Origin: an uncultured Clostridia bacterium
GTDB lineage: Bacteria; Bacillota; Clostridia; Oscillospirales; Acutalibacteraceae
DNA: 24,911 nt
Assembly (NCBI GenBank): GCA_946006915.1
Contig: CAMFZK010000001.1
Coordinates: 1-24,911 of the forward strand
Reading direction: 5' to 3'
Shown here: one piece after another, positions 1-24,911 of the stretch
Layout: every line of letters begins with the position of its first letter
How positions within the stretch are numbered: the stretch's first letter is position 1
Notes under the pieces: generated by a model
Told to the model about the DNA's origin: nothing
The model's input: the letters and a program-made list of their open reading frames with translations, nothing else
Database searches by the model: none
Program-made: the position numbers and the translations under genes

Positions 1-20
1 GAGATGTGTATAAGAGACAG
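1..20 (+). other. Untrimmed Nextera/Tn5 adapter (mosaic end); sequencing artefact, probably a contig start
   Basis: 2-20 is AGATGTGTATAAGAGACAG, the exact 19-bp Tn5 mosaic end. The preceding G matches the Nextera read-2 adapter (...CTCGG-AGATGTG...). Confidence 0.97.
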
Positions 21-29
21 TATTACAAG

Positions 30-58
30 TTGACAATTTAAAAAACATATAGTATAAT
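30..58 (+). promoter_or_regulatory. Sigma-A/70 promoter of the srtB-LCP-surface protein operon
   Basis: TTGACA (30-35), 17-bp spacer, TATAAT (53-58): perfect consensus. RBS GGAGG at 84-88 precedes ATG 95. Confidence 0.88.
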
Positions 59-94
59 CAATAAAGCAATATATTTTGCTTTTGGAGGCAATTT

Positions 95-850
95 ATGAAA
101 AAAAAAACTATTTGGACAATAGTTTTGGTAATCTGTTTGGGTGTAATTATTGCTTGTGCAGGTTATTTTATAAATTTGTATCTTGAAAGCCGAAAGATTG
201 AAAACCTGCGTGAAGATTTTTCGGTTTCTTCAAATAACACTTCCGAAGAAGAAAAAAGAACTGTTGAAATTCCGGTGAATTTTGCGGAGCTTAAAAAAGC
301 AAACCCGGATATTTACGCATGGATAACCATTCCCGAAGCAAATGTAGACTACCCGATTTTGCAAAGCGAAACCGATAATTCGTTTTATTTAACCCATACC
401 GTAAACGGGCAAAAATCGGTTTACGGCAGTATATATACGGAAAATTACAACGCTAAAGATTTTTCGGATTTCAACACCGTAGTTTATGGGCATAATATGA
501 AAAACGGCACTATGTTCGGCTCGCTAAAAAAATTTCGTGATGCAAGTTTCTTTAACCAAAACCGTTATATAACCGTTTATATGCCCGAAAGAATTTTAAA
601 ATATGAAATTTTTGCCGCCTGCATTTGGGATAATAAACACATTTTATTAAGCAGGGATTTTGAAAGCGATTTCAATAGGCAAACCTATTTGGAAGATATT
701 TTTGCGGTAAGGGATATAAATTCGCAAATAAAGAAAGATATCACAGTAACCGAAAAGGATAAAATCATAACTCTTTCTACCTGTATGAATGATAAAAGTA
801 AGCGATTTTTAGTTTTGGGAGTGTTAGTGTATGACAGTGACCTTGACTAA
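95..850 (+). CDS. srtB: Class B sortase
   Basis: N-terminal membrane anchor. SrtB-type motifs NPDIYAWITIP, DYPILQS.TDNSFYL and YGHNMKNGTMFGSL (His), ITLSTC (catalytic Cys) and KRFLVLG (Arg). Confidence 0.92.
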   Translation: MKKKTIWTIVLVICLGVIIACAGYFINLYLESRKIENLREDFSVSSNNTSEEEKRTVEIPVNFAELKKANPDIYAWITIPEANVDYPILQSETDNSFYLTHTVNGQKSVYGSIYTENYNAKDFSDFNTVVYGHNMKNGTMFGSLKKFRDASFFNQNRYITVYMPERILKYEIFAACIWDNKHILLSRDFESDFNRQTYLEDIFAVRDINSQIKKDITVTEKDKIITLSTCMNDKSKRFLVLGVLVYDSDLD

Positions 851-1826
851 ACTTAAAAAACCGCTTATAATAATAGGTGTTATCGGTTTACTGGTTTTAA
901 GTATTGTATTAAGTTATTTTATTATTCTTAAAATCGGTGAAAACCGTCTTCGTAATAAATTAAGTTATACCGATGATAAAATATCCTCGTCAGCATATGA
1001 TGAAGCCGAAGCGGACGCTTATTATAACGGAAATTCTTATTATTACAATAATGACCTTGTCAACATTCTTTTAATCGGTGTGGATAAGGACAGTATTAAG
1101 GATAAAAACAGCAAACAGGCCGATGCGGTTTTTTTGGTGTCCTTTAACCCTAAAGACAATACGGTAAATGTAACCGCCATCTCAAGAAACACCTTGGCAG
1201 ACATTGAAATTTACGATATGAACGGTGAATTTCTGGCTACCGAAAAAGCGCAAATTTGCCTTTCCTATGCTTACGGAAAAGATGCCGACGAATCTTCGTT
1301 ACTTACCTGTAAGGCAGTTTCGAGATTGTTATATAACATACCAATTAACGGATATTACACGGTTTATATGGATTCTATAGCCCAAATTGTGGATAGCGTA
1401 GGCGGGGTTACGGTTACCGTTCCCGAAGATTTGACCGACGTTTACAGCCATTGGAAAAAGGGCGCAACCGTTACTATAACCGGCAAAGACGCAATTGCTT
1501 ATTTAAGACACAGAAACGACCTAAGCGAAGAACGTCTTCAAAGACAAAAGCAGTTCATTTCCGCCTTTGCGGAATCGGCAAAAAGAGCGGTTTTAAAGGA
1601 TATTTCATTGCCGTTTAATATGTATAATAAATTAGCAAAAAATACCGTAACGAATGTTGACGTTACAAGTGCAGTATATCTTGCATCTGAAATTATAAAG
1701 GCGGATTTAAAAATTTTGCAAATCCCCGGCAGTGTTGGTTTTAAAGATGAAATTGAAACCTTCGAGCCAAACGAAACCGCCCTTTATGAACAAGTTTTGG
1801 ATGTTTTTTATAAAATAAAAAAATAA
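831..1826 (+). CDS. LCP (LytR-CpsA-Psr) family glycopolymer transferase
   Basis: Single N-terminal TM helix. LCP motifs NILLIGVD, QADAVFLV, AISRNT, ICLSYAYG, VDSVGGVTV, AYLRHR and ERLQRQ. GGGAG RBS at 817-821; overlaps srtB by 20 nt. Confidence 0.88.
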   Translation: MTVTLTKLKKPLIIIGVIGLLVLSIVLSYFIILKIGENRLRNKLSYTDDKISSSAYDEAEADAYYNGNSYYYNNDLVNILLIGVDKDSIKDKNSKQADAVFLVSFNPKDNTVNVTAISRNTLADIEIYDMNGEFLATEKAQICLSYAYGKDADESSLLTCKAVSRLLYNIPINGYYTVYMDSIAQIVDSVGGVTVTVPEDLTDVYSHWKKGATVTITGKDAIAYLRHRNDLSEERLQRQKQFISAFAESAKRAVLKDISLPFNMYNKLAKNTVTNVDVTSAVYLASEIIKADLKILQIPGSVGFKDEIETFEPNETALYEQVLDVFYKIKK

Positions 1827-1845
1827 TATTAAAAGGAGTAATATT

Positions 1846-2547
1846 ATGAAAAAATTATCAGCAATCTTATTAACACTCATTTTGGTTTTGGCATTGGGCA
1901 CAATGGCTGTTTCGGCAGAAAAGGCCAATTCACCCGAAGTTAAAGGCGTTGTTTCTTCAATCGAAGCAAAAGACAAAGCAGGAAGCACAGTTTCTCTTGA
2001 AATTGTTCCTATTGACGGTAAAGTTACAACCAACTTCCAAGGTGCTTTGAAAGACCTTAAAAAAGAAACAAATGACAACACCCTTAAAGTTGTAGGTCAG
2101 TACGATGTTAAAAAAATCGGCAACCCCGAATTTCCTGTAACCGTAACACTCGGCGTTTTGGGAATTTCGGAAAAATCCAAAGTATATATAATGATTGAAG
2201 AAGGAACTGTTCAACCCACCGCCGCTGCTGTAGACAGTAAGGTAATGGCATTAAATGCCGTTAACACAAGAGCATTAAGTGCAGTACAGAATTTGGCTGT
2301 AAACACCATCAACACTGCGGGTGTTAAAGTTTTGGAAACAACCGTTGTAGATAGCAAAGTTACCTTCACTCTTGAAAAACAAGTTAAGAGATTTTCTATC
2401 GTTGTAGACGGTACAACCGCACAAAATGTTGAAAAAGAAAACAGCATTACTTCTCCTCAAACCGGCAACAACACTGCCGCTATAGCAGTTACTGTTGTAT
2501 TCGCTTTAGTTGCCGCTGCTTTTGCTTTCAAAAAAGTTCGTGCATAA
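1846..2547 (+). CDS. Secreted, cell-wall-anchored protein of unknown function; putative SrtB substrate
   Basis: Signal peptide MKKL...AVSA. C-terminal SPQTG (nt 2452-2466), then a hydrophobic helix and a basic tail (KKVRA). AAGGAG RBS upstream. Confidence 0.85.
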   Translation: MKKLSAILLTLILVLALGTMAVSAEKANSPEVKGVVSSIEAKDKAGSTVSLEIVPIDGKVTTNFQGALKDLKKETNDNTLKVVGQYDVKKIGNPEFPVTVTLGVLGISEKSKVYIMIEEGTVQPTAAAVDSKVMALNAVNTRALSAVQNLAVNTINTAGVKVLETTVVDSKVTFTLEKQVKRFSIVVDGTTAQNVEKENSITSPQTGNNTAAIAVTVVFALVAAAFAFKKVRA

Positions 2548-2571
2548 TTAAAGTTTAAACTCAAATGAATC

Positions 2572-2608
2572 AGAAAGGGCTTTCGATTAGGTCGAAAGTC
2601 CTTTCTTT
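2572..2608 (+). terminator. Rho-independent terminator after the sortase module
   Basis: 15-bp stem AGAAAGGGCTTTCGA (2572-2586) / TCGAAAGTCCTTTCT (2592-2606) with one G.U pair and a 5-nt loop, ending in a T-rich tail. Confidence 0.8.
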
Positions 2609-2717
2609 AAATCAAAATTGGGGCGGAAAACCGTTATAAATTAAGTCTTTATAGCCGTTTTCGTTAATTTTTACATTTAAAAACTACATATTTCGCTAAA
2701 ATTATATATATTTGTAC

Positions 2718-2735
2718 TTGTTAAATCTATCACAA
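2718..2735. promoter_or_regulatory. Rex-like operator 1, overlapping the -35 box
   Basis: TTGTTAA-ATCT-ATCACAA: 18-bp imperfect palindrome matching the Rex consensus TTGT(G/T)AA-N4-TT(C/A)ACAA with one mismatch. Confidence 0.7.
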
Positions 2736-2746
2736 TATGGTATAAT
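2718..2746 (+). promoter_or_regulatory. Sigma-A promoter of the mdh-hdr-flx-frd-fum operon
   Basis: TTGTTA (2718-2723), 17-bp spacer, TATAAT (2741-2746) with extended -10 TG at 2738-2739. Confidence 0.75.
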
Positions 2747-2760
2747 ATATATTCGGTAAA

Positions 2761-2778
2761 ATGTTAAAATTTTAACAA
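2761..2778. promoter_or_regulatory. Rex-like operator 2, between the predicted transcription start and the RBS
   Basis: ATGTTAA-AATT-TTAACAA. It contains a perfect 16-bp palindrome (2762-2777) and differs by one base from TTGTTAA-N4-TTAACAA. Confidence 0.75.
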
Positions 2779-2794
2779 AGAAAGGAAAATATCA

Positions 2795-3742
2795 ATGGGC
2801 AGAAAAATTACTATTATCGGTGCAGGCAGCGTAGGTGCTACTATTGCATACGCATTATCTTTTACGGATATTGCTTCGGAAATTGTTTTGTTGGACATTA
2901 ACAAAGAAAAGGTTGAAGGCGAGGTTATGGATATTAACCAAGGTACCGCTTTCAGAGCGCCTATTTCTTTTGTTGCAGGCGAATATGAGGACGCAAAAGG
3001 TTCGGACATTGTAATCATCACTTCGGGTATTGCAAGAAAACCCGGTCAAACCAGAATTGAACTTACACAAACCAATGTTGAAATTCTTAAAAGCATCACT
3101 CCGAATATCGTTAAGGTTTGTCCGGACTCACTTTACATAATAGTAAGCAACCCTGTTGATATTATGACCTATGTATTTACAAAAATTTCGGGCATTCCCG
3201 AAAAACAAATTATCGGTTCGGGTACACTTTTGGATACTGCACGCCTTCGTTGCGGTATGTCAAAACATTTTGATGTTGCCCAAAACAATATTCACGCTTA
3301 CGTTTTCGGTGAACACGGTGACACTTCGTTCATTCCGTGGTCGGCGGCGTATATTTCGGGCGTATCTTTAGAAGAATACGAAAAACTTATGAAAGAAAAG
3401 GTAGCCGGCTTCCCCGATTTTAATAAAGACGATATGTATACCTACGTTCGCACTTCGGGCGGTGAAATTATCAACAAAAAAGGTGCTACATATTACGCAG
3501 TATCTACCTCTGTTTGCAACCTTTGCAGTATTCTTTGCGCTTCTAACGATTCTATTACAACCGTTTCCACAATGATGCACGGCGAATACGGTATTGAAGA
3601 TGTATGTTTAAGCACATTAACCCTTTTAGGACCTAACGGTGCACAGGGTAAAGTGCCTATGCGTCTTACCGATGAAGAAGTAGCAAAATTAAAGCACAGT
3701 GCCGACTCACTTAAAAATGTTATTTCTCAAATCAAATTATAA
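2795..3742 (+). CDS. mdh: LDH/MDH-family dehydrogenase, probably NADH-dependent malate dehydrogenase
   Basis: GAGSVG Rossmann motif with the NAD-type Asp (LLDIN), NPVD, LDTAR and GEHGD catalytic motifs. The substrate loop GIARKPGQTR has Arg at LDH position 102 (malate type) rather than Gln. It sits in an operon with fumarase and fumarate reductase. Confidence 0.8.
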   Translation: MGRKITIIGAGSVGATIAYALSFTDIASEIVLLDINKEKVEGEVMDINQGTAFRAPISFVAGEYEDAKGSDIVIITSGIARKPGQTRIELTQTNVEILKSITPNIVKVCPDSLYIIVSNPVDIMTYVFTKISGIPEKQIIGSGTLLDTARLRCGMSKHFDVAQNNIHAYVFGEHGDTSFIPWSAAYISGVSLEEYEKLMKEKVAGFPDFNKDDMYTYVRTSGGEIINKKGATYYAVSTSVCNLCSILCASNDSITTVSTMMHGEYGIEDVCLSTLTLLGPNGAQGKVPMRLTDEEVAKLKHSADSLKNVISQIKL

Positions 3743-3762
3743 TACATATAGGAGTATGTAAA

Positions 3763-4542
3763 ATGAAGTACAGTTATTATCCGGGTTGTACCCTAAAAAC
3801 AAAAGCAAAAGATTTGGATATGTACGCACGGCTTTCGGCAAAAGAATTGGGCTTTGAATTGGAAGAAATTGAAAACTGGCAATGTTGCGGCGGTGTTTAT
3901 CCGCTGGGTGCTGACGAAATCGGTTCTAAACTTTCTTCGGTTCGTGCGCTTAACTACGCTAAAGAAAAGGGGCAGGATTTAGTAACCCTTTGTTCGGCTT
4001 GCCACCACGTTATTAAGCGTGTTAATGACGATATAAAGAATGTGGAAGATATTAGAAACCGTGCTAATAACTATATGAAGTTGGAAGAACCCTATGCGGG
4101 TGAAACCGAAGTGCTGCACTTTTTGGAAGTACTTCGTGACCGAGTTGGGTTTGATAATTTGAAAAAAGCGGTTAAAAAGCCCTTAACCGGCAGAAAAATT
4201 GCGGCATATTATGGTTGTCTGCTTTTAAGACCCAGCAAGGTTTTAGCGTTTGATAATCCCGAAAACCCCACAATTATTGAAGATTTTATAAAAGCAATCG
4301 GGGCTACCCCGGTTGTATACCCTTACCGTAACGAATGTTGCGGCGGCTATATTTCACTTAAAGACGGCGAAAAAGCACAAAATATGTGCGAAAAAATAAT
4401 GGAAAGTGCAAGCGGTTTCGGCGCAGAAATGCTTATTACCGCCTGTCCGCTTTGTCTTTACAATCTTAACAAATGCGGAAAGTTGCCGGTAGTTTACTTT
4501 ACCGAACTTTTGGCAGAAGCATTAGGAATAAAGGAGGATTAG
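3763..4542 (+). CDS. hdrB: Heterodisulfide reductase subunit B-like protein (two CCG domains)
   Basis: YYPGC...CCGG...CSAC and YYGC...CCGG...CPLC: all ten Cys that ligate the two non-cubane [4Fe-4S] clusters. Confidence 0.92.
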   Translation: MKYSYYPGCTLKTKAKDLDMYARLSAKELGFELEEIENWQCCGGVYPLGADEIGSKLSSVRALNYAKEKGQDLVTLCSACHHVIKRVNDDIKNVEDIRNRANNYMKLEEPYAGETEVLHFLEVLRDRVGFDNLKKAVKKPLTGRKIAAYYGCLLLRPSKVLAFDNPENPTIIEDFIKAIGATPVVYPYRNECCGGYISLKDGEKAQNMCEKIMESASGFGAEMLITACPLCLYNLNKCGKLPVVYFTELLAEALGIKED

Positions 4543-4543
4543 T

Positions 4544-4930
4544 ATGAGTACCGTGAATAAAGCGGAGTTGATTAAAGAAATCAGCGGTGTTAATCCGCTT
4601 AAATGTATGAAGTGCGGTAAGTGTTCCGCTTCCTGTCCTTCTTTTAACGAAATGGATATTAAACCCCATCAGTTTGTGTCTTATGTGGTAAACGGCGATA
4701 TTGAAGCGCTCGTAAATTCGGCATCGCTTACTAAATGCCTTTCCTGTTTTGCCTGTATAGAGCGTTGCCCCCGTGACGTTAAACCCGCAAAACTTATCGA
4801 TGCGGCAAGACAGCTTGTTATAAGACAAAAAGGTGAAACTATGTTGTCACCCAATGAAATTCCCGAACTTTTAGACCCCGAAACACCCCAACAGTTGTTG
4901 GTAAGTGCATTCAGAAGATACAGGAGGTGA
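4544..4930 (+). CDS. hdrC: Heterodisulfide reductase subunit C-like 2x[4Fe-4S] protein (short)
   Basis: CMKCGKCSASCP and CLSCFACIERCP; lies between hdrB and hdrA. Confidence 0.88.
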   Translation: MSTVNKAELIKEISGVNPLKCMKCGKCSASCPSFNEMDIKPHQFVSYVVNGDIEALVNSASLTKCLSCFACIERCPRDVKPAKLIDAARQLVIRQKGETMLSPNEIPELLDPETPQQLLVSAFRRYRR

Positions 4931-4934
4931 GAGT

Positions 4935-6923
4935 ATGCAAAGAATAGGTGTATTTGTATGTCACTGCGGAAGTAACATCGCCGCTACGGTTGACGTTAAA
5001 AAAGTCGTAGAAATGGTTAAAACCGAACCCGGCGTTATCCATGCGGAAGATTATCAGTATATGTGTTCCGAAGCCGGTCAGGCAAAAATTATTGAAGCCG
5101 TAAAAGAACATAAATTAAACGGTCTTGTTGTTTGCTCCTGCTCTCCCCGTATGCACGAGGCAACCTTCCGTAAATGTGCCGAAAGAGCCGGCATAAACCC
5201 TTATATGGTGGAAATTGCCAACATTCGTGAACACTGTTCTTGGATACATAAGGATATGGACGAGGCAACCGAAAAAGCCGTTATTTTGGCACGTGCCGCT
5301 ATTGCAAAGGTTAACCTTAACGCTCCCTTGCAAGCAGGCGAAAGCGGTGTTGTTAAACGTGCGCTGGTAATAGGCGGCGGTATTGCGGGTATTCAAACCG
5401 CACTTGACATTGCCGATGCGGGTTTCCCGGTTGACATTGTTGAAAAAGAACCCAGTATAGGCGGAAGAATGTCACAACTTGACAAAACTTTCCCCACACT
5501 TGACTGTTCGGCGTGTATTTTAACCCCTAAAATGGTTGAAGCGGCCGCTCATCCCAATATCACAATTCACACCTACAGTGAAGTTGAAAATGTTTCCGGT
5601 TTTGTGGGCAACTTTACGGTTGAAATCCGCAAAAAAGCAAGAAGCATTGATATGGATAAATGTACAGGTTGCGGACTTTGTCAGGAAAAATGCCCGATGA
5701 AGAAAACCCCCAGCGAGTTTAACCGCGGACTTGGAAACAGAAGTGCAATTTACACACCTTTTGCACAGGCAATTCCGAATGTTCCGGTTATTGACCGTAA
5801 CGCCTGTCTTAAATTTAAAACCGGCAAATGCGGTATTTGTTCAACCGTTTGTGCCGCAGGCGCTATTGACTATACCCAGGTTGACACAATGGTAACCGAA
5901 AAATACGGTGCTATTGTTGTTGCAACCGGTTTTGATATGATTAAACTTGATAAGTATGACGAATACGCATACTCACAAAGCAAGGACGTTATTACTTCTT
6001 TGGAATTAGAGCGTGTTATGAACGCCGCAGGTCCTACAAAGGGACATCTTGAACGGCTTTCGGACGGTAAAGCACCTAAAGAAATAGTATTTATTCAATG
6101 TGTCGGCTCCCGTTGTGCGGACGGCAGAGGAAAGGGTTACTGCTCTAAAATTTGCTGTATGTATACCGCAAAACACGCAATGCTTATCCGTGATAAATAC
6201 CCCGATGTTAATGTAACGGTGTTTTATATTGACGTTCGTACTCCCGGTAAGAACTTTGACGAATTTTACCGCCGTGCAGTTGAAAATTACGGTGTAAATT
6301 ATGTTAAAGGTCAGGTTGGTAAGGTAATTCCGCAGCCAGACGGAAAACTTTTGGTTCAAGGTGTAGATTTAATAGATAACAAGCAAATTCTGAAGGAAGC
6401 CGATATGGTAGTGCTTGCCGCCGCTATTGAGCCAAACCCCGACGTTAGAAAGATTGCTACAATGTTGACCGCAAGTATTGATAACGACAACTTCTTAACC
6501 GAAGCACACGCAAAATTGCGTCCTGTTGAATCACCTACTGCCGGTATTTTCCTTTCGGGTGTTTGCCAAGGACCTAAAGACATTCCCGAAACGGTAGCAC
6601 AGGCAGGTGCGGCAGCAGTTAAGGCAATCGGTCTTTTGGCTAAAGATAAACTTATGACCAACCCCTGTACCGCTAAATCGGACGAACTTTTGTGTAACGG
6701 TTGTTCAAAATGTGCCAATGTTTGTCCTTACGGCGCAATTTCTTACGAAGTTAAGGAAATTAACGACCACGGTATAAGAGAAACCAGAAGAGTAGCACAG
6801 GTTAATAACGCACTCTGTCAAGGTTGCGGTGCTTGTACCGTTGCCTGTCCTTCGGGCGCTATGGACTTGCAGGGCTTCTCTAACAGACAGATTATAGCGG
6901 AGGTAGATGCAATATGCCGATAA
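4935..6923 (+). CDS. hdrA: Heterodisulfide reductase subunit A (FAD, multiple [4Fe-4S]; electron-bifurcating subunit)
   Basis: FVCHCG, CSCSPR and NIREHCSW N-terminal domain; VIGGGIAG FAD motif; KTFPTLDCSAC; inserted and C-terminal ferredoxin motifs; FIQCVGSR...CSKICCMY. Start moved from 4905 to ATG 4935, which follows GGAGGTGA (4923-4930). Confidence 0.95.
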   Translation: MQRIGVFVCHCGSNIAATVDVKKVVEMVKTEPGVIHAEDYQYMCSEAGQAKIIEAVKEHKLNGLVVCSCSPRMHEATFRKCAERAGINPYMVEIANIREHCSWIHKDMDEATEKAVILARAAIAKVNLNAPLQAGESGVVKRALVIGGGIAGIQTALDIADAGFPVDIVEKEPSIGGRMSQLDKTFPTLDCSACILTPKMVEAAAHPNITIHTYSEVENVSGFVGNFTVEIRKKARSIDMDKCTGCGLCQEKCPMKKTPSEFNRGLGNRSAIYTPFAQAIPNVPVIDRNACLKFKTGKCGICSTVCAAGAIDYTQVDTMVTEKYGAIVVATGFDMIKLDKYDEYAYSQSKDVITSLELERVMNAAGPTKGHLERLSDGKAPKEIVFIQCVGSRCADGRGKGYCSKICCMYTAKHAMLIRDKYPDVNVTVFYIDVRTPGKNFDEFYRRAVENYGVNYVKGQVGKVIPQPDGKLLVQGVDLIDNKQILKEADMVVLAAAIEPNPDVRKIATMLTASIDNDNFLTEAHAKLRPVESPTAGIFLSGVCQGPKDIPETVAQAGAAAVKAIGLLAKDKLMTNPCTAKSDELLCNGCSKCANVCPYGAISYEVKEINDHGIRETRRVAQVNNALCQGCGACTVACPSGAMDLQGFSNRQIIAEVDAICR

Positions 6924-7351
6924 ATAAAGAATTTAAACCGAAAATTGTTGCCTTTTGCTGTAACTGGTGCTCTTATGCAGGTGCAGATTTAGCAGGAAGC
7001 AGCCGTCTTGCTTATCCGGCAGACGTTAAAATTATTAAGGTGCCTTGTTCTTGCCGTGTAAACCCAATGTTTATTCTCCGTGCATTTGAAAAAGGTGCAG
7101 ACGGTGTTATAATGTGCGGTTGCCACCCCGGTGACTGCCACTATTCAACCGGTAACTACTATGCCCGCAGAAGAATGACCTTGCTTTTCTCAATGCTTGA
7201 CTATATGGGTGTTGAAAACGGCAGAACCCGTGTTGAATGGGTATCTGCGGCAGAGGGTGTTAAATTTTCTACTACAATGAACGAATTTGTAGAAAAGATT
7301 TATTCACTCGGTGAAAATGTAAGATTGGGGGATTTAAGATGCAAAAAATAG
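6914..7351 (+). CDS. flxD: MvhD-type [2Fe-2S] adaptor subunit (FlxD)
   Basis: FCCNWCSYAGADLAG, PCSCRV and GCHPGDCHY are MvhD/FlxD hallmarks; overlaps the hdrA stop by 10 nt. Confidence 0.9.
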   Translation: MPINKEFKPKIVAFCCNWCSYAGADLAGSSRLAYPADVKIIKVPCSCRVNPMFILRAFEKGADGVIMCGCHPGDCHYSTGNYYARRRMTLLFSMLDYMGVENGRTRVEWVSAAEGVKFSTTMNEFVEKIYSLGENVRLGDLRCKK

Positions 7352-8301
7352 TTGAAAGAGCAAAAGAACTTTTGGCTGACGGCACCGTAAACCGTGTGCT
7401 CGGTTGGAAAAAAGGCGATATGTGTTTTAACCCCGAACCCGCTTTTTTTGAAACCGCCGAAGATTTGGACGAAAATTTTGTATACGGCGGATTTTGCGGC
7501 GCAAATTTAAGCAAATATATGATAGATGCCTCTAAATTAGAGGGTAAAACTTTGGTTTTGCTGAAACCCTGTGATACATACAGTTTTAACCAACTTATTA
7601 ACGAACACCGTGTAGACCGTGAAAAAGCATATATTATCGGCGTTGGCTGTAAGGGTAAACTTAACATTGAAACAATTAAGCAGAGCGGTGTTAAAGGTAT
7701 TTTAAATATTACCGAAAACGGCGATATGCTTAACATTGAAACCCTTTACGGCAATACCGAAATGAAATATTCCGACGCTTTGCTTGAACGTTGCCACGTT
7801 TGTAAAGGCAAAGAACATAAAATTTATGACGAGTTAATCGGCGAATCGCAGGACACAAGCGACAGAGAACGTTTTGCAGAGGTTGAAAAAATCGAAAAAA
7901 TGTCACCTGAAGAAAAGTTTGCTTTCTTCCAAAAGGAATTAAGCAAATGTATCCGCTGCAACGCCTGCCGTAATGTTTGCCCGGCTTGCAGTTGCAGAAA
8001 ATGCGTGTTTGACAGTACAAAGTTTGATTCTTCACAAAAAGCAAACACCGATTCGTTTGAAGAAAAAATGTTCCACATAATCCGTGCGTTCCACGTAGCG
8101 GGCAGATGTACCGACTGCGGCGAATGTTCACGTGTATGTCCGCAGGGCATTCCGCTTCACCTATTTAACCGTAAATTTATTAAAGATATTAACGAATTTT
8201 ACGGCGAATACCAAGCAGGTGCCGATGTAGATGCCAAAGGTCCGCTTACCGAATATACTTTCGGTGACTGTGAACCGAGCATCGTTAAAGAGAGGGGATA
8301 A
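7339..8301 (+). CDS. flxC: FlxC-like Fe-S protein (FdhB/FrhB-related, 4Fe-4S dicluster)
   Basis: KPCD, GVGC, CHVC, CIRCNACRNVCPACSCRKC and HVAGRCTDCGECSRVCP; position within flxDCBA. Confidence 0.8.
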   Translation: MQKIVERAKELLADGTVNRVLGWKKGDMCFNPEPAFFETAEDLDENFVYGGFCGANLSKYMIDASKLEGKTLVLLKPCDTYSFNQLINEHRVDREKAYIIGVGCKGKLNIETIKQSGVKGILNITENGDMLNIETLYGNTEMKYSDALLERCHVCKGKEHKIYDELIGESQDTSDRERFAEVEKIEKMSPEEKFAFFQKELSKCIRCNACRNVCPACSCRKCVFDSTKFDSSQKANTDSFEEKMFHIIRAFHVAGRCTDCGECSRVCPQGIPLHLFNRKFIKDINEFYGEYQAGADVDAKGPLTEYTFGDCEPSIVKERG

Positions 8302-8304
8302 TGT

Positions 8305-9333
8305 ATGAAAAAAATTGCTAAATCCAATTTATCGGCATTATTCGCCAAGATAAACGAAACCAAAGACCTTTATGTGCCGGTTAAAAACGGCGAACAGGTA
8401 AACTTTGCCGCTTACAGCGAAGAAGCAGAAGTTGATTTAACCGCCCTTAAAACCGTTAAATCCCCTAAAGATGCCTTCTTCCCCCAAAGCGAAAACCTTT
8501 ACACCTGCTTTAACGAACAGGGCAAAATTTCAATCACCCCCGAAGAATTACAGGACAAAGATTTTGTGGTTTTCGGTATGAAAGCGTGCGACATTAAGGG
8601 TATTGAAGTACTTGATAAAGTATTTTTATCCGAACCGGTGGACAGTTTCTATGCCGCAAGACGTCAACACGGTATTATCGTAGGTCTTGCTTGCGATAAG
8701 CCGGAAGAATCCTGTTTTTGTACCGTTTTCGGTATAAACCCTGCCGAACCTACCGCCGATGTTGCGGTTTATGATGATGAAGACTTCCTTTATTGGAACG
8801 CTTTAACCGAAAAGGGCAACGCTTTGACCGAAACTCTTTGCGACCTTTTGGAAGATGCAGATAATACCGCAGTAGAAAACAAGAAAAAGGAAATAACGGC
8901 AATAGCCGAAAAACTCCCTTATGCTAATCTTTCGCTTGAGGGTTGGAACGGTGACGCTTTAACCGAAAAGTTTGACTCGCCTATATGGGAAGAACTTTAC
9001 AAACCCTGCCTTGCTTGCGGTACTTGTACTTTCTCTTGTCCTACCTGTCAATGTTACGATATTAAGGACTATAACACCGGCAACGGCATTAAGCGTTACC
9101 GTTGTTGGGATTCTTGTATGTATTCCGACTTTACAATGATGGCACACGGCAACAACCGTACAAGCCAAATGCAAAGATTCCGTCAAAGATTTATGCACAA
9201 ACTTGTTTACTTCCCCGCAAATAACGACGGGATGTATTCCTGCGTCGGTTGCGGACGCTGTGTAGACAAATGCCCCCAAAACCTTAACATTGTAAAGGTA
9301 ATTAAAGCATTTGAAAAAGGAGGAAAAGCGTAA
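8305..9333 (+). CDS. flxB: FlxB-like Fe-S protein (AsrA / sulfhydrogenase beta-like)
   Basis: KACD, CDKPEESCFC, CLACGTCTFSCPTCQC, RCWDSC, RFRQRFMHK and CVGCGRCVDKCP. Confidence 0.82.
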   Translation: MKKIAKSNLSALFAKINETKDLYVPVKNGEQVNFAAYSEEAEVDLTALKTVKSPKDAFFPQSENLYTCFNEQGKISITPEELQDKDFVVFGMKACDIKGIEVLDKVFLSEPVDSFYAARRQHGIIVGLACDKPEESCFCTVFGINPAEPTADVAVYDDEDFLYWNALTEKGNALTETLCDLLEDADNTAVENKKKEITAIAEKLPYANLSLEGWNGDALTEKFDSPIWEELYKPCLACGTCTFSCPTCQCYDIKDYNTGNGIKRYRCWDSCMYSDFTMMAHGNNRTSQMQRFRQRFMHKLVYFPANNDGMYSCVGCGRCVDKCPQNLNIVKVIKAFEKGGKA

Positions 9334-10187
9334 TGTGTGACTGTGATTGCCATAAGAATTATAATTTAGATACACTTATTCCGTTAGTCGGCGTTATTAC
9401 CGATATTAAAGAACAAACGCCCGACGTCAAAACTTTCCGTGTAAACGCTTTAGAGGGCGGAAAACTTTTTGAACACAAGCCCGGTCAATGCGCAATGCTT
9501 TGTGCGCCCGGTGTAAGCGAGGGAATGTTCTCTATAACATCTTCGCCCACAAATAAGGAATATCAGGAATTCAGCATTAAAAGATGCGGTCAACTCACCG
9601 AATATTTACATTCCCTAAAGGTTGGCGACCAAATCACCGTAAGAGGACCTTACGGCAACAACTTCCCCGTTGATACGGAACTTAAAGGCAAAAACCTTTT
9701 GTTTATTGCGGGCGGTATAGGTCTTGCACCTTTGCGTTCGGTAATTAACTATGTAATAGACAACCGCCAAGATTACGGCACAGTTGATATTCTTTACGGT
9801 TCACGTTCGGCAGATGACCTTGTAGGTCTTGACGAAATTCAAAATGTTTGGATGAACACTCCCGGTATAAATGTTCACCTTACAATCGACCGTGAGCAAG
9901 AGGGTTGGGACGGTCACGTTGGTTTTGTTCCCTCTTATTTAAGGGAGTTGGAATTTTCCAACGACAAAACCGTTTTGGTTTGCGGACCTCCTATTATGAT
10001 TAAGTTTGTTTTACAGGGATTACAGGAAATGGGCTTTACAAAAGAACAGGTTTACACAACACTTGAACTTCGTATGAAGTGCGGTGTCGGTAAATGCGGA
10101 CGCTGTAATATCGGCTCTAAATACGTTTGTAAAGACGGTCCGGTATTCCGTTTTGACGAAATTGACGAATTACCTAACGAGTATTAA
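9333..10187 (+). CDS. flxA: FlxA-like FAD/NAD(P)H-binding oxidoreductase with [2Fe-2S] (AsrB/PyrK-like)
   Basis: PGQ, FSITSSP, VRGPYGN, AGGIGLAPLRS, CGPPIM and the C-terminal MKCGVGKCGRC...VCKDGP motif. Confidence 0.85.
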   Translation: MCDCDCHKNYNLDTLIPLVGVITDIKEQTPDVKTFRVNALEGGKLFEHKPGQCAMLCAPGVSEGMFSITSSPTNKEYQEFSIKRCGQLTEYLHSLKVGDQITVRGPYGNNFPVDTELKGKNLLFIAGGIGLAPLRSVINYVIDNRQDYGTVDILYGSRSADDLVGLDEIQNVWMNTPGINVHLTIDREQEGWDGHVGFVPSYLRELEFSNDKTVLVCGPPIMIKFVLQGLQEMGFTKEQVYTTLELRMKCGVGKCGRCNIGSKYVCKDGPVFRFDEIDELPNEY

Positions 10188-10204
10188 GAAAGGTGTAACT
10201 GAAA

Positions 10205-10879
10205 ATGGAAAATATGGTTAATGTATTTTTTTACGGCAAAAAATATTCCGTACCCGCAGACCTTACTATTATGACTGCTATGGAGTATGCCGGATATACC
10301 CTTAAAAGAGGATGCGGTTGCCGTCACGGTTTTTGCGGTGCCTGTGCTACCATTTACCGCATTAAGGGCGACAATGAACTTAAAACCTGTCTTGCTTGCC
10401 AAACACAGGTACAGGAAGGTATGTATGTTGCAAGCATTCCCTTCTTCCCGACCGATAAAAGAACCTACAATATTAACGAGATTAAACCCACCAATCAAAT
10501 AATGATGGAACTTTATCCTGAAATTTACAGTTGTATCGGCTGTAACGCTTGTACAAATGCCTGCACACAGGGTCTTAACGTTATGCAGTATATTGCTTAT
10601 GCACAGCGTGCCGATTTTGAAAAGTGTGCCGAAGAATCTTTCGACTGTGTAGGTTGCGGATGTTGTTCTACAAGATGTCCCGCAGGTATTTCCCATCCTA
10701 TGGTTGGCTTGCTTGCCCGCCGTCTTACCGGTAAATATATCGCTCCCGAAACCGAACACCTTAAAAACAGGGTTGAAGAAATCAACAGGGGCGAATATGA
10801 CGAACTGATTGAACAAATTATGCAAAAACCCATTACAGAAATGCAAGAACTTTACAACACAAGAGAAATTGAGAAATAA
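10205..10879 (+). CDS. frdB: Fumarate reductase iron-sulfur subunit ([2Fe-2S] + 2x[4Fe-4S]; FrdB / TfrB N-terminal-like)
   Basis: CRHGFCGAC...CLAC ([2Fe-2S]), CIGCNACTNAC and CVGCGCCSTRCP; directly upstream of the flavoprotein. Confidence 0.8.
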   Translation: MENMVNVFFYGKKYSVPADLTIMTAMEYAGYTLKRGCGCRHGFCGACATIYRIKGDNELKTCLACQTQVQEGMYVASIPFFPTDKRTYNINEIKPTNQIMMELYPEIYSCIGCNACTNACTQGLNVMQYIAYAQRADFEKCAEESFDCVGCGCCSTRCPAGISHPMVGLLARRLTGKYIAPETEHLKNRVEEINRGEYDELIEQIMQKPITEMQELYNTREIEK

Positions 10880-10892
10880 GGAGGCGCTTAAT

Positions 10893-12503
10893 ATGTATAC
10901 ACCGTATCCGGAAAATATGATGGAATCCATCAAAAAAGTGGAAGCGTCCAGACAGGCGCGTATGGCAACAGAACCAAGACGTTTAACTGCTGATGAAAAA
11001 GATAACCTTTTAAAAGAATTCCATCCGGACTATAAACCGGAAGCATTTGCAGAAATCAAAGTCGGCCCCAACAAAGGTGAAAAAGCTCCGTTGGAATTGG
11101 CAAATATGCTTCATTCTACAAGCCGTATTTGTGGCGAAAACATTGATCTTACTAAAGTGGATTATGATGTGGATGTACTTGTTATCGGCGGCGGCGGAGC
11201 AGGTTCTTCCTGTGCTATCGAAGCGCATGAAGCAGGCGCAAATGTTATGATCGTAACAAAACTTCGTATTGGTGACGCTAATACAATGATGGCCGAAGGC
11301 GGTATTCAGGCAGCGGATAAAGAAAACGATTCTCCGGTACAGCATTACCTTGACTGTTTCGGCGGCGGACATTTTGCGGCCAAACCCGAACTTGTTAAGA
11401 AACTGGTTATGGAGGCACCCGATGCAATTAAATGGTTAAATGAACTTGGTGTTGAGTTTGACAAAGAAGAAGACGGCACTATGATTACTACTCACGGCGG
11501 CGGTACTTCAAGAAAGAGAATGCACGCCGCTAAGGATTATTCCGGTGCAGAAATTATGCGTACCTTGCGTGATGAAGTTATCAACCGCGGTATTCCCGTT
11601 GTAGAATTCACTTCTGCGGTAGAACTTATTAAAGATGATAAGGGTCAAGTTGCCGGTGCAGTTCTTCTTAATATGGAAACCGGCGACTATATGGTAGCAC
11701 GTGCTAAAACCGTTGTTATTGCTACCGGCGGTGCCGGAAGAATGCATTATCAAGGTTTCCCGACATCCAACCACTACGGCGCAACGGCTGACGGTCTTGT
11801 ATTGGGTTACAGAGCAGGCGCTAAACTTTTATATCAGGATTCTATTCAGTATCACCCAACAGGAGCAATCTATCCTTCACAAATTCTCGGAGCATTAGTT
11901 ACCGAAAAGGTTCGTTCTGTAGGCGCTCAATTGGTAAACGGCGAAGGCGAAGCATATATTCACCCATTGGAAACCCGTGATGTAAATGCATCGGGTGTTA
12001 TTCGTGAATGTGCCGAAGGCCGTGGCGTTGATGTTCCGGGCGGCGCAAAGGGTGTATGGCTTGATACTCCCATGATTGAAATTCTCGGCGGAGAAGGAAC
12101 TATTGAAAAGAGAATTCCGGCAATGTTCCGTATGTATATGAACTACGGCATTGATATGCGTAAAGTTCCGATTTTGATTTATCCTACACTTCATTATCAA
12201 AACGGCGGTCTTGAAATCGGCGGGGACGGATTTACAAAAAATATTGAAAATCTCCTGGTTGCAGGTGAAGCCGTTGGCGGTATCCACGGAAGAAACCGTC
12301 TTATGGGTAACTCACTTCTTGATATTATCGTTTTCGGCCGTAATGCAGGTAAAGCGGCGGCTAAAAAGTCACAAGAGGTTACTTTGGGCGAATTAACCCT
12401 TTCGCATATTGAAGATTACGCAAAAGAACTTAAAGCCGCAGGAGTAGAAACAAATGAAGTTTCTCCGCTCTTGCTTCCTAAATATGCCCGTCACGAAAGG
12501 TAG
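10893..12503 (+). CDS. frdA: Fumarate reductase flavoprotein subunit (soluble, predicted non-covalent FAD)
   Basis: VLVIGGGGAG, TMMAEGG, QYHPTG, TEKVR, LETRDV, PTLHYQNGG and HGRNRLMGNSL retain the dicarboxylate-site His/Glu/Arg set. Start moved from 10809 to ATG 10893, which follows AAGGAGG. Confidence 0.88.
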   Translation: MYTPYPENMMESIKKVEASRQARMATEPRRLTADEKDNLLKEFHPDYKPEAFAEIKVGPNKGEKAPLELANMLHSTSRICGENIDLTKVDYDVDVLVIGGGGAGSSCAIEAHEAGANVMIVTKLRIGDANTMMAEGGIQAADKENDSPVQHYLDCFGGGHFAAKPELVKKLVMEAPDAIKWLNELGVEFDKEEDGTMITTHGGGTSRKRMHAAKDYSGAEIMRTLRDEVINRGIPVVEFTSAVELIKDDKGQVAGAVLLNMETGDYMVARAKTVVIATGGAGRMHYQGFPTSNHYGATADGLVLGYRAGAKLLYQDSIQYHPTGAIYPSQILGALVTEKVRSVGAQLVNGEGEAYIHPLETRDVNASGVIRECAEGRGVDVPGGAKGVWLDTPMIEILGGEGTIEKRIPAMFRMYMNYGIDMRKVPILIYPTLHYQNGGLEIGGDGFTKNIENLLVAGEAVGGIHGRNRLMGNSLLDIIVFGRNAGKAAAKKSQEVTLGELTLSHIEDYAKELKAAGVETNEVSPLLLPKYARHER

Positions 12504-12511
12504 GAATTATA

Positions 12512-13354
12512 ATGCGTGAAATAAATGTAAGTGTTCTTACAGACGTTATTGAAAAACTTTGTATCGAAGCAAATGTTCATTTGCCGAGCGACGTTAAATG
12601 CGCTATTAAAACCTGCCGTAAATGTGAGGACGGTGTTATAGCACAGGGCGTTTTGGATAATATTATTGAAAATTTCCAAATTGCCGATAACGAAAATGTC
12701 CCCATTTGTCAGGACACAGGTATGGCTTGCGTTTTTCTTGAAATCGGTCAGGACGTTCACCTTGTAGGCGGCGATTTAACCGAAGCCGTAAACGAAGGTG
12801 TACGCCGAGGATACGATAAAGGTTACCTTAGAAAATCGGTTGTAAAAGACCCTATCAGAAGAGGTAACACGGGTGACAATACCCCCGCAATGCTTTATAC
12901 CGAAATTGTTCCGGGCGAAAATATTAAAATTACTGTTGGTCCTAAAGGTTTCGGCAGTGAAAATATGAGTATGATTAGAATGTTTAAACCCTCTGCAGGG
13001 CTCCAGGGTATTAAAGATTTCATACTCGAAGTAGTTGAAACCGCAGGCCCTAACCCCTGCCCTCCTATGGTTGTGGGTGTCGGTATAGGCGGCACATTCG
13101 ATAAATGTGCCTTACTTGCCAAAAAAGCGTTAATGCGTCCGCTTGATTCTAAAAACCCCGACCCTTACTATGCTGATTTGGAAGAGGAAATGCTCGAAAA
13201 AATCAATATGCTGGGTATCGGCCCTCAAGGTTTCGGCGGTAAAACCACCGCAATCGGGCTTAATATTGAAACATTGCCTACACATATTGCGGGTATGCCC
13301 TGTGCGGTTAATATTAACTGCCACGTAACACGTCATAAAACGGAGGTAATTTAA
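12512..13354 (+). CDS. Class I (Fe-S) fumarate hydratase, alpha subunit (TtdA/FumA N-terminal-like)
   Basis: PICQDTG, GYLRKSVV, KGFGSEN, NPCPP, GIGPQGFGGKTT and HIAGMPCAVNINCHVTRH. Confidence 0.9.
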   Translation: MREINVSVLTDVIEKLCIEANVHLPSDVKCAIKTCRKCEDGVIAQGVLDNIIENFQIADNENVPICQDTGMACVFLEIGQDVHLVGGDLTEAVNEGVRRGYDKGYLRKSVVKDPIRRGNTGDNTPAMLYTEIVPGENIKITVGPKGFGSENMSMIRMFKPSAGLQGIKDFILEVVETAGPNPCPPMVVGVGIGGTFDKCALLAKKALMRPLDSKNPDPYYADLEEEMLEKINMLGIGPQGFGGKTTAIGLNIETLPTHIAGMPCAVNINCHVTRHKTEVI

Positions 13355-13355
13355 A

Positions 13356-13913
13356 ATGATTAAAAAAATTAACTTACCTTTAACAGCGGAATTGGCAAAA
13401 ACCTTAAAAGCGGGCGACGAAGTATTGCTTACCGGCACTATTTATACCTCCCGTGATGCAGGTCATAAAAGAATGTGTGAATCTTTGGCAAAGGGCGAGC
13501 CGCTGCCCTTTGACCCTACAGATGCTACCATCTACTACGTAGGTCCTACCCCCGCAAAACCGGGTGCCGTAATCGGCTCGGCAGGTCCTACAACCTCCGG
13601 CAGAATGGACGCTTATGCTCCTACTATGATGTCGGTAGGTGCAAGAGGTATGATTGGTAAAGGCGCTCGTTTACCCGAAGTGGTTGAGGCAATGAAAAAA
13701 TACAACGGTGTTTATTTCGGCGCTATCGGCGGTGCGGGTGCGTTGCTTGCTAAATGCATTAAATCGGCAGAACTTATTGCTTTTGAAGATTTAGGTGCAG
13801 AAGCACTTCGCAAACTTTATGTAGAAGATATGCCGTTGGTTGTTATTATCGACAGCGAGGGTAACAACCTTTACGAAAACGGCAGAAAAGCATATTTAGA
13901 ACAACGTAAATAA
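13356..13913 (+). CDS. Class I fumarate hydratase, beta subunit
   Basis: TSRDAGHKR, YYVGPTP, GPTTSGRMD, MIGKG and EDLGAEA. Confidence 0.9.
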   Translation: MIKKINLPLTAELAKTLKAGDEVLLTGTIYTSRDAGHKRMCESLAKGEPLPFDPTDATIYYVGPTPAKPGAVIGSAGPTTSGRMDAYAPTMMSVGARGMIGKGARLPEVVEAMKKYNGVYFGAIGGAGALLAKCIKSAELIAFEDLGAEALRKLYVEDMPLVVIIDSEGNNLYENGRKAYLEQRK

Positions 13914-13927
13914 GAAGGGTTAAGAAA

Positions 13928-15178
13928 ATGAAATTATTTGGCGGTGTTGTTTCGGTTAGCGGAATAACATTCTTAATGTTTGCAGTTTTTGTAATTGCCG
14001 TTTTGGGTTACGCCTTGGGCAGAGTTAATATTAAAGGCGTTTCTTTAGGTACGGCAGGCGTATTTATAGTTGCACTTCTTTTCGGTGCATTATTTTCTAA
14101 AACTTTAAGCGGTACTGTAATCCAAACCGTAAACGGTGCGGCTGTGGATATCAGCGGTAATGCCTTAAAAATAGTAGAAAACATAGGGCTTATACTGTTC
14201 GTAACATCGGTTGGTTTTATAGCAGGCCCCAGTTTCTTTAAAGATTTAAAGAAAAACTATAAGTCATATATCCTTTTGGGTATTGTAATTATTCTTATGG
14301 GCGGTTTAACCTGTCTTTCGTGTTACTTTGTAGGCCGTAATTTTACCGACCTTTCGGCAAAACAGTTTATGGCTATTTGCGTTGGTCTTCTTTCGGGTGC
14401 TTTAACAAGTACCCCCGCTTTCTCGGCGTCAAAAGCAACCGTTGCACCCGAATTTGAAGAACTCGTAACGGTTGGTAACGGTATTGCTTACATTTTCGGC
14501 GTTATCGGGGTTGTGTTGTTCGTTCAACTTATCCCCAAAATCGTTAAAGCCGATATGGAAAAGGAAGCAAAAAAACTTGTAGTAGAAACCAAAGCCGAAA
14601 CAGTAAATGTAAAGAAAAAATGTTTTGAAATGGACGATTTCGGTTTATTCGCTTTCGGTCTTGCCGCTGTGGTTGGCGTGTTTGTGGGTGCAATTAAAAT
14701 ACCTATGTCTTCACAGGGTCTTTCGGGCACTACCTTCTCCTTAACCACAACCGGCGGTGCGCTTCTAACCGCACTGGTATTCGGTCATTTCGGTCAAATC
14801 GGCCTTTTGAGTTTAAGGGTGGATAATAAAACCCTTAAAACTTTCCGTGAACTCGGTTTAATGCTTTTCTTAATCGGTGCAGGTATTGCCGGCGGAACAA
14901 AGTTTGTTACCTACTTCAAACCCGTTTACTTCCTGTACGGTGCTTTAATGACTATTGTTCCTATGATAGTTGGCTTCCTTTTTGCAAAGTATGTTTTAAA
15001 GTTAAGTCTTTTAAACAACTTGGGTTCTATTACCGGCGGTATGACAAGTACCCCCGCATTGGGAACACTTATAAATGTTGCCAAAACCGAAAACATTGCC
15101 TCTGCCTATGCCGCAACCTATCCGATTGCGCTTATCGCAGTAGTGCTTGTTTCCCAATTCCTAATAATTTTATTCTAA
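13928..15178 (+). CDS. AspT/YidE/YbjL (aspartate:alanine exchanger) family transporter; candidate succinate exporter
   Basis: Multi-pass hydrophobic protein with the duplicated repeat motifs GLLSGALTSTPA and GSITGGMTSTPALG, plus SLGTAGVFIVAL, LILFVTSVGFIAGPSFF and YAATYP. Confidence 0.85.
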   Translation: MKLFGGVVSVSGITFLMFAVFVIAVLGYALGRVNIKGVSLGTAGVFIVALLFGALFSKTLSGTVIQTVNGAAVDISGNALKIVENIGLILFVTSVGFIAGPSFFKDLKKNYKSYILLGIVIILMGGLTCLSCYFVGRNFTDLSAKQFMAICVGLLSGALTSTPAFSASKATVAPEFEELVTVGNGIAYIFGVIGVVLFVQLIPKIVKADMEKEAKKLVVETKAETVNVKKKCFEMDDFGLFAFGLAAVVGVFVGAIKIPMSSQGLSGTTFSLTTTGGALLTALVFGHFGQIGLLSLRVDNKTLKTFRELGLMLFLIGAGIAGGTKFVTYFKPVYFLYGALMTIVPMIVGFLFAKYVLKLSLLNNLGSITGGMTSTPALGTLINVAKTENIASAYAATYPIALIAVVLVSQFLIILF

Positions 15179-15182
15179 AAAG

Positions 15183-15212
15183 TTTGCATCCTTTTTTAAG
15201 GATGCAAATTTT
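15183..15212 (+). terminator. Stem-loop, possibly a leaky terminator, between the transporter and hppA
   Basis: Perfect 11-bp stem TTTGCATCCTT / AAGGATGCAAA with a TTTT loop, followed by only four T. Confidence 0.6.
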
Positions 15213-15253
15213 CTAAAATATATTTTACATTTTCAACAGAAGGTGAAAAGATT

Positions 15254-17341
15254 ATGAAAATCGAAAATTTGTTGGTTTTGTTTACCTTCGTAGGTGCTTT
15301 GGTTGCCTTGGCTTACGTGGCAATTACCGCAAAAAGAGTACTGAAGTTCTCGGAAGGTACGGACAAAATGAAGAAAATCGCCTCTGCCATTCGTGAGGGC
15401 GCTAATGCTTACCTTAAAAGACAGTATAAGGTAGTTATTGTCTTCTTTGCCTGTATGCTTGTAATTTTAAGTGCTATGGCATCTTTTAAAATGCTTACTT
15501 GGTATGTGCCTTTTGCTTTTGTAACCGGCGGATTTTTCTCGGCTTTGTCGGGGTATATCGGTATGAAAATCGCTACCGCCGCAAACAGCAGAACCGCAAA
15601 TGCCTGCCGTGAGGGACTTAACAAAGGTCTTCGTGTGGCATTTTCTGCCGGTTCGGTAATGGGATTCACCGTTGTCGGCTTAGGTCTTTTGGATATTTCA
15701 ATTTGGTTTACACTTTTAAAATTTGTTTTTAATTGCGGTCCTTCGGAAATTACAAGCGCAATGCTTACTTTCGGTATGGGTGCTTCTTCAATGGCACTTT
15801 TTGCCCGTGTCGGCGGCGGTGTGTTCACTAAAGCGGCGGACGTAGGTGCAGACCTTGTGGGTAAGGTTGAGGCAGGTATCCCCGAAGACGACCCAAGAAA
15901 CCCCGCAGTTATTGCCGACAATGTAGGCGATAACGTAGGTGACGTTGCGGGTATGGGTGCAGACCTTTATGAATCTTATGTCGGCTCTATTATTTCGGCA
16001 TCGGCTTTGGGTGTTGCCGCTTTTAAAAGTTTTGAAGCAATGGCAATTCCTATGCTTATGGCGGCTGTCGGCATTATTTGCTCCATTATAGGTACACTTT
16101 TGGTTAGAACCAAGGAAAAAGCAACCCAAAAAGACTTGTTAAAATCTTTAAGCCGCGGCACTAATTTCAGTGCGGTACTAATTGCAATTCTCGCATTGCC
16201 TATGGTTTACTTCATTTTGGGCAAAGCAAATATCGGACTTTACTTTTCAATCCTTTCGGGACTTATAGCCGGTGTGCTTATAGGTCAGTCAACCGAATTT
16301 TTCACAAGCGAATCCTATAGACCTACCCGTTCTTTGGCAGGTAAAAGCGAAACGGGTTCGGCCACAATCATTATCGGCGGTTTGTCACTGGGTATGATTT
16401 CCACCGTTCTTCCGATAGTAATTATTTCGGTATGCGTATTGGTTTCCTACGCCGCCGCAGGCGGTTTCGGTTCTGCGGGTGCTTCGCACGGACTTTACGG
16501 TATCGCTTTGGCGGCAGTCGGTATGCTTTCTACATTGGGTATTACCTTGGCTACCGATGCTTACGGTCCTGTTGCCGATAATGCTGGCGGTATAGCCGAA
16601 ATGGCAGGACTTGAACCCGAAGTTCGTGAACGTACCGACGCACTCGACGCTTTAGGAAATACAACCGCCGCTACCGGTAAAGGTTTTGCTATCGGTTCTG
16701 CCGCACTTACCGCTTTGGCTTTAATGGCTTCTTACATTGATAAGGTTAAAGAAGTAGGCGGTAATGTCAAGGGATTTGACCTTATGAATCCCACCGTGCT
16801 TATCGGTTTGTTTATCGGTGCTTGTCTGCCGTTTGTTTTTGCGGCTTTAACAATGGAATCTGTCGGCAAAGCGGCACAGTCGGTTGTTATTGAAGTTCGC
16901 CGTCAGTTTAAAGAAATTGCCGGTATAATGGAAGGCAAAGCCGACCCCGACTATGCAAAATGCGTTGACCTTTGCACTAAATCAAGTTTGCGTGAAATGA
17001 TTTTACCCACCGTTGTTGCGGTTGTAACTCCTGTTGCAGTCGGCTTAATTTTGGGCTTTACCGGCGTTGTAGGTATGCTTGCAGGCGCTACCGCAAGCGG
17101 TTTCTTGCTTGCAATCTTTATGTCTAATTCGGGCGGTGCTTGGGATAACGCCAAAAAGTACATAGAATCCGGCGTTCACGGCGGTAAAGGCAGCGACCAG
17201 CACAAGGCGGCCGTTGTGGGCGATACGGTAGGCGACCCGTTTAAGGATACATCGGGACCGGCAATTAACATTCTTATTAAACTTTTAAGTATGGTATCTA
17301 TTGTGTTTGCCGCCCTTGTTGTTAATTTCAGTTTGCTTTAA
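15254..17341 (+). CDS. hppA: Membrane-integral ion-pumping pyrophosphatase (K+-dependent, Na+ or Na+,H+ type)
   Basis: DVGADLVGKVEAGIPEDDPRNP, DNVGDNVGD, ADLYESY, GNTTAATGKG, GGAWDNAKK and GDTVGDPFKDTSGP. Confidence 0.96.
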   Translation: MKIENLLVLFTFVGALVALAYVAITAKRVLKFSEGTDKMKKIASAIREGANAYLKRQYKVVIVFFACMLVILSAMASFKMLTWYVPFAFVTGGFFSALSGYIGMKIATAANSRTANACREGLNKGLRVAFSAGSVMGFTVVGLGLLDISIWFTLLKFVFNCGPSEITSAMLTFGMGASSMALFARVGGGVFTKAADVGADLVGKVEAGIPEDDPRNPAVIADNVGDNVGDVAGMGADLYESYVGSIISASALGVAAFKSFEAMAIPMLMAAVGIICSIIGTLLVRTKEKATQKDLLKSLSRGTNFSAVLIAILALPMVYFILGKANIGLYFSILSGLIAGVLIGQSTEFFTSESYRPTRSLAGKSETGSATIIIGGLSLGMISTVLPIVIISVCVLVSYAAAGGFGSAGASHGLYGIALAAVGMLSTLGITLATDAYGPVADNAGGIAEMAGLEPEVRERTDALDALGNTTAATGKGFAIGSAALTALALMASYIDKVKEVGGNVKGFDLMNPTVLIGLFIGACLPFVFAALTMESVGKAAQSVVIEVRRQFKEIAGIMEGKADPDYAKCVDLCTKSSLREMILPTVVAVVTPVAVGLILGFTGVVGMLAGATASGFLLAIFMSNSGGAWDNAKKYIESGVHGGKGSDQHKAAVVGDTVGDPFKDTSGPAINILIKLLSMVSIVFAALVVNFSLL

Positions 17342-17347
17342 TTTTTT

Positions 17348-17376
17348 AACACCCTTCACACCGAAGGGTGTTTTTT
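17348..17376 (+). terminator. Rho-independent terminator after hppA
   Basis: 10-bp stem AACACCCTTC / GAAGGGTGTT with a 5-nt loop, running into a T tract. Confidence 0.85.
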
Positions 17377-17392
17377 ATATGAAACATAATAA

Positions 17393-17421
17393 TTGACTTT
17401 ATGCTTTTGGTTTGCTATAAT
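17393..17421 (+). promoter_or_regulatory. Sigma-A promoter of the polysaccharide locus
   Basis: TTGACT (17393-17398), 17-bp spacer, TG-C-TATAAT (TATAAT at 17416-17421). Confidence 0.82.
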
Positions 17422-17493
17422 GTAGTTAGTTATATTAGGGATATTGCGTAAAAGTAAAAGAATAGTTTTACATATCGGCAAGGAGCGTTTTTT

Positions 17494-18483
17494 GTGAATC
17501 AGAACAGTAAAAAAGTGTTGATTTTTTGTCCCAAATTTTTTGGATATGAAAATAGAGTAGCAAATGCTTTCAGGGCTAACGGCTATATGGTTGATTTATA
17601 TAACGAAAGACCGAGTGACGGATTCATCGCCAAGGTTGCAATCCGTAAAAATTGGCGTTTTTATAAACCGGTGATTAAAAAATATTTAAACGGTATTATC
17701 GAACAAAACAAAGATAAAAAGTACGATTATATAATAGTTTTCAGGGGAGAAACTATCGGTGAAAGCGAACTTTTGCAACTTAAAACCGCTTTTCCGAACG
17801 CCAAAACCATTTTCTATTTGTGGGATTCGGTAGAAAATACTATTGAAAGCAAGAAAAAAATAAACATCTATGACAAGGTGTTTACCTTTGACCCCAACGA
17901 TGCCGAAAAATACAATTTAGTATTCCTGTCTTTACCCTACGGCGAAGAATACACTTCCGAAGTACCGACTACTAAGACCGAGTACGATTTGGCGTTTATC
18001 GGCACGGCTCATTCCATTAGACCGAGAATTGTAAAAGAACTTAAAAAACAGTGCGAAGAAATGAATCTTAAAATGTTTATTTTCTTCTATTCTCCGCATA
18101 TTTTGGTTTATTTGTTTAACAAATTTTTTAACAAAGATTATAAATACATCAGTTTAAAGGAAATAAATTTCAAGTCGCTTACCACGGCGGAAGTTTGCGA
18201 TATTTATAATAAATCCACGTGCATTTTGGATATCGGTCACCCAAACCAAAACGGTACAACCACACGGCCTGTGGAAATGCTTGCTATGAAGAAAAAAATC
18301 ATTACTACAAACACAAATGTGAAATATTTTGATTATTTTGACCAAAACGATTTTTTTATTATTGATAAGCAAAACCCAAAATTGGACAAGAGTTTTTTTG
18401 AAAGCGAATATGTGCCTGTTAAGAAAGATATTTTGTATAAATATTCGCCAGAAAATTTTGTGAAAACTATTTTGGAAGAATAA
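17494..18483 (+). CDS. Putative glycosyltransferase of a polysaccharide locus (GT-B-like, family uncertain)
   Basis: GTG start after AAGGAG. Motifs YLWDS, TFDPNDAEKY, FIGTAH and LDI..PNQNGTTTRPVEMLAMKKKIITTN resemble polysaccharide-locus GT-B proteins; the assignment leans on gene context. Confidence 0.6.
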   Translation: MNQNSKKVLIFCPKFFGYENRVANAFRANGYMVDLYNERPSDGFIAKVAIRKNWRFYKPVIKKYLNGIIEQNKDKKYDYIIVFRGETIGESELLQLKTAFPNAKTIFYLWDSVENTIESKKKINIYDKVFTFDPNDAEKYNLVFLSLPYGEEYTSEVPTTKTEYDLAFIGTAHSIRPRIVKELKKQCEEMNLKMFIFFYSPHILVYLFNKFFNKDYKYISLKEINFKSLTTAEVCDIYNKSTCILDIGHPNQNGTTTRPVEMLAMKKKIITTNTNVKYFDYFDQNDFFIIDKQNPKLDKSFFESEYVPVKKDILYKYSPENFVKTILEE

Positions 18484-18520
18484 ACCAACTCTTAATAACT
18501 TGCTTGAAACGGAGATTATT

Positions 18521-19573
18521 ATGCGTATAGTAGTTAATGATATTGCCGCAAGTTCGGGCGGAGTATTGACGGTATTAAAAGACTTTTATCAATATGTTAA
18601 GGAAAACGACAGGGAGAATGAGTGGTATTTTTTGGTTGGCGACGACTACATTGAACCTACCGAAAATATTCATATAATAAAATTCCCGAAAATCAAAAAA
18701 AGTTATATAAAAAGACTCATATTTGATTTTATTACCGGAAAAAAATTCATCAAAGAACTTAAGGCGGATTGTATTTTTTCTTTGCAGAATACCGTTATTC
18801 ACGGAGTTGATGTGCCTCAAACGGTATATCAGCACCAACCATTACCTTTCCAAGATATAAAGAATTACTCTTTCTTTAAGCGCAGCGAAAGGAAAATGGC
18901 AGTATATCAGCATTTAATTGGTAAAATAATTTTTCTCTCAACCAAAAAGGCGGATAAACTTATCGTTCAAACCGAGTGGATGAGGGATGCTATAAATAAT
19001 AAATGTTCGGTTTCTAAAGAAAAGATTGTAAAAATTGCTCCTAATATTGAAAATGCGGATAATCTTCGTATAGAAGTACCTAGAAAGAATAATTTGTTTT
19101 TCTTTCCCACTTCTACCATGCCATATAAAAATATTGACTGTATATATAATGCAGCTAAGATTCTTGAAAATAAAAATCTTAATTTTACCGTTAAAATCAC
19201 TGTACCTGATGGTGAGGAACAAAAGAATATTCAATACATAGGGCAAATTAAAAGAGAAGATGTATTTGCAAATTTATGCGAGGGAACGCTTATTTTTCCG
19301 TCTTATATTGAAACATTCGGTTATCCTTTGATAGAAGCGGCGCAAATGGGTGCTATTGTTTTGTCGGCTGACTGTCCGTACGCACATGAAGTATTGGGTG
19401 ATTATCAAAACGCTTATTATTTTAATCCTTTTAATCCCCAAGAATTGGCAATGCTTATTGAAAAAGTAATAACCGGCGAGATTGAGCGTAAAGACATTCG
19501 CAAAAAAGTTGAAAACGAACAAAACACATGGAAATATGTTGTTGATGAAATTGTTTCGGCAAAGAGGAAGTGA
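18521..19573 (+). CDS. GT4 (group 1) glycosyltransferase, WbbK-like
   Basis: SSGGVLTVLK, YQHQPLPF, VQTEWM, FP...YKN and IFPSYIETFGYPLIEA (ExxGxxxxE). Start moved from TTG 18500 to ATG 18521, which follows GGAG. Confidence 0.85.
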   Translation: MRIVVNDIAASSGGVLTVLKDFYQYVKENDRENEWYFLVGDDYIEPTENIHIIKFPKIKKSYIKRLIFDFITGKKFIKELKADCIFSLQNTVIHGVDVPQTVYQHQPLPFQDIKNYSFFKRSERKMAVYQHLIGKIIFLSTKKADKLIVQTEWMRDAINNKCSVSKEKIVKIAPNIENADNLRIEVPRKNNLFFFPTSTMPYKNIDCIYNAAKILENKNLNFTVKITVPDGEEQKNIQYIGQIKREDVFANLCEGTLIFPSYIETFGYPLIEAAQMGAIVLSADCPYAHEVLGDYQNAYYFNPFNPQELAMLIEKVITGEIERKDIRKKVENEQNTWKYVVDEIVSAKRK

Positions 19574-20523
19574 AAAAGGTGACAGTTTCGGTTGCGCTTG
19601 CATTATACAACGGAGAAAAGTTTATTGAGAAACAACTTGATACTTTGCGGCTTCAAACCGTAAAACCAAATCAAGTTGTCTTGTGTGACGATGGTTCTTC
19701 AGATAACACAGTAAATATAGTAAATGAATATATTAAGAAATATTCTTTAGGGGACAGTTGGAAAATTTGCAAAAATCCCCAAAATTTAGGATACGCAAAA
19801 AATTTTTATCACGCAATGGAATTATGTGACGGGGACTTAATTTACCTTTGCGACCAGGACGATATTTGGAAAAATGATAAGATTGAAAAGATGAATAAGG
19901 TAATGGAGGAAAATCCAAATATCTCTCTACTTATGTGTAGAGGCGGGGTTATTGGTGCAGACGATAGGGAATTGCACGGGATGATGATAAAAAAAGCAGA
20001 AGAAACCGAAAAAATTACAAAAATTTCGGTAGAAGATATAATACGTATCTTCGATTGGACAGGCATGTTAATGTGTGTTCGTAAGGACTTTTTTGAACAA
20101 CGTAAAAGCATAATTTCCGAAATTTCCGCCCCGCATGATTTTGTATTGGCACTCTCTGCTGCCGATTGTGAACAATTTTATGTTTATGACTATGTGGGGG
20201 CTTACCATAGACGACACAGTAATAATGCCGCAAACGAAGAACACAGGATTTCAAAACTTCTCAACTTAAAGAGAAAAATAAGGGATATAGACAATTATAA
20301 CGGCTATTTATACAATGTTGCAAATTCAAATATTGAAATACAAAAAAACAGTATGAATATGTTAGAAGAACGTCTTATAAAATCACAGCAAAGAAAACAA
20401 GCGTTAGAGGAAAAAAGTATAAAAAAACTTTTTAAATTGTATTTTTCTGATGATAAAAAAATGTTAAGACCGATTTCTTTCTTATGTGATACTTGGCTTG
20501 TACTGTTTGGAAGGATTGATTAA
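19570..20523 (+). CDS. GT2 glycosyltransferase (RgpB-like, possible rhamnosyltransferase)
   Basis: LYNGEKFI..QL, CDDGSSDNT, LCDQDDIW, PHD and HRRHSNN; GTG start overlaps the upstream stop. Confidence 0.85.
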   Translation: MKKVTVSVALALYNGEKFIEKQLDTLRLQTVKPNQVVLCDDGSSDNTVNIVNEYIKKYSLGDSWKICKNPQNLGYAKNFYHAMELCDGDLIYLCDQDDIWKNDKIEKMNKVMEENPNISLLMCRGGVIGADDRELHGMMIKKAEETEKITKISVEDIIRIFDWTGMLMCVRKDFFEQRKSIISEISAPHDFVLALSAADCEQFYVYDYVGAYHRRHSNNAANEEHRISKLLNLKRKIRDIDNYNGYLYNVANSNIEIQKNSMNMLEERLIKSQQRKQALEEKSIKKLFKLYFSDDKKMLRPISFLCDTWLVLFGRID

Positions 20524-20525
20524 AT

Positions 20526-21932
20526 TTGTTAAAAAAAATATCAGAAAAACCAAATTGCAGTTTAGAGAGTTTTGCGTTCGTATTGTTGAATGTGATTTTG
20601 GCTGATATTTGCATTTTTGGTGCAGGACGGATAATAGAGTTTGGACCGCTGACATTTAGAATGATTACATTATTGATATTGTTTGCGGTTTGTATACCTT
20701 TGTTTTTTAAGAATTTTAAATTACTTTTAAAAAGCAAATATGTTTGTTCGGTAATGGTTTTTGGGATACTTGTTATTTTAGCTGCAGTTATTGGCGTTTT
20801 AAATCACAACAGAACAAACTTGATTATAACTGATATTAAAGGGTTTATTTATTTTGCATTTTTACCGTGTGCTGTTGTTCTGATAAATTCTTACGAAAAG
20901 ATACTTGTATTAGCCAAAACAAGTATGTATTCCGCAATGGTTCAAGGGTTGGTACATATAACTTTTATAGGTTTTTATATTGCTGATGTTTCTTGGTTTG
21001 ATAAGGTTACTCAGTTTTGCGATGAACGAAGGTTTTTTTATGTTTCGTACAGGATTTCTTCCGTAAACGTAAGAGTTAGTTTTTTAAGTCTTGCCTGTTT
21101 ACTGTTGGGTATAGTTTTTTCGATATACTTCAGCACTAAAAACACAAAAATAATATTTAAATTTATATATCCCCTTATTACGGCAATTTGCGGTTTTGCA
21201 TTGTTTGTGTCGTATACACGTTCGGTATATTTGGCAGTGGGTATAACCGTTATTTTGTTGTTGATATCGTTTTTTATACTTTCTGCAAAAAAACAAAAAA
21301 TAGAACTTCTTAAACATATTGCAGTTACATTAGTTGTTTTTGCGGTTATAATAACAGGGTTTAAAATAAAAACCGGTGAAAACTATTTTTCTTATGGATT
21401 GTCAAGGGCTCTTGTGGGCATAGATATTTTCAAAGGGGAAACTGATAATTCAGAAATTGGTGACGATGAAAATGATGATGTTGAAAACAATAGCGTTGGA
21501 AATGACTCCTTTTATCAAAATACGATAACTTCTGATAGTTTGCGTGAAAAGACAATTAGCGAGTTGATTTCTAACATTAAAAAATCCCCTATAATCGGTT
21601 TGGGGTTAGGCGCAGAGATACCGTCGCGTCCTGATGGGTTGAACGAATACTTTTTCTTGGATTTGTTTTCTAAAATGGGAATACTTGGGCTACTGGCTTA
21701 CCTATCACCTGTCATATTTATGATAATTCAACTAATAGAACTTTTCAAAAAGAAGAATAAAAAAGTGTTACATTTGTTTGCGTGGTTTTGTGTTTTGTTA
21801 GGACTTATTGCATATTCGTATTTCACACCGTGTATGAATTCGTCCGTAGGCATTATGGTTTATTGTTTTATAATGGCTGTATTTGAATCTTATAAAAAAT
21901 TACAAACGGATACGGAGGGGCAACATTTATGA
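20526..21932 (+). CDS. Wzy polymerase / O-antigen ligase-like membrane protein
   Basis: About 10-12 hydrophobic segments, SYTRSVYL, a large acidic extracytoplasmic loop and PIIGLGLG near the C-terminus; lies among GT and rml genes. The TTG start is uncertain. Confidence 0.65.
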
Positions 21933-22822
21933 AAGGCATAATTTTAGCAGGCGGTTCTGGCACAAGACTTTATCCGCTTACAAAGGTTACTTCAAAACAA
22001 CTTTTACCCATTTATGACAAACCGATGATTTATTACCCTATGTCGGTGCTGATGAATGCGGGTATACGTGATATTTTGATAATATCCACCCCACAGGACA
22101 CACCCCGTTTTAAGGACCTTTTGGGTGACGGAAAACAGTTCGGCGTAAACCTTTCTTATGCGGTTCAGCCGTCGCCGGACGGTTTGGCACAGGCATTTAT
22201 AATCGGTGCCGATTTTATAGGCGACGATACGGTTGCTATGGTACTGGGCGATAATATTTTTGCGGGACACGGTCTTAAAAAGCGCTTGAAATCGGCGGTG
22301 GAGAACGCCGAAACAGGTAAAGGCGCTACGGTGTTCGGATATTATGTTGACGACCCCGAGCGTTTCGGAATTGTTGAGTTTGACAGTAAAGGACATGCTA
22401 TATCCATTGAAGAAAAACCGCAAAACCCCAAAAGCAATTACTGCGTAACGGGACTTTACTTTTACGATAACCGTGTGGTTGAATATGCAAAAAATCTTAA
22501 ACCCTCTGCCCGTGGGGAGTTGGAAATTACCGATTTAAACCGCATATATCTTGAAAACGGCGACCTTAATGTTGAACTTTTGGGACAGGGATTTACCTGG
22601 CTGGACACCGGCACACACGAAAGTTTGGTAGAAGCCACCAACTTTGTTAAAACGATGGAAACCCACCAACACAGAAAGATAGCGTGTTTGGAAGAAATTG
22701 CGTATCTAAACGGTTGGATAACCAAAGATGATGTATTAGAAGTTTATGAAGTTTTAAAGAAAAACCAGTACGGTCAGTATTTAAAAGACGTTCTTGACGG
22801 AAAATATATAGACATTCTTTAA
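21929..22822 (+). CDS. rmlA: Glucose-1-phosphate thymidylyltransferase
   Basis: [52 protein letters not shown] and WLDTGT. Confidence 0.97.
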
Positions 22823-22840
22823 TTAAAAGGAGTAAGAGTT

Positions 22841-23860
22841 ATGAATATTATTGTTACAGGCGGCGCAGGATTTATAGGAAGCAATTTTGTGTTCCATATG
22901 TTGAAAAAATACCCTAATTACAGAATTATTTGCCTTGATAAACTTACCTATGCGGGTAATTTGTCTACATTGGCTCCGGTTATGGACAATCCCAATTTTA
23001 GATTCGTTAAAGCCGACATTTGCGACAGAGAGGCAGTTTATAAACTTTTTGAAGAAGAAAAACCCGACATTGTTGTAAACTTTGCCGCCGAAAGCCACGT
23101 AGACCGCTCTATTGAAGACCCGGGTATTTTCCTGCAAACAAATATTATGGGTACAGCCGTTTTGATGGATGCTTGCCGTAAATACGGTATTACCCGTTAC
23201 CATCAAGTTTCTACCGACGAAGTGTACGGTGATTTACCGCTTGACCGCCCCGACCTTTTCTTTACAGAAGAAACCCCCATTCATACTTCGTCACCTTATT
23301 CAAGTTCAAAAGCGGGTGCCGACCTTTTGGTATTGGCATATCACCGCACCTTTGGGCTTCCGGTTACTATCAGCCGTTGTTCCAATAACTATGGTCCTTA
23401 CCACTTCCCCGAAAAGTTAATTCCGCTTATGATTGCCAACGCTTTAAACGATAAACCGCTTCCGGTTTACGGCGAAGGTTTAAATGTTCGTGACTGGCTC
23501 TATGTTGAAGACCATTGCAAAGCGATTGACCTCATTATCCACAAAGGCCGTGTGGGTGAGGTTTATAACATCGGCGGTCATAACGAAATGAAGAATATTG
23601 ATATTGTTAAAATTATTTGCAAGGCACTCGGCAAGCCGGAAAGTTTAATTACCTACGTAACCGACCGTAAGGGACACGATATGAGATATGCTATCGACCC
23701 GACCAAGATTCATAACGAACTCGGTTGGTTGCCCGAAACAAAATTTGCCGACGGTATTCAAAAAACAATTCAATGGTATTTGGATAACAAGGAATGGTGG
23801 GAAACCATTATTTCGGGTGAATACCAAAACTATTACGATAAAATGTATGGTAACAGATGA
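22841..23860 (+). CDS. rmlB: dTDP-glucose 4,6-dehydratase
   Basis: TGGAGFIGSN, FAAESHVDRSI, STDEVYG, YSSSK, SNNYGP, RDWLYVEDH and RKGHDMRYAID. Confidence 0.97.
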   Translation: MNIIVTGGAGFIGSNFVFHMLKKYPNYRIICLDKLTYAGNLSTLAPVMDNPNFRFVKADICDREAVYKLFEEEKPDIVVNFAAESHVDRSIEDPGIFLQTNIMGTAVLMDACRKYGITRYHQVSTDEVYGDLPLDRPDLFFTEETPIHTSSPYSSSKAGADLLVLAYHRTFGLPVTISRCSNNYGPYHFPEKLIPLMIANALNDKPLPVYGEGLNVRDWLYVEDHCKAIDLIIHKGRVGEVYNIGGHNEMKNIDIVKIICKALGKPESLITYVTDRKGHDMRYAIDPTKIHNELGWLPETKFADGIQKTIQWYLDNKEWWETIISGEYQNYYDKMYGNR

Positions 23861-24759
23861 TGAAAGTATTTGTAACAGGTGTCGGCGGTCAGTTAGGGTT
23901 CGATGTTATGAACCGACTTAAAGCCAAAGGACATGAACCCATAGGAAGCGATATATTAGATTCTGCCATTTTTTCAAATTATGTAAAACTTGATATTACA
24001 GACCAAAACGCAGTAAAAAGCGTACTTTGTGATATTAAACCCGATGCGGTAATTCACTGTGCGGCTTGGACTGCGGTGGACGCTGCCGAGGACCAAGAAA
24101 ATACCGAAAAAGTATTTAAAATAAACGCAAAAGGTACGGAAAATATTGCCAAAGTCTGCAAGGAACTTGACTGCAAAATGGTATACATTTCCACCGACTA
24201 TGTGTTTGACGGTCAGGGGGACATACCGTGGGACCCCGACTGTAAGGATTATGCCCCTTTAAGCGTTTACGGAAAAAGCAAGTTAGAGGGTGAAAAAGCA
24301 GTAAGCAGTATTTTGGATAAATATTTTATTGTTCGTATTGCTTGGGTTTTCGGTCTTAACGGTAAAAACTTTATAAAAACAATGCTTAACGTAGGTGCAA
24401 AGTATGACACCGTGCGTGTGGTTTGCGACCAAATCGGTACACCCACCTATACGCTTGACCTTTCAAGATTGCTGGTTGATATGGTGGAAACCGAAAAATA
24501 CGGTTATTACCACGCCACAAACGAGGGCGGATATATAAGTTGGTATGATTTTACCTGCGAAATTTTCCGTCAGGCAGGGTATAAAACAAAGGTTGTTCCC
24601 GTAACAACCGAAGAATACGGAATTTCCAAAGCTGCAAGACCGTTTAACAGTCGTCTTGACAAATCCAAACTTGTAAAAAACGGTTTTGAACCCTTGCCCG
24701 ATTGGAAGGACGCTCTTTCACGCTATTTAAAGGAGATTGAAAAAAGTGGGACAAATTAA
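23857..24759 (+). CDS. rmlD: dTDP-4-dehydrorhamnose reductase
   Basis: TGVGGQLG, HCAAWTAVD, YISTDYVFDG, YGKSK, DQIGTPT and RPFNSRLD. The start may be the second ATG (23860). Confidence 0.95.
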   Translation: MMKVFVTGVGGQLGFDVMNRLKAKGHEPIGSDILDSAIFSNYVKLDITDQNAVKSVLCDIKPDAVIHCAAWTAVDAAEDQENTEKVFKINAKGTENIAKVCKELDCKMVYISTDYVFDGQGDIPWDPDCKDYAPLSVYGKSKLEGEKAVSSILDKYFIVRIAWVFGLNGKNFIKTMLNVGAKYDTVRVVCDQIGTPTYTLDLSRLLVDMVETEKYGYYHATNEGGYISWYDFTCEIFRQAGYKTKVVPVTTEEYGISKAARPFNSRLDKSKLVKNGFEPLPDWKDALSRYLKEIEKSGTN

Positions 24760-24911
24760 GGTTACCAAGTGTGATATAGAAGGACTTTATATAATAGAAC
24801 CTGCGGTTCACGGCGATAATAGAGGTTATTTTACCGAAACCTACAACAAGCGTGATATGGCAGAGGCAGGACTTAATATGGAGTTTGTTCAGGACAATCA
24901 GAGTATGTCGG
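24746..24911 (+). CDS. rmlC: dTDP-4-dehydrorhamnose 3,5-epimerase, 5' part only (runs off the window end)
   Basis: GTG at 24746 after AAGGAG (24730-24735). My translation is MGQIKVTKCDIEGLYIIEPAVHGDNRGYFTETYNKRDMAEAGLNMEFVQDNQSMS, with the RmlC motifs GDNRGYF and FVQDN.S.S. It is absent from the ORF track. Confidence 0.93.
   Translation, partial: MGQIKVTKCDIEGLYIIEPAVHGDNRGYFTETYNKRDMAEAGLNMEFVQDNQSMS

Follow-up and report, generated by a model that had tools for sequence, protein, structure and literature searches.

Results

The window, by which we mean the whole 24,911-nt stretch of DNA analysed, comes from a gut Clostridia bacterium and carries 13 co-directional genes on the plus strand between positions 2795 and 15178 (Table 1). 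They follow each other in the order mdh-hdrB-hdrC-hdrA-flxD-flxC-flxB-flxA-frdB-frdA-fumA-fumB-AAEx transporter, and wherever neighbours are separated the gap does not exceed 20 nt. An earlier note, made from the sequence alone, had described these genes and their tight spacing; all of them were found in place and their identities are backed by Pfam and NCBIfam. The start of hdrA was assigned to the ATG at 4935, which is preceded by the ribosome binding site AGGAGGTG; a start at GTG 4905, which gives the longest ORF, would create an overlap with hdrC. Similarly, frdA starts at ATG 10893 behind AAGGAGG and not at TTG 10809. As the note had also stated, the plus-strand ORFs of at least 80 aa in the window, two of which gave no Pfam match, included no match to an FrdC/D or cytochrome b anchor, a hydrogenase large subunit, DsrC or a CoM/CoB gene. 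The remainder of the window is occupied by a sortase/LCP operon, a Na+-pyrophosphatase and a surface-polysaccharide cluster.

Table 1. Features of the operon on the plus strand, with the evidence for each and the spacing to the next gene
Feature	Position	Strand	Length (aa)	Evidence	Junction to next gene
Promoter region, two Rex-like operators	2718..2778	+		sequence and promoter scan	
mdh, LDH-like NAD-dependent malate dehydrogenase	2795..3742	+	315	Ldh_1_N, Ldh_1_C domains	gap 20 nt
hdrB, two CCG domains	3763..4542	+	259	Pfam CCG matched twice	gap 1 nt
hdrC, 2x[4Fe-4S] ferredoxin-like subunit	4544..4930	+	128	Fer4 dicluster domains	gap 4 nt (to ATG 4935)
hdrA, FAD and multi-[4Fe-4S] flavoprotein	4935..6923	+	662 (from ATG)	match to 5ODC HdrA chain	overlap 10 nt
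flxD, MvhD-like [2Fe-2S] connector	6914..7351	+	145	Pfam FlpD, E 6e-54	overlap 13 nt
flxC, iron-sulfur protein	7339..8301	+	320	4Fe-4S dicluster domain, residues 200-271	gap 3 nt
flxB, iron-sulfur subunit	8305..9333	+	342	Pfam Fer4_22	overlap 1 nt
flxA, NAD(P)H-/FAD-binding subunit, [2Fe-2S] site	9333..10187	+	284	FAD_binding_6, NAD_binding_1, DHODB_Fe-S_bind	gap 17 nt
frdB, divergent fumarate reductase iron-sulfur subunit	10205..10879	+	224	Fer2_4, Fer4_7 domains	gap 13 nt
frdA, soluble fumarate reductase flavoprotein	10893..12503	+	536	Pfam FAD_binding_2	gap 8 nt
fumA, class I (Fe-S) fumarate hydratase alpha subunit	12512..13354	+	280	Pfam Fumerase, E 7e-118	gap 1 nt
fumB, class I fumarate hydratase beta subunit	13356..13913	+	185	Pfam Fumerase_C	gap 14 nt
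AAEx-family transporter	13928..15178	+	416	Pfam Asp-Al_Ex twice; YidE/YbjL duplication domain	
Terminator-like hairpin, then TTTT	15183..15212	+		3' of the transporter gene	

The promoter scan returned TTGTTA, a 17-nt spacer and TG-TATAAT. One Rex-like box (2718-2735) covers the -35 hexamer and differs from TTGTTAA-N4-TTAACAA at two positions, while a second (2761-2778) follows the -10 element with a single mismatch. Boxes with at most three mismatches lie within 350 nt upstream in 38 of 56 related loci, against an expectation of 0.04 per 350 nt of locus sequence. A rex gene was not found in the assembled genome, which is 75% complete, and was present in 5 of 5 operon-bearing relatives. High NADH would probably switch the operon on through Rex. 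The hairpin behind the last gene is a probable operon end or attenuation point.

The enzymes of the carbon route

The product of mdh scored above both the LDH and the MDH cut-offs of NCBIfam, so its naming as malate dehydrogenase rests on one residue and on context. This residue is Arg81 (G-I-A-R-K-P-G) at the position of Gln102 in true LDHs; the best PDB match has Arg there and the second, a true LDH, has Gln. FumA and FumB exceeded the cut-offs of the fumarate hydratase equivalog (414 versus 276 bits) and the Fe-S hydro-lyase equivalog (289 versus 238 bits), respectively. Tartrate dehydratase was considered for FumA and rejected, the score falling below the cut-off of that NCBIfam model. The transporter, which has no central TrkA_C domains, is a putative succinate exporter; a known succinate exporter belongs to the same family (PMC9527358). 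Its gene is a loose member of the operon, with varying position and 45-65% identity in relatives.

Hdr and Flx subunits

HdrB has two CXnCCGXmCXXC motifs with all their cysteines in place (C9, C41, C42, C77, C80 and C152, C192, C193, C228, C231). Its best NCBIfam matches, both below cut-off, were SdhE (the MFR anchor) and HdrB, and its PDB matches were HdrB chains only. HdrC is short: of the 144 positions of the HdrC profile, its match covers 3-78 only. HdrA aligned over its full length with the 5ODC HdrA chain (E 9e-209; query residues 12-670, chain residues 4-649), and all cluster-binding Cys motifs matched, including those of the inserted and C-terminal ferredoxin domains. This alignment supports HdrA as the putative bifurcation site, of the full bifurcating type with every cofactor motif. 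FlxD also matched VhuD and the HdrA2 C-terminus, and FlxA matched HydG, AsrB and PyrK (all NCBIfam). The Flx-Hdr module is complete and without an anchor, in line with the earlier reading.

FrdA and FrdB

The AF2 model of FrdA (pLDDT 93.9) had E. coli FrdA as best fold match (1kf6_A, E 1e-36, approximately 450 columns). At its N-terminus FrdA is extended by a conserved stretch of some 90 aa; it lacks the C-terminal helical domain and carries Asn130 in place of the His that binds FAD covalently. FrdB combines a [2Fe-2S] motif (C39/C44/C47/C62) and two [4Fe-4S] motifs (C110/C113/C116/C120 and C148/C151/C154/C158) with a helical tail at the C-terminus. FrdB and SdhB proteins bind [3Fe-4S] at the position of the third motif, which here is a full four-Cys pattern. 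FrdB has no CCG domain; it aligned with positions 18-172 of TfrB (NCBIfam), and its similarity to E. coli FrdB and SdhB was weak.

Such a divergent FrdB, together with a FrdA that stays below every NCBIfam cut-off and scores nearly equally with L-aspartate oxidase and fumarate reductase models, would also fit a pair acting on another substrate, for example an enoate reductase of the aspartate-oxidase-like or some other kind, with succinate an illusion of context. Nevertheless, the fumarate-binding and proton-transfer residues of FrdA (H321-P322-T323, E338, R341, R362, H434 and R469) were invariant in 24 homologues, and MDH and fumarase lie inside the operon at nearly every related locus. Within the same operon frame, moreover, different lineages use for this role either class I fumarase (fumAB) or the non-homologous class II enzyme (fumC). 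L-aspartate oxidase is not known to work with an iron-sulfur partner. We therefore regard another substrate as very improbable, and FrdAB as a fumarate reductase. Together with the Arg81-type MDH, the class I fumarase and the AAEx transporter, it makes up a complete route from oxaloacetate to succinate and its export, as the note had proposed, and the 13-gene operon is genuine.

Conservation and spread of the operon

The order hdrBCA-flxDCBA-frdBA-fumAB was kept in 80 of 80 related loci, as far as the contigs reach. This type of FrdA occurred in 64 of 293 sampled Clostridia species (~22%). Among 300 Clostridia genomes drawn evenly, 66 carried the FrdA type and every one of these also had the orthologous HdrA; only one genome had the HdrA type without FrdA. 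The two genes were found on one contig, 5.5-6.3 kb apart, in 58 of the 66 carriers; in the other eight they were split at contig ends. Linkage of frd with hdr/flx is thus far above chance, and Frd and Hdr are co-inherited as one unit. According to the note, its proposal would be refuted if frd/fum and hdr/flx were mostly unlinked in relatives; the opposite was observed. The Hdr/Flx-linked, membrane-free fumarate reductase design is common in gut bacteria.

Predicted contact between HdrB and FrdB

A complex model of HdrB, HdrC and FrdB scored 0.78 compared with 0.02 for the best control, a pass that may partly reflect the resemblance of the ferredoxin-like domain of FrdB to HdrC, a known partner of HdrB. 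Of 80 solved complexes, 55 attained this mark, as did 3 of 110 mismatched pairs. One of the three runs scored 0.00, conservation at the predicted interface did not exceed that of the remaining residues, and no like complex was found among the solved structures matched by HdrB or FrdB in the PDB. In the model, the N-terminal CCG cysteines of HdrB face the FrdB cluster C110/C113/C116/C158, which supports a direct, cluster-to-cluster contact of the two subunits.

This predicted contact bears on a thiol-coupled scheme, in which Flx-Hdr bifurcation would have a disulfide as acceptor, either soluble or on a protein, as has been proposed with DsrC for sulfate reducers, and the resulting thiol would reduce fumarate through FrdAB, as in the archaeal thiol:fumarate reductase. 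The two intact CCG motifs of HdrB would suit this, as would the best NCBIfam match of FrdA, TfrA (334 bits, cut-off 718), and the alignment of FrdB with the N-terminal part of TfrB. However, the assembled genome yielded no CCG domains other than those of HdrB, so that one site would have to serve for both formation and consumption of the thiol, and DsrC was not found in the genome; such a shuttle could not be closed. The joint inheritance of Frd and Hdr likewise argues for direct transfer, as do a relative with 57% identity in which hdrB adjoins frdB and the TfrB protein, in which FrdB-like and HdrB-like parts are naturally fused. We consider thiol coupling improbable.

Discussion

We consider it moderately probable that Flx-Hdr-FrdAB performs an NADH-driven, bifurcating fumarate reduction that also charges ferredoxin. 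The operon would then encode a branch of fermentation that forms succinate in the cytoplasm and without quinones. Oxaloacetate would come from GTP-PEPCK, encoded outside the operon; MDH would reduce it with NADH to malate, class I fumarase would yield fumarate and soluble FrdAB succinate, which would leave via the AAEx protein. FlxA would take up electrons from NAD(P)H, which on its sequence could be either NADH or NADPH, and FlxB, FlxC and FlxD would relay them to the HdrA-bound FAD, where the pair would be split. One electron would go uphill via the ferredoxin domains of HdrA to ferredoxin, the other downhill via HdrC, the two non-cubane clusters of HdrB and then directly the [4Fe-4S] clusters of FrdB to the FAD that FrdA binds non-covalently. 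Overall, this would amount to 2 NADH + fumarate + oxidised ferredoxin -> 2 NAD+ + succinate + reduced ferredoxin. Given potentials of -320 mV for NADH, +33 mV for fumarate and approximately -420 to -500 mV for ferredoxin, this sum is exergonic. Rnf would re-oxidise the ferredoxin, so that fumarate reduction would yield an ion gradient without quinones. The donor (NADH), the second acceptor (ferredoxin), the stoichiometry and the part played by Rnf are inferences.

The genome, which is 75% complete, has Rnf-like genes, PFOR and GTP-PEPCK; a hydrogenase was not found in it. A UbiA/MenA-type prenyltransferase of quinone synthesis was detected in 14 of 14 control genomes and in neither the host genome nor three near-complete carriers.

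Alternatively, the complex may be a non-bifurcating NAD(P)H:fumarate reductase, with Flx/Hdr as a long wire, the energy lost as heat and ferredoxin left oxidised. A gammaproteobacterial FrdAB with 48% identity pairs with a single NuoF-like gene for an NADH module, hence the reductase can probably work without bifurcation. Hydrogenobacter thermophilus has a soluble five-subunit NADH-dependent fumarate reductase, as cited in PMC13147460, and in a study of Blautia luti frdAB was modelled as plainly NADH-dependent (PMC12773636). No ferredoxin-reduction assay was found in the searchable literature. The same gammaproteobacterial pairing implies, on the other hand, that seven extra subunits are unnecessary for mere electron transfer from NADH and superfluous for a plain wire. 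Over most of the related loci, which come from several families, HdrA is 83-96% identical and retains every cluster of its two ferredoxin domains, and the solved HdrA complexes found with the same architecture all belong to ferredoxin-linked Hdr enzymes. Furthermore, H2 abolishes succinate formation in Pseudoclostridium thermosuccinogenes (PMC7282089), as expected if ferredoxin must be re-oxidised. A plain wire thus appears rather unlikely.

To our knowledge, Flx-Hdr bifurcation is backed by genetics and analogy, and we know of no purified enzyme. The note's description of the system as biochemically undescribed holds for the searchable literature, in which no biochemical test or enzyme assay of this complex or any homologue was found. 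Neither the operon design nor the idea of the mechanism is new. The P. thermosuccinogenes precedent, named in the note together with the caution that the linkage might be known, is real: the same operon and mechanism were proposed in 2019-2020 along two independent lines, for this species (PMC7282089) and for sulfur-oxidising Gammaproteobacteria. In P. thermosuccinogenes the homologous operon rises about 4-fold under CO2 limitation (PMC7282089).

Among known systems, FlxB resembles sulfhydrogenase beta and AsrA (NCBIfam matches ShyB, HydB and AsrA). While the gammaproteobacterial FrdAB is joined to a lone NuoF-like gene, FrdAB is here joined to Hdr/Flx.

Gene content and organization of the operon

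The window spans one whole contig of a metagenome-assembled genome of 1.06 Mb, with a completeness of 75%. The earlier note had described a co-directional operon of 13 genes, which is borne out by the ORF positions and by matches to Pfam and NCBIfam models; all seven subunit types of Flx-Hdr are encoded together. For two genes the longest-ORF starts (TTG 10809 for frdA, GTG 4905 for hdrA) were dropped and ATG codons preceded by ribosome binding sites were preferred. The frdA gene starts at ATG 10893, preceded by AAGGAGG, and hdrA most likely at ATG 4935, preceded by AGGAGGTG. Given these two starts, all junctions within the operon are overlaps or gaps of at most 20 nt. Among the + strand ORFs of at least 80 aa in the window, two of which have no Pfam match, no gene for an anchor subunit, a hydrogenase, DsrC or coenzyme M/B was found, in agreement with the absence claimed previously.

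Features of the window and their coordinates
Feature	Position	Strand	Remarks
Sortase gene, LCP (LytR-CpsA-Psr) gene, 233-aa ORF without Pfam match	95-2547		Compact upstream operon
Terminator of the sortase/LCP operon	near 2570-2608
First Rex-like box	2718-2735
Second Rex-like box	2761-2778
Operon of 13 genes	2795-15178	+	Pfam/NCBIfam
Operon genes in order: LDH-like malate dehydrogenase; HdrB (two CCG domains); HdrC; HdrA; MvhD-like FlxD		+	Pfam/NCBIfam
Continued: iron-sulfur proteins FlxC and FlxB; FlxA (FAD/NAD(P)H/[2Fe-2S]); divergent FrdB; FrdA-type flavoprotein		+	Pfam/NCBIfam
End: class I fumarase alpha and beta subunits; AAEx-family transporter		+	Pfam/NCBIfam
Seven Flx-Hdr genes	3763-10187	+	Pfam/NCBIfam domain content
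Na+-translocating pyrophosphatase gene	15254-17341		NCBIfam equivalog passed
Strong terminator of the pyrophosphatase gene	17348-17372
Surface-polysaccharide cluster	17494-24759		329-aa ORF without Pfam match, GT1 and GT2 glycosyltransferases, Wzy-like polymerase/ligase, RmlA-, RmlB- and RmlD-like genes

The product of the first gene passes the equivalog cut-off for lactate dehydrogenase (LDH). Despite this, an LDH identity was ruled out by the operon context and by Arg81 (within G-I-A-R-K-P-G) at the substrate-specificity position, which is Gln102 in lactate dehydrogenases. Arg is also found at this site in the best PDB relative, and Gln in the next one, a true LDH. Both fumarase subunits exceed their NCBIfam equivalog cut-offs (alpha, 414 bits vs 276; beta, 289 vs 238) and represent the two-subunit class I (Fe-S) type, while tartrate dehydratase models score under their cut-offs. 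The AAEx protein possesses two Asp-Al_Ex membrane domains, lacks the central TrkA_C domains and reaches no equivalog cut-off. From its gene context and a known succinate exporter in the family, succinate is its putative substrate.

A hairpin followed by a T-run is located directly 3′ of the transporter gene. The pyrophosphatase gene further downstream was considered as a member of the operon and rejected, because a terminator-like hairpin lies in between and the gene is found beside the operon in only 1 of the best 80 related loci. Recent import was likewise rejected on base composition: the operon has 42.6% G+C vs 40.0% for the genome, inside the 95th percentile of 5-kb windows, and its GC3 equals that of the flanks. 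A low G+C content of 31-34% occurs between 18 and 22 kb, inside the surface-polysaccharide cluster.

Redox centers of HdrA, HdrB, FrdB and FrdA

HdrA residues 12-670 align end to end with the HdrA chain of PDB entry 5ODC (E 9e-209), and the FAD site and every [4Fe-4S] cysteine motif are aligned, including those of the inserted and the C-terminal ferredoxin domains. In HdrB both CXnCCGXmCXXC motifs are complete, and this protein is the sole source of CCG domains found in the assembled genome. FrdB shows weak similarity to solved SdhB/FrdB chains. Its [2Fe-2S] motif is SdhB-like (C-x4-C-x2-C-x14-C), and since two full four-cysteine motifs are present besides, two [4Fe-4S] clusters are predicted, not one [4Fe-4S] and one [3Fe-4S]. 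No CCG domain was found in FrdB by domain and motif analysis.

All tested elements of the active site are present in FrdA: the His of the HPT motif (H321-P-T), Glu and Arg of the TE-x-x-R loop, the proton-donor Arg, the second His and the C-terminal substrate Arg. The residues H321, E338, R341, R362, H434 and R469 are invariant over 24 homologues, down to 35% identity. The position of the flavinylated histidine (S-H-T-x-x-A-x-G-G context) is occupied by Asn130. The AlphaFold2 model of FrdA (pLDDT 93.9) is confident except for the final five residues, and among solved folds E. coli FrdA is nearest (E 1e-36). This alignment covers about 450 of the 536 residues and leaves an N-terminal extension of ~90 residues, 64-73% identical among 79 loci, without a counterpart; the C-terminal helical domain is absent from FrdA.

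Linkage of frd and hdr/flx among Clostridia

In a scan with one genome per species, at least 598 species records encode a relative. According to the earlier note, its reading would be refuted if frd and hdr/flx were mostly unlinked in related genomes. They are linked, and the reading withstands this check: in the best 80 of these loci the order hdrBCA-flxDCBA-frdBA-fumAB is kept in 80/80 as far as the contigs reach, with protein identities from about 59% (FlxB) to 97% (FlxD). These 80 loci include Lachnospiraceae, Oscillospiraceae and Acutalibacteraceae, and among them are the cultured genera Blautia, Fusicatenibacter, Sporofaciens and Ohessyouella. Cultured carriers, e.g. Blautia schinkii, Fusicatenibacter faecihominis and Sporofaciens musculi, make the proposal testable.

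To analyze co-inheritance, 300 Clostridia genomes were drawn evenly, 293 of them high-quality. The FrdA type occurs in 64 of the 293 high-quality genomes, with matches at least 63% identical that are full length or ended by a contig edge. All 66 non-self FrdA carriers in the draw also encode an HdrA that is at least 64% identical. It lies on the contig and strand of FrdA, 5.5-6.3 kb away, in 58 carriers and on a separate contig, at an assembly break, in the other 8. Only 1 genome in the draw has this HdrA type without FrdA, and the four remaining HdrA matches are of a different type (44-47% identical). The operon is common in gut Clostridia.

In the FrdA tree (90 rows), the window forms a clade with two Acutalibacteraceae genomes (SH-aLRT 96), which falls within a larger one of 24 rows (SH-aLRT 99); Lachnospiraceae make up 17 of the remaining rows there. 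The congeners are placed at the base, and three other Acutalibacteraceae group with Oscillospiraceae. From this topology, the fumAB-type operon appears to have spread laterally among gut Clostridia.

Operon variants and interchangeable partners of FrdAB

A second variant, mdh-fumC-hdrBCA-flxDCBA-frdBA-AAEx, is present at 54-79% identity in five loci from same-genus and same-order genomes (L087, L088, L089, L091, L093). Here, a class II fumarase (fumC) stands in for the class I alpha/beta pair. The occurrence of two unrelated fumarase classes in one operon frame is strong evidence for fumarate as the substrate, and that FrdAB acts on another substrate appears very improbable.

More distant homologues have other neighbors. 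On a metagenomic contig (L096, 811-9771) the order is korD-korA-korB-korC-hdrA-mvhD-hdrC-hdrB-frdB-frdA, with FrdA 57% identical to that of the window and hdrB directly adjoining frdB; this is the rTCA type of arrangement described by Rubin-Blum et al. In two gammaproteobacterial metagenome-assembled genomes (L094, 9366-12891; L095) an frdB-frdA pair of 48% identity has one NuoF-like gene behind it, with Complex1_51K, SLBB and NADH_4Fe-4S domains, in place of Hdr/Flx. This is a candidate three-subunit soluble NADH:fumarate reductase. One distant homologue record has frdA-frdB alone. The N-terminal FrdA extension is common to the Kor-linked, NuoF-linked and stand-alone distant homologues. The different neighbors (Flx-Hdr, Kor-Hdr, NuoF-like or none) indicate that FrdAB acts as a terminal module with interchangeable inputs, and one NADH-binding subunit seems to be sufficient for it where nothing more is wanted.

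Some further loci deviate. In a same-genus genome (G008), frdB-frdA stands alone (L090, 9964-12262), is 60-67% identical and sits on a long branch. It adjoins a gene for a 1267-aa YobI-like P-loop NTPase, with no hdr/flx within ~8 kb upstream, and may be a decaying or disrupted operon. In P0098 (675 aa) and P0128 (727 aa), FrdB-like Fe-S domains and the FrdA flavoprotein are joined in a single chain, through either natural FrdB-FrdA fusion or a read-through in gene calling.

Regulation and transcript data

The operon promoter has an extended -10 element and is bracketed by two Rex-like boxes with 2 and 1 mismatches to the clostridial Rex consensus. An upstream box (at most 3 mismatches, within 350 nt) occurs in 38 of 56 related loci, where 0.04 would be expected in 350 nt of locus sequence; the contrast is overstated by the coding-rich background used for the expectation. 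A rex gene was not found in the 75%-complete assembly, in which the single weak match is a DeoR-type regulator; rex is present in 5/5 operon-bearing relatives tested and located ~6 kb upstream of the operon in one of them.

In a bovine metatranscriptome (sequencing run X1, compared with window positions 2400-17600), contigs matched parts of mdh, hdrC, flxC, flxB, frdA and fumA, the closest at 98-99% identity. One contig bridges the frdA/fumA junction, and a contig on the pyrophosphatase gene is ~95% identical. Such assembler contigs may include DNA and thus demonstrate neither expression nor co-transcription. The organism or a close relative inhabits cattle.

Proposed mechanism and alternatives

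The earlier note had proposed Flx-Hdr electron bifurcation with fumarate as the acceptor. The operon, its linkage and its precedent support this proposal; the reduction of ferredoxin we infer. In the probable mechanism, which is bifurcating and directly wired, NAD(P)H would deliver electrons to FlxA, from where FlxB, FlxC and FlxD would pass them to the HdrA flavin. One electron would then reduce ferredoxin, and the other would travel via HdrC, HdrB, FrdB and FrdA to fumarate. Reduced ferredoxin would be reoxidized by Rnf, building an ion gradient. Established midpoint potentials make the net reaction exergonic.

The genomic context fits such a bifurcating model. The genome encodes two Rnf/Nqr-type membrane subunits (PF03116), PFOR, a GTP-dependent PEPCK and an oxaloacetate-decarboxylase/pyruvate-carboxylase-type domain. 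A UbiA/MenA-type quinone prenyltransferase was found neither here nor in three near-complete carriers, i.e. in 4/5 carrier genomes checked it was not found, and 14/14 control genomes have one. Rnf, PFOR and GTP-PEPCK together with the lack of a quinone prenyltransferase are consistent with the bifurcating model. A plain NAD(P)H:fumarate reductase without bifurcation is the simpler alternative; it gains from the gammaproteobacterial FrdAB pairs with their single NuoF-like gene, presumed to be non-bifurcating, and we regard it as rather unlikely for the operon.

How electrons would pass from Hdr to Frd was addressed by complex prediction. For HdrB, HdrC and FrdB the median score was 0.78 vs 0.02 for the best control, on a scale on which the mark was met by 55 of 80 solved complexes and by 3 of 110 mismatched pairs. 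Two of three runs shared 92% of contacts, and in these the FrdB cluster C110/C113/C116/C158 faces the N-terminal CCG cysteines of HdrB and the HdrC tail. PDB comparisons yielded no solved complex of this kind. Because the ferredoxin-like domain of FrdB resembles HdrC, the score supports FrdB-HdrB binding without demonstrating it. Interface conservation gave no added signal: within each protein, residues at the interface and elsewhere are conserved to the same degree. In the predicted docking, FrdB sits on HdrB's N-terminal CCG domain. Contact between the two is also supported by TfrB, a natural fusion of FrdB-like and HdrB-like CCG parts. A thiol shuttle between Hdr and Frd would instead run over a soluble or protein disulfide; direct wiring is favored by the TfrB fusion, by the predicted placement of FrdB on HdrB and by searches of the assembled genome, in which CCG domains were found in HdrB alone and no DsrC was found. 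The shuttle is quite improbable.

We tentatively extend the directly wired mechanism to a wider reading, as a possibility that we would not yet call probable. The two non-cubane clusters of HdrB might serve as a plain electron relay without disulfide chemistry, docked by the first [4Fe-4S] cluster of FrdB, so that a C=C bond would become the high-potential acceptor of an Hdr machine via protein-to-protein wiring. FrdAB might be a plug-in terminal module for Flx-Hdr, Kor-Hdr or NuoF-like inputs and, with Rnf, provide ~1/5 of Clostridia species, among them Blautia of the human gut and its relatives, with a quinone-free equivalent of fumarate respiration.

Novelty and implications

The operon and its mechanism have already been proposed in print as a prediction, and the window is a confirmatory further copy. 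We add the 66/66 co-inheritance count, the displacement between class I and class II fumarases, the NuoF-type and Kor-type partners of one FrdAB family, the quinone prenyltransferase not found in 4/5 carriers and the control-backed FrdB-HdrB docking model. The enzyme system had been said in the earlier note to appear biochemically undescribed; in the searchable literature, which mostly leaves subscription journals outside, no biochemical characterization of a Flx-Hdr-linked fumarate reductase was found, nor any paper with the exact phrase "electron-bifurcating fumarate reductase".

The biology is important and testable, though already proposed and common in gut Clostridia. If the mechanism is true, fumarate would be added to crotonyl-CoA, caffeyl-CoA and heterodisulfide among the high-potential acceptors in flavin-based electron bifurcation, and the energy gain from succinate formation in Clostridia without quinones or cytochromes would be explained. 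Succinate is a major cross-feeding and signaling metabolite in gut and rumen, and flux models of these habitats that use a plain NADH-dependent step may err by about half an ATP per succinate in their energy and redox balances.

Comparison with known systems

The closest system is the "succinate operon" of Pseudoclostridium (Hungateiclostridium) thermosuccinogenes, a precedent named in the earlier note that proved to be real. Its parts agree with those of the window: fumarase, Flx-Hdr encoded by seven genes, fumarate reductase encoded by two and a putative transporter for succinate (PMC7282089). Koendjbiharie et al. (2020) reported its ~4-fold induction at low CO2 and called the enzyme unique (PMC7282089). 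The mechanism, as rendered there, derives from the preprint of Koendjbiharie & van Kranenburg (2019; doi 10.20944/preprints201912.0288.v1). The proposed electron flow from NADH to fumarate and ferredoxin, as well as GTP-PEPCK, is common to P. thermosuccinogenes and the window genome (PMC7282089). An anchor-less frdAB together with flx-hdr and fumarase in one operon is a feature of the P. thermosuccinogenes type and is present in the window. In P. thermosuccinogenes the operon opens with the fumarase and closes with the transporter, whereas in the window mdh is first and the two-subunit class I fumarase follows frdA; the mdh-fumC-hdr-flx-frd-AAEx variant of the congeners has the published P. 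thermosuccinogenes order. Solely from the published gene description, we infer homology of the two operons.

In an independent proposal, Rubin-Blum et al. (2019) described tfrAB-flx-hdr-kor clusters in tubeworm symbionts and Thioflavicoccus mobilis (PMC6315080), for which a 2026 survey cites later co-expression support (PMC13147460). There, too, an anchor-less FrdAB (TfrAB) is interleaved with Flx-Hdr genes, and the complex was also proposed to bifurcate and to reduce fumarate and ferredoxin (PMC6315080, PMC13147460). Its role is autotrophic CO2 fixation, with ferredoxin serving 2-oxoglutarate synthase (rTCA), unlike the fermentative succinate excretion in the window, where mdh, fumarase and exporter belong to the operon.

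FlxABCD-HdrABC of Desulfovibrio vulgaris shares the seven protein types and, both as proposals, NADH as donor and ferredoxin as low-potential acceptor (Ramos et al. 2015, as cited in PMC7282089 and PMC6315080). The proposed high-potential acceptor in those citing accounts is the DsrC disulfide, whereas in the window genome no DsrC was found and FrdAB is present instead. The gene order also differs from hdrBCA-flxDCBA of the window.

Compared with methanogen MvhAGD-HdrABC (PDB 5ODC, 8RVU, 7BKB), the window has a full-length HdrA match and homologues of HdrB, HdrC and MvhD, with a shorter HdrC. Flx (NAD(P)H) takes the place of hydrogenase or formate dehydrogenase as donor module, and fumarate via FrdAB would be the acceptor rather than the CoM-S-S-CoB heterodisulfide. 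To our knowledge, CoM-SH and CoB-SH are absent from bacteria. These thiols are the donor of Methanothermobacter TfrAB (Heim et al. 1998, as cited in PMC6315080). Among NCBIfam models, archaeal TfrA fits FrdA best, yet the cut-offs are far from reached (334 bits vs 718; FrdB against TfrB, 30 vs 385), and the FrdB-like and HdrB-like parts joined in TfrB are separate genes in the window.

For Blautia luti, a 2026 study used methyl viologen alone to assay fumarate reductase activity, and its model treats the activity as NADH-dependent (PMC12773636). Soluble NADH-dependent enzymes include Hydrogenobacter FrdABCDE (Miura 2008) and those of Klebsiella and yeast, as cited in PMC13147460. With these and with E. 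coli FrdABCD (PDB 1KF6) the window enzyme shares the flavoprotein fold, the catalytic residues and the reduction of fumarate to succinate, but it has no anchor, no covalent-FAD histidine and a different electron input module. Two motifs for [4Fe-4S] clusters are present in FrdB of the window, where the compared enzymes have one [4Fe-4S] and one [3Fe-4S], and FrdA carries an extra N-terminal domain and lacks the C-terminal one.

Follow-up and report, generated by a model that had tools for sequence, protein, structure and literature searches.

Nine genes of an uncultured gut Acutalibacteraceae bacterium (Clostridia; MAG of 1.06 Mb, 75% complete), running from hdrB to frdA, may encode a single soluble fumarate reductase, NADH-dependent and with flavin-based electron bifurcation, whose Hdr module is wired directly to Frd. 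We give this reading a probability of about 0.5, on the strength of gene content, cofactor motifs, conservation, the absence of a second CCG protein and of DsrC, and the covariation of HdrB with FrdB.

In such a complex, NADH would be oxidised at the FlxA-like subunit, the entry point, and electrons would then reach the HdrA FAD via the Flx Fe-S subunits and MvhD. At that FAD the electron pair would be split. The low-potential electron would go to ferredoxin, the second acceptor, which could be re-oxidised by Rnf with conservation of energy; the MAG has two RnfD-type genes. The high-potential electron would travel through the two [4Fe-4S] clusters of HdrC and the non-cubane pair of [4Fe-4S] clusters on the CCG motifs of HdrB, and onward through FrdB (two [4Fe-4S], then [2Fe-2S]) to the FAD of FrdA and fumarate. 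HdrB would thus serve as electron relay and as docking partner of FrdB, a role comparable to that of the fused CCG half of methanogen TfrB and of SdhE beside SdhB, and a free thiol/disulfide couple would not be involved. Malate dehydrogenase (MDH) and fumarase would make the fumarate, and the AAE permease would export succinate. The potentials of NADH (-320 mV), fumarate/succinate (+33 mV) and ferredoxin (about -400 to -500 mV) would make bifurcation exergonic overall. In the literature searched we found neither biochemistry nor a structure of such a complex from any organism, nor an assay report of ferredoxin reduction coupled to the reduction of fumarate by NADH.

Gene content and conservation of the operon

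The genes lie closely packed or overlapping (Table 1) within the window, that is, the whole stretch of 24,911 nt that was analysed, and the interval 3763-10879 given for hdrB to frdB by the initial annotation is correct. Seven hdr/flx genes and a two-subunit, anchorless FrdBA share one operon with genes for a fumarate hydratase and for a putative transporter of succinate, as in the Pseudoclostridium-type arrangement of P. thermosuccinogenes. The order hdrB-hdrC-hdrA-mvhD-flxC-flxB-flxA-frdB-frdA was unvarying at all 80 loci from other species with sufficient contig reach, hdrB was present in every complete locus, and the AAE permease was kept at most of them. The product of the leading gene was scored by NCBIfam as L-LDH and also as MDH, and carries Arg at the substrate-specificity position (GIARKPGQTR). 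The most likely start of FrdA is the ATG at 10893; an overlapping TTG at 10809 was disfavoured against it.

Table 1. Features of the operon, in positions of the window.
Feature	Position	Strand	Basis
Promoter-like site upstream of operon, TTGTTA-17-TATAAT with TG extension	2718..2746	+	consensus match only
LDH-family malate dehydrogenase (MDH), first gene	2795..3742	+	Ldh_1_N and Ldh_1_C domains
HdrB, 259 aa, two CCG domains	3763..4542	+	Pfam PF02754, E 9.5e-18
HdrC, two [4Fe-4S] clusters	4544..4930	+	Fer4_8/Fer4_17; HdrC model TIGR03290
HdrA, FAD and Fe-S flavoprotein, presumed bifurcation site	4905..6923	+	HdrA2 model; Pyr_redox_2 and Fer4 domains
MvhD/FlxD adaptor with [2Fe-2S]	6914..7351	+	PF02662 FlpD, E 6e-54
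Flx-type polyferredoxin (FlxC-like), 320 aa	7339..8301	+	Fer4 families
AsrA/HydB-like Fe-S subunit (FlxB-like)	8305..9333	+	Fer4_22; resembles sulfhydrogenase beta and AsrA models
AsrB/HydG-like FAD/NAD(P)H/[2Fe-2S] subunit (FlxA-like)	9333..10187	+	FAD_binding_6, NAD_binding_1, DHODB_Fe-S_bind; hydrogenase gamma and AsrB models
FrdB, 224 aa, [2Fe-2S] and two [4Fe-4S], helical C-terminal tail	10205..10879	+	Fer2_4/Fer2 and 4Fe-4S dicluster families
FrdA, soluble fumarate-reductase flavoprotein	10893..12503	+	best NCBIfam match TfrA
Class I fumarate hydratase (alpha 12512-13354, beta 13356-13913)	12512..13913	+	PF05681, E 7e-118; PF05683, E 4e-59
Asp-Al_Ex (AAE) family permease, candidate succinate exporter	13928..15178	+	PF06826, E 3e-56

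Cofactor sites of HdrB, HdrC and FrdB

As the initial annotation had noted, HdrB retains all ten CCG cysteines. Cys9, 41, 42, 77 and 80 and Cys152, 192, 193, 228 and 231 form the pattern CX(n)CCX(n)CXXC twice, and all ten are invariant in 65 of 65 orthologues from other species. Residues 1-236 match the solved methanogen HdrB chains (E 1.5e-35 to 2.7e-28). The top NCBIfam match was the SdhE model NF042965 (145.8 bits), about equal to the score against the HdrB model TIGR03288 (138 bits); assignment as an equivalog-level SdhE two-CCG anchor of the Type E SQR/MFR kind was rejected, the SdhE score falling short of the cut-off of 500. In HdrC, eight cysteines are invariant (57 of 57 orthologues).

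The claim that the 224-aa FrdB has no CCG domain was likewise confirmed: a Pfam-type domain search returned only Fer2_4/Fer2 and 4Fe-4S dicluster matches. The ligands C39/C44/C47/C65 ([2Fe-2S]) and the two [4Fe-4S] sets, C110/113/116/120 and C148/151/154/158, are invariant across the wider family, and a [4Fe-4S] rather than a [3Fe-4S] cluster is expected at the second cluster motif because it has four cysteines. The invariance of the ligands in HdrB, HdrC and FrdB argues for selection on the HdrBC clusters, which are unlikely to stand idle.

FrdB fits the SdhB/FrdB type, its N-terminal [2Fe-2S] ferredoxin domain leading into a two-cluster domain in a complex II fold. It matches E. coli FrdB weakly in sequence over the full length, and the AF2 model (pLDDT 90.7) found complex II Fe-S subunits as its best PDB folds by Foldseek (E ~5e-5, TM only ~0.3). 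Down to 32% identity the family consists of proteins of 214-251 aa, which are also found without any Hdr; relatives at 37-54% identity stand beside FrdA alone, occur with a Fer4/cytochrome b membrane protein, or are fused to FrdA. The predicted design of FrdB is one for electron uptake from Fe-S proteins, and the stand-alone FrdBA pairs show that a soluble donor can serve it as well.

Methanogen TfrB fuses [2Fe-2S], two [4Fe-4S] and CCG domains and re-oxidises the thiols made by Hdr. The proposal of the initial annotation that frdB and hdrB resemble a split TfrB stands as architecture: FrdB tiles TfrB positions 18-172 and HdrB positions 263-466, and the best reviewed structural matches of FrdB are the TfrB-type proteins MMP1067 and MJ0092. 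A literal split was not supported. The two proteins scored 30 and 37 bits against a TfrB cut-off of 385, HdrB scored far higher on the HdrB and SdhE models, and FrdB has a family of its own, whose ~225-aa members are found as well beside FrdA alone or beside other donors. A single-polypeptide TfrB was also rejected, since no protein of ~490 aa was among the 150 best representatives of the family and FrdB and HdrB tile the model only in trans. Judged from these comparisons, the split holds as an architecture and is unsupported as a history.

Rate covariation of HdrB with FrdB

Rate covariation was computed over 51 loci with partial Mantel tests (500 permutations, 300 subsamples). Despite a separation of 6 kb between their genes, HdrB and FrdB were the strongest covarying partners of each other (mutual top partners in 294 and 286 of the 300 subsamples), with a partial Mantel r of 0.39 that was reached by none of the 500 permutations, in a test known to err on the liberal side when sequences are related. 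In a tree-based analysis the pair ranked second of 55 (rho 0.18, p 0.09, not significant alone). As a sign of contact between the two proteins, the covariation is indirect.

These data bear on whether HdrB could be bypassed, with FrdB docking on HdrC, HdrA or a Flx Fe-S subunit to take the high-potential electron there and HdrB being left a structural, regulatory or minor disulfide-reducing part. Since the relatives of FrdB use varied partners or none, its docking surface need not be bound to a CCG protein; in addition, frdB adjoins the flxA-like gene and not hdrB, and FrdB also covaries with MvhD (r 0.24). However, the top partner of FrdB is HdrB rather than HdrC, HdrA or a Flx subunit, covariation of FrdB with both HdrC and HdrA was negative, and a bypassed HdrB sits poorly with ten invariant cysteines and a gene present in all complete loci. 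Furthermore, the high-potential branch terminates at HdrB-type clusters in solved Hdr complexes and in BamD, and in tubeworm symbionts frdBA adjoins hdrCB, apart from hdrA. We consider a bypass unlikely, and favour HdrB as the relay to FrdB.

Proposed bifurcation and direction of electron flow

HdrA is full length, comprising Pyr_redox_2 with inserted and C-terminal Fer4 domains, and scored 797 bits against the HdrA2 model over positions 1-640 of 777; MvhD/FlxD matches the C-terminal MvhD part of the same model. The FlxC-like polyferredoxin has sixteen invariant cysteines. FrdA has an N-terminal extension of ~90 aa and lacks the C-terminal helical domain and the covalent-FAD histidine. Its best NCBIfam model is TfrA (334 bits against a cut-off of 718, covering model positions 6-427 of 546). 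In an alignment with SdhA it retains the dicarboxylate-site motifs, and HPTG, TEKVR, LHYQNGG and GRNRLMGNSL were all found.

The same subunits could in principle form a plain NADH:fumarate oxidoreductase with Hdr as a long wire, or run in the oxidative, confurcating direction, from succinate and reduced ferredoxin to NADH. NADH alone is thermodynamically enough to reduce fumarate, no Flx-Hdr complex is known to bifurcate with fumarate, and the Desulfovibrio Flx-Hdr is thought to be reversible. Against the absence of bifurcation stand the full-length HdrA with its ferredoxin-type cluster domains, whose best model is the bifurcating HdrA2, and the cost of seven additional conserved subunits for mere NADH oxidation. 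As for the oxidative direction, the covalent-FAD histidine that FrdA lacks is required for succinate oxidation, as known from E. coli work, and the MDH, fumarase and exporter genes of the operon fit the reductive direction. P. thermosuccinogenes, moreover, excretes succinate, and high H2 abolishes this excretion (PMC7282089). Taken together, the two variants appear unlikely, slightly more so than a bypass of HdrB.

CCG proteins and thiol carriers

No second CCG protein was found in the operon, the window or the 75%-complete MAG. A sample of 300 near-complete Clostridia genomes contained 65 others with FrdB, and the operon HdrB was the sole CCG protein in 63 of these (hand cross-tabulated), as it was in the isolates Anaeromassilibacillus senegalensis and Blautia celeris; such searches are blind to a thiol re-oxidised by a non-CCG enzyme. 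DsrC gave no match over the family cut-off in any of the 300 genomes and was absent from the MAG and from five relatives searched. TusA was found in neither the MAG nor A. senegalensis, and TusA-like proteins occur in four of five relatives checked. The look for other CCG proteins and DsrC/TusA-like carriers that the initial annotation had suggested thus turned up none in the MAG, and its argument that a shuttle cannot close within the operon is borne out there, in the two isolates and in the 63 sampled genomes. On gene content, a thiol/disulfide shuttle that needs a second CCG enzyme or DsrC could not close in the operon or in these genomes, and with no second CCG protein found in the MAG, protein contact and not a thiol carrier is the most likely way for electrons to get from Hdr to the reductase.

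A shuttle in which HdrB reduces a low-molecular-weight or protein disulfide, and a non-CCG or elsewhere-encoded enzyme re-oxidises the thiol for fumarate reduction, would suit the complete catalytic-type CCG pair that HdrB shares with methanogen HdrB, the TusA-like proteins of relatives, the DsrC reduction ascribed to sulfate-reducer Flx-Hdr and the option raised for Endoriftia (PMC11636981), but it is the least probable of the alternatives given these genome searches, a FrdB without a CCG domain, a FrdA with one conserved cysteine and no CxxC, and no conserved carrier gene in the operon across orthologous loci.

Comparison with known systems

Neither the operon nor direct coupling is new, both having been proposed between 2019 and 2024. 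The initial annotation had called direct wiring a new use of the Hdr module, a claim that does not hold: direct Flx-Hdr-to-fumarate-reductase coupling had already been proposed (PMC6315080, PMC7282089, PMC11636981), and a 2026 preprint, in which an HdrBC-like subunit feeds a protein partner directly, showed direct transfer from HdrB-type non-cubane clusters to a protein structurally for BamD (bioRxiv 10.64898/2026.04.10.717634).

Besides seven Flx-Hdr genes, the 'succinate operon' of P. thermosuccinogenes has genes for a fumarate hydratase, a fumarate reductase of two subunits and a putative transporter of succinate; this homologous operon is transcribed and regulated as a unit in an organism that produces succinate (PMC7282089). 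Its authors proposed succinate formation coupled to ferredoxin reduction (PMC7282089, citing the Koendjbiharie & van Kranenburg 2019 preprint). The operon described here differs in its source, an uncultured gut MAG, in its two-part class I fumarase and in its leading MDH gene. Tubeworm symbionts and Thioflavicoccus mobilis carry the cluster frdBA-hdrCB-korDABC-hdrA-flxDCBA, for which direct electron shuttling was weighed against a thiol/DsrC route (PMC6315080, PMC11636981). It likewise has a soluble two-subunit fumarate reductase, one hdrB and a full Flx-Hdr set; however, it belongs to a reductive TCA cycle in sulfur oxidisers with DsrC, and 2-oxoglutarate:ferredoxin oxidoreductase is interleaved. 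The setting here is fermentative, with neither DsrC nor a second CCG protein, and the thiol route is therefore much less tenable than in the symbionts.

As for TfrAB, the best family match of FrdA is TfrA, and FrdB plus HdrB give the TfrB domain order of [2Fe-2S], two [4Fe-4S] and two CCG. In contrast to TfrAB, the CCG half stands apart as an HdrB-type protein whose gene lies 6 kb off, scores lie far under the Tfr cut-offs and FrdA has no C-terminal domain. The thiol donors CoM-SH and CoB-SH are not expected in Clostridia. Type E SQR and methylmenaquinol:fumarate reductase (SdhA, SdhB, SdhE) also place a separate two-CCG protein beside an SdhB-type subunit; here, however, neither a quinone or membrane link nor an SdhF is present, and the CCG protein is no less HdrB-like and lies within an hdrBCA set.

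The FlxABCD-HdrABC of Desulfovibrio vulgaris has the same seven subunit types, with NADH the presumed donor, HdrA bifurcating and ferredoxin the low-potential acceptor. The corresponding subunit features were found here: two complete CCG motifs in HdrB, two [4Fe-4S] in HdrC, a flavoprotein HdrA, an MvhD-like FlxD, a pair of Fe-S subunits and an NAD(P)H/FAD/[2Fe-2S] FlxA. Its proposed high-potential acceptor, as relayed by later papers, is the DsrC disulfide at HdrB (Ramos et al. 2015, via PMC7282089, PMC6315080). Here, by contrast, the searches gave no DsrC to act as disulfide substrate, and the operon itself encodes a fumarate reductase.

In class II benzoyl-CoA reductase, ETF receives the high-potential electron straight from the HdrBC-like BamD, in which the heterodisulfide site is blocked (bioRxiv 10.64898/2026.04.10.717634). 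There, and in the path proposed here, an HdrBC-type module ends the high-potential branch of an HdrA-type bifurcation, its non-cubane clusters delivering electrons directly to a protein partner with no thiol in between. BamD, however, is a fusion of HdrB and HdrC types, with a usually degraded distal cluster and a filled disulfide pocket, and its partner ETF is a flavoprotein that binds transiently. Because HdrB, unlike most BamD homologues, keeps the full catalytic-type CCG pair, its distal cluster site may still have a chemical role; it retains all ten cysteines, and its partner here would be an Fe-S protein.

Operon layout and cofactor ligands

The genes between 2795 and 15178 lie on the plus strand, are spaced 0 to 20 bases apart or overlap slightly, and were identified using Pfam and NCBIfam. 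The closest public record is an Acutalibacteraceae MAG with an identical gene order and a FrdB of 99% identity. The dehydrogenase gene opening this run scored 331 bits against the NCBIfam L-lactate dehydrogenase equivalog (cut-off, 303.55), and automatic annotation would label it LDH. The arginine at its specificity position, together with the fumarate-forming operon, indicates that it is probably a malate dehydrogenase. Downstream lies a membrane H+-pyrophosphatase gene, which was found 3' of the operon in only 1 of 80 other loci examined.

Features of the Hdr/Flx/Frd operon and its flanks in the window
Feature	Position	Strand	Basis or remark
Promoter-like site	2718-2746		
LDH-family dehydrogenase, probably malate dehydrogenase	2795-3742	+	Arg at specificity position (GIARKPGQTR)
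HdrB	3763-4542	+	Pfam/NCBIfam
HdrC	4544-4930	+	Pfam/NCBIfam
HdrA	4905-6923	+	Pfam/NCBIfam
MvhD/FlxD	6914-7351	+	Pfam/NCBIfam
Polyferredoxin, 320 aa	7339-8301	+	Pfam/NCBIfam
AsrA/HydB-like Fe-S protein	8305-9333	+	Pfam/NCBIfam
AsrB/HydG-like FAD/NAD(P)H/[2Fe-2S] protein	9333-10187	+	Pfam/NCBIfam
FrdB, Fe-S protein, 224 aa	10205-10879	+	Pfam/NCBIfam
FrdA flavoprotein	most likely ATG 10893 to 12503	+	Pfam/NCBIfam
Class I fumarase, two subunits	12512-13913	+	Pfam/NCBIfam
Asp-Al_Ex permease	13928-15178	+	Pfam/NCBIfam
Hairpin	15183-15208		stem 11 bp; between permease and H+-pyrophosphatase genes
Membrane H+-pyrophosphatase gene with its terminator	15254-17372		
Strong terminator	17348-17372		after the downstream H+-pyrophosphatase gene

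The initial annotation had described an HdrB with ten CCG cysteines beside a FrdB devoid of a CCG domain, and Pfam matches and cysteine alignments confirmed both points. HdrB contains two CCG stretches (PF02754; E value, 9.5e-18) with cysteines at positions 9, 41, 42, 77, and 80 and at 152, 192, 193, 228, and 231, and its residues 1 to 236 align to HdrB from five methanogen Hdr complexes of known structure (E values, 1.5e-35 to 2.7e-28). These ten cysteines, along with eight in HdrC, are invariant among orthologues of other species (n = 65 for HdrB). FrdB matched only the 2Fe-2S and 4Fe-4S dicluster families. In an alignment extending down to 30% identity, its invariant cysteines were C39/C44/C47/C65, C110/C113/C116/C120, and C148/C151/C154/C158, a pattern indicating one [2Fe-2S] and two [4Fe-4S] clusters without a CCG domain. 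Four other cysteines (Cys37, Cys62, Cys141, and Cys153) are kept in 78 to 81 of the 81 sequences of the Hdr-linked clade (the window and homologous loci L010 to L088) and are absent as a conserved set from the wider FrdB family, a 66%-identical relative included. An additional Fe-S cluster on these residues was rejected, since they are variable outside the clade and the twelve ligand cysteines are the only ones invariant across the wider family.

Comparison with TfrB

FrdB plus HdrB had been likened to a split TfrB, and in architecture this likeness holds. On the NCBIfam TfrB model (488 positions), FrdB covers 18 to 172 and HdrB covers 263 to 466; the domains that the methanogen joins in one protein of the ~490-aa type are here divided over two. 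The best model for FrdA was TfrA (334 bits). An AlphaFold2 model of FrdB (pLDDT, 90.7) had complex II iron-sulfur subunits as its top solved structures (E value, ~5e-5), and among reviewed proteins in the AlphaFold DB matches the ~490-aa TfrB-type proteins MMP1067 and MJ0092 ranked first and third. TM-scores for the FrdB model were only ~0.3, pointing to shared domains and no rigid match. As an account of history, the split found no such support: FrdB and HdrB scored 30 and 37 bits against the TfrB model (cut-off, 385), and none of the 150 best FrdB-family representatives, reaching down to 32% identity and measuring 214 to 251 aa if complete, was of TfrB size. The HdrB model gave HdrB itself 138 bits, and the SdhE model gave it 146. 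Relatives fusing FrdB to a CCG domain were sought among the same 150 cluster representatives and none was present, the sole long match being a FrdB-FrdA fusion.

Proposed electron route

In the reading that we favor, NADH would enter at the FlxA-like subunit, and electrons would pass through the Flx Fe-S subunits and MvhD to the HdrA flavin. One electron would then go to ferredoxin, while the other would travel through HdrC, HdrB, and FrdB to the FrdA flavin and on to fumarate. We assign this bifurcating reading as a whole a probability of about 0.5. The gene set, the cofactor ligands and their conservation, the missing thiol-route components, and the rate covariation are observations, whereas assembly into a complex, bifurcation, and contact between HdrB and FrdB are inferences. 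Reduced ferredoxin could feed Rnf, since the MAG, at 75% completeness, holds two RnfD-type genes and yielded no large subunit of an [FeFe] hydrogenase. These RnfD/NqrB-type genes lie apart in the small MAG (contig C30, G000:C30:3288-4175; contig C37, G000:C37:3615-4400) and possibly belong to two Rnf/Nqr-type complexes.

To determine which Hdr subunit goes with FrdB, evolutionary rate covariation was analyzed. The survey saw 4751 FrdB homologues and covered 80 loci; the covariation analysis used 51 loci holding all eleven genes, after removal of the background of the other genes. HdrB and FrdB gave a partial Mantel r of 0.39, a value reached by 0 of 500 permutations, and ranked fourth of 55 pairs after FlxC-FlxB, HdrA-FlxC, and HdrC-HdrA, all of which are pairs expected to touch. 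HdrB was the top partner of FrdB in 294 of 300 taxon subsamples and FrdB that of HdrB in 286, and covariation of FrdB with HdrC and with HdrA was negative. Since hdrB is the first and frdB the eighth gene of the Hdr/Flx/Frd core, recombination of both genes in one tract does not account for the signal. In a tree-based version (FastTree on a concatenated alignment, with branch lengths fitted on one topology), HdrB-FrdB ranked second of 55, behind the two fumarase subunits, and the correlation was weak (rho, 0.18; P value, 0.09). The covariation is suggestive of HdrB-FrdB contact, though no proof of it. A route by which electrons bypass HdrB on their way to FrdB appears unlikely.

FrdA keeps its dicarboxylate-site motifs (HPTG, TEKVR, LHYQNGG, and GRNRLMGNSL) and is missing the covalent-FAD histidine, which fits a one-way fumarate reductase. 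The established standard potentials of NADH (-320 mV), fumarate (+33 mV), and ferredoxin (about -400 to -500 mV) make the coupled reaction exergonic. That the complex operates in reverse, or without bifurcation, is rather improbable.

Search for thiol-shuttle components

The initial annotation held that, with a lone CCG module, a thiol shuttle cannot close within the operon and proposed a genome search for other CCG proteins and DsrC- or TusA-like carriers. Searches were made at three levels: the window's own MAG, five operon-bearing relatives, and 300 evenly drawn Clostridia genomes of at least 90% completeness. In the MAG (1.06 Mb, 75% complete), the only CCG matches were the two domains of HdrB, and neither DsrC nor TusA was found. 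HdrB was likewise the sole CCG protein of the isolates Anaeromassilibacillus senegalensis and Blautia celeris; three operon-bearing Lachnospiraceae had one further CCG protein each. DsrC was found in none of these five relatives, and TusA was found in four of them, A. senegalensis being the exception. CCG domains occurred in 99 of the 300 genomes. When the FrdB and CCG tables were cross-tabulated by hand, 63 of the 65 other FrdB-positive genomes had exactly two CCG matches, which, where listed, were located upstream of frdB at a distance of ~6.4 kb and in the same orientation, like the window arrangement; of the remaining two, one had three matches and the other, a fragmented genome, had none. 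DsrC above the family cut-off was present in none of the 300. Across the clade, the searches therefore support the argument against a CCG-based shuttle, as neither partner that such a shuttle would need, a further CCG enzyme or DsrC, is available there. A shuttle through some unrecognised enzyme is very improbable, although one that re-oxidises the thiol without a CCG domain would escape these searches.

Distribution and genomic context of FrdBA

A FrdB orthologue (64 to 90% identity) was present in 66 of the 300 genomes, the window's own included, and in 63 of 293 high-quality genomes and 40 of 175 genera. This prevalence is a floor, because the genomes with loci L101 (G027:C55) and L104 (G054:C124), both scored as FrdB negative, carry the operon from hdrB into the flx genes on contigs that break off ahead of frdB. 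Of two other FrdB-negative genomes, a high-GC one (L102) carried a distant HdrB-like gene (33% identity), and follow-up of an HdrB-sized CCG open reading frame in the other (L103) found nothing. FrdB from a genome of the same genus was only 74% identical to that of the window (sampled genomes G116 and G288 are among those concerned), no FrdB was seen in a second same-genus genome or in four of the same family, and FrdB of other families reached 87 to 90% identity. This patchy spread and mismatch with taxonomy suggest that the operon moved horizontally among gut Clostridia. Tentatively, and at slightly less than even odds, in about one-fifth of Clostridia genomes, among them many from gut Lachnospiraceae and Oscillospiraceae, a fully intact HdrB would use its paired non-cubane clusters as a pure conduit to FrdB in a thiol-free, quinone-free, electron-bifurcating NADH:fumarate/ferredoxin oxidoreductase.

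At 37 to 54% identity, FrdB relatives always adjoin FrdA, and the remaining neighbors differ from those in the window operon. Locus L097 has a lone frdBA pair, and in L099 the pair adjoins a 2-oxoacid:ferredoxin oxidoreductase gamma gene. Two tandem frdBA pairs on a metagenome contig (L094:2366-7328) and a natural 727-aa FrdB-FrdA fusion in an NCBI MAG (L089:5250-7433) have no Hdr genes nearby. In L090:7531-18361, frdBA (43% and 54% identity) is flanked by genes for a citrate-lyase ACP and for a Fer4/cytochrome b membrane protein, beyond which are CitE, CitF, an aconitase-family protein, PrpF, and a citrate/dicarboxylate transporter; this pair may reduce another unsaturated di- or tricarboxylate with electrons fed from the membrane. 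Such varied neighborhoods indicate that FrdBA is a portable reductase module drawing on different Fe-S partners, which fits wiring by protein contact.

Comparison with published systems

The operon type is already known from the literature, and the window holds a further example. In P. thermosuccinogenes, for which CRISPRi exists (PMC9044749), the "succinate operon" combines seven Flx-Hdr genes and two fumarate reductase genes with those for fumarate hydratase and a putative succinate transporter (PMC7282089), and the paper describing that operon cites a 2019 preprint (Koendjbiharie and van Kranenburg) as proposing ferredoxin reduction coupled to fumarate reduction. Tubeworm symbionts have the order frdB-frdA-hdrC-hdrB-korDABC-hdrA-flxDCBA, for which thiol-mediated or direct shuttling to fumarate reductase was proposed (PMC6315080 and supplement). 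For Endoriftia both options were again given, direct or via reduced ferredoxin and a DsrC-like protein (PMC11636981), and a 2026 survey of autotrophic genomes described anchorless A or AB fumarate reductases (PMC13147460). Our literature search yielded no paper on the biochemistry of a Flx-Hdr-Frd complex. The clade-wide finding of a single CCG module sharpens the published question of direct transfer or transfer via thiol/DsrC for the Clostridia lineage, where it is sharply testable because no components of a thiol route are visible.

Direct Hdr-to-Frd wiring is the best reading of the operon and has been foreseen in print for sister systems. If it is true, HdrB-type non-cubane clusters would be general electron-transfer elements, beyond disulfide-reducing sites, the pair here would be the first uncorrupted CCG pair serving only as a wire, and many non-methanogen Hdr operons would be read differently. 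Together with Rnf, it would allow fumarate respiration without a membrane-bound reductase and explain how quinone-less gut Clostridia could gain energy from forming succinate, an important gut metabolite. A structural precedent for such wiring is BamD, the HdrBC-like subunit of class II benzoyl-CoA reductase, in which side chains fill the heterodisulfide site and the high-potential electron goes from the non-cubane clusters straight to ETF, its flavoprotein partner (2026 preprint, bioRxiv 10.64898/2026.04.10.717634).

Follow-up and report, generated by a model that had tools for sequence, protein, structure and literature searches.

The flavoprotein of the classical fumarate reductase, E. coli FrdA (PDB 1KF6), shares with the enzyme described here its FAD and capping domains, its catalytic residues and a 2Fe-2S/4Fe-4S partner subunit, but its FAD is bound covalently to His44, its helical and C-terminal domains are complete, FrdCD anchor it in the membrane and quinol is the donor. 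In the classical enzyme, the surface by which FrdA contacts FrdB spans the flavin and capping domains; the covalent link lifts the Em of the FAD by about 100 mV, and variants without the histidine retain fumarate reduction but lose succinate oxidation (PMC5773532). Shewanella flavocytochrome c3 and yeast Osm1 combine non-covalent FAD, the absence of a Succ_DH_flav_C domain and unidirectional catalysis, as we predict for the flavoprotein here; unlike it, they have no iron-sulfur subunit and are fed electrons by a fused haem domain or by flavin/NADH directly. TfrA of methanogens (NF004900) resembles our protein in being soluble, in lacking the flavinylation histidine and in its link to Hdr-type CCG chemistry, but it keeps a ~165-aa C-terminal domain and its partner TfrB itself has CCG domains. 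Neither FrdA nor TfrA has the N-terminal arm described below.

Soluble, NADH-dependent, irreversible fumarate reduction has been shown biochemically for the five-subunit FrdAB complex of Hydrogenobacter thermophilus (Miura et al. 2008, via PMC13147460); as described there, the complex has different accessory subunits (CDE), and that account reports no ferredoxin coupling. A 'novel fumarate reductase' was proposed for Pseudoclostridium thermosuccinogenes in a 2019 preprint by Koendjbiharie and van Kranenburg (via PMC7282089), and the homologous 'succinate operon' of that organism is expressed, with expression that shifts with CO2 supply (PMC7282089). Similar tfrAB-flxABCD-hdrABC clusters occur in Endoriftia/Thioflavicoccus (PMC6315080). 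As far as these sources describe them, both systems encode anchorless FrdAB with Flx-Hdr and fumarase, as here; compared by description with the 2019 proposals, the operon analysed here also holds malate dehydrogenase (MDH) and an Asp-Al_Ex transporter. The enzyme-level idea is thus already in print from 2019-2020 (PMC7282089, PMC6315080), although NADH-driven, ferredoxin-reducing fumarate reduction was still just a suggestion in 2026 (PMC13147460). The literature we searched contained no biochemical report of a characterised bifurcating fumarate reductase or of NADH- and ferredoxin-coupled fumarate reduction. Succinate is a major gut metabolite for cross-feeding and signalling, and the route to it in quinone-free Clostridia, with any energy gained from it, is an unsettled question.

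The window analysed here is a whole stretch of 24,911 nucleotides from an uncultured Clostridia bacterium, and all features below lie on its forward strand. The frdA-like flavoprotein gene occupies 10893..12503 (536 aa plus stop). Its start and coordinates, as given by a first-pass annotation made from the letters alone, are correct: a GGAGG ribosome-binding site (10881..10885) lies 7 nt 5′ of the ATG at 10893, the upstream frdB-like gene ends at 10879, and homologues are ~536 aa long. The frdB-like partner (10205..10879, 224 aa) carries a single 2Fe-2S motif and a pair of complete CxxCxxCxxxC motifs and ends in a tail of ~60 aa that looks helical; Pfam finds only Fer2 and Fer4 domains in it, with no CCG domain. 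Upstream, at 3763..10187, the hdrB, hdrC, hdrA, mvhD/flxD, flxC, flxB and flxA genes form the presumed electron-input module. Its HdrB has two CCG repeats, and no other CCG protein was found in the genome. Downstream lie the alpha and beta subunits of a class I fumarase (12512..13913, by Pfam), and the operon also holds MDH and the Asp-Al_Ex transporter. It contains no membrane anchor genes, and the 75% complete genome has no match to PF01127 (Sdh_cyt); two RnfD-type genes are present. The frdBA pair thus stands in one string with hdrABC, mvhD and flxABC, and in all 80 of the closest genome loci whichever genes of hdrBCA-mvhD-flxCBA-frdBA the contig reaches are kept. The flavoprotein is predicted to belong to a fumarate reductase that works without the membrane, is linked to Hdr/Flx and is common in gut Clostridia.

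The protein has a single Pfam domain, FAD_binding_2 (PF00890, E 3.9e-64), whose FAD-binding and capping domains span residues 94-475 (11172..12317). As the first-pass annotation had expected of a domain search, Succ_DH_flav_C is absent from the whole protein, and the dinucleotide-binding GGGGAG begins at residue 99, where the Rossmann motif had been placed (residues 99-104; 11187..11204). Foldseek and VIA match this core to FrdA and flavocytochrome c3, and the best structural matches by VIA are fumarate reductases: flavocytochrome c3 at the top (Z 43.9, rmsd 1.9 Å over 392 residues) and E. coli FrdA (Z 40.5, 429 residues aligned, 31% identity). Alignment places His321 (HPTG, 11853..11855) as a fumarate-carboxylate ligand, Thr337-Glu338 (11901..11906) in the TE..R loop, whose Thr, equivalent to FrdA T244, is the transition-state residue, and Arg362 (11976..11978) at the proton-donor position of FrdA R287 (PMC5773532). 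His434 (LHYQNGG, 12192..12194) and Arg469 (GRNRLMGNSL, 12297..12299) complete a set (H321, T337, R362, H434, R469) that aligns throughout with the catalytic residues of solved SdhA/FrdA structures and of E. coli FrdA, SdhA and NadB. All four dicarboxylate ligands are conserved, and the fumarate site is shown by alignment to be intact.

The FAD-linking position is different. In the alignment, Asn130 (AAT, 11280..11282) stands where M. smegmatis Sdh1, E. coli SdhA and E. coli FrdA (His44) have their flavinylated histidine, so the protein indeed has no histidine for covalent FAD, and Asn occupies this site in 121/121 extension-bearing ORFs drawn from 160 fetched loci. The same site is Gly in the true TfrA member P0219 and Ser in NadB. 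The description of the flavoprotein as 're-engineered' was therefore too strong, since the missing histidine is the rule in these nearest named relatives and the C-terminal domain is also missing from other soluble members of the superfamily; a non-covalent FAD, as read from the alignment, is nothing unusual here. Held in this way, the FAD would have a potential roughly 100 mV lower, and the protein would reduce fumarate without oxidising succinate and would not require SdhE, which was not found in the 75% complete genome. We regard a fumarate-reducing subunit with non-covalent FAD as very probable.

The C-terminal helical domain had been described as missing, and this holds for Succ_DH_flav_C; one helix of the helical domain nevertheless remains. 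In the AlphaFold model the last long helix covers residues 473-493, which leaves 43 residues to the end of the chain at 536, close to the approximately 45 first counted past the GNSL...FGR helix. This tail (residues 494-536, 12372..12500) has no Pfam match of its own even at E<=10 and consists of a helix at 504-515, with the final five residues disordered. The VIA alignment extends to residue 530 of our protein and residue 512 of FrdA, so the tail is a single-helix remnant of the helical domain rather than nothing at all. Only 67 residues follow Arg469, versus 189-211 in E. coli SdhA/FrdA, and none of the 121 extension-bearing ORFs has the C-domain or more than 96 residues beyond the NRL arginine. 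With Asn equally constant in this set, the traits cannot be put down to chance.

In a core-region tree, the extension-bearing clade and a 'minimal' sister group of ~405 aa stand apart from NadB, FrdA/SdhA and TfrA (SH-aLRT 95); NadB forms its own clade (SH-aLRT 100). The minimal group keeps the catalytic residues and has neither the extension nor the C-domain. Scores against NCBIfam models fall below cut-off for TIGR01812 (271 bits vs 567), TIGR01176 (188 vs 933) and the flavocytochrome c type TIGR01813 (197 vs 285). The proposal of a distinct anchorless Frd subfamily is supported both by this separate branch and by traits seen across the 121 ORFs: judged from these sequences, the flavoprotein is a distinct branch defined by the Asn site, the lack of a C-domain and the N-terminal arm. 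Among 300 evenly sampled genomes from the class to which the window belongs, 67 carry the arm; it also occurs in Gammaproteobacteria MAGs and one Prochlorococcus genome. Cultured carriers include Fusicatenibacter faecihominis and Sporofaciens musculi.

The N-terminus is 88 residues longer than that of E. coli FrdA (88-93 aa overall), and the ~90-aa extension noted earlier is real, conserved and without a match to any Pfam family or solved structure. It covers residues 1-93 (10893..11171), with helices at 7-25 and 33-43, a small hairpin at 52-66 and a helix at 67-73. An HPD motif (His44-Pro45-Asp46, 11022..11030) is present in 120/121 ORFs, and Arg20 and Gly58 are likewise invariant. The arm is found in single copy per genome, always on an frdA-like flavoprotein. 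Modelled with the whole protein (pLDDT 94.8, pTM 0.93), it is confidently placed (pLDDT 85-97), but modelled alone it keeps a local pLDDT of 85 with a pTM of only 0.43. It folds confidently only inside the whole protein, so we call it an arm, not the independent domain that had been suggested. At E<=10, Pfam returned nothing for the arm but a chance DUF460 match at 0.078; a PDB fold search with the arm folded alone found no match, which the low pTM makes a weak test; and in the ESM Atlas residues 1-93 gave best scores of 0.88, to unnamed clusters of ~99 aa, under the meaningful level. A circular permutation, in which the arm would be the displaced C-domain, is unsupported, as the arm matches nothing in Pfam or the PDB. 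A J-domain, suggested by the HPD motif, was rejected because there is no DnaJ Pfam match and the predicted secondary structure C-terminal to the motif does not fit.

The first-pass annotation had offered two roles for the extension, replacement of the lost domain or docking onto FrdB/Hdr. Plain structural replacement is not borne out: the ~405-aa sister group lacks both elements, so the extension is not simply a substitute for the domain. Docking fared better on its FrdB side. An frdB-like gene adjoins at least 39 of the 42 arm-bearing metagenome loci whose flanks are long enough, compared with 0/13 minimal-clade loci, and the flanks of those 13 arm-less loci contain no ferredoxin-type Cys motif. 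In P0124, a natural end-to-end FrdB-FrdA fusion, FrdB is joined directly to the arm. A second fusion-like protein, P0094 (675 aa), was set aside, as it has an internal-deletion junction (FrdB 1-171 + FrdA 31-536) and may be an assembly or mutational artefact. We do not take the Fisher p of 4e-10 for arm versus frdB as evidence, because the comparison is between two clades, whose members are not independent samples; in essence, the co-occurrence reflects a single evolutionary event rather than many independent ones. With these limits, the neighbourhoods and the fusion somewhat favour the arm as a structural element linked to FrdB.

If the arm merely stabilised a core that had lost its C-domain, with no role in binding FrdB or Hdr, its confident modelling on a monomer without a partner would be expected, as would the coincidence of arm presence and C-domain absence in every arm-bearing ORF. 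However, the ~405-aa clade retains its catalytic residues with neither element, which means that the core needs neither, while arm presence follows frdB presence and P0124 fuses FrdB straight onto the arm; we consider a purely stabilising role unlikely. Docking to the Hdr/Flx module (HdrB/HdrC) in place of FrdB appears more doubtful still. The 80/80 close loci, which keep those hdr-flx-frdBA genes that fall within their contigs, would suit it, and Hdr genes lie near 8/12 diverse arm-bearing loci with >=5 kb on both sides, but the other 4/12 have no Hdr gene within 5-8 kb and yet an adjacent frdB, which makes Hdr the less likely partner. By analogy with SdhB, moreover, the distal FrdB cluster would be the expected contact for an upstream partner.

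The same locus could be read as a split thiol:fumarate reductase like archaeal TfrAB, in which a low-molecular-weight dithiol or a DsrC-like protein would give up electrons at HdrB for the reduction of fumarate. TfrA (NF004900) is the best NCBIfam match of the flavoprotein at 334 bits, the operon's HdrB has its two CCG repeats, and TfrB is a FrdB-HdrB-type fusion whose NCBIfam model partially matches both the FrdB-like and HdrB proteins. That score is nevertheless far under the equivalog cut-off of 718, the match ends at model position 427 of 546, and the tree puts the true TfrA P0219 (765 bits) in its other half. HdrB is, as noted, without a second CCG protein in the genome, the window shows no gene for a thiol carrier, and an NADH-input Flx module would be superfluous, so that this reading seems improbable. 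Least probable of all is a different substrate, whether as an L-aspartate oxidase like NadB or as a reductase of some other enoate, for instance urocanate. The flavoprotein has its fold and most residues in common with NadB and urocanate reductase, and no other full FAD_binding_2 protein was found in the genome; against this, MDH and fumarase share the operon, all four dicarboxylate ligands are conserved, NadA was not found in the 75% complete genome, and NadB forms a clade of its own in the tree (TIGR00551, 248 bits vs a cut-off of 453, no C-domain).

We therefore favour, with a probability of roughly 60%, a soluble two-subunit fumarate reductase flavoprotein fed electrons by the co-transcribed Flx-Hdr module. 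FrdA′ and the FrdB-like 2Fe-2S/2x[4Fe-4S] protein would together form the soluble enzyme. Electrons would pass from NADH through FlxA, FlxBC and MvhD to the HdrA-FAD and be split there, one branch going to ferredoxin and the other through HdrC/HdrB and FrdB to the FAD and fumarate; from gene content, we give the ferredoxin-reducing bifurcation itself about even odds. The arm, packed on the flavoprotein core, would be part of the FrdB seat, as the co-occurrence and the one fusion suggest, a task possibly carried out by the C-terminal domains in classical FrdA/SdhA/TfrA. The classical FrdB-binding surface counts against such a seat, since by comparison an extra element is not obviously needed. 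Also counting against the mechanism, the arm-less clade shows that the core is viable without arm or C-domain, and the scheme does not account for the CCG clusters of HdrB in a path free of disulfides.

More tentatively, the arm may be an adaptor by which a flavoprotein that lacks the C-domain and binds FAD non-covalently holds an all-[4Fe-4S] FrdB. FrdAB would then be a portable terminal module for different Hdr-type bifurcating modules, of which Flx-Hdr was seen in Clostridia and large fused HdrA forms were seen in environmental lineages. If this is true, quinone-free anaerobes, among them roughly one in five of the Clostridia species sampled, would gain energy-conserving fumarate 'respiration' via ferredoxin and Rnf. 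In combination, the arm, the HPD motif and the invariant Asn make a simple sequence signature that sets the clade apart from NadB, SdhA and TfrA; members of the clade are currently annotated merely as 'FAD-dependent oxidoreductase'.

The flavoprotein gene (10893-12503, + strand, stop codon at 12501-12503) encodes a predicted fumarate-reducing subunit of 536 aa. A mechanical ORF list started it at TTG 10809, which overlaps the upstream gene, whose end is at 10879, and this start was rejected. Because GGAGG at 10881-10885 precedes ATG 10893 and full-length homologues (thousands, 532-545 aa) cover 100% of the product, the long N-terminus is real. We mapped residues using phmmer against PDB sequences and MAFFT with E. 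coli FrdA, SdhA and NadB (from NC_000913). Asn130 (AAT, 11280-11282) shares a column with the His that is flavinylated in FrdA and SdhA, where NadB has Ser; the flavoprotein has 88 additional N-terminal residues, and GGGGAG occupies residues 99-104. These alignments bear out the first-pass annotation, which had described a missing FAD-linking His and an extension of about 90 aa before a Rossmann motif starting at residue 99. The aligned conserved residues, His321 (HPTG), Thr337-Glu338-x-x-Arg341, Arg362-Asp363, His434-Tyr435 and Arg469, match FrdA catalytic residues named in PMC5773532 (T244 and R287, among others). As that annotation had expected, Pfam finds FAD_binding_2 (94-475) and otherwise nothing specific; the N-terminal arm (residues 1-93), the flavoprotein tail and the tail of the FrdB-like partner, searched separately, match zero families even at E<=10.

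The AlphaFold2 model of the flavoprotein, built from a 61-row alignment, has a pLDDT of 94.8 and a pTM of 0.93, and by Foldseek and VIA-align its core resembles fumarate reductases. Residues 71-493 match flavocytochrome c3 (Z 43.9, rmsd 1.9 Å, 392 residues); E. coli FrdA (1KF6) matches with Z 40.5 over 429 residues. Because model residues 88-530 align on 0-512 of the 1KF6 chain, the 43-residue tail corresponds to the helical domain's first helix. The claim that the C-terminal helical domain is missing agrees with the Pfam result and the short tail, except that this first helix is retained. Residues 1-70 are unmatched in these structure comparisons. Within the whole model the arm has a pLDDT of 85-97 and forms helices (7-18/20-25 and 33-43), two strands (52-54 and 64-66) and a further helix (67-73); its invariant residues are Arg20, His44, Pro45, Asp46 and Gly58. 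Folded by itself with 31 diverse arm sequences, it retains its secondary structure (pLDDT 85) with a pTM of 0.43, and the isolated arm has no match in the PDB (best E = 2 with Foldseek, best Z = 2.2 in a wide VIA search). The arm had been proposed to be an unrecognised domain; we instead read these models as pointing to an element that requires the core, perhaps also a partner, for its shape.

No curated NCBIfam family covers the flavoprotein. The top match, TfrA, scores 334 bits vs a cut-off of 718; next come generic SdhA/FrdA, NadB and flavocytochrome c. None of these reaches its cut-off, and the matches end near model position 400-430. An all-against-library phmmer search returned 18,042 relatives, and three architectures occur among the best 150 representatives of these. 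Members of the first carry Asn in place of the His, an extension of 85-103 aa and a further 24-82 residues past the NRL arginine (for example P0121, P0128, P0131-P0133, P0135, P0141 and P0156; 40-57% identity). The second, 'minimal', architecture is about 405 aa long, lacks both extension and C-domain, and carries Asn or Lys in place of the His. The third (540-610 aa) has the C-domain and, in most members, the His; one member, P0219, has Gly there and scores 765 bits, above the TfrA cut-off. In an unrooted maximum-likelihood tree of the core region (57 rows, quick search), the extension-bearing and minimal groups are separated (SH-aLRT 95) from all C-domain proteins, including TfrA and E. coli NadB, FrdA and SdhA, in line with the distinct subfamily first suggested. 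The minimal group (SH-aLRT 99) lies within or next to the extension-bearing one. Across 160 fetched loci, Asn replaces the His in all 121 extension-bearing ORFs, none of which exceeds 96 residues past the NRL arginine, and 120 have the HPD motif. Two relatives of about 1100 aa, P0207 and P0221, are tandem pairs of family-related FAD_binding_2 modules with Asn at the His site, on a long, well-supported branch.

The extension had been suggested either to replace the missing domain or to dock onto FrdB or Hdr. Scanning metagenomes with minimal-clade seeds recovered both groups, and gene context was scored by phmmer with the window's own proteins (E<=1e-5). Among loci with enough flank, an frdB-like gene adjoins the flavoprotein gene in at least 39 of 42 arm-bearing loci by script (41 by eye; L132 and L143 were missed owing to overlapping stop-to-stop frames) vs 0 of 13 minimal-clade loci, a correlation across two clades that amounts effectively to one event, plus one fusion. 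In that fusion, P0124 (727 aa), whole FrdB (1-221) runs straight into the flavoprotein, which begins at its residue 11, so the C-terminus of FrdB can lie beside the beginning of the arm. Hdr genes lie near 8 of the 12 arm-bearing loci with at least 5 kb on both flanks. Taken together, the frdB adjacency, Hdr proximity and fusion favour an arm that goes with FrdB, over replacement of the lost domain or docking onto Hdr.

The nearby Hdr genes are Flx-Hdr in some loci; in others HdrC and HdrB accompany a large fused HdrA. In six environmental loci (L142, L157, L158, L162, L166 and L169), Flx genes are absent and frdBA adjoins HdrC, HdrB and HdrA-like frames of very large size (800-1520 aa stop-to-stop); one reductase module seems to be combined with differing input modules. 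P0094, a 675-aa protein from a close relative, joins FrdB 1-171 to flavoprotein 31-536, deleting the FrdB tail and the arm's first helix; it may reflect either an in-frame deletion that arose naturally or an error of assembly. The minimal clade (L090-L123, L126 and L147, mostly soil and sediment metagenomes) has Pro in place of Thr337, and its residue at the FAD-linking position is Asn or Lys. Fumarase genes, of class I, instead follow its flavoprotein gene, and in 23 of its loci flanks of up to 8 kb hold no ORF with ferredoxin-type Cys motifs. These proteins may be stand-alone soluble fumarate reductases.

Non-covalent FAD, as predicted here, is shared with TfrA, NadB and single-subunit soluble reductases, and absence of the C-domain with flavocytochrome c3, Osm1 and urocanate reductase. 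To our knowledge, every member with both a known structure and an Fe-S partner (SdhA, FrdA and AprA) retains the helical C-domain. What appears new is the predicted combination of a C-domain-less flavoprotein, an Fe-S subunit with which it would work, and a dedicated N-terminal arm. TfrAB was reportedly treated by Heim in 1998 and Hydrogenobacter by Miura in 2008. The operon-level idea is already published; our literature search, the 2019 preprint excepted, found no description of the flavoprotein architecture.

In the window, a tightly packed + strand operon encodes an LDH/MDH-family dehydrogenase, HdrB, HdrC, HdrA, MvhD, an Fe-S protein, an AsrA/HydB-like protein, an AsrB/HydG-like FAD/NAD protein, the FrdB-like protein (10205-10879), the flavoprotein, fumarase alpha and beta, an Asp-Al_Ex transporter and an H+-pyrophosphatase. 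The FrdB-like protein carries two CxxCxxCxxxC motifs beside a plant-type 2Fe-2S motif and lacks a CCG domain; because both CxxCxxCxxxC motifs are complete, it probably lacks a 3Fe-4S cluster. The transporter, probably a dicarboxylate exchanger, and the H+-translocating pyrophosphatase lie directly 3' of the fumarase genes (13928-17341); many related loci retain the former, and only the closest (L011) the latter.

Covalent attachment makes the potential of FAD about 100 mV higher (-145 to -55 mV in FrdABCD), and variants that lack the His ligand still reduce fumarate but cannot oxidise succinate (PMC5773532). Because of these data and the invariant Asn, the arm-bearing clade should, by analogy, be one-way fumarate reductases that do not need SdhE. 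The operon would convert oxaloacetate or malate to fumarate and then succinate for export, with input from an NADH-fed, HdrA-centred module coupling 2 NADH + fumarate + Fd(ox) -> 2 NAD+ + succinate + Fd(red); ferredoxin energy would be recovered through Rnf. This coupling is thermodynamically reasonable. It was proposed earlier in PMC7282089, citing a 2019 preprint, and for tubeworm symbionts (PMC6315080); in PMC13147460 (2026) it is still a suggestion, supported by co-expression only, and our literature search turned up neither biochemical nor structural work on it. The window's genome (G000; 1.06 Mb, estimated completeness 75%) has two RnfD/NqrB-type genes; in this 75% complete assembly we found no SdhE, Sdh_cyt anchor, NadA or [FeFe]-hydrogenase large subunit. 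One same-genus genome is 1.7 Mb.

Relatives are encoded in at least 594 GTDB species genomes. The best 80 of these (72-93% identity; Lachnospiraceae, Acutalibacteraceae, Oscillospiraceae, Ruminococcus, Anaerovoracaceae and others) all retain hdrB-hdrC-hdrA-mvhD-flxC-flxB-flxA-frdB-frdA as far as each contig reaches. An arm-only HMM matches 67 of 300 genomes drawn evenly from the window's class, once per genome and always at the frame start, in frames of about 535-560 aa except two shorter ones (135 and 324 aa). The whole operon (window 2795-15178 vs L010-L059) shows 80-97% protein identity across Acutalibacteraceae, Oscillospiraceae and Lachnospiraceae and is patchy inside families (1 of 5 genomes in the window's own); this identity between families and patchiness within them suggest horizontal spread among gut Clostridia. 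More distant proteins with the arm occur in Gammaproteobacteria/Thiotrichales MAGs, and one of 542 aa, 45% identical (P0133/P0285), is recorded for Prochlorococcus sp. MIT 1201, where a fumarate reductase of the anaerobe type is unexpected.
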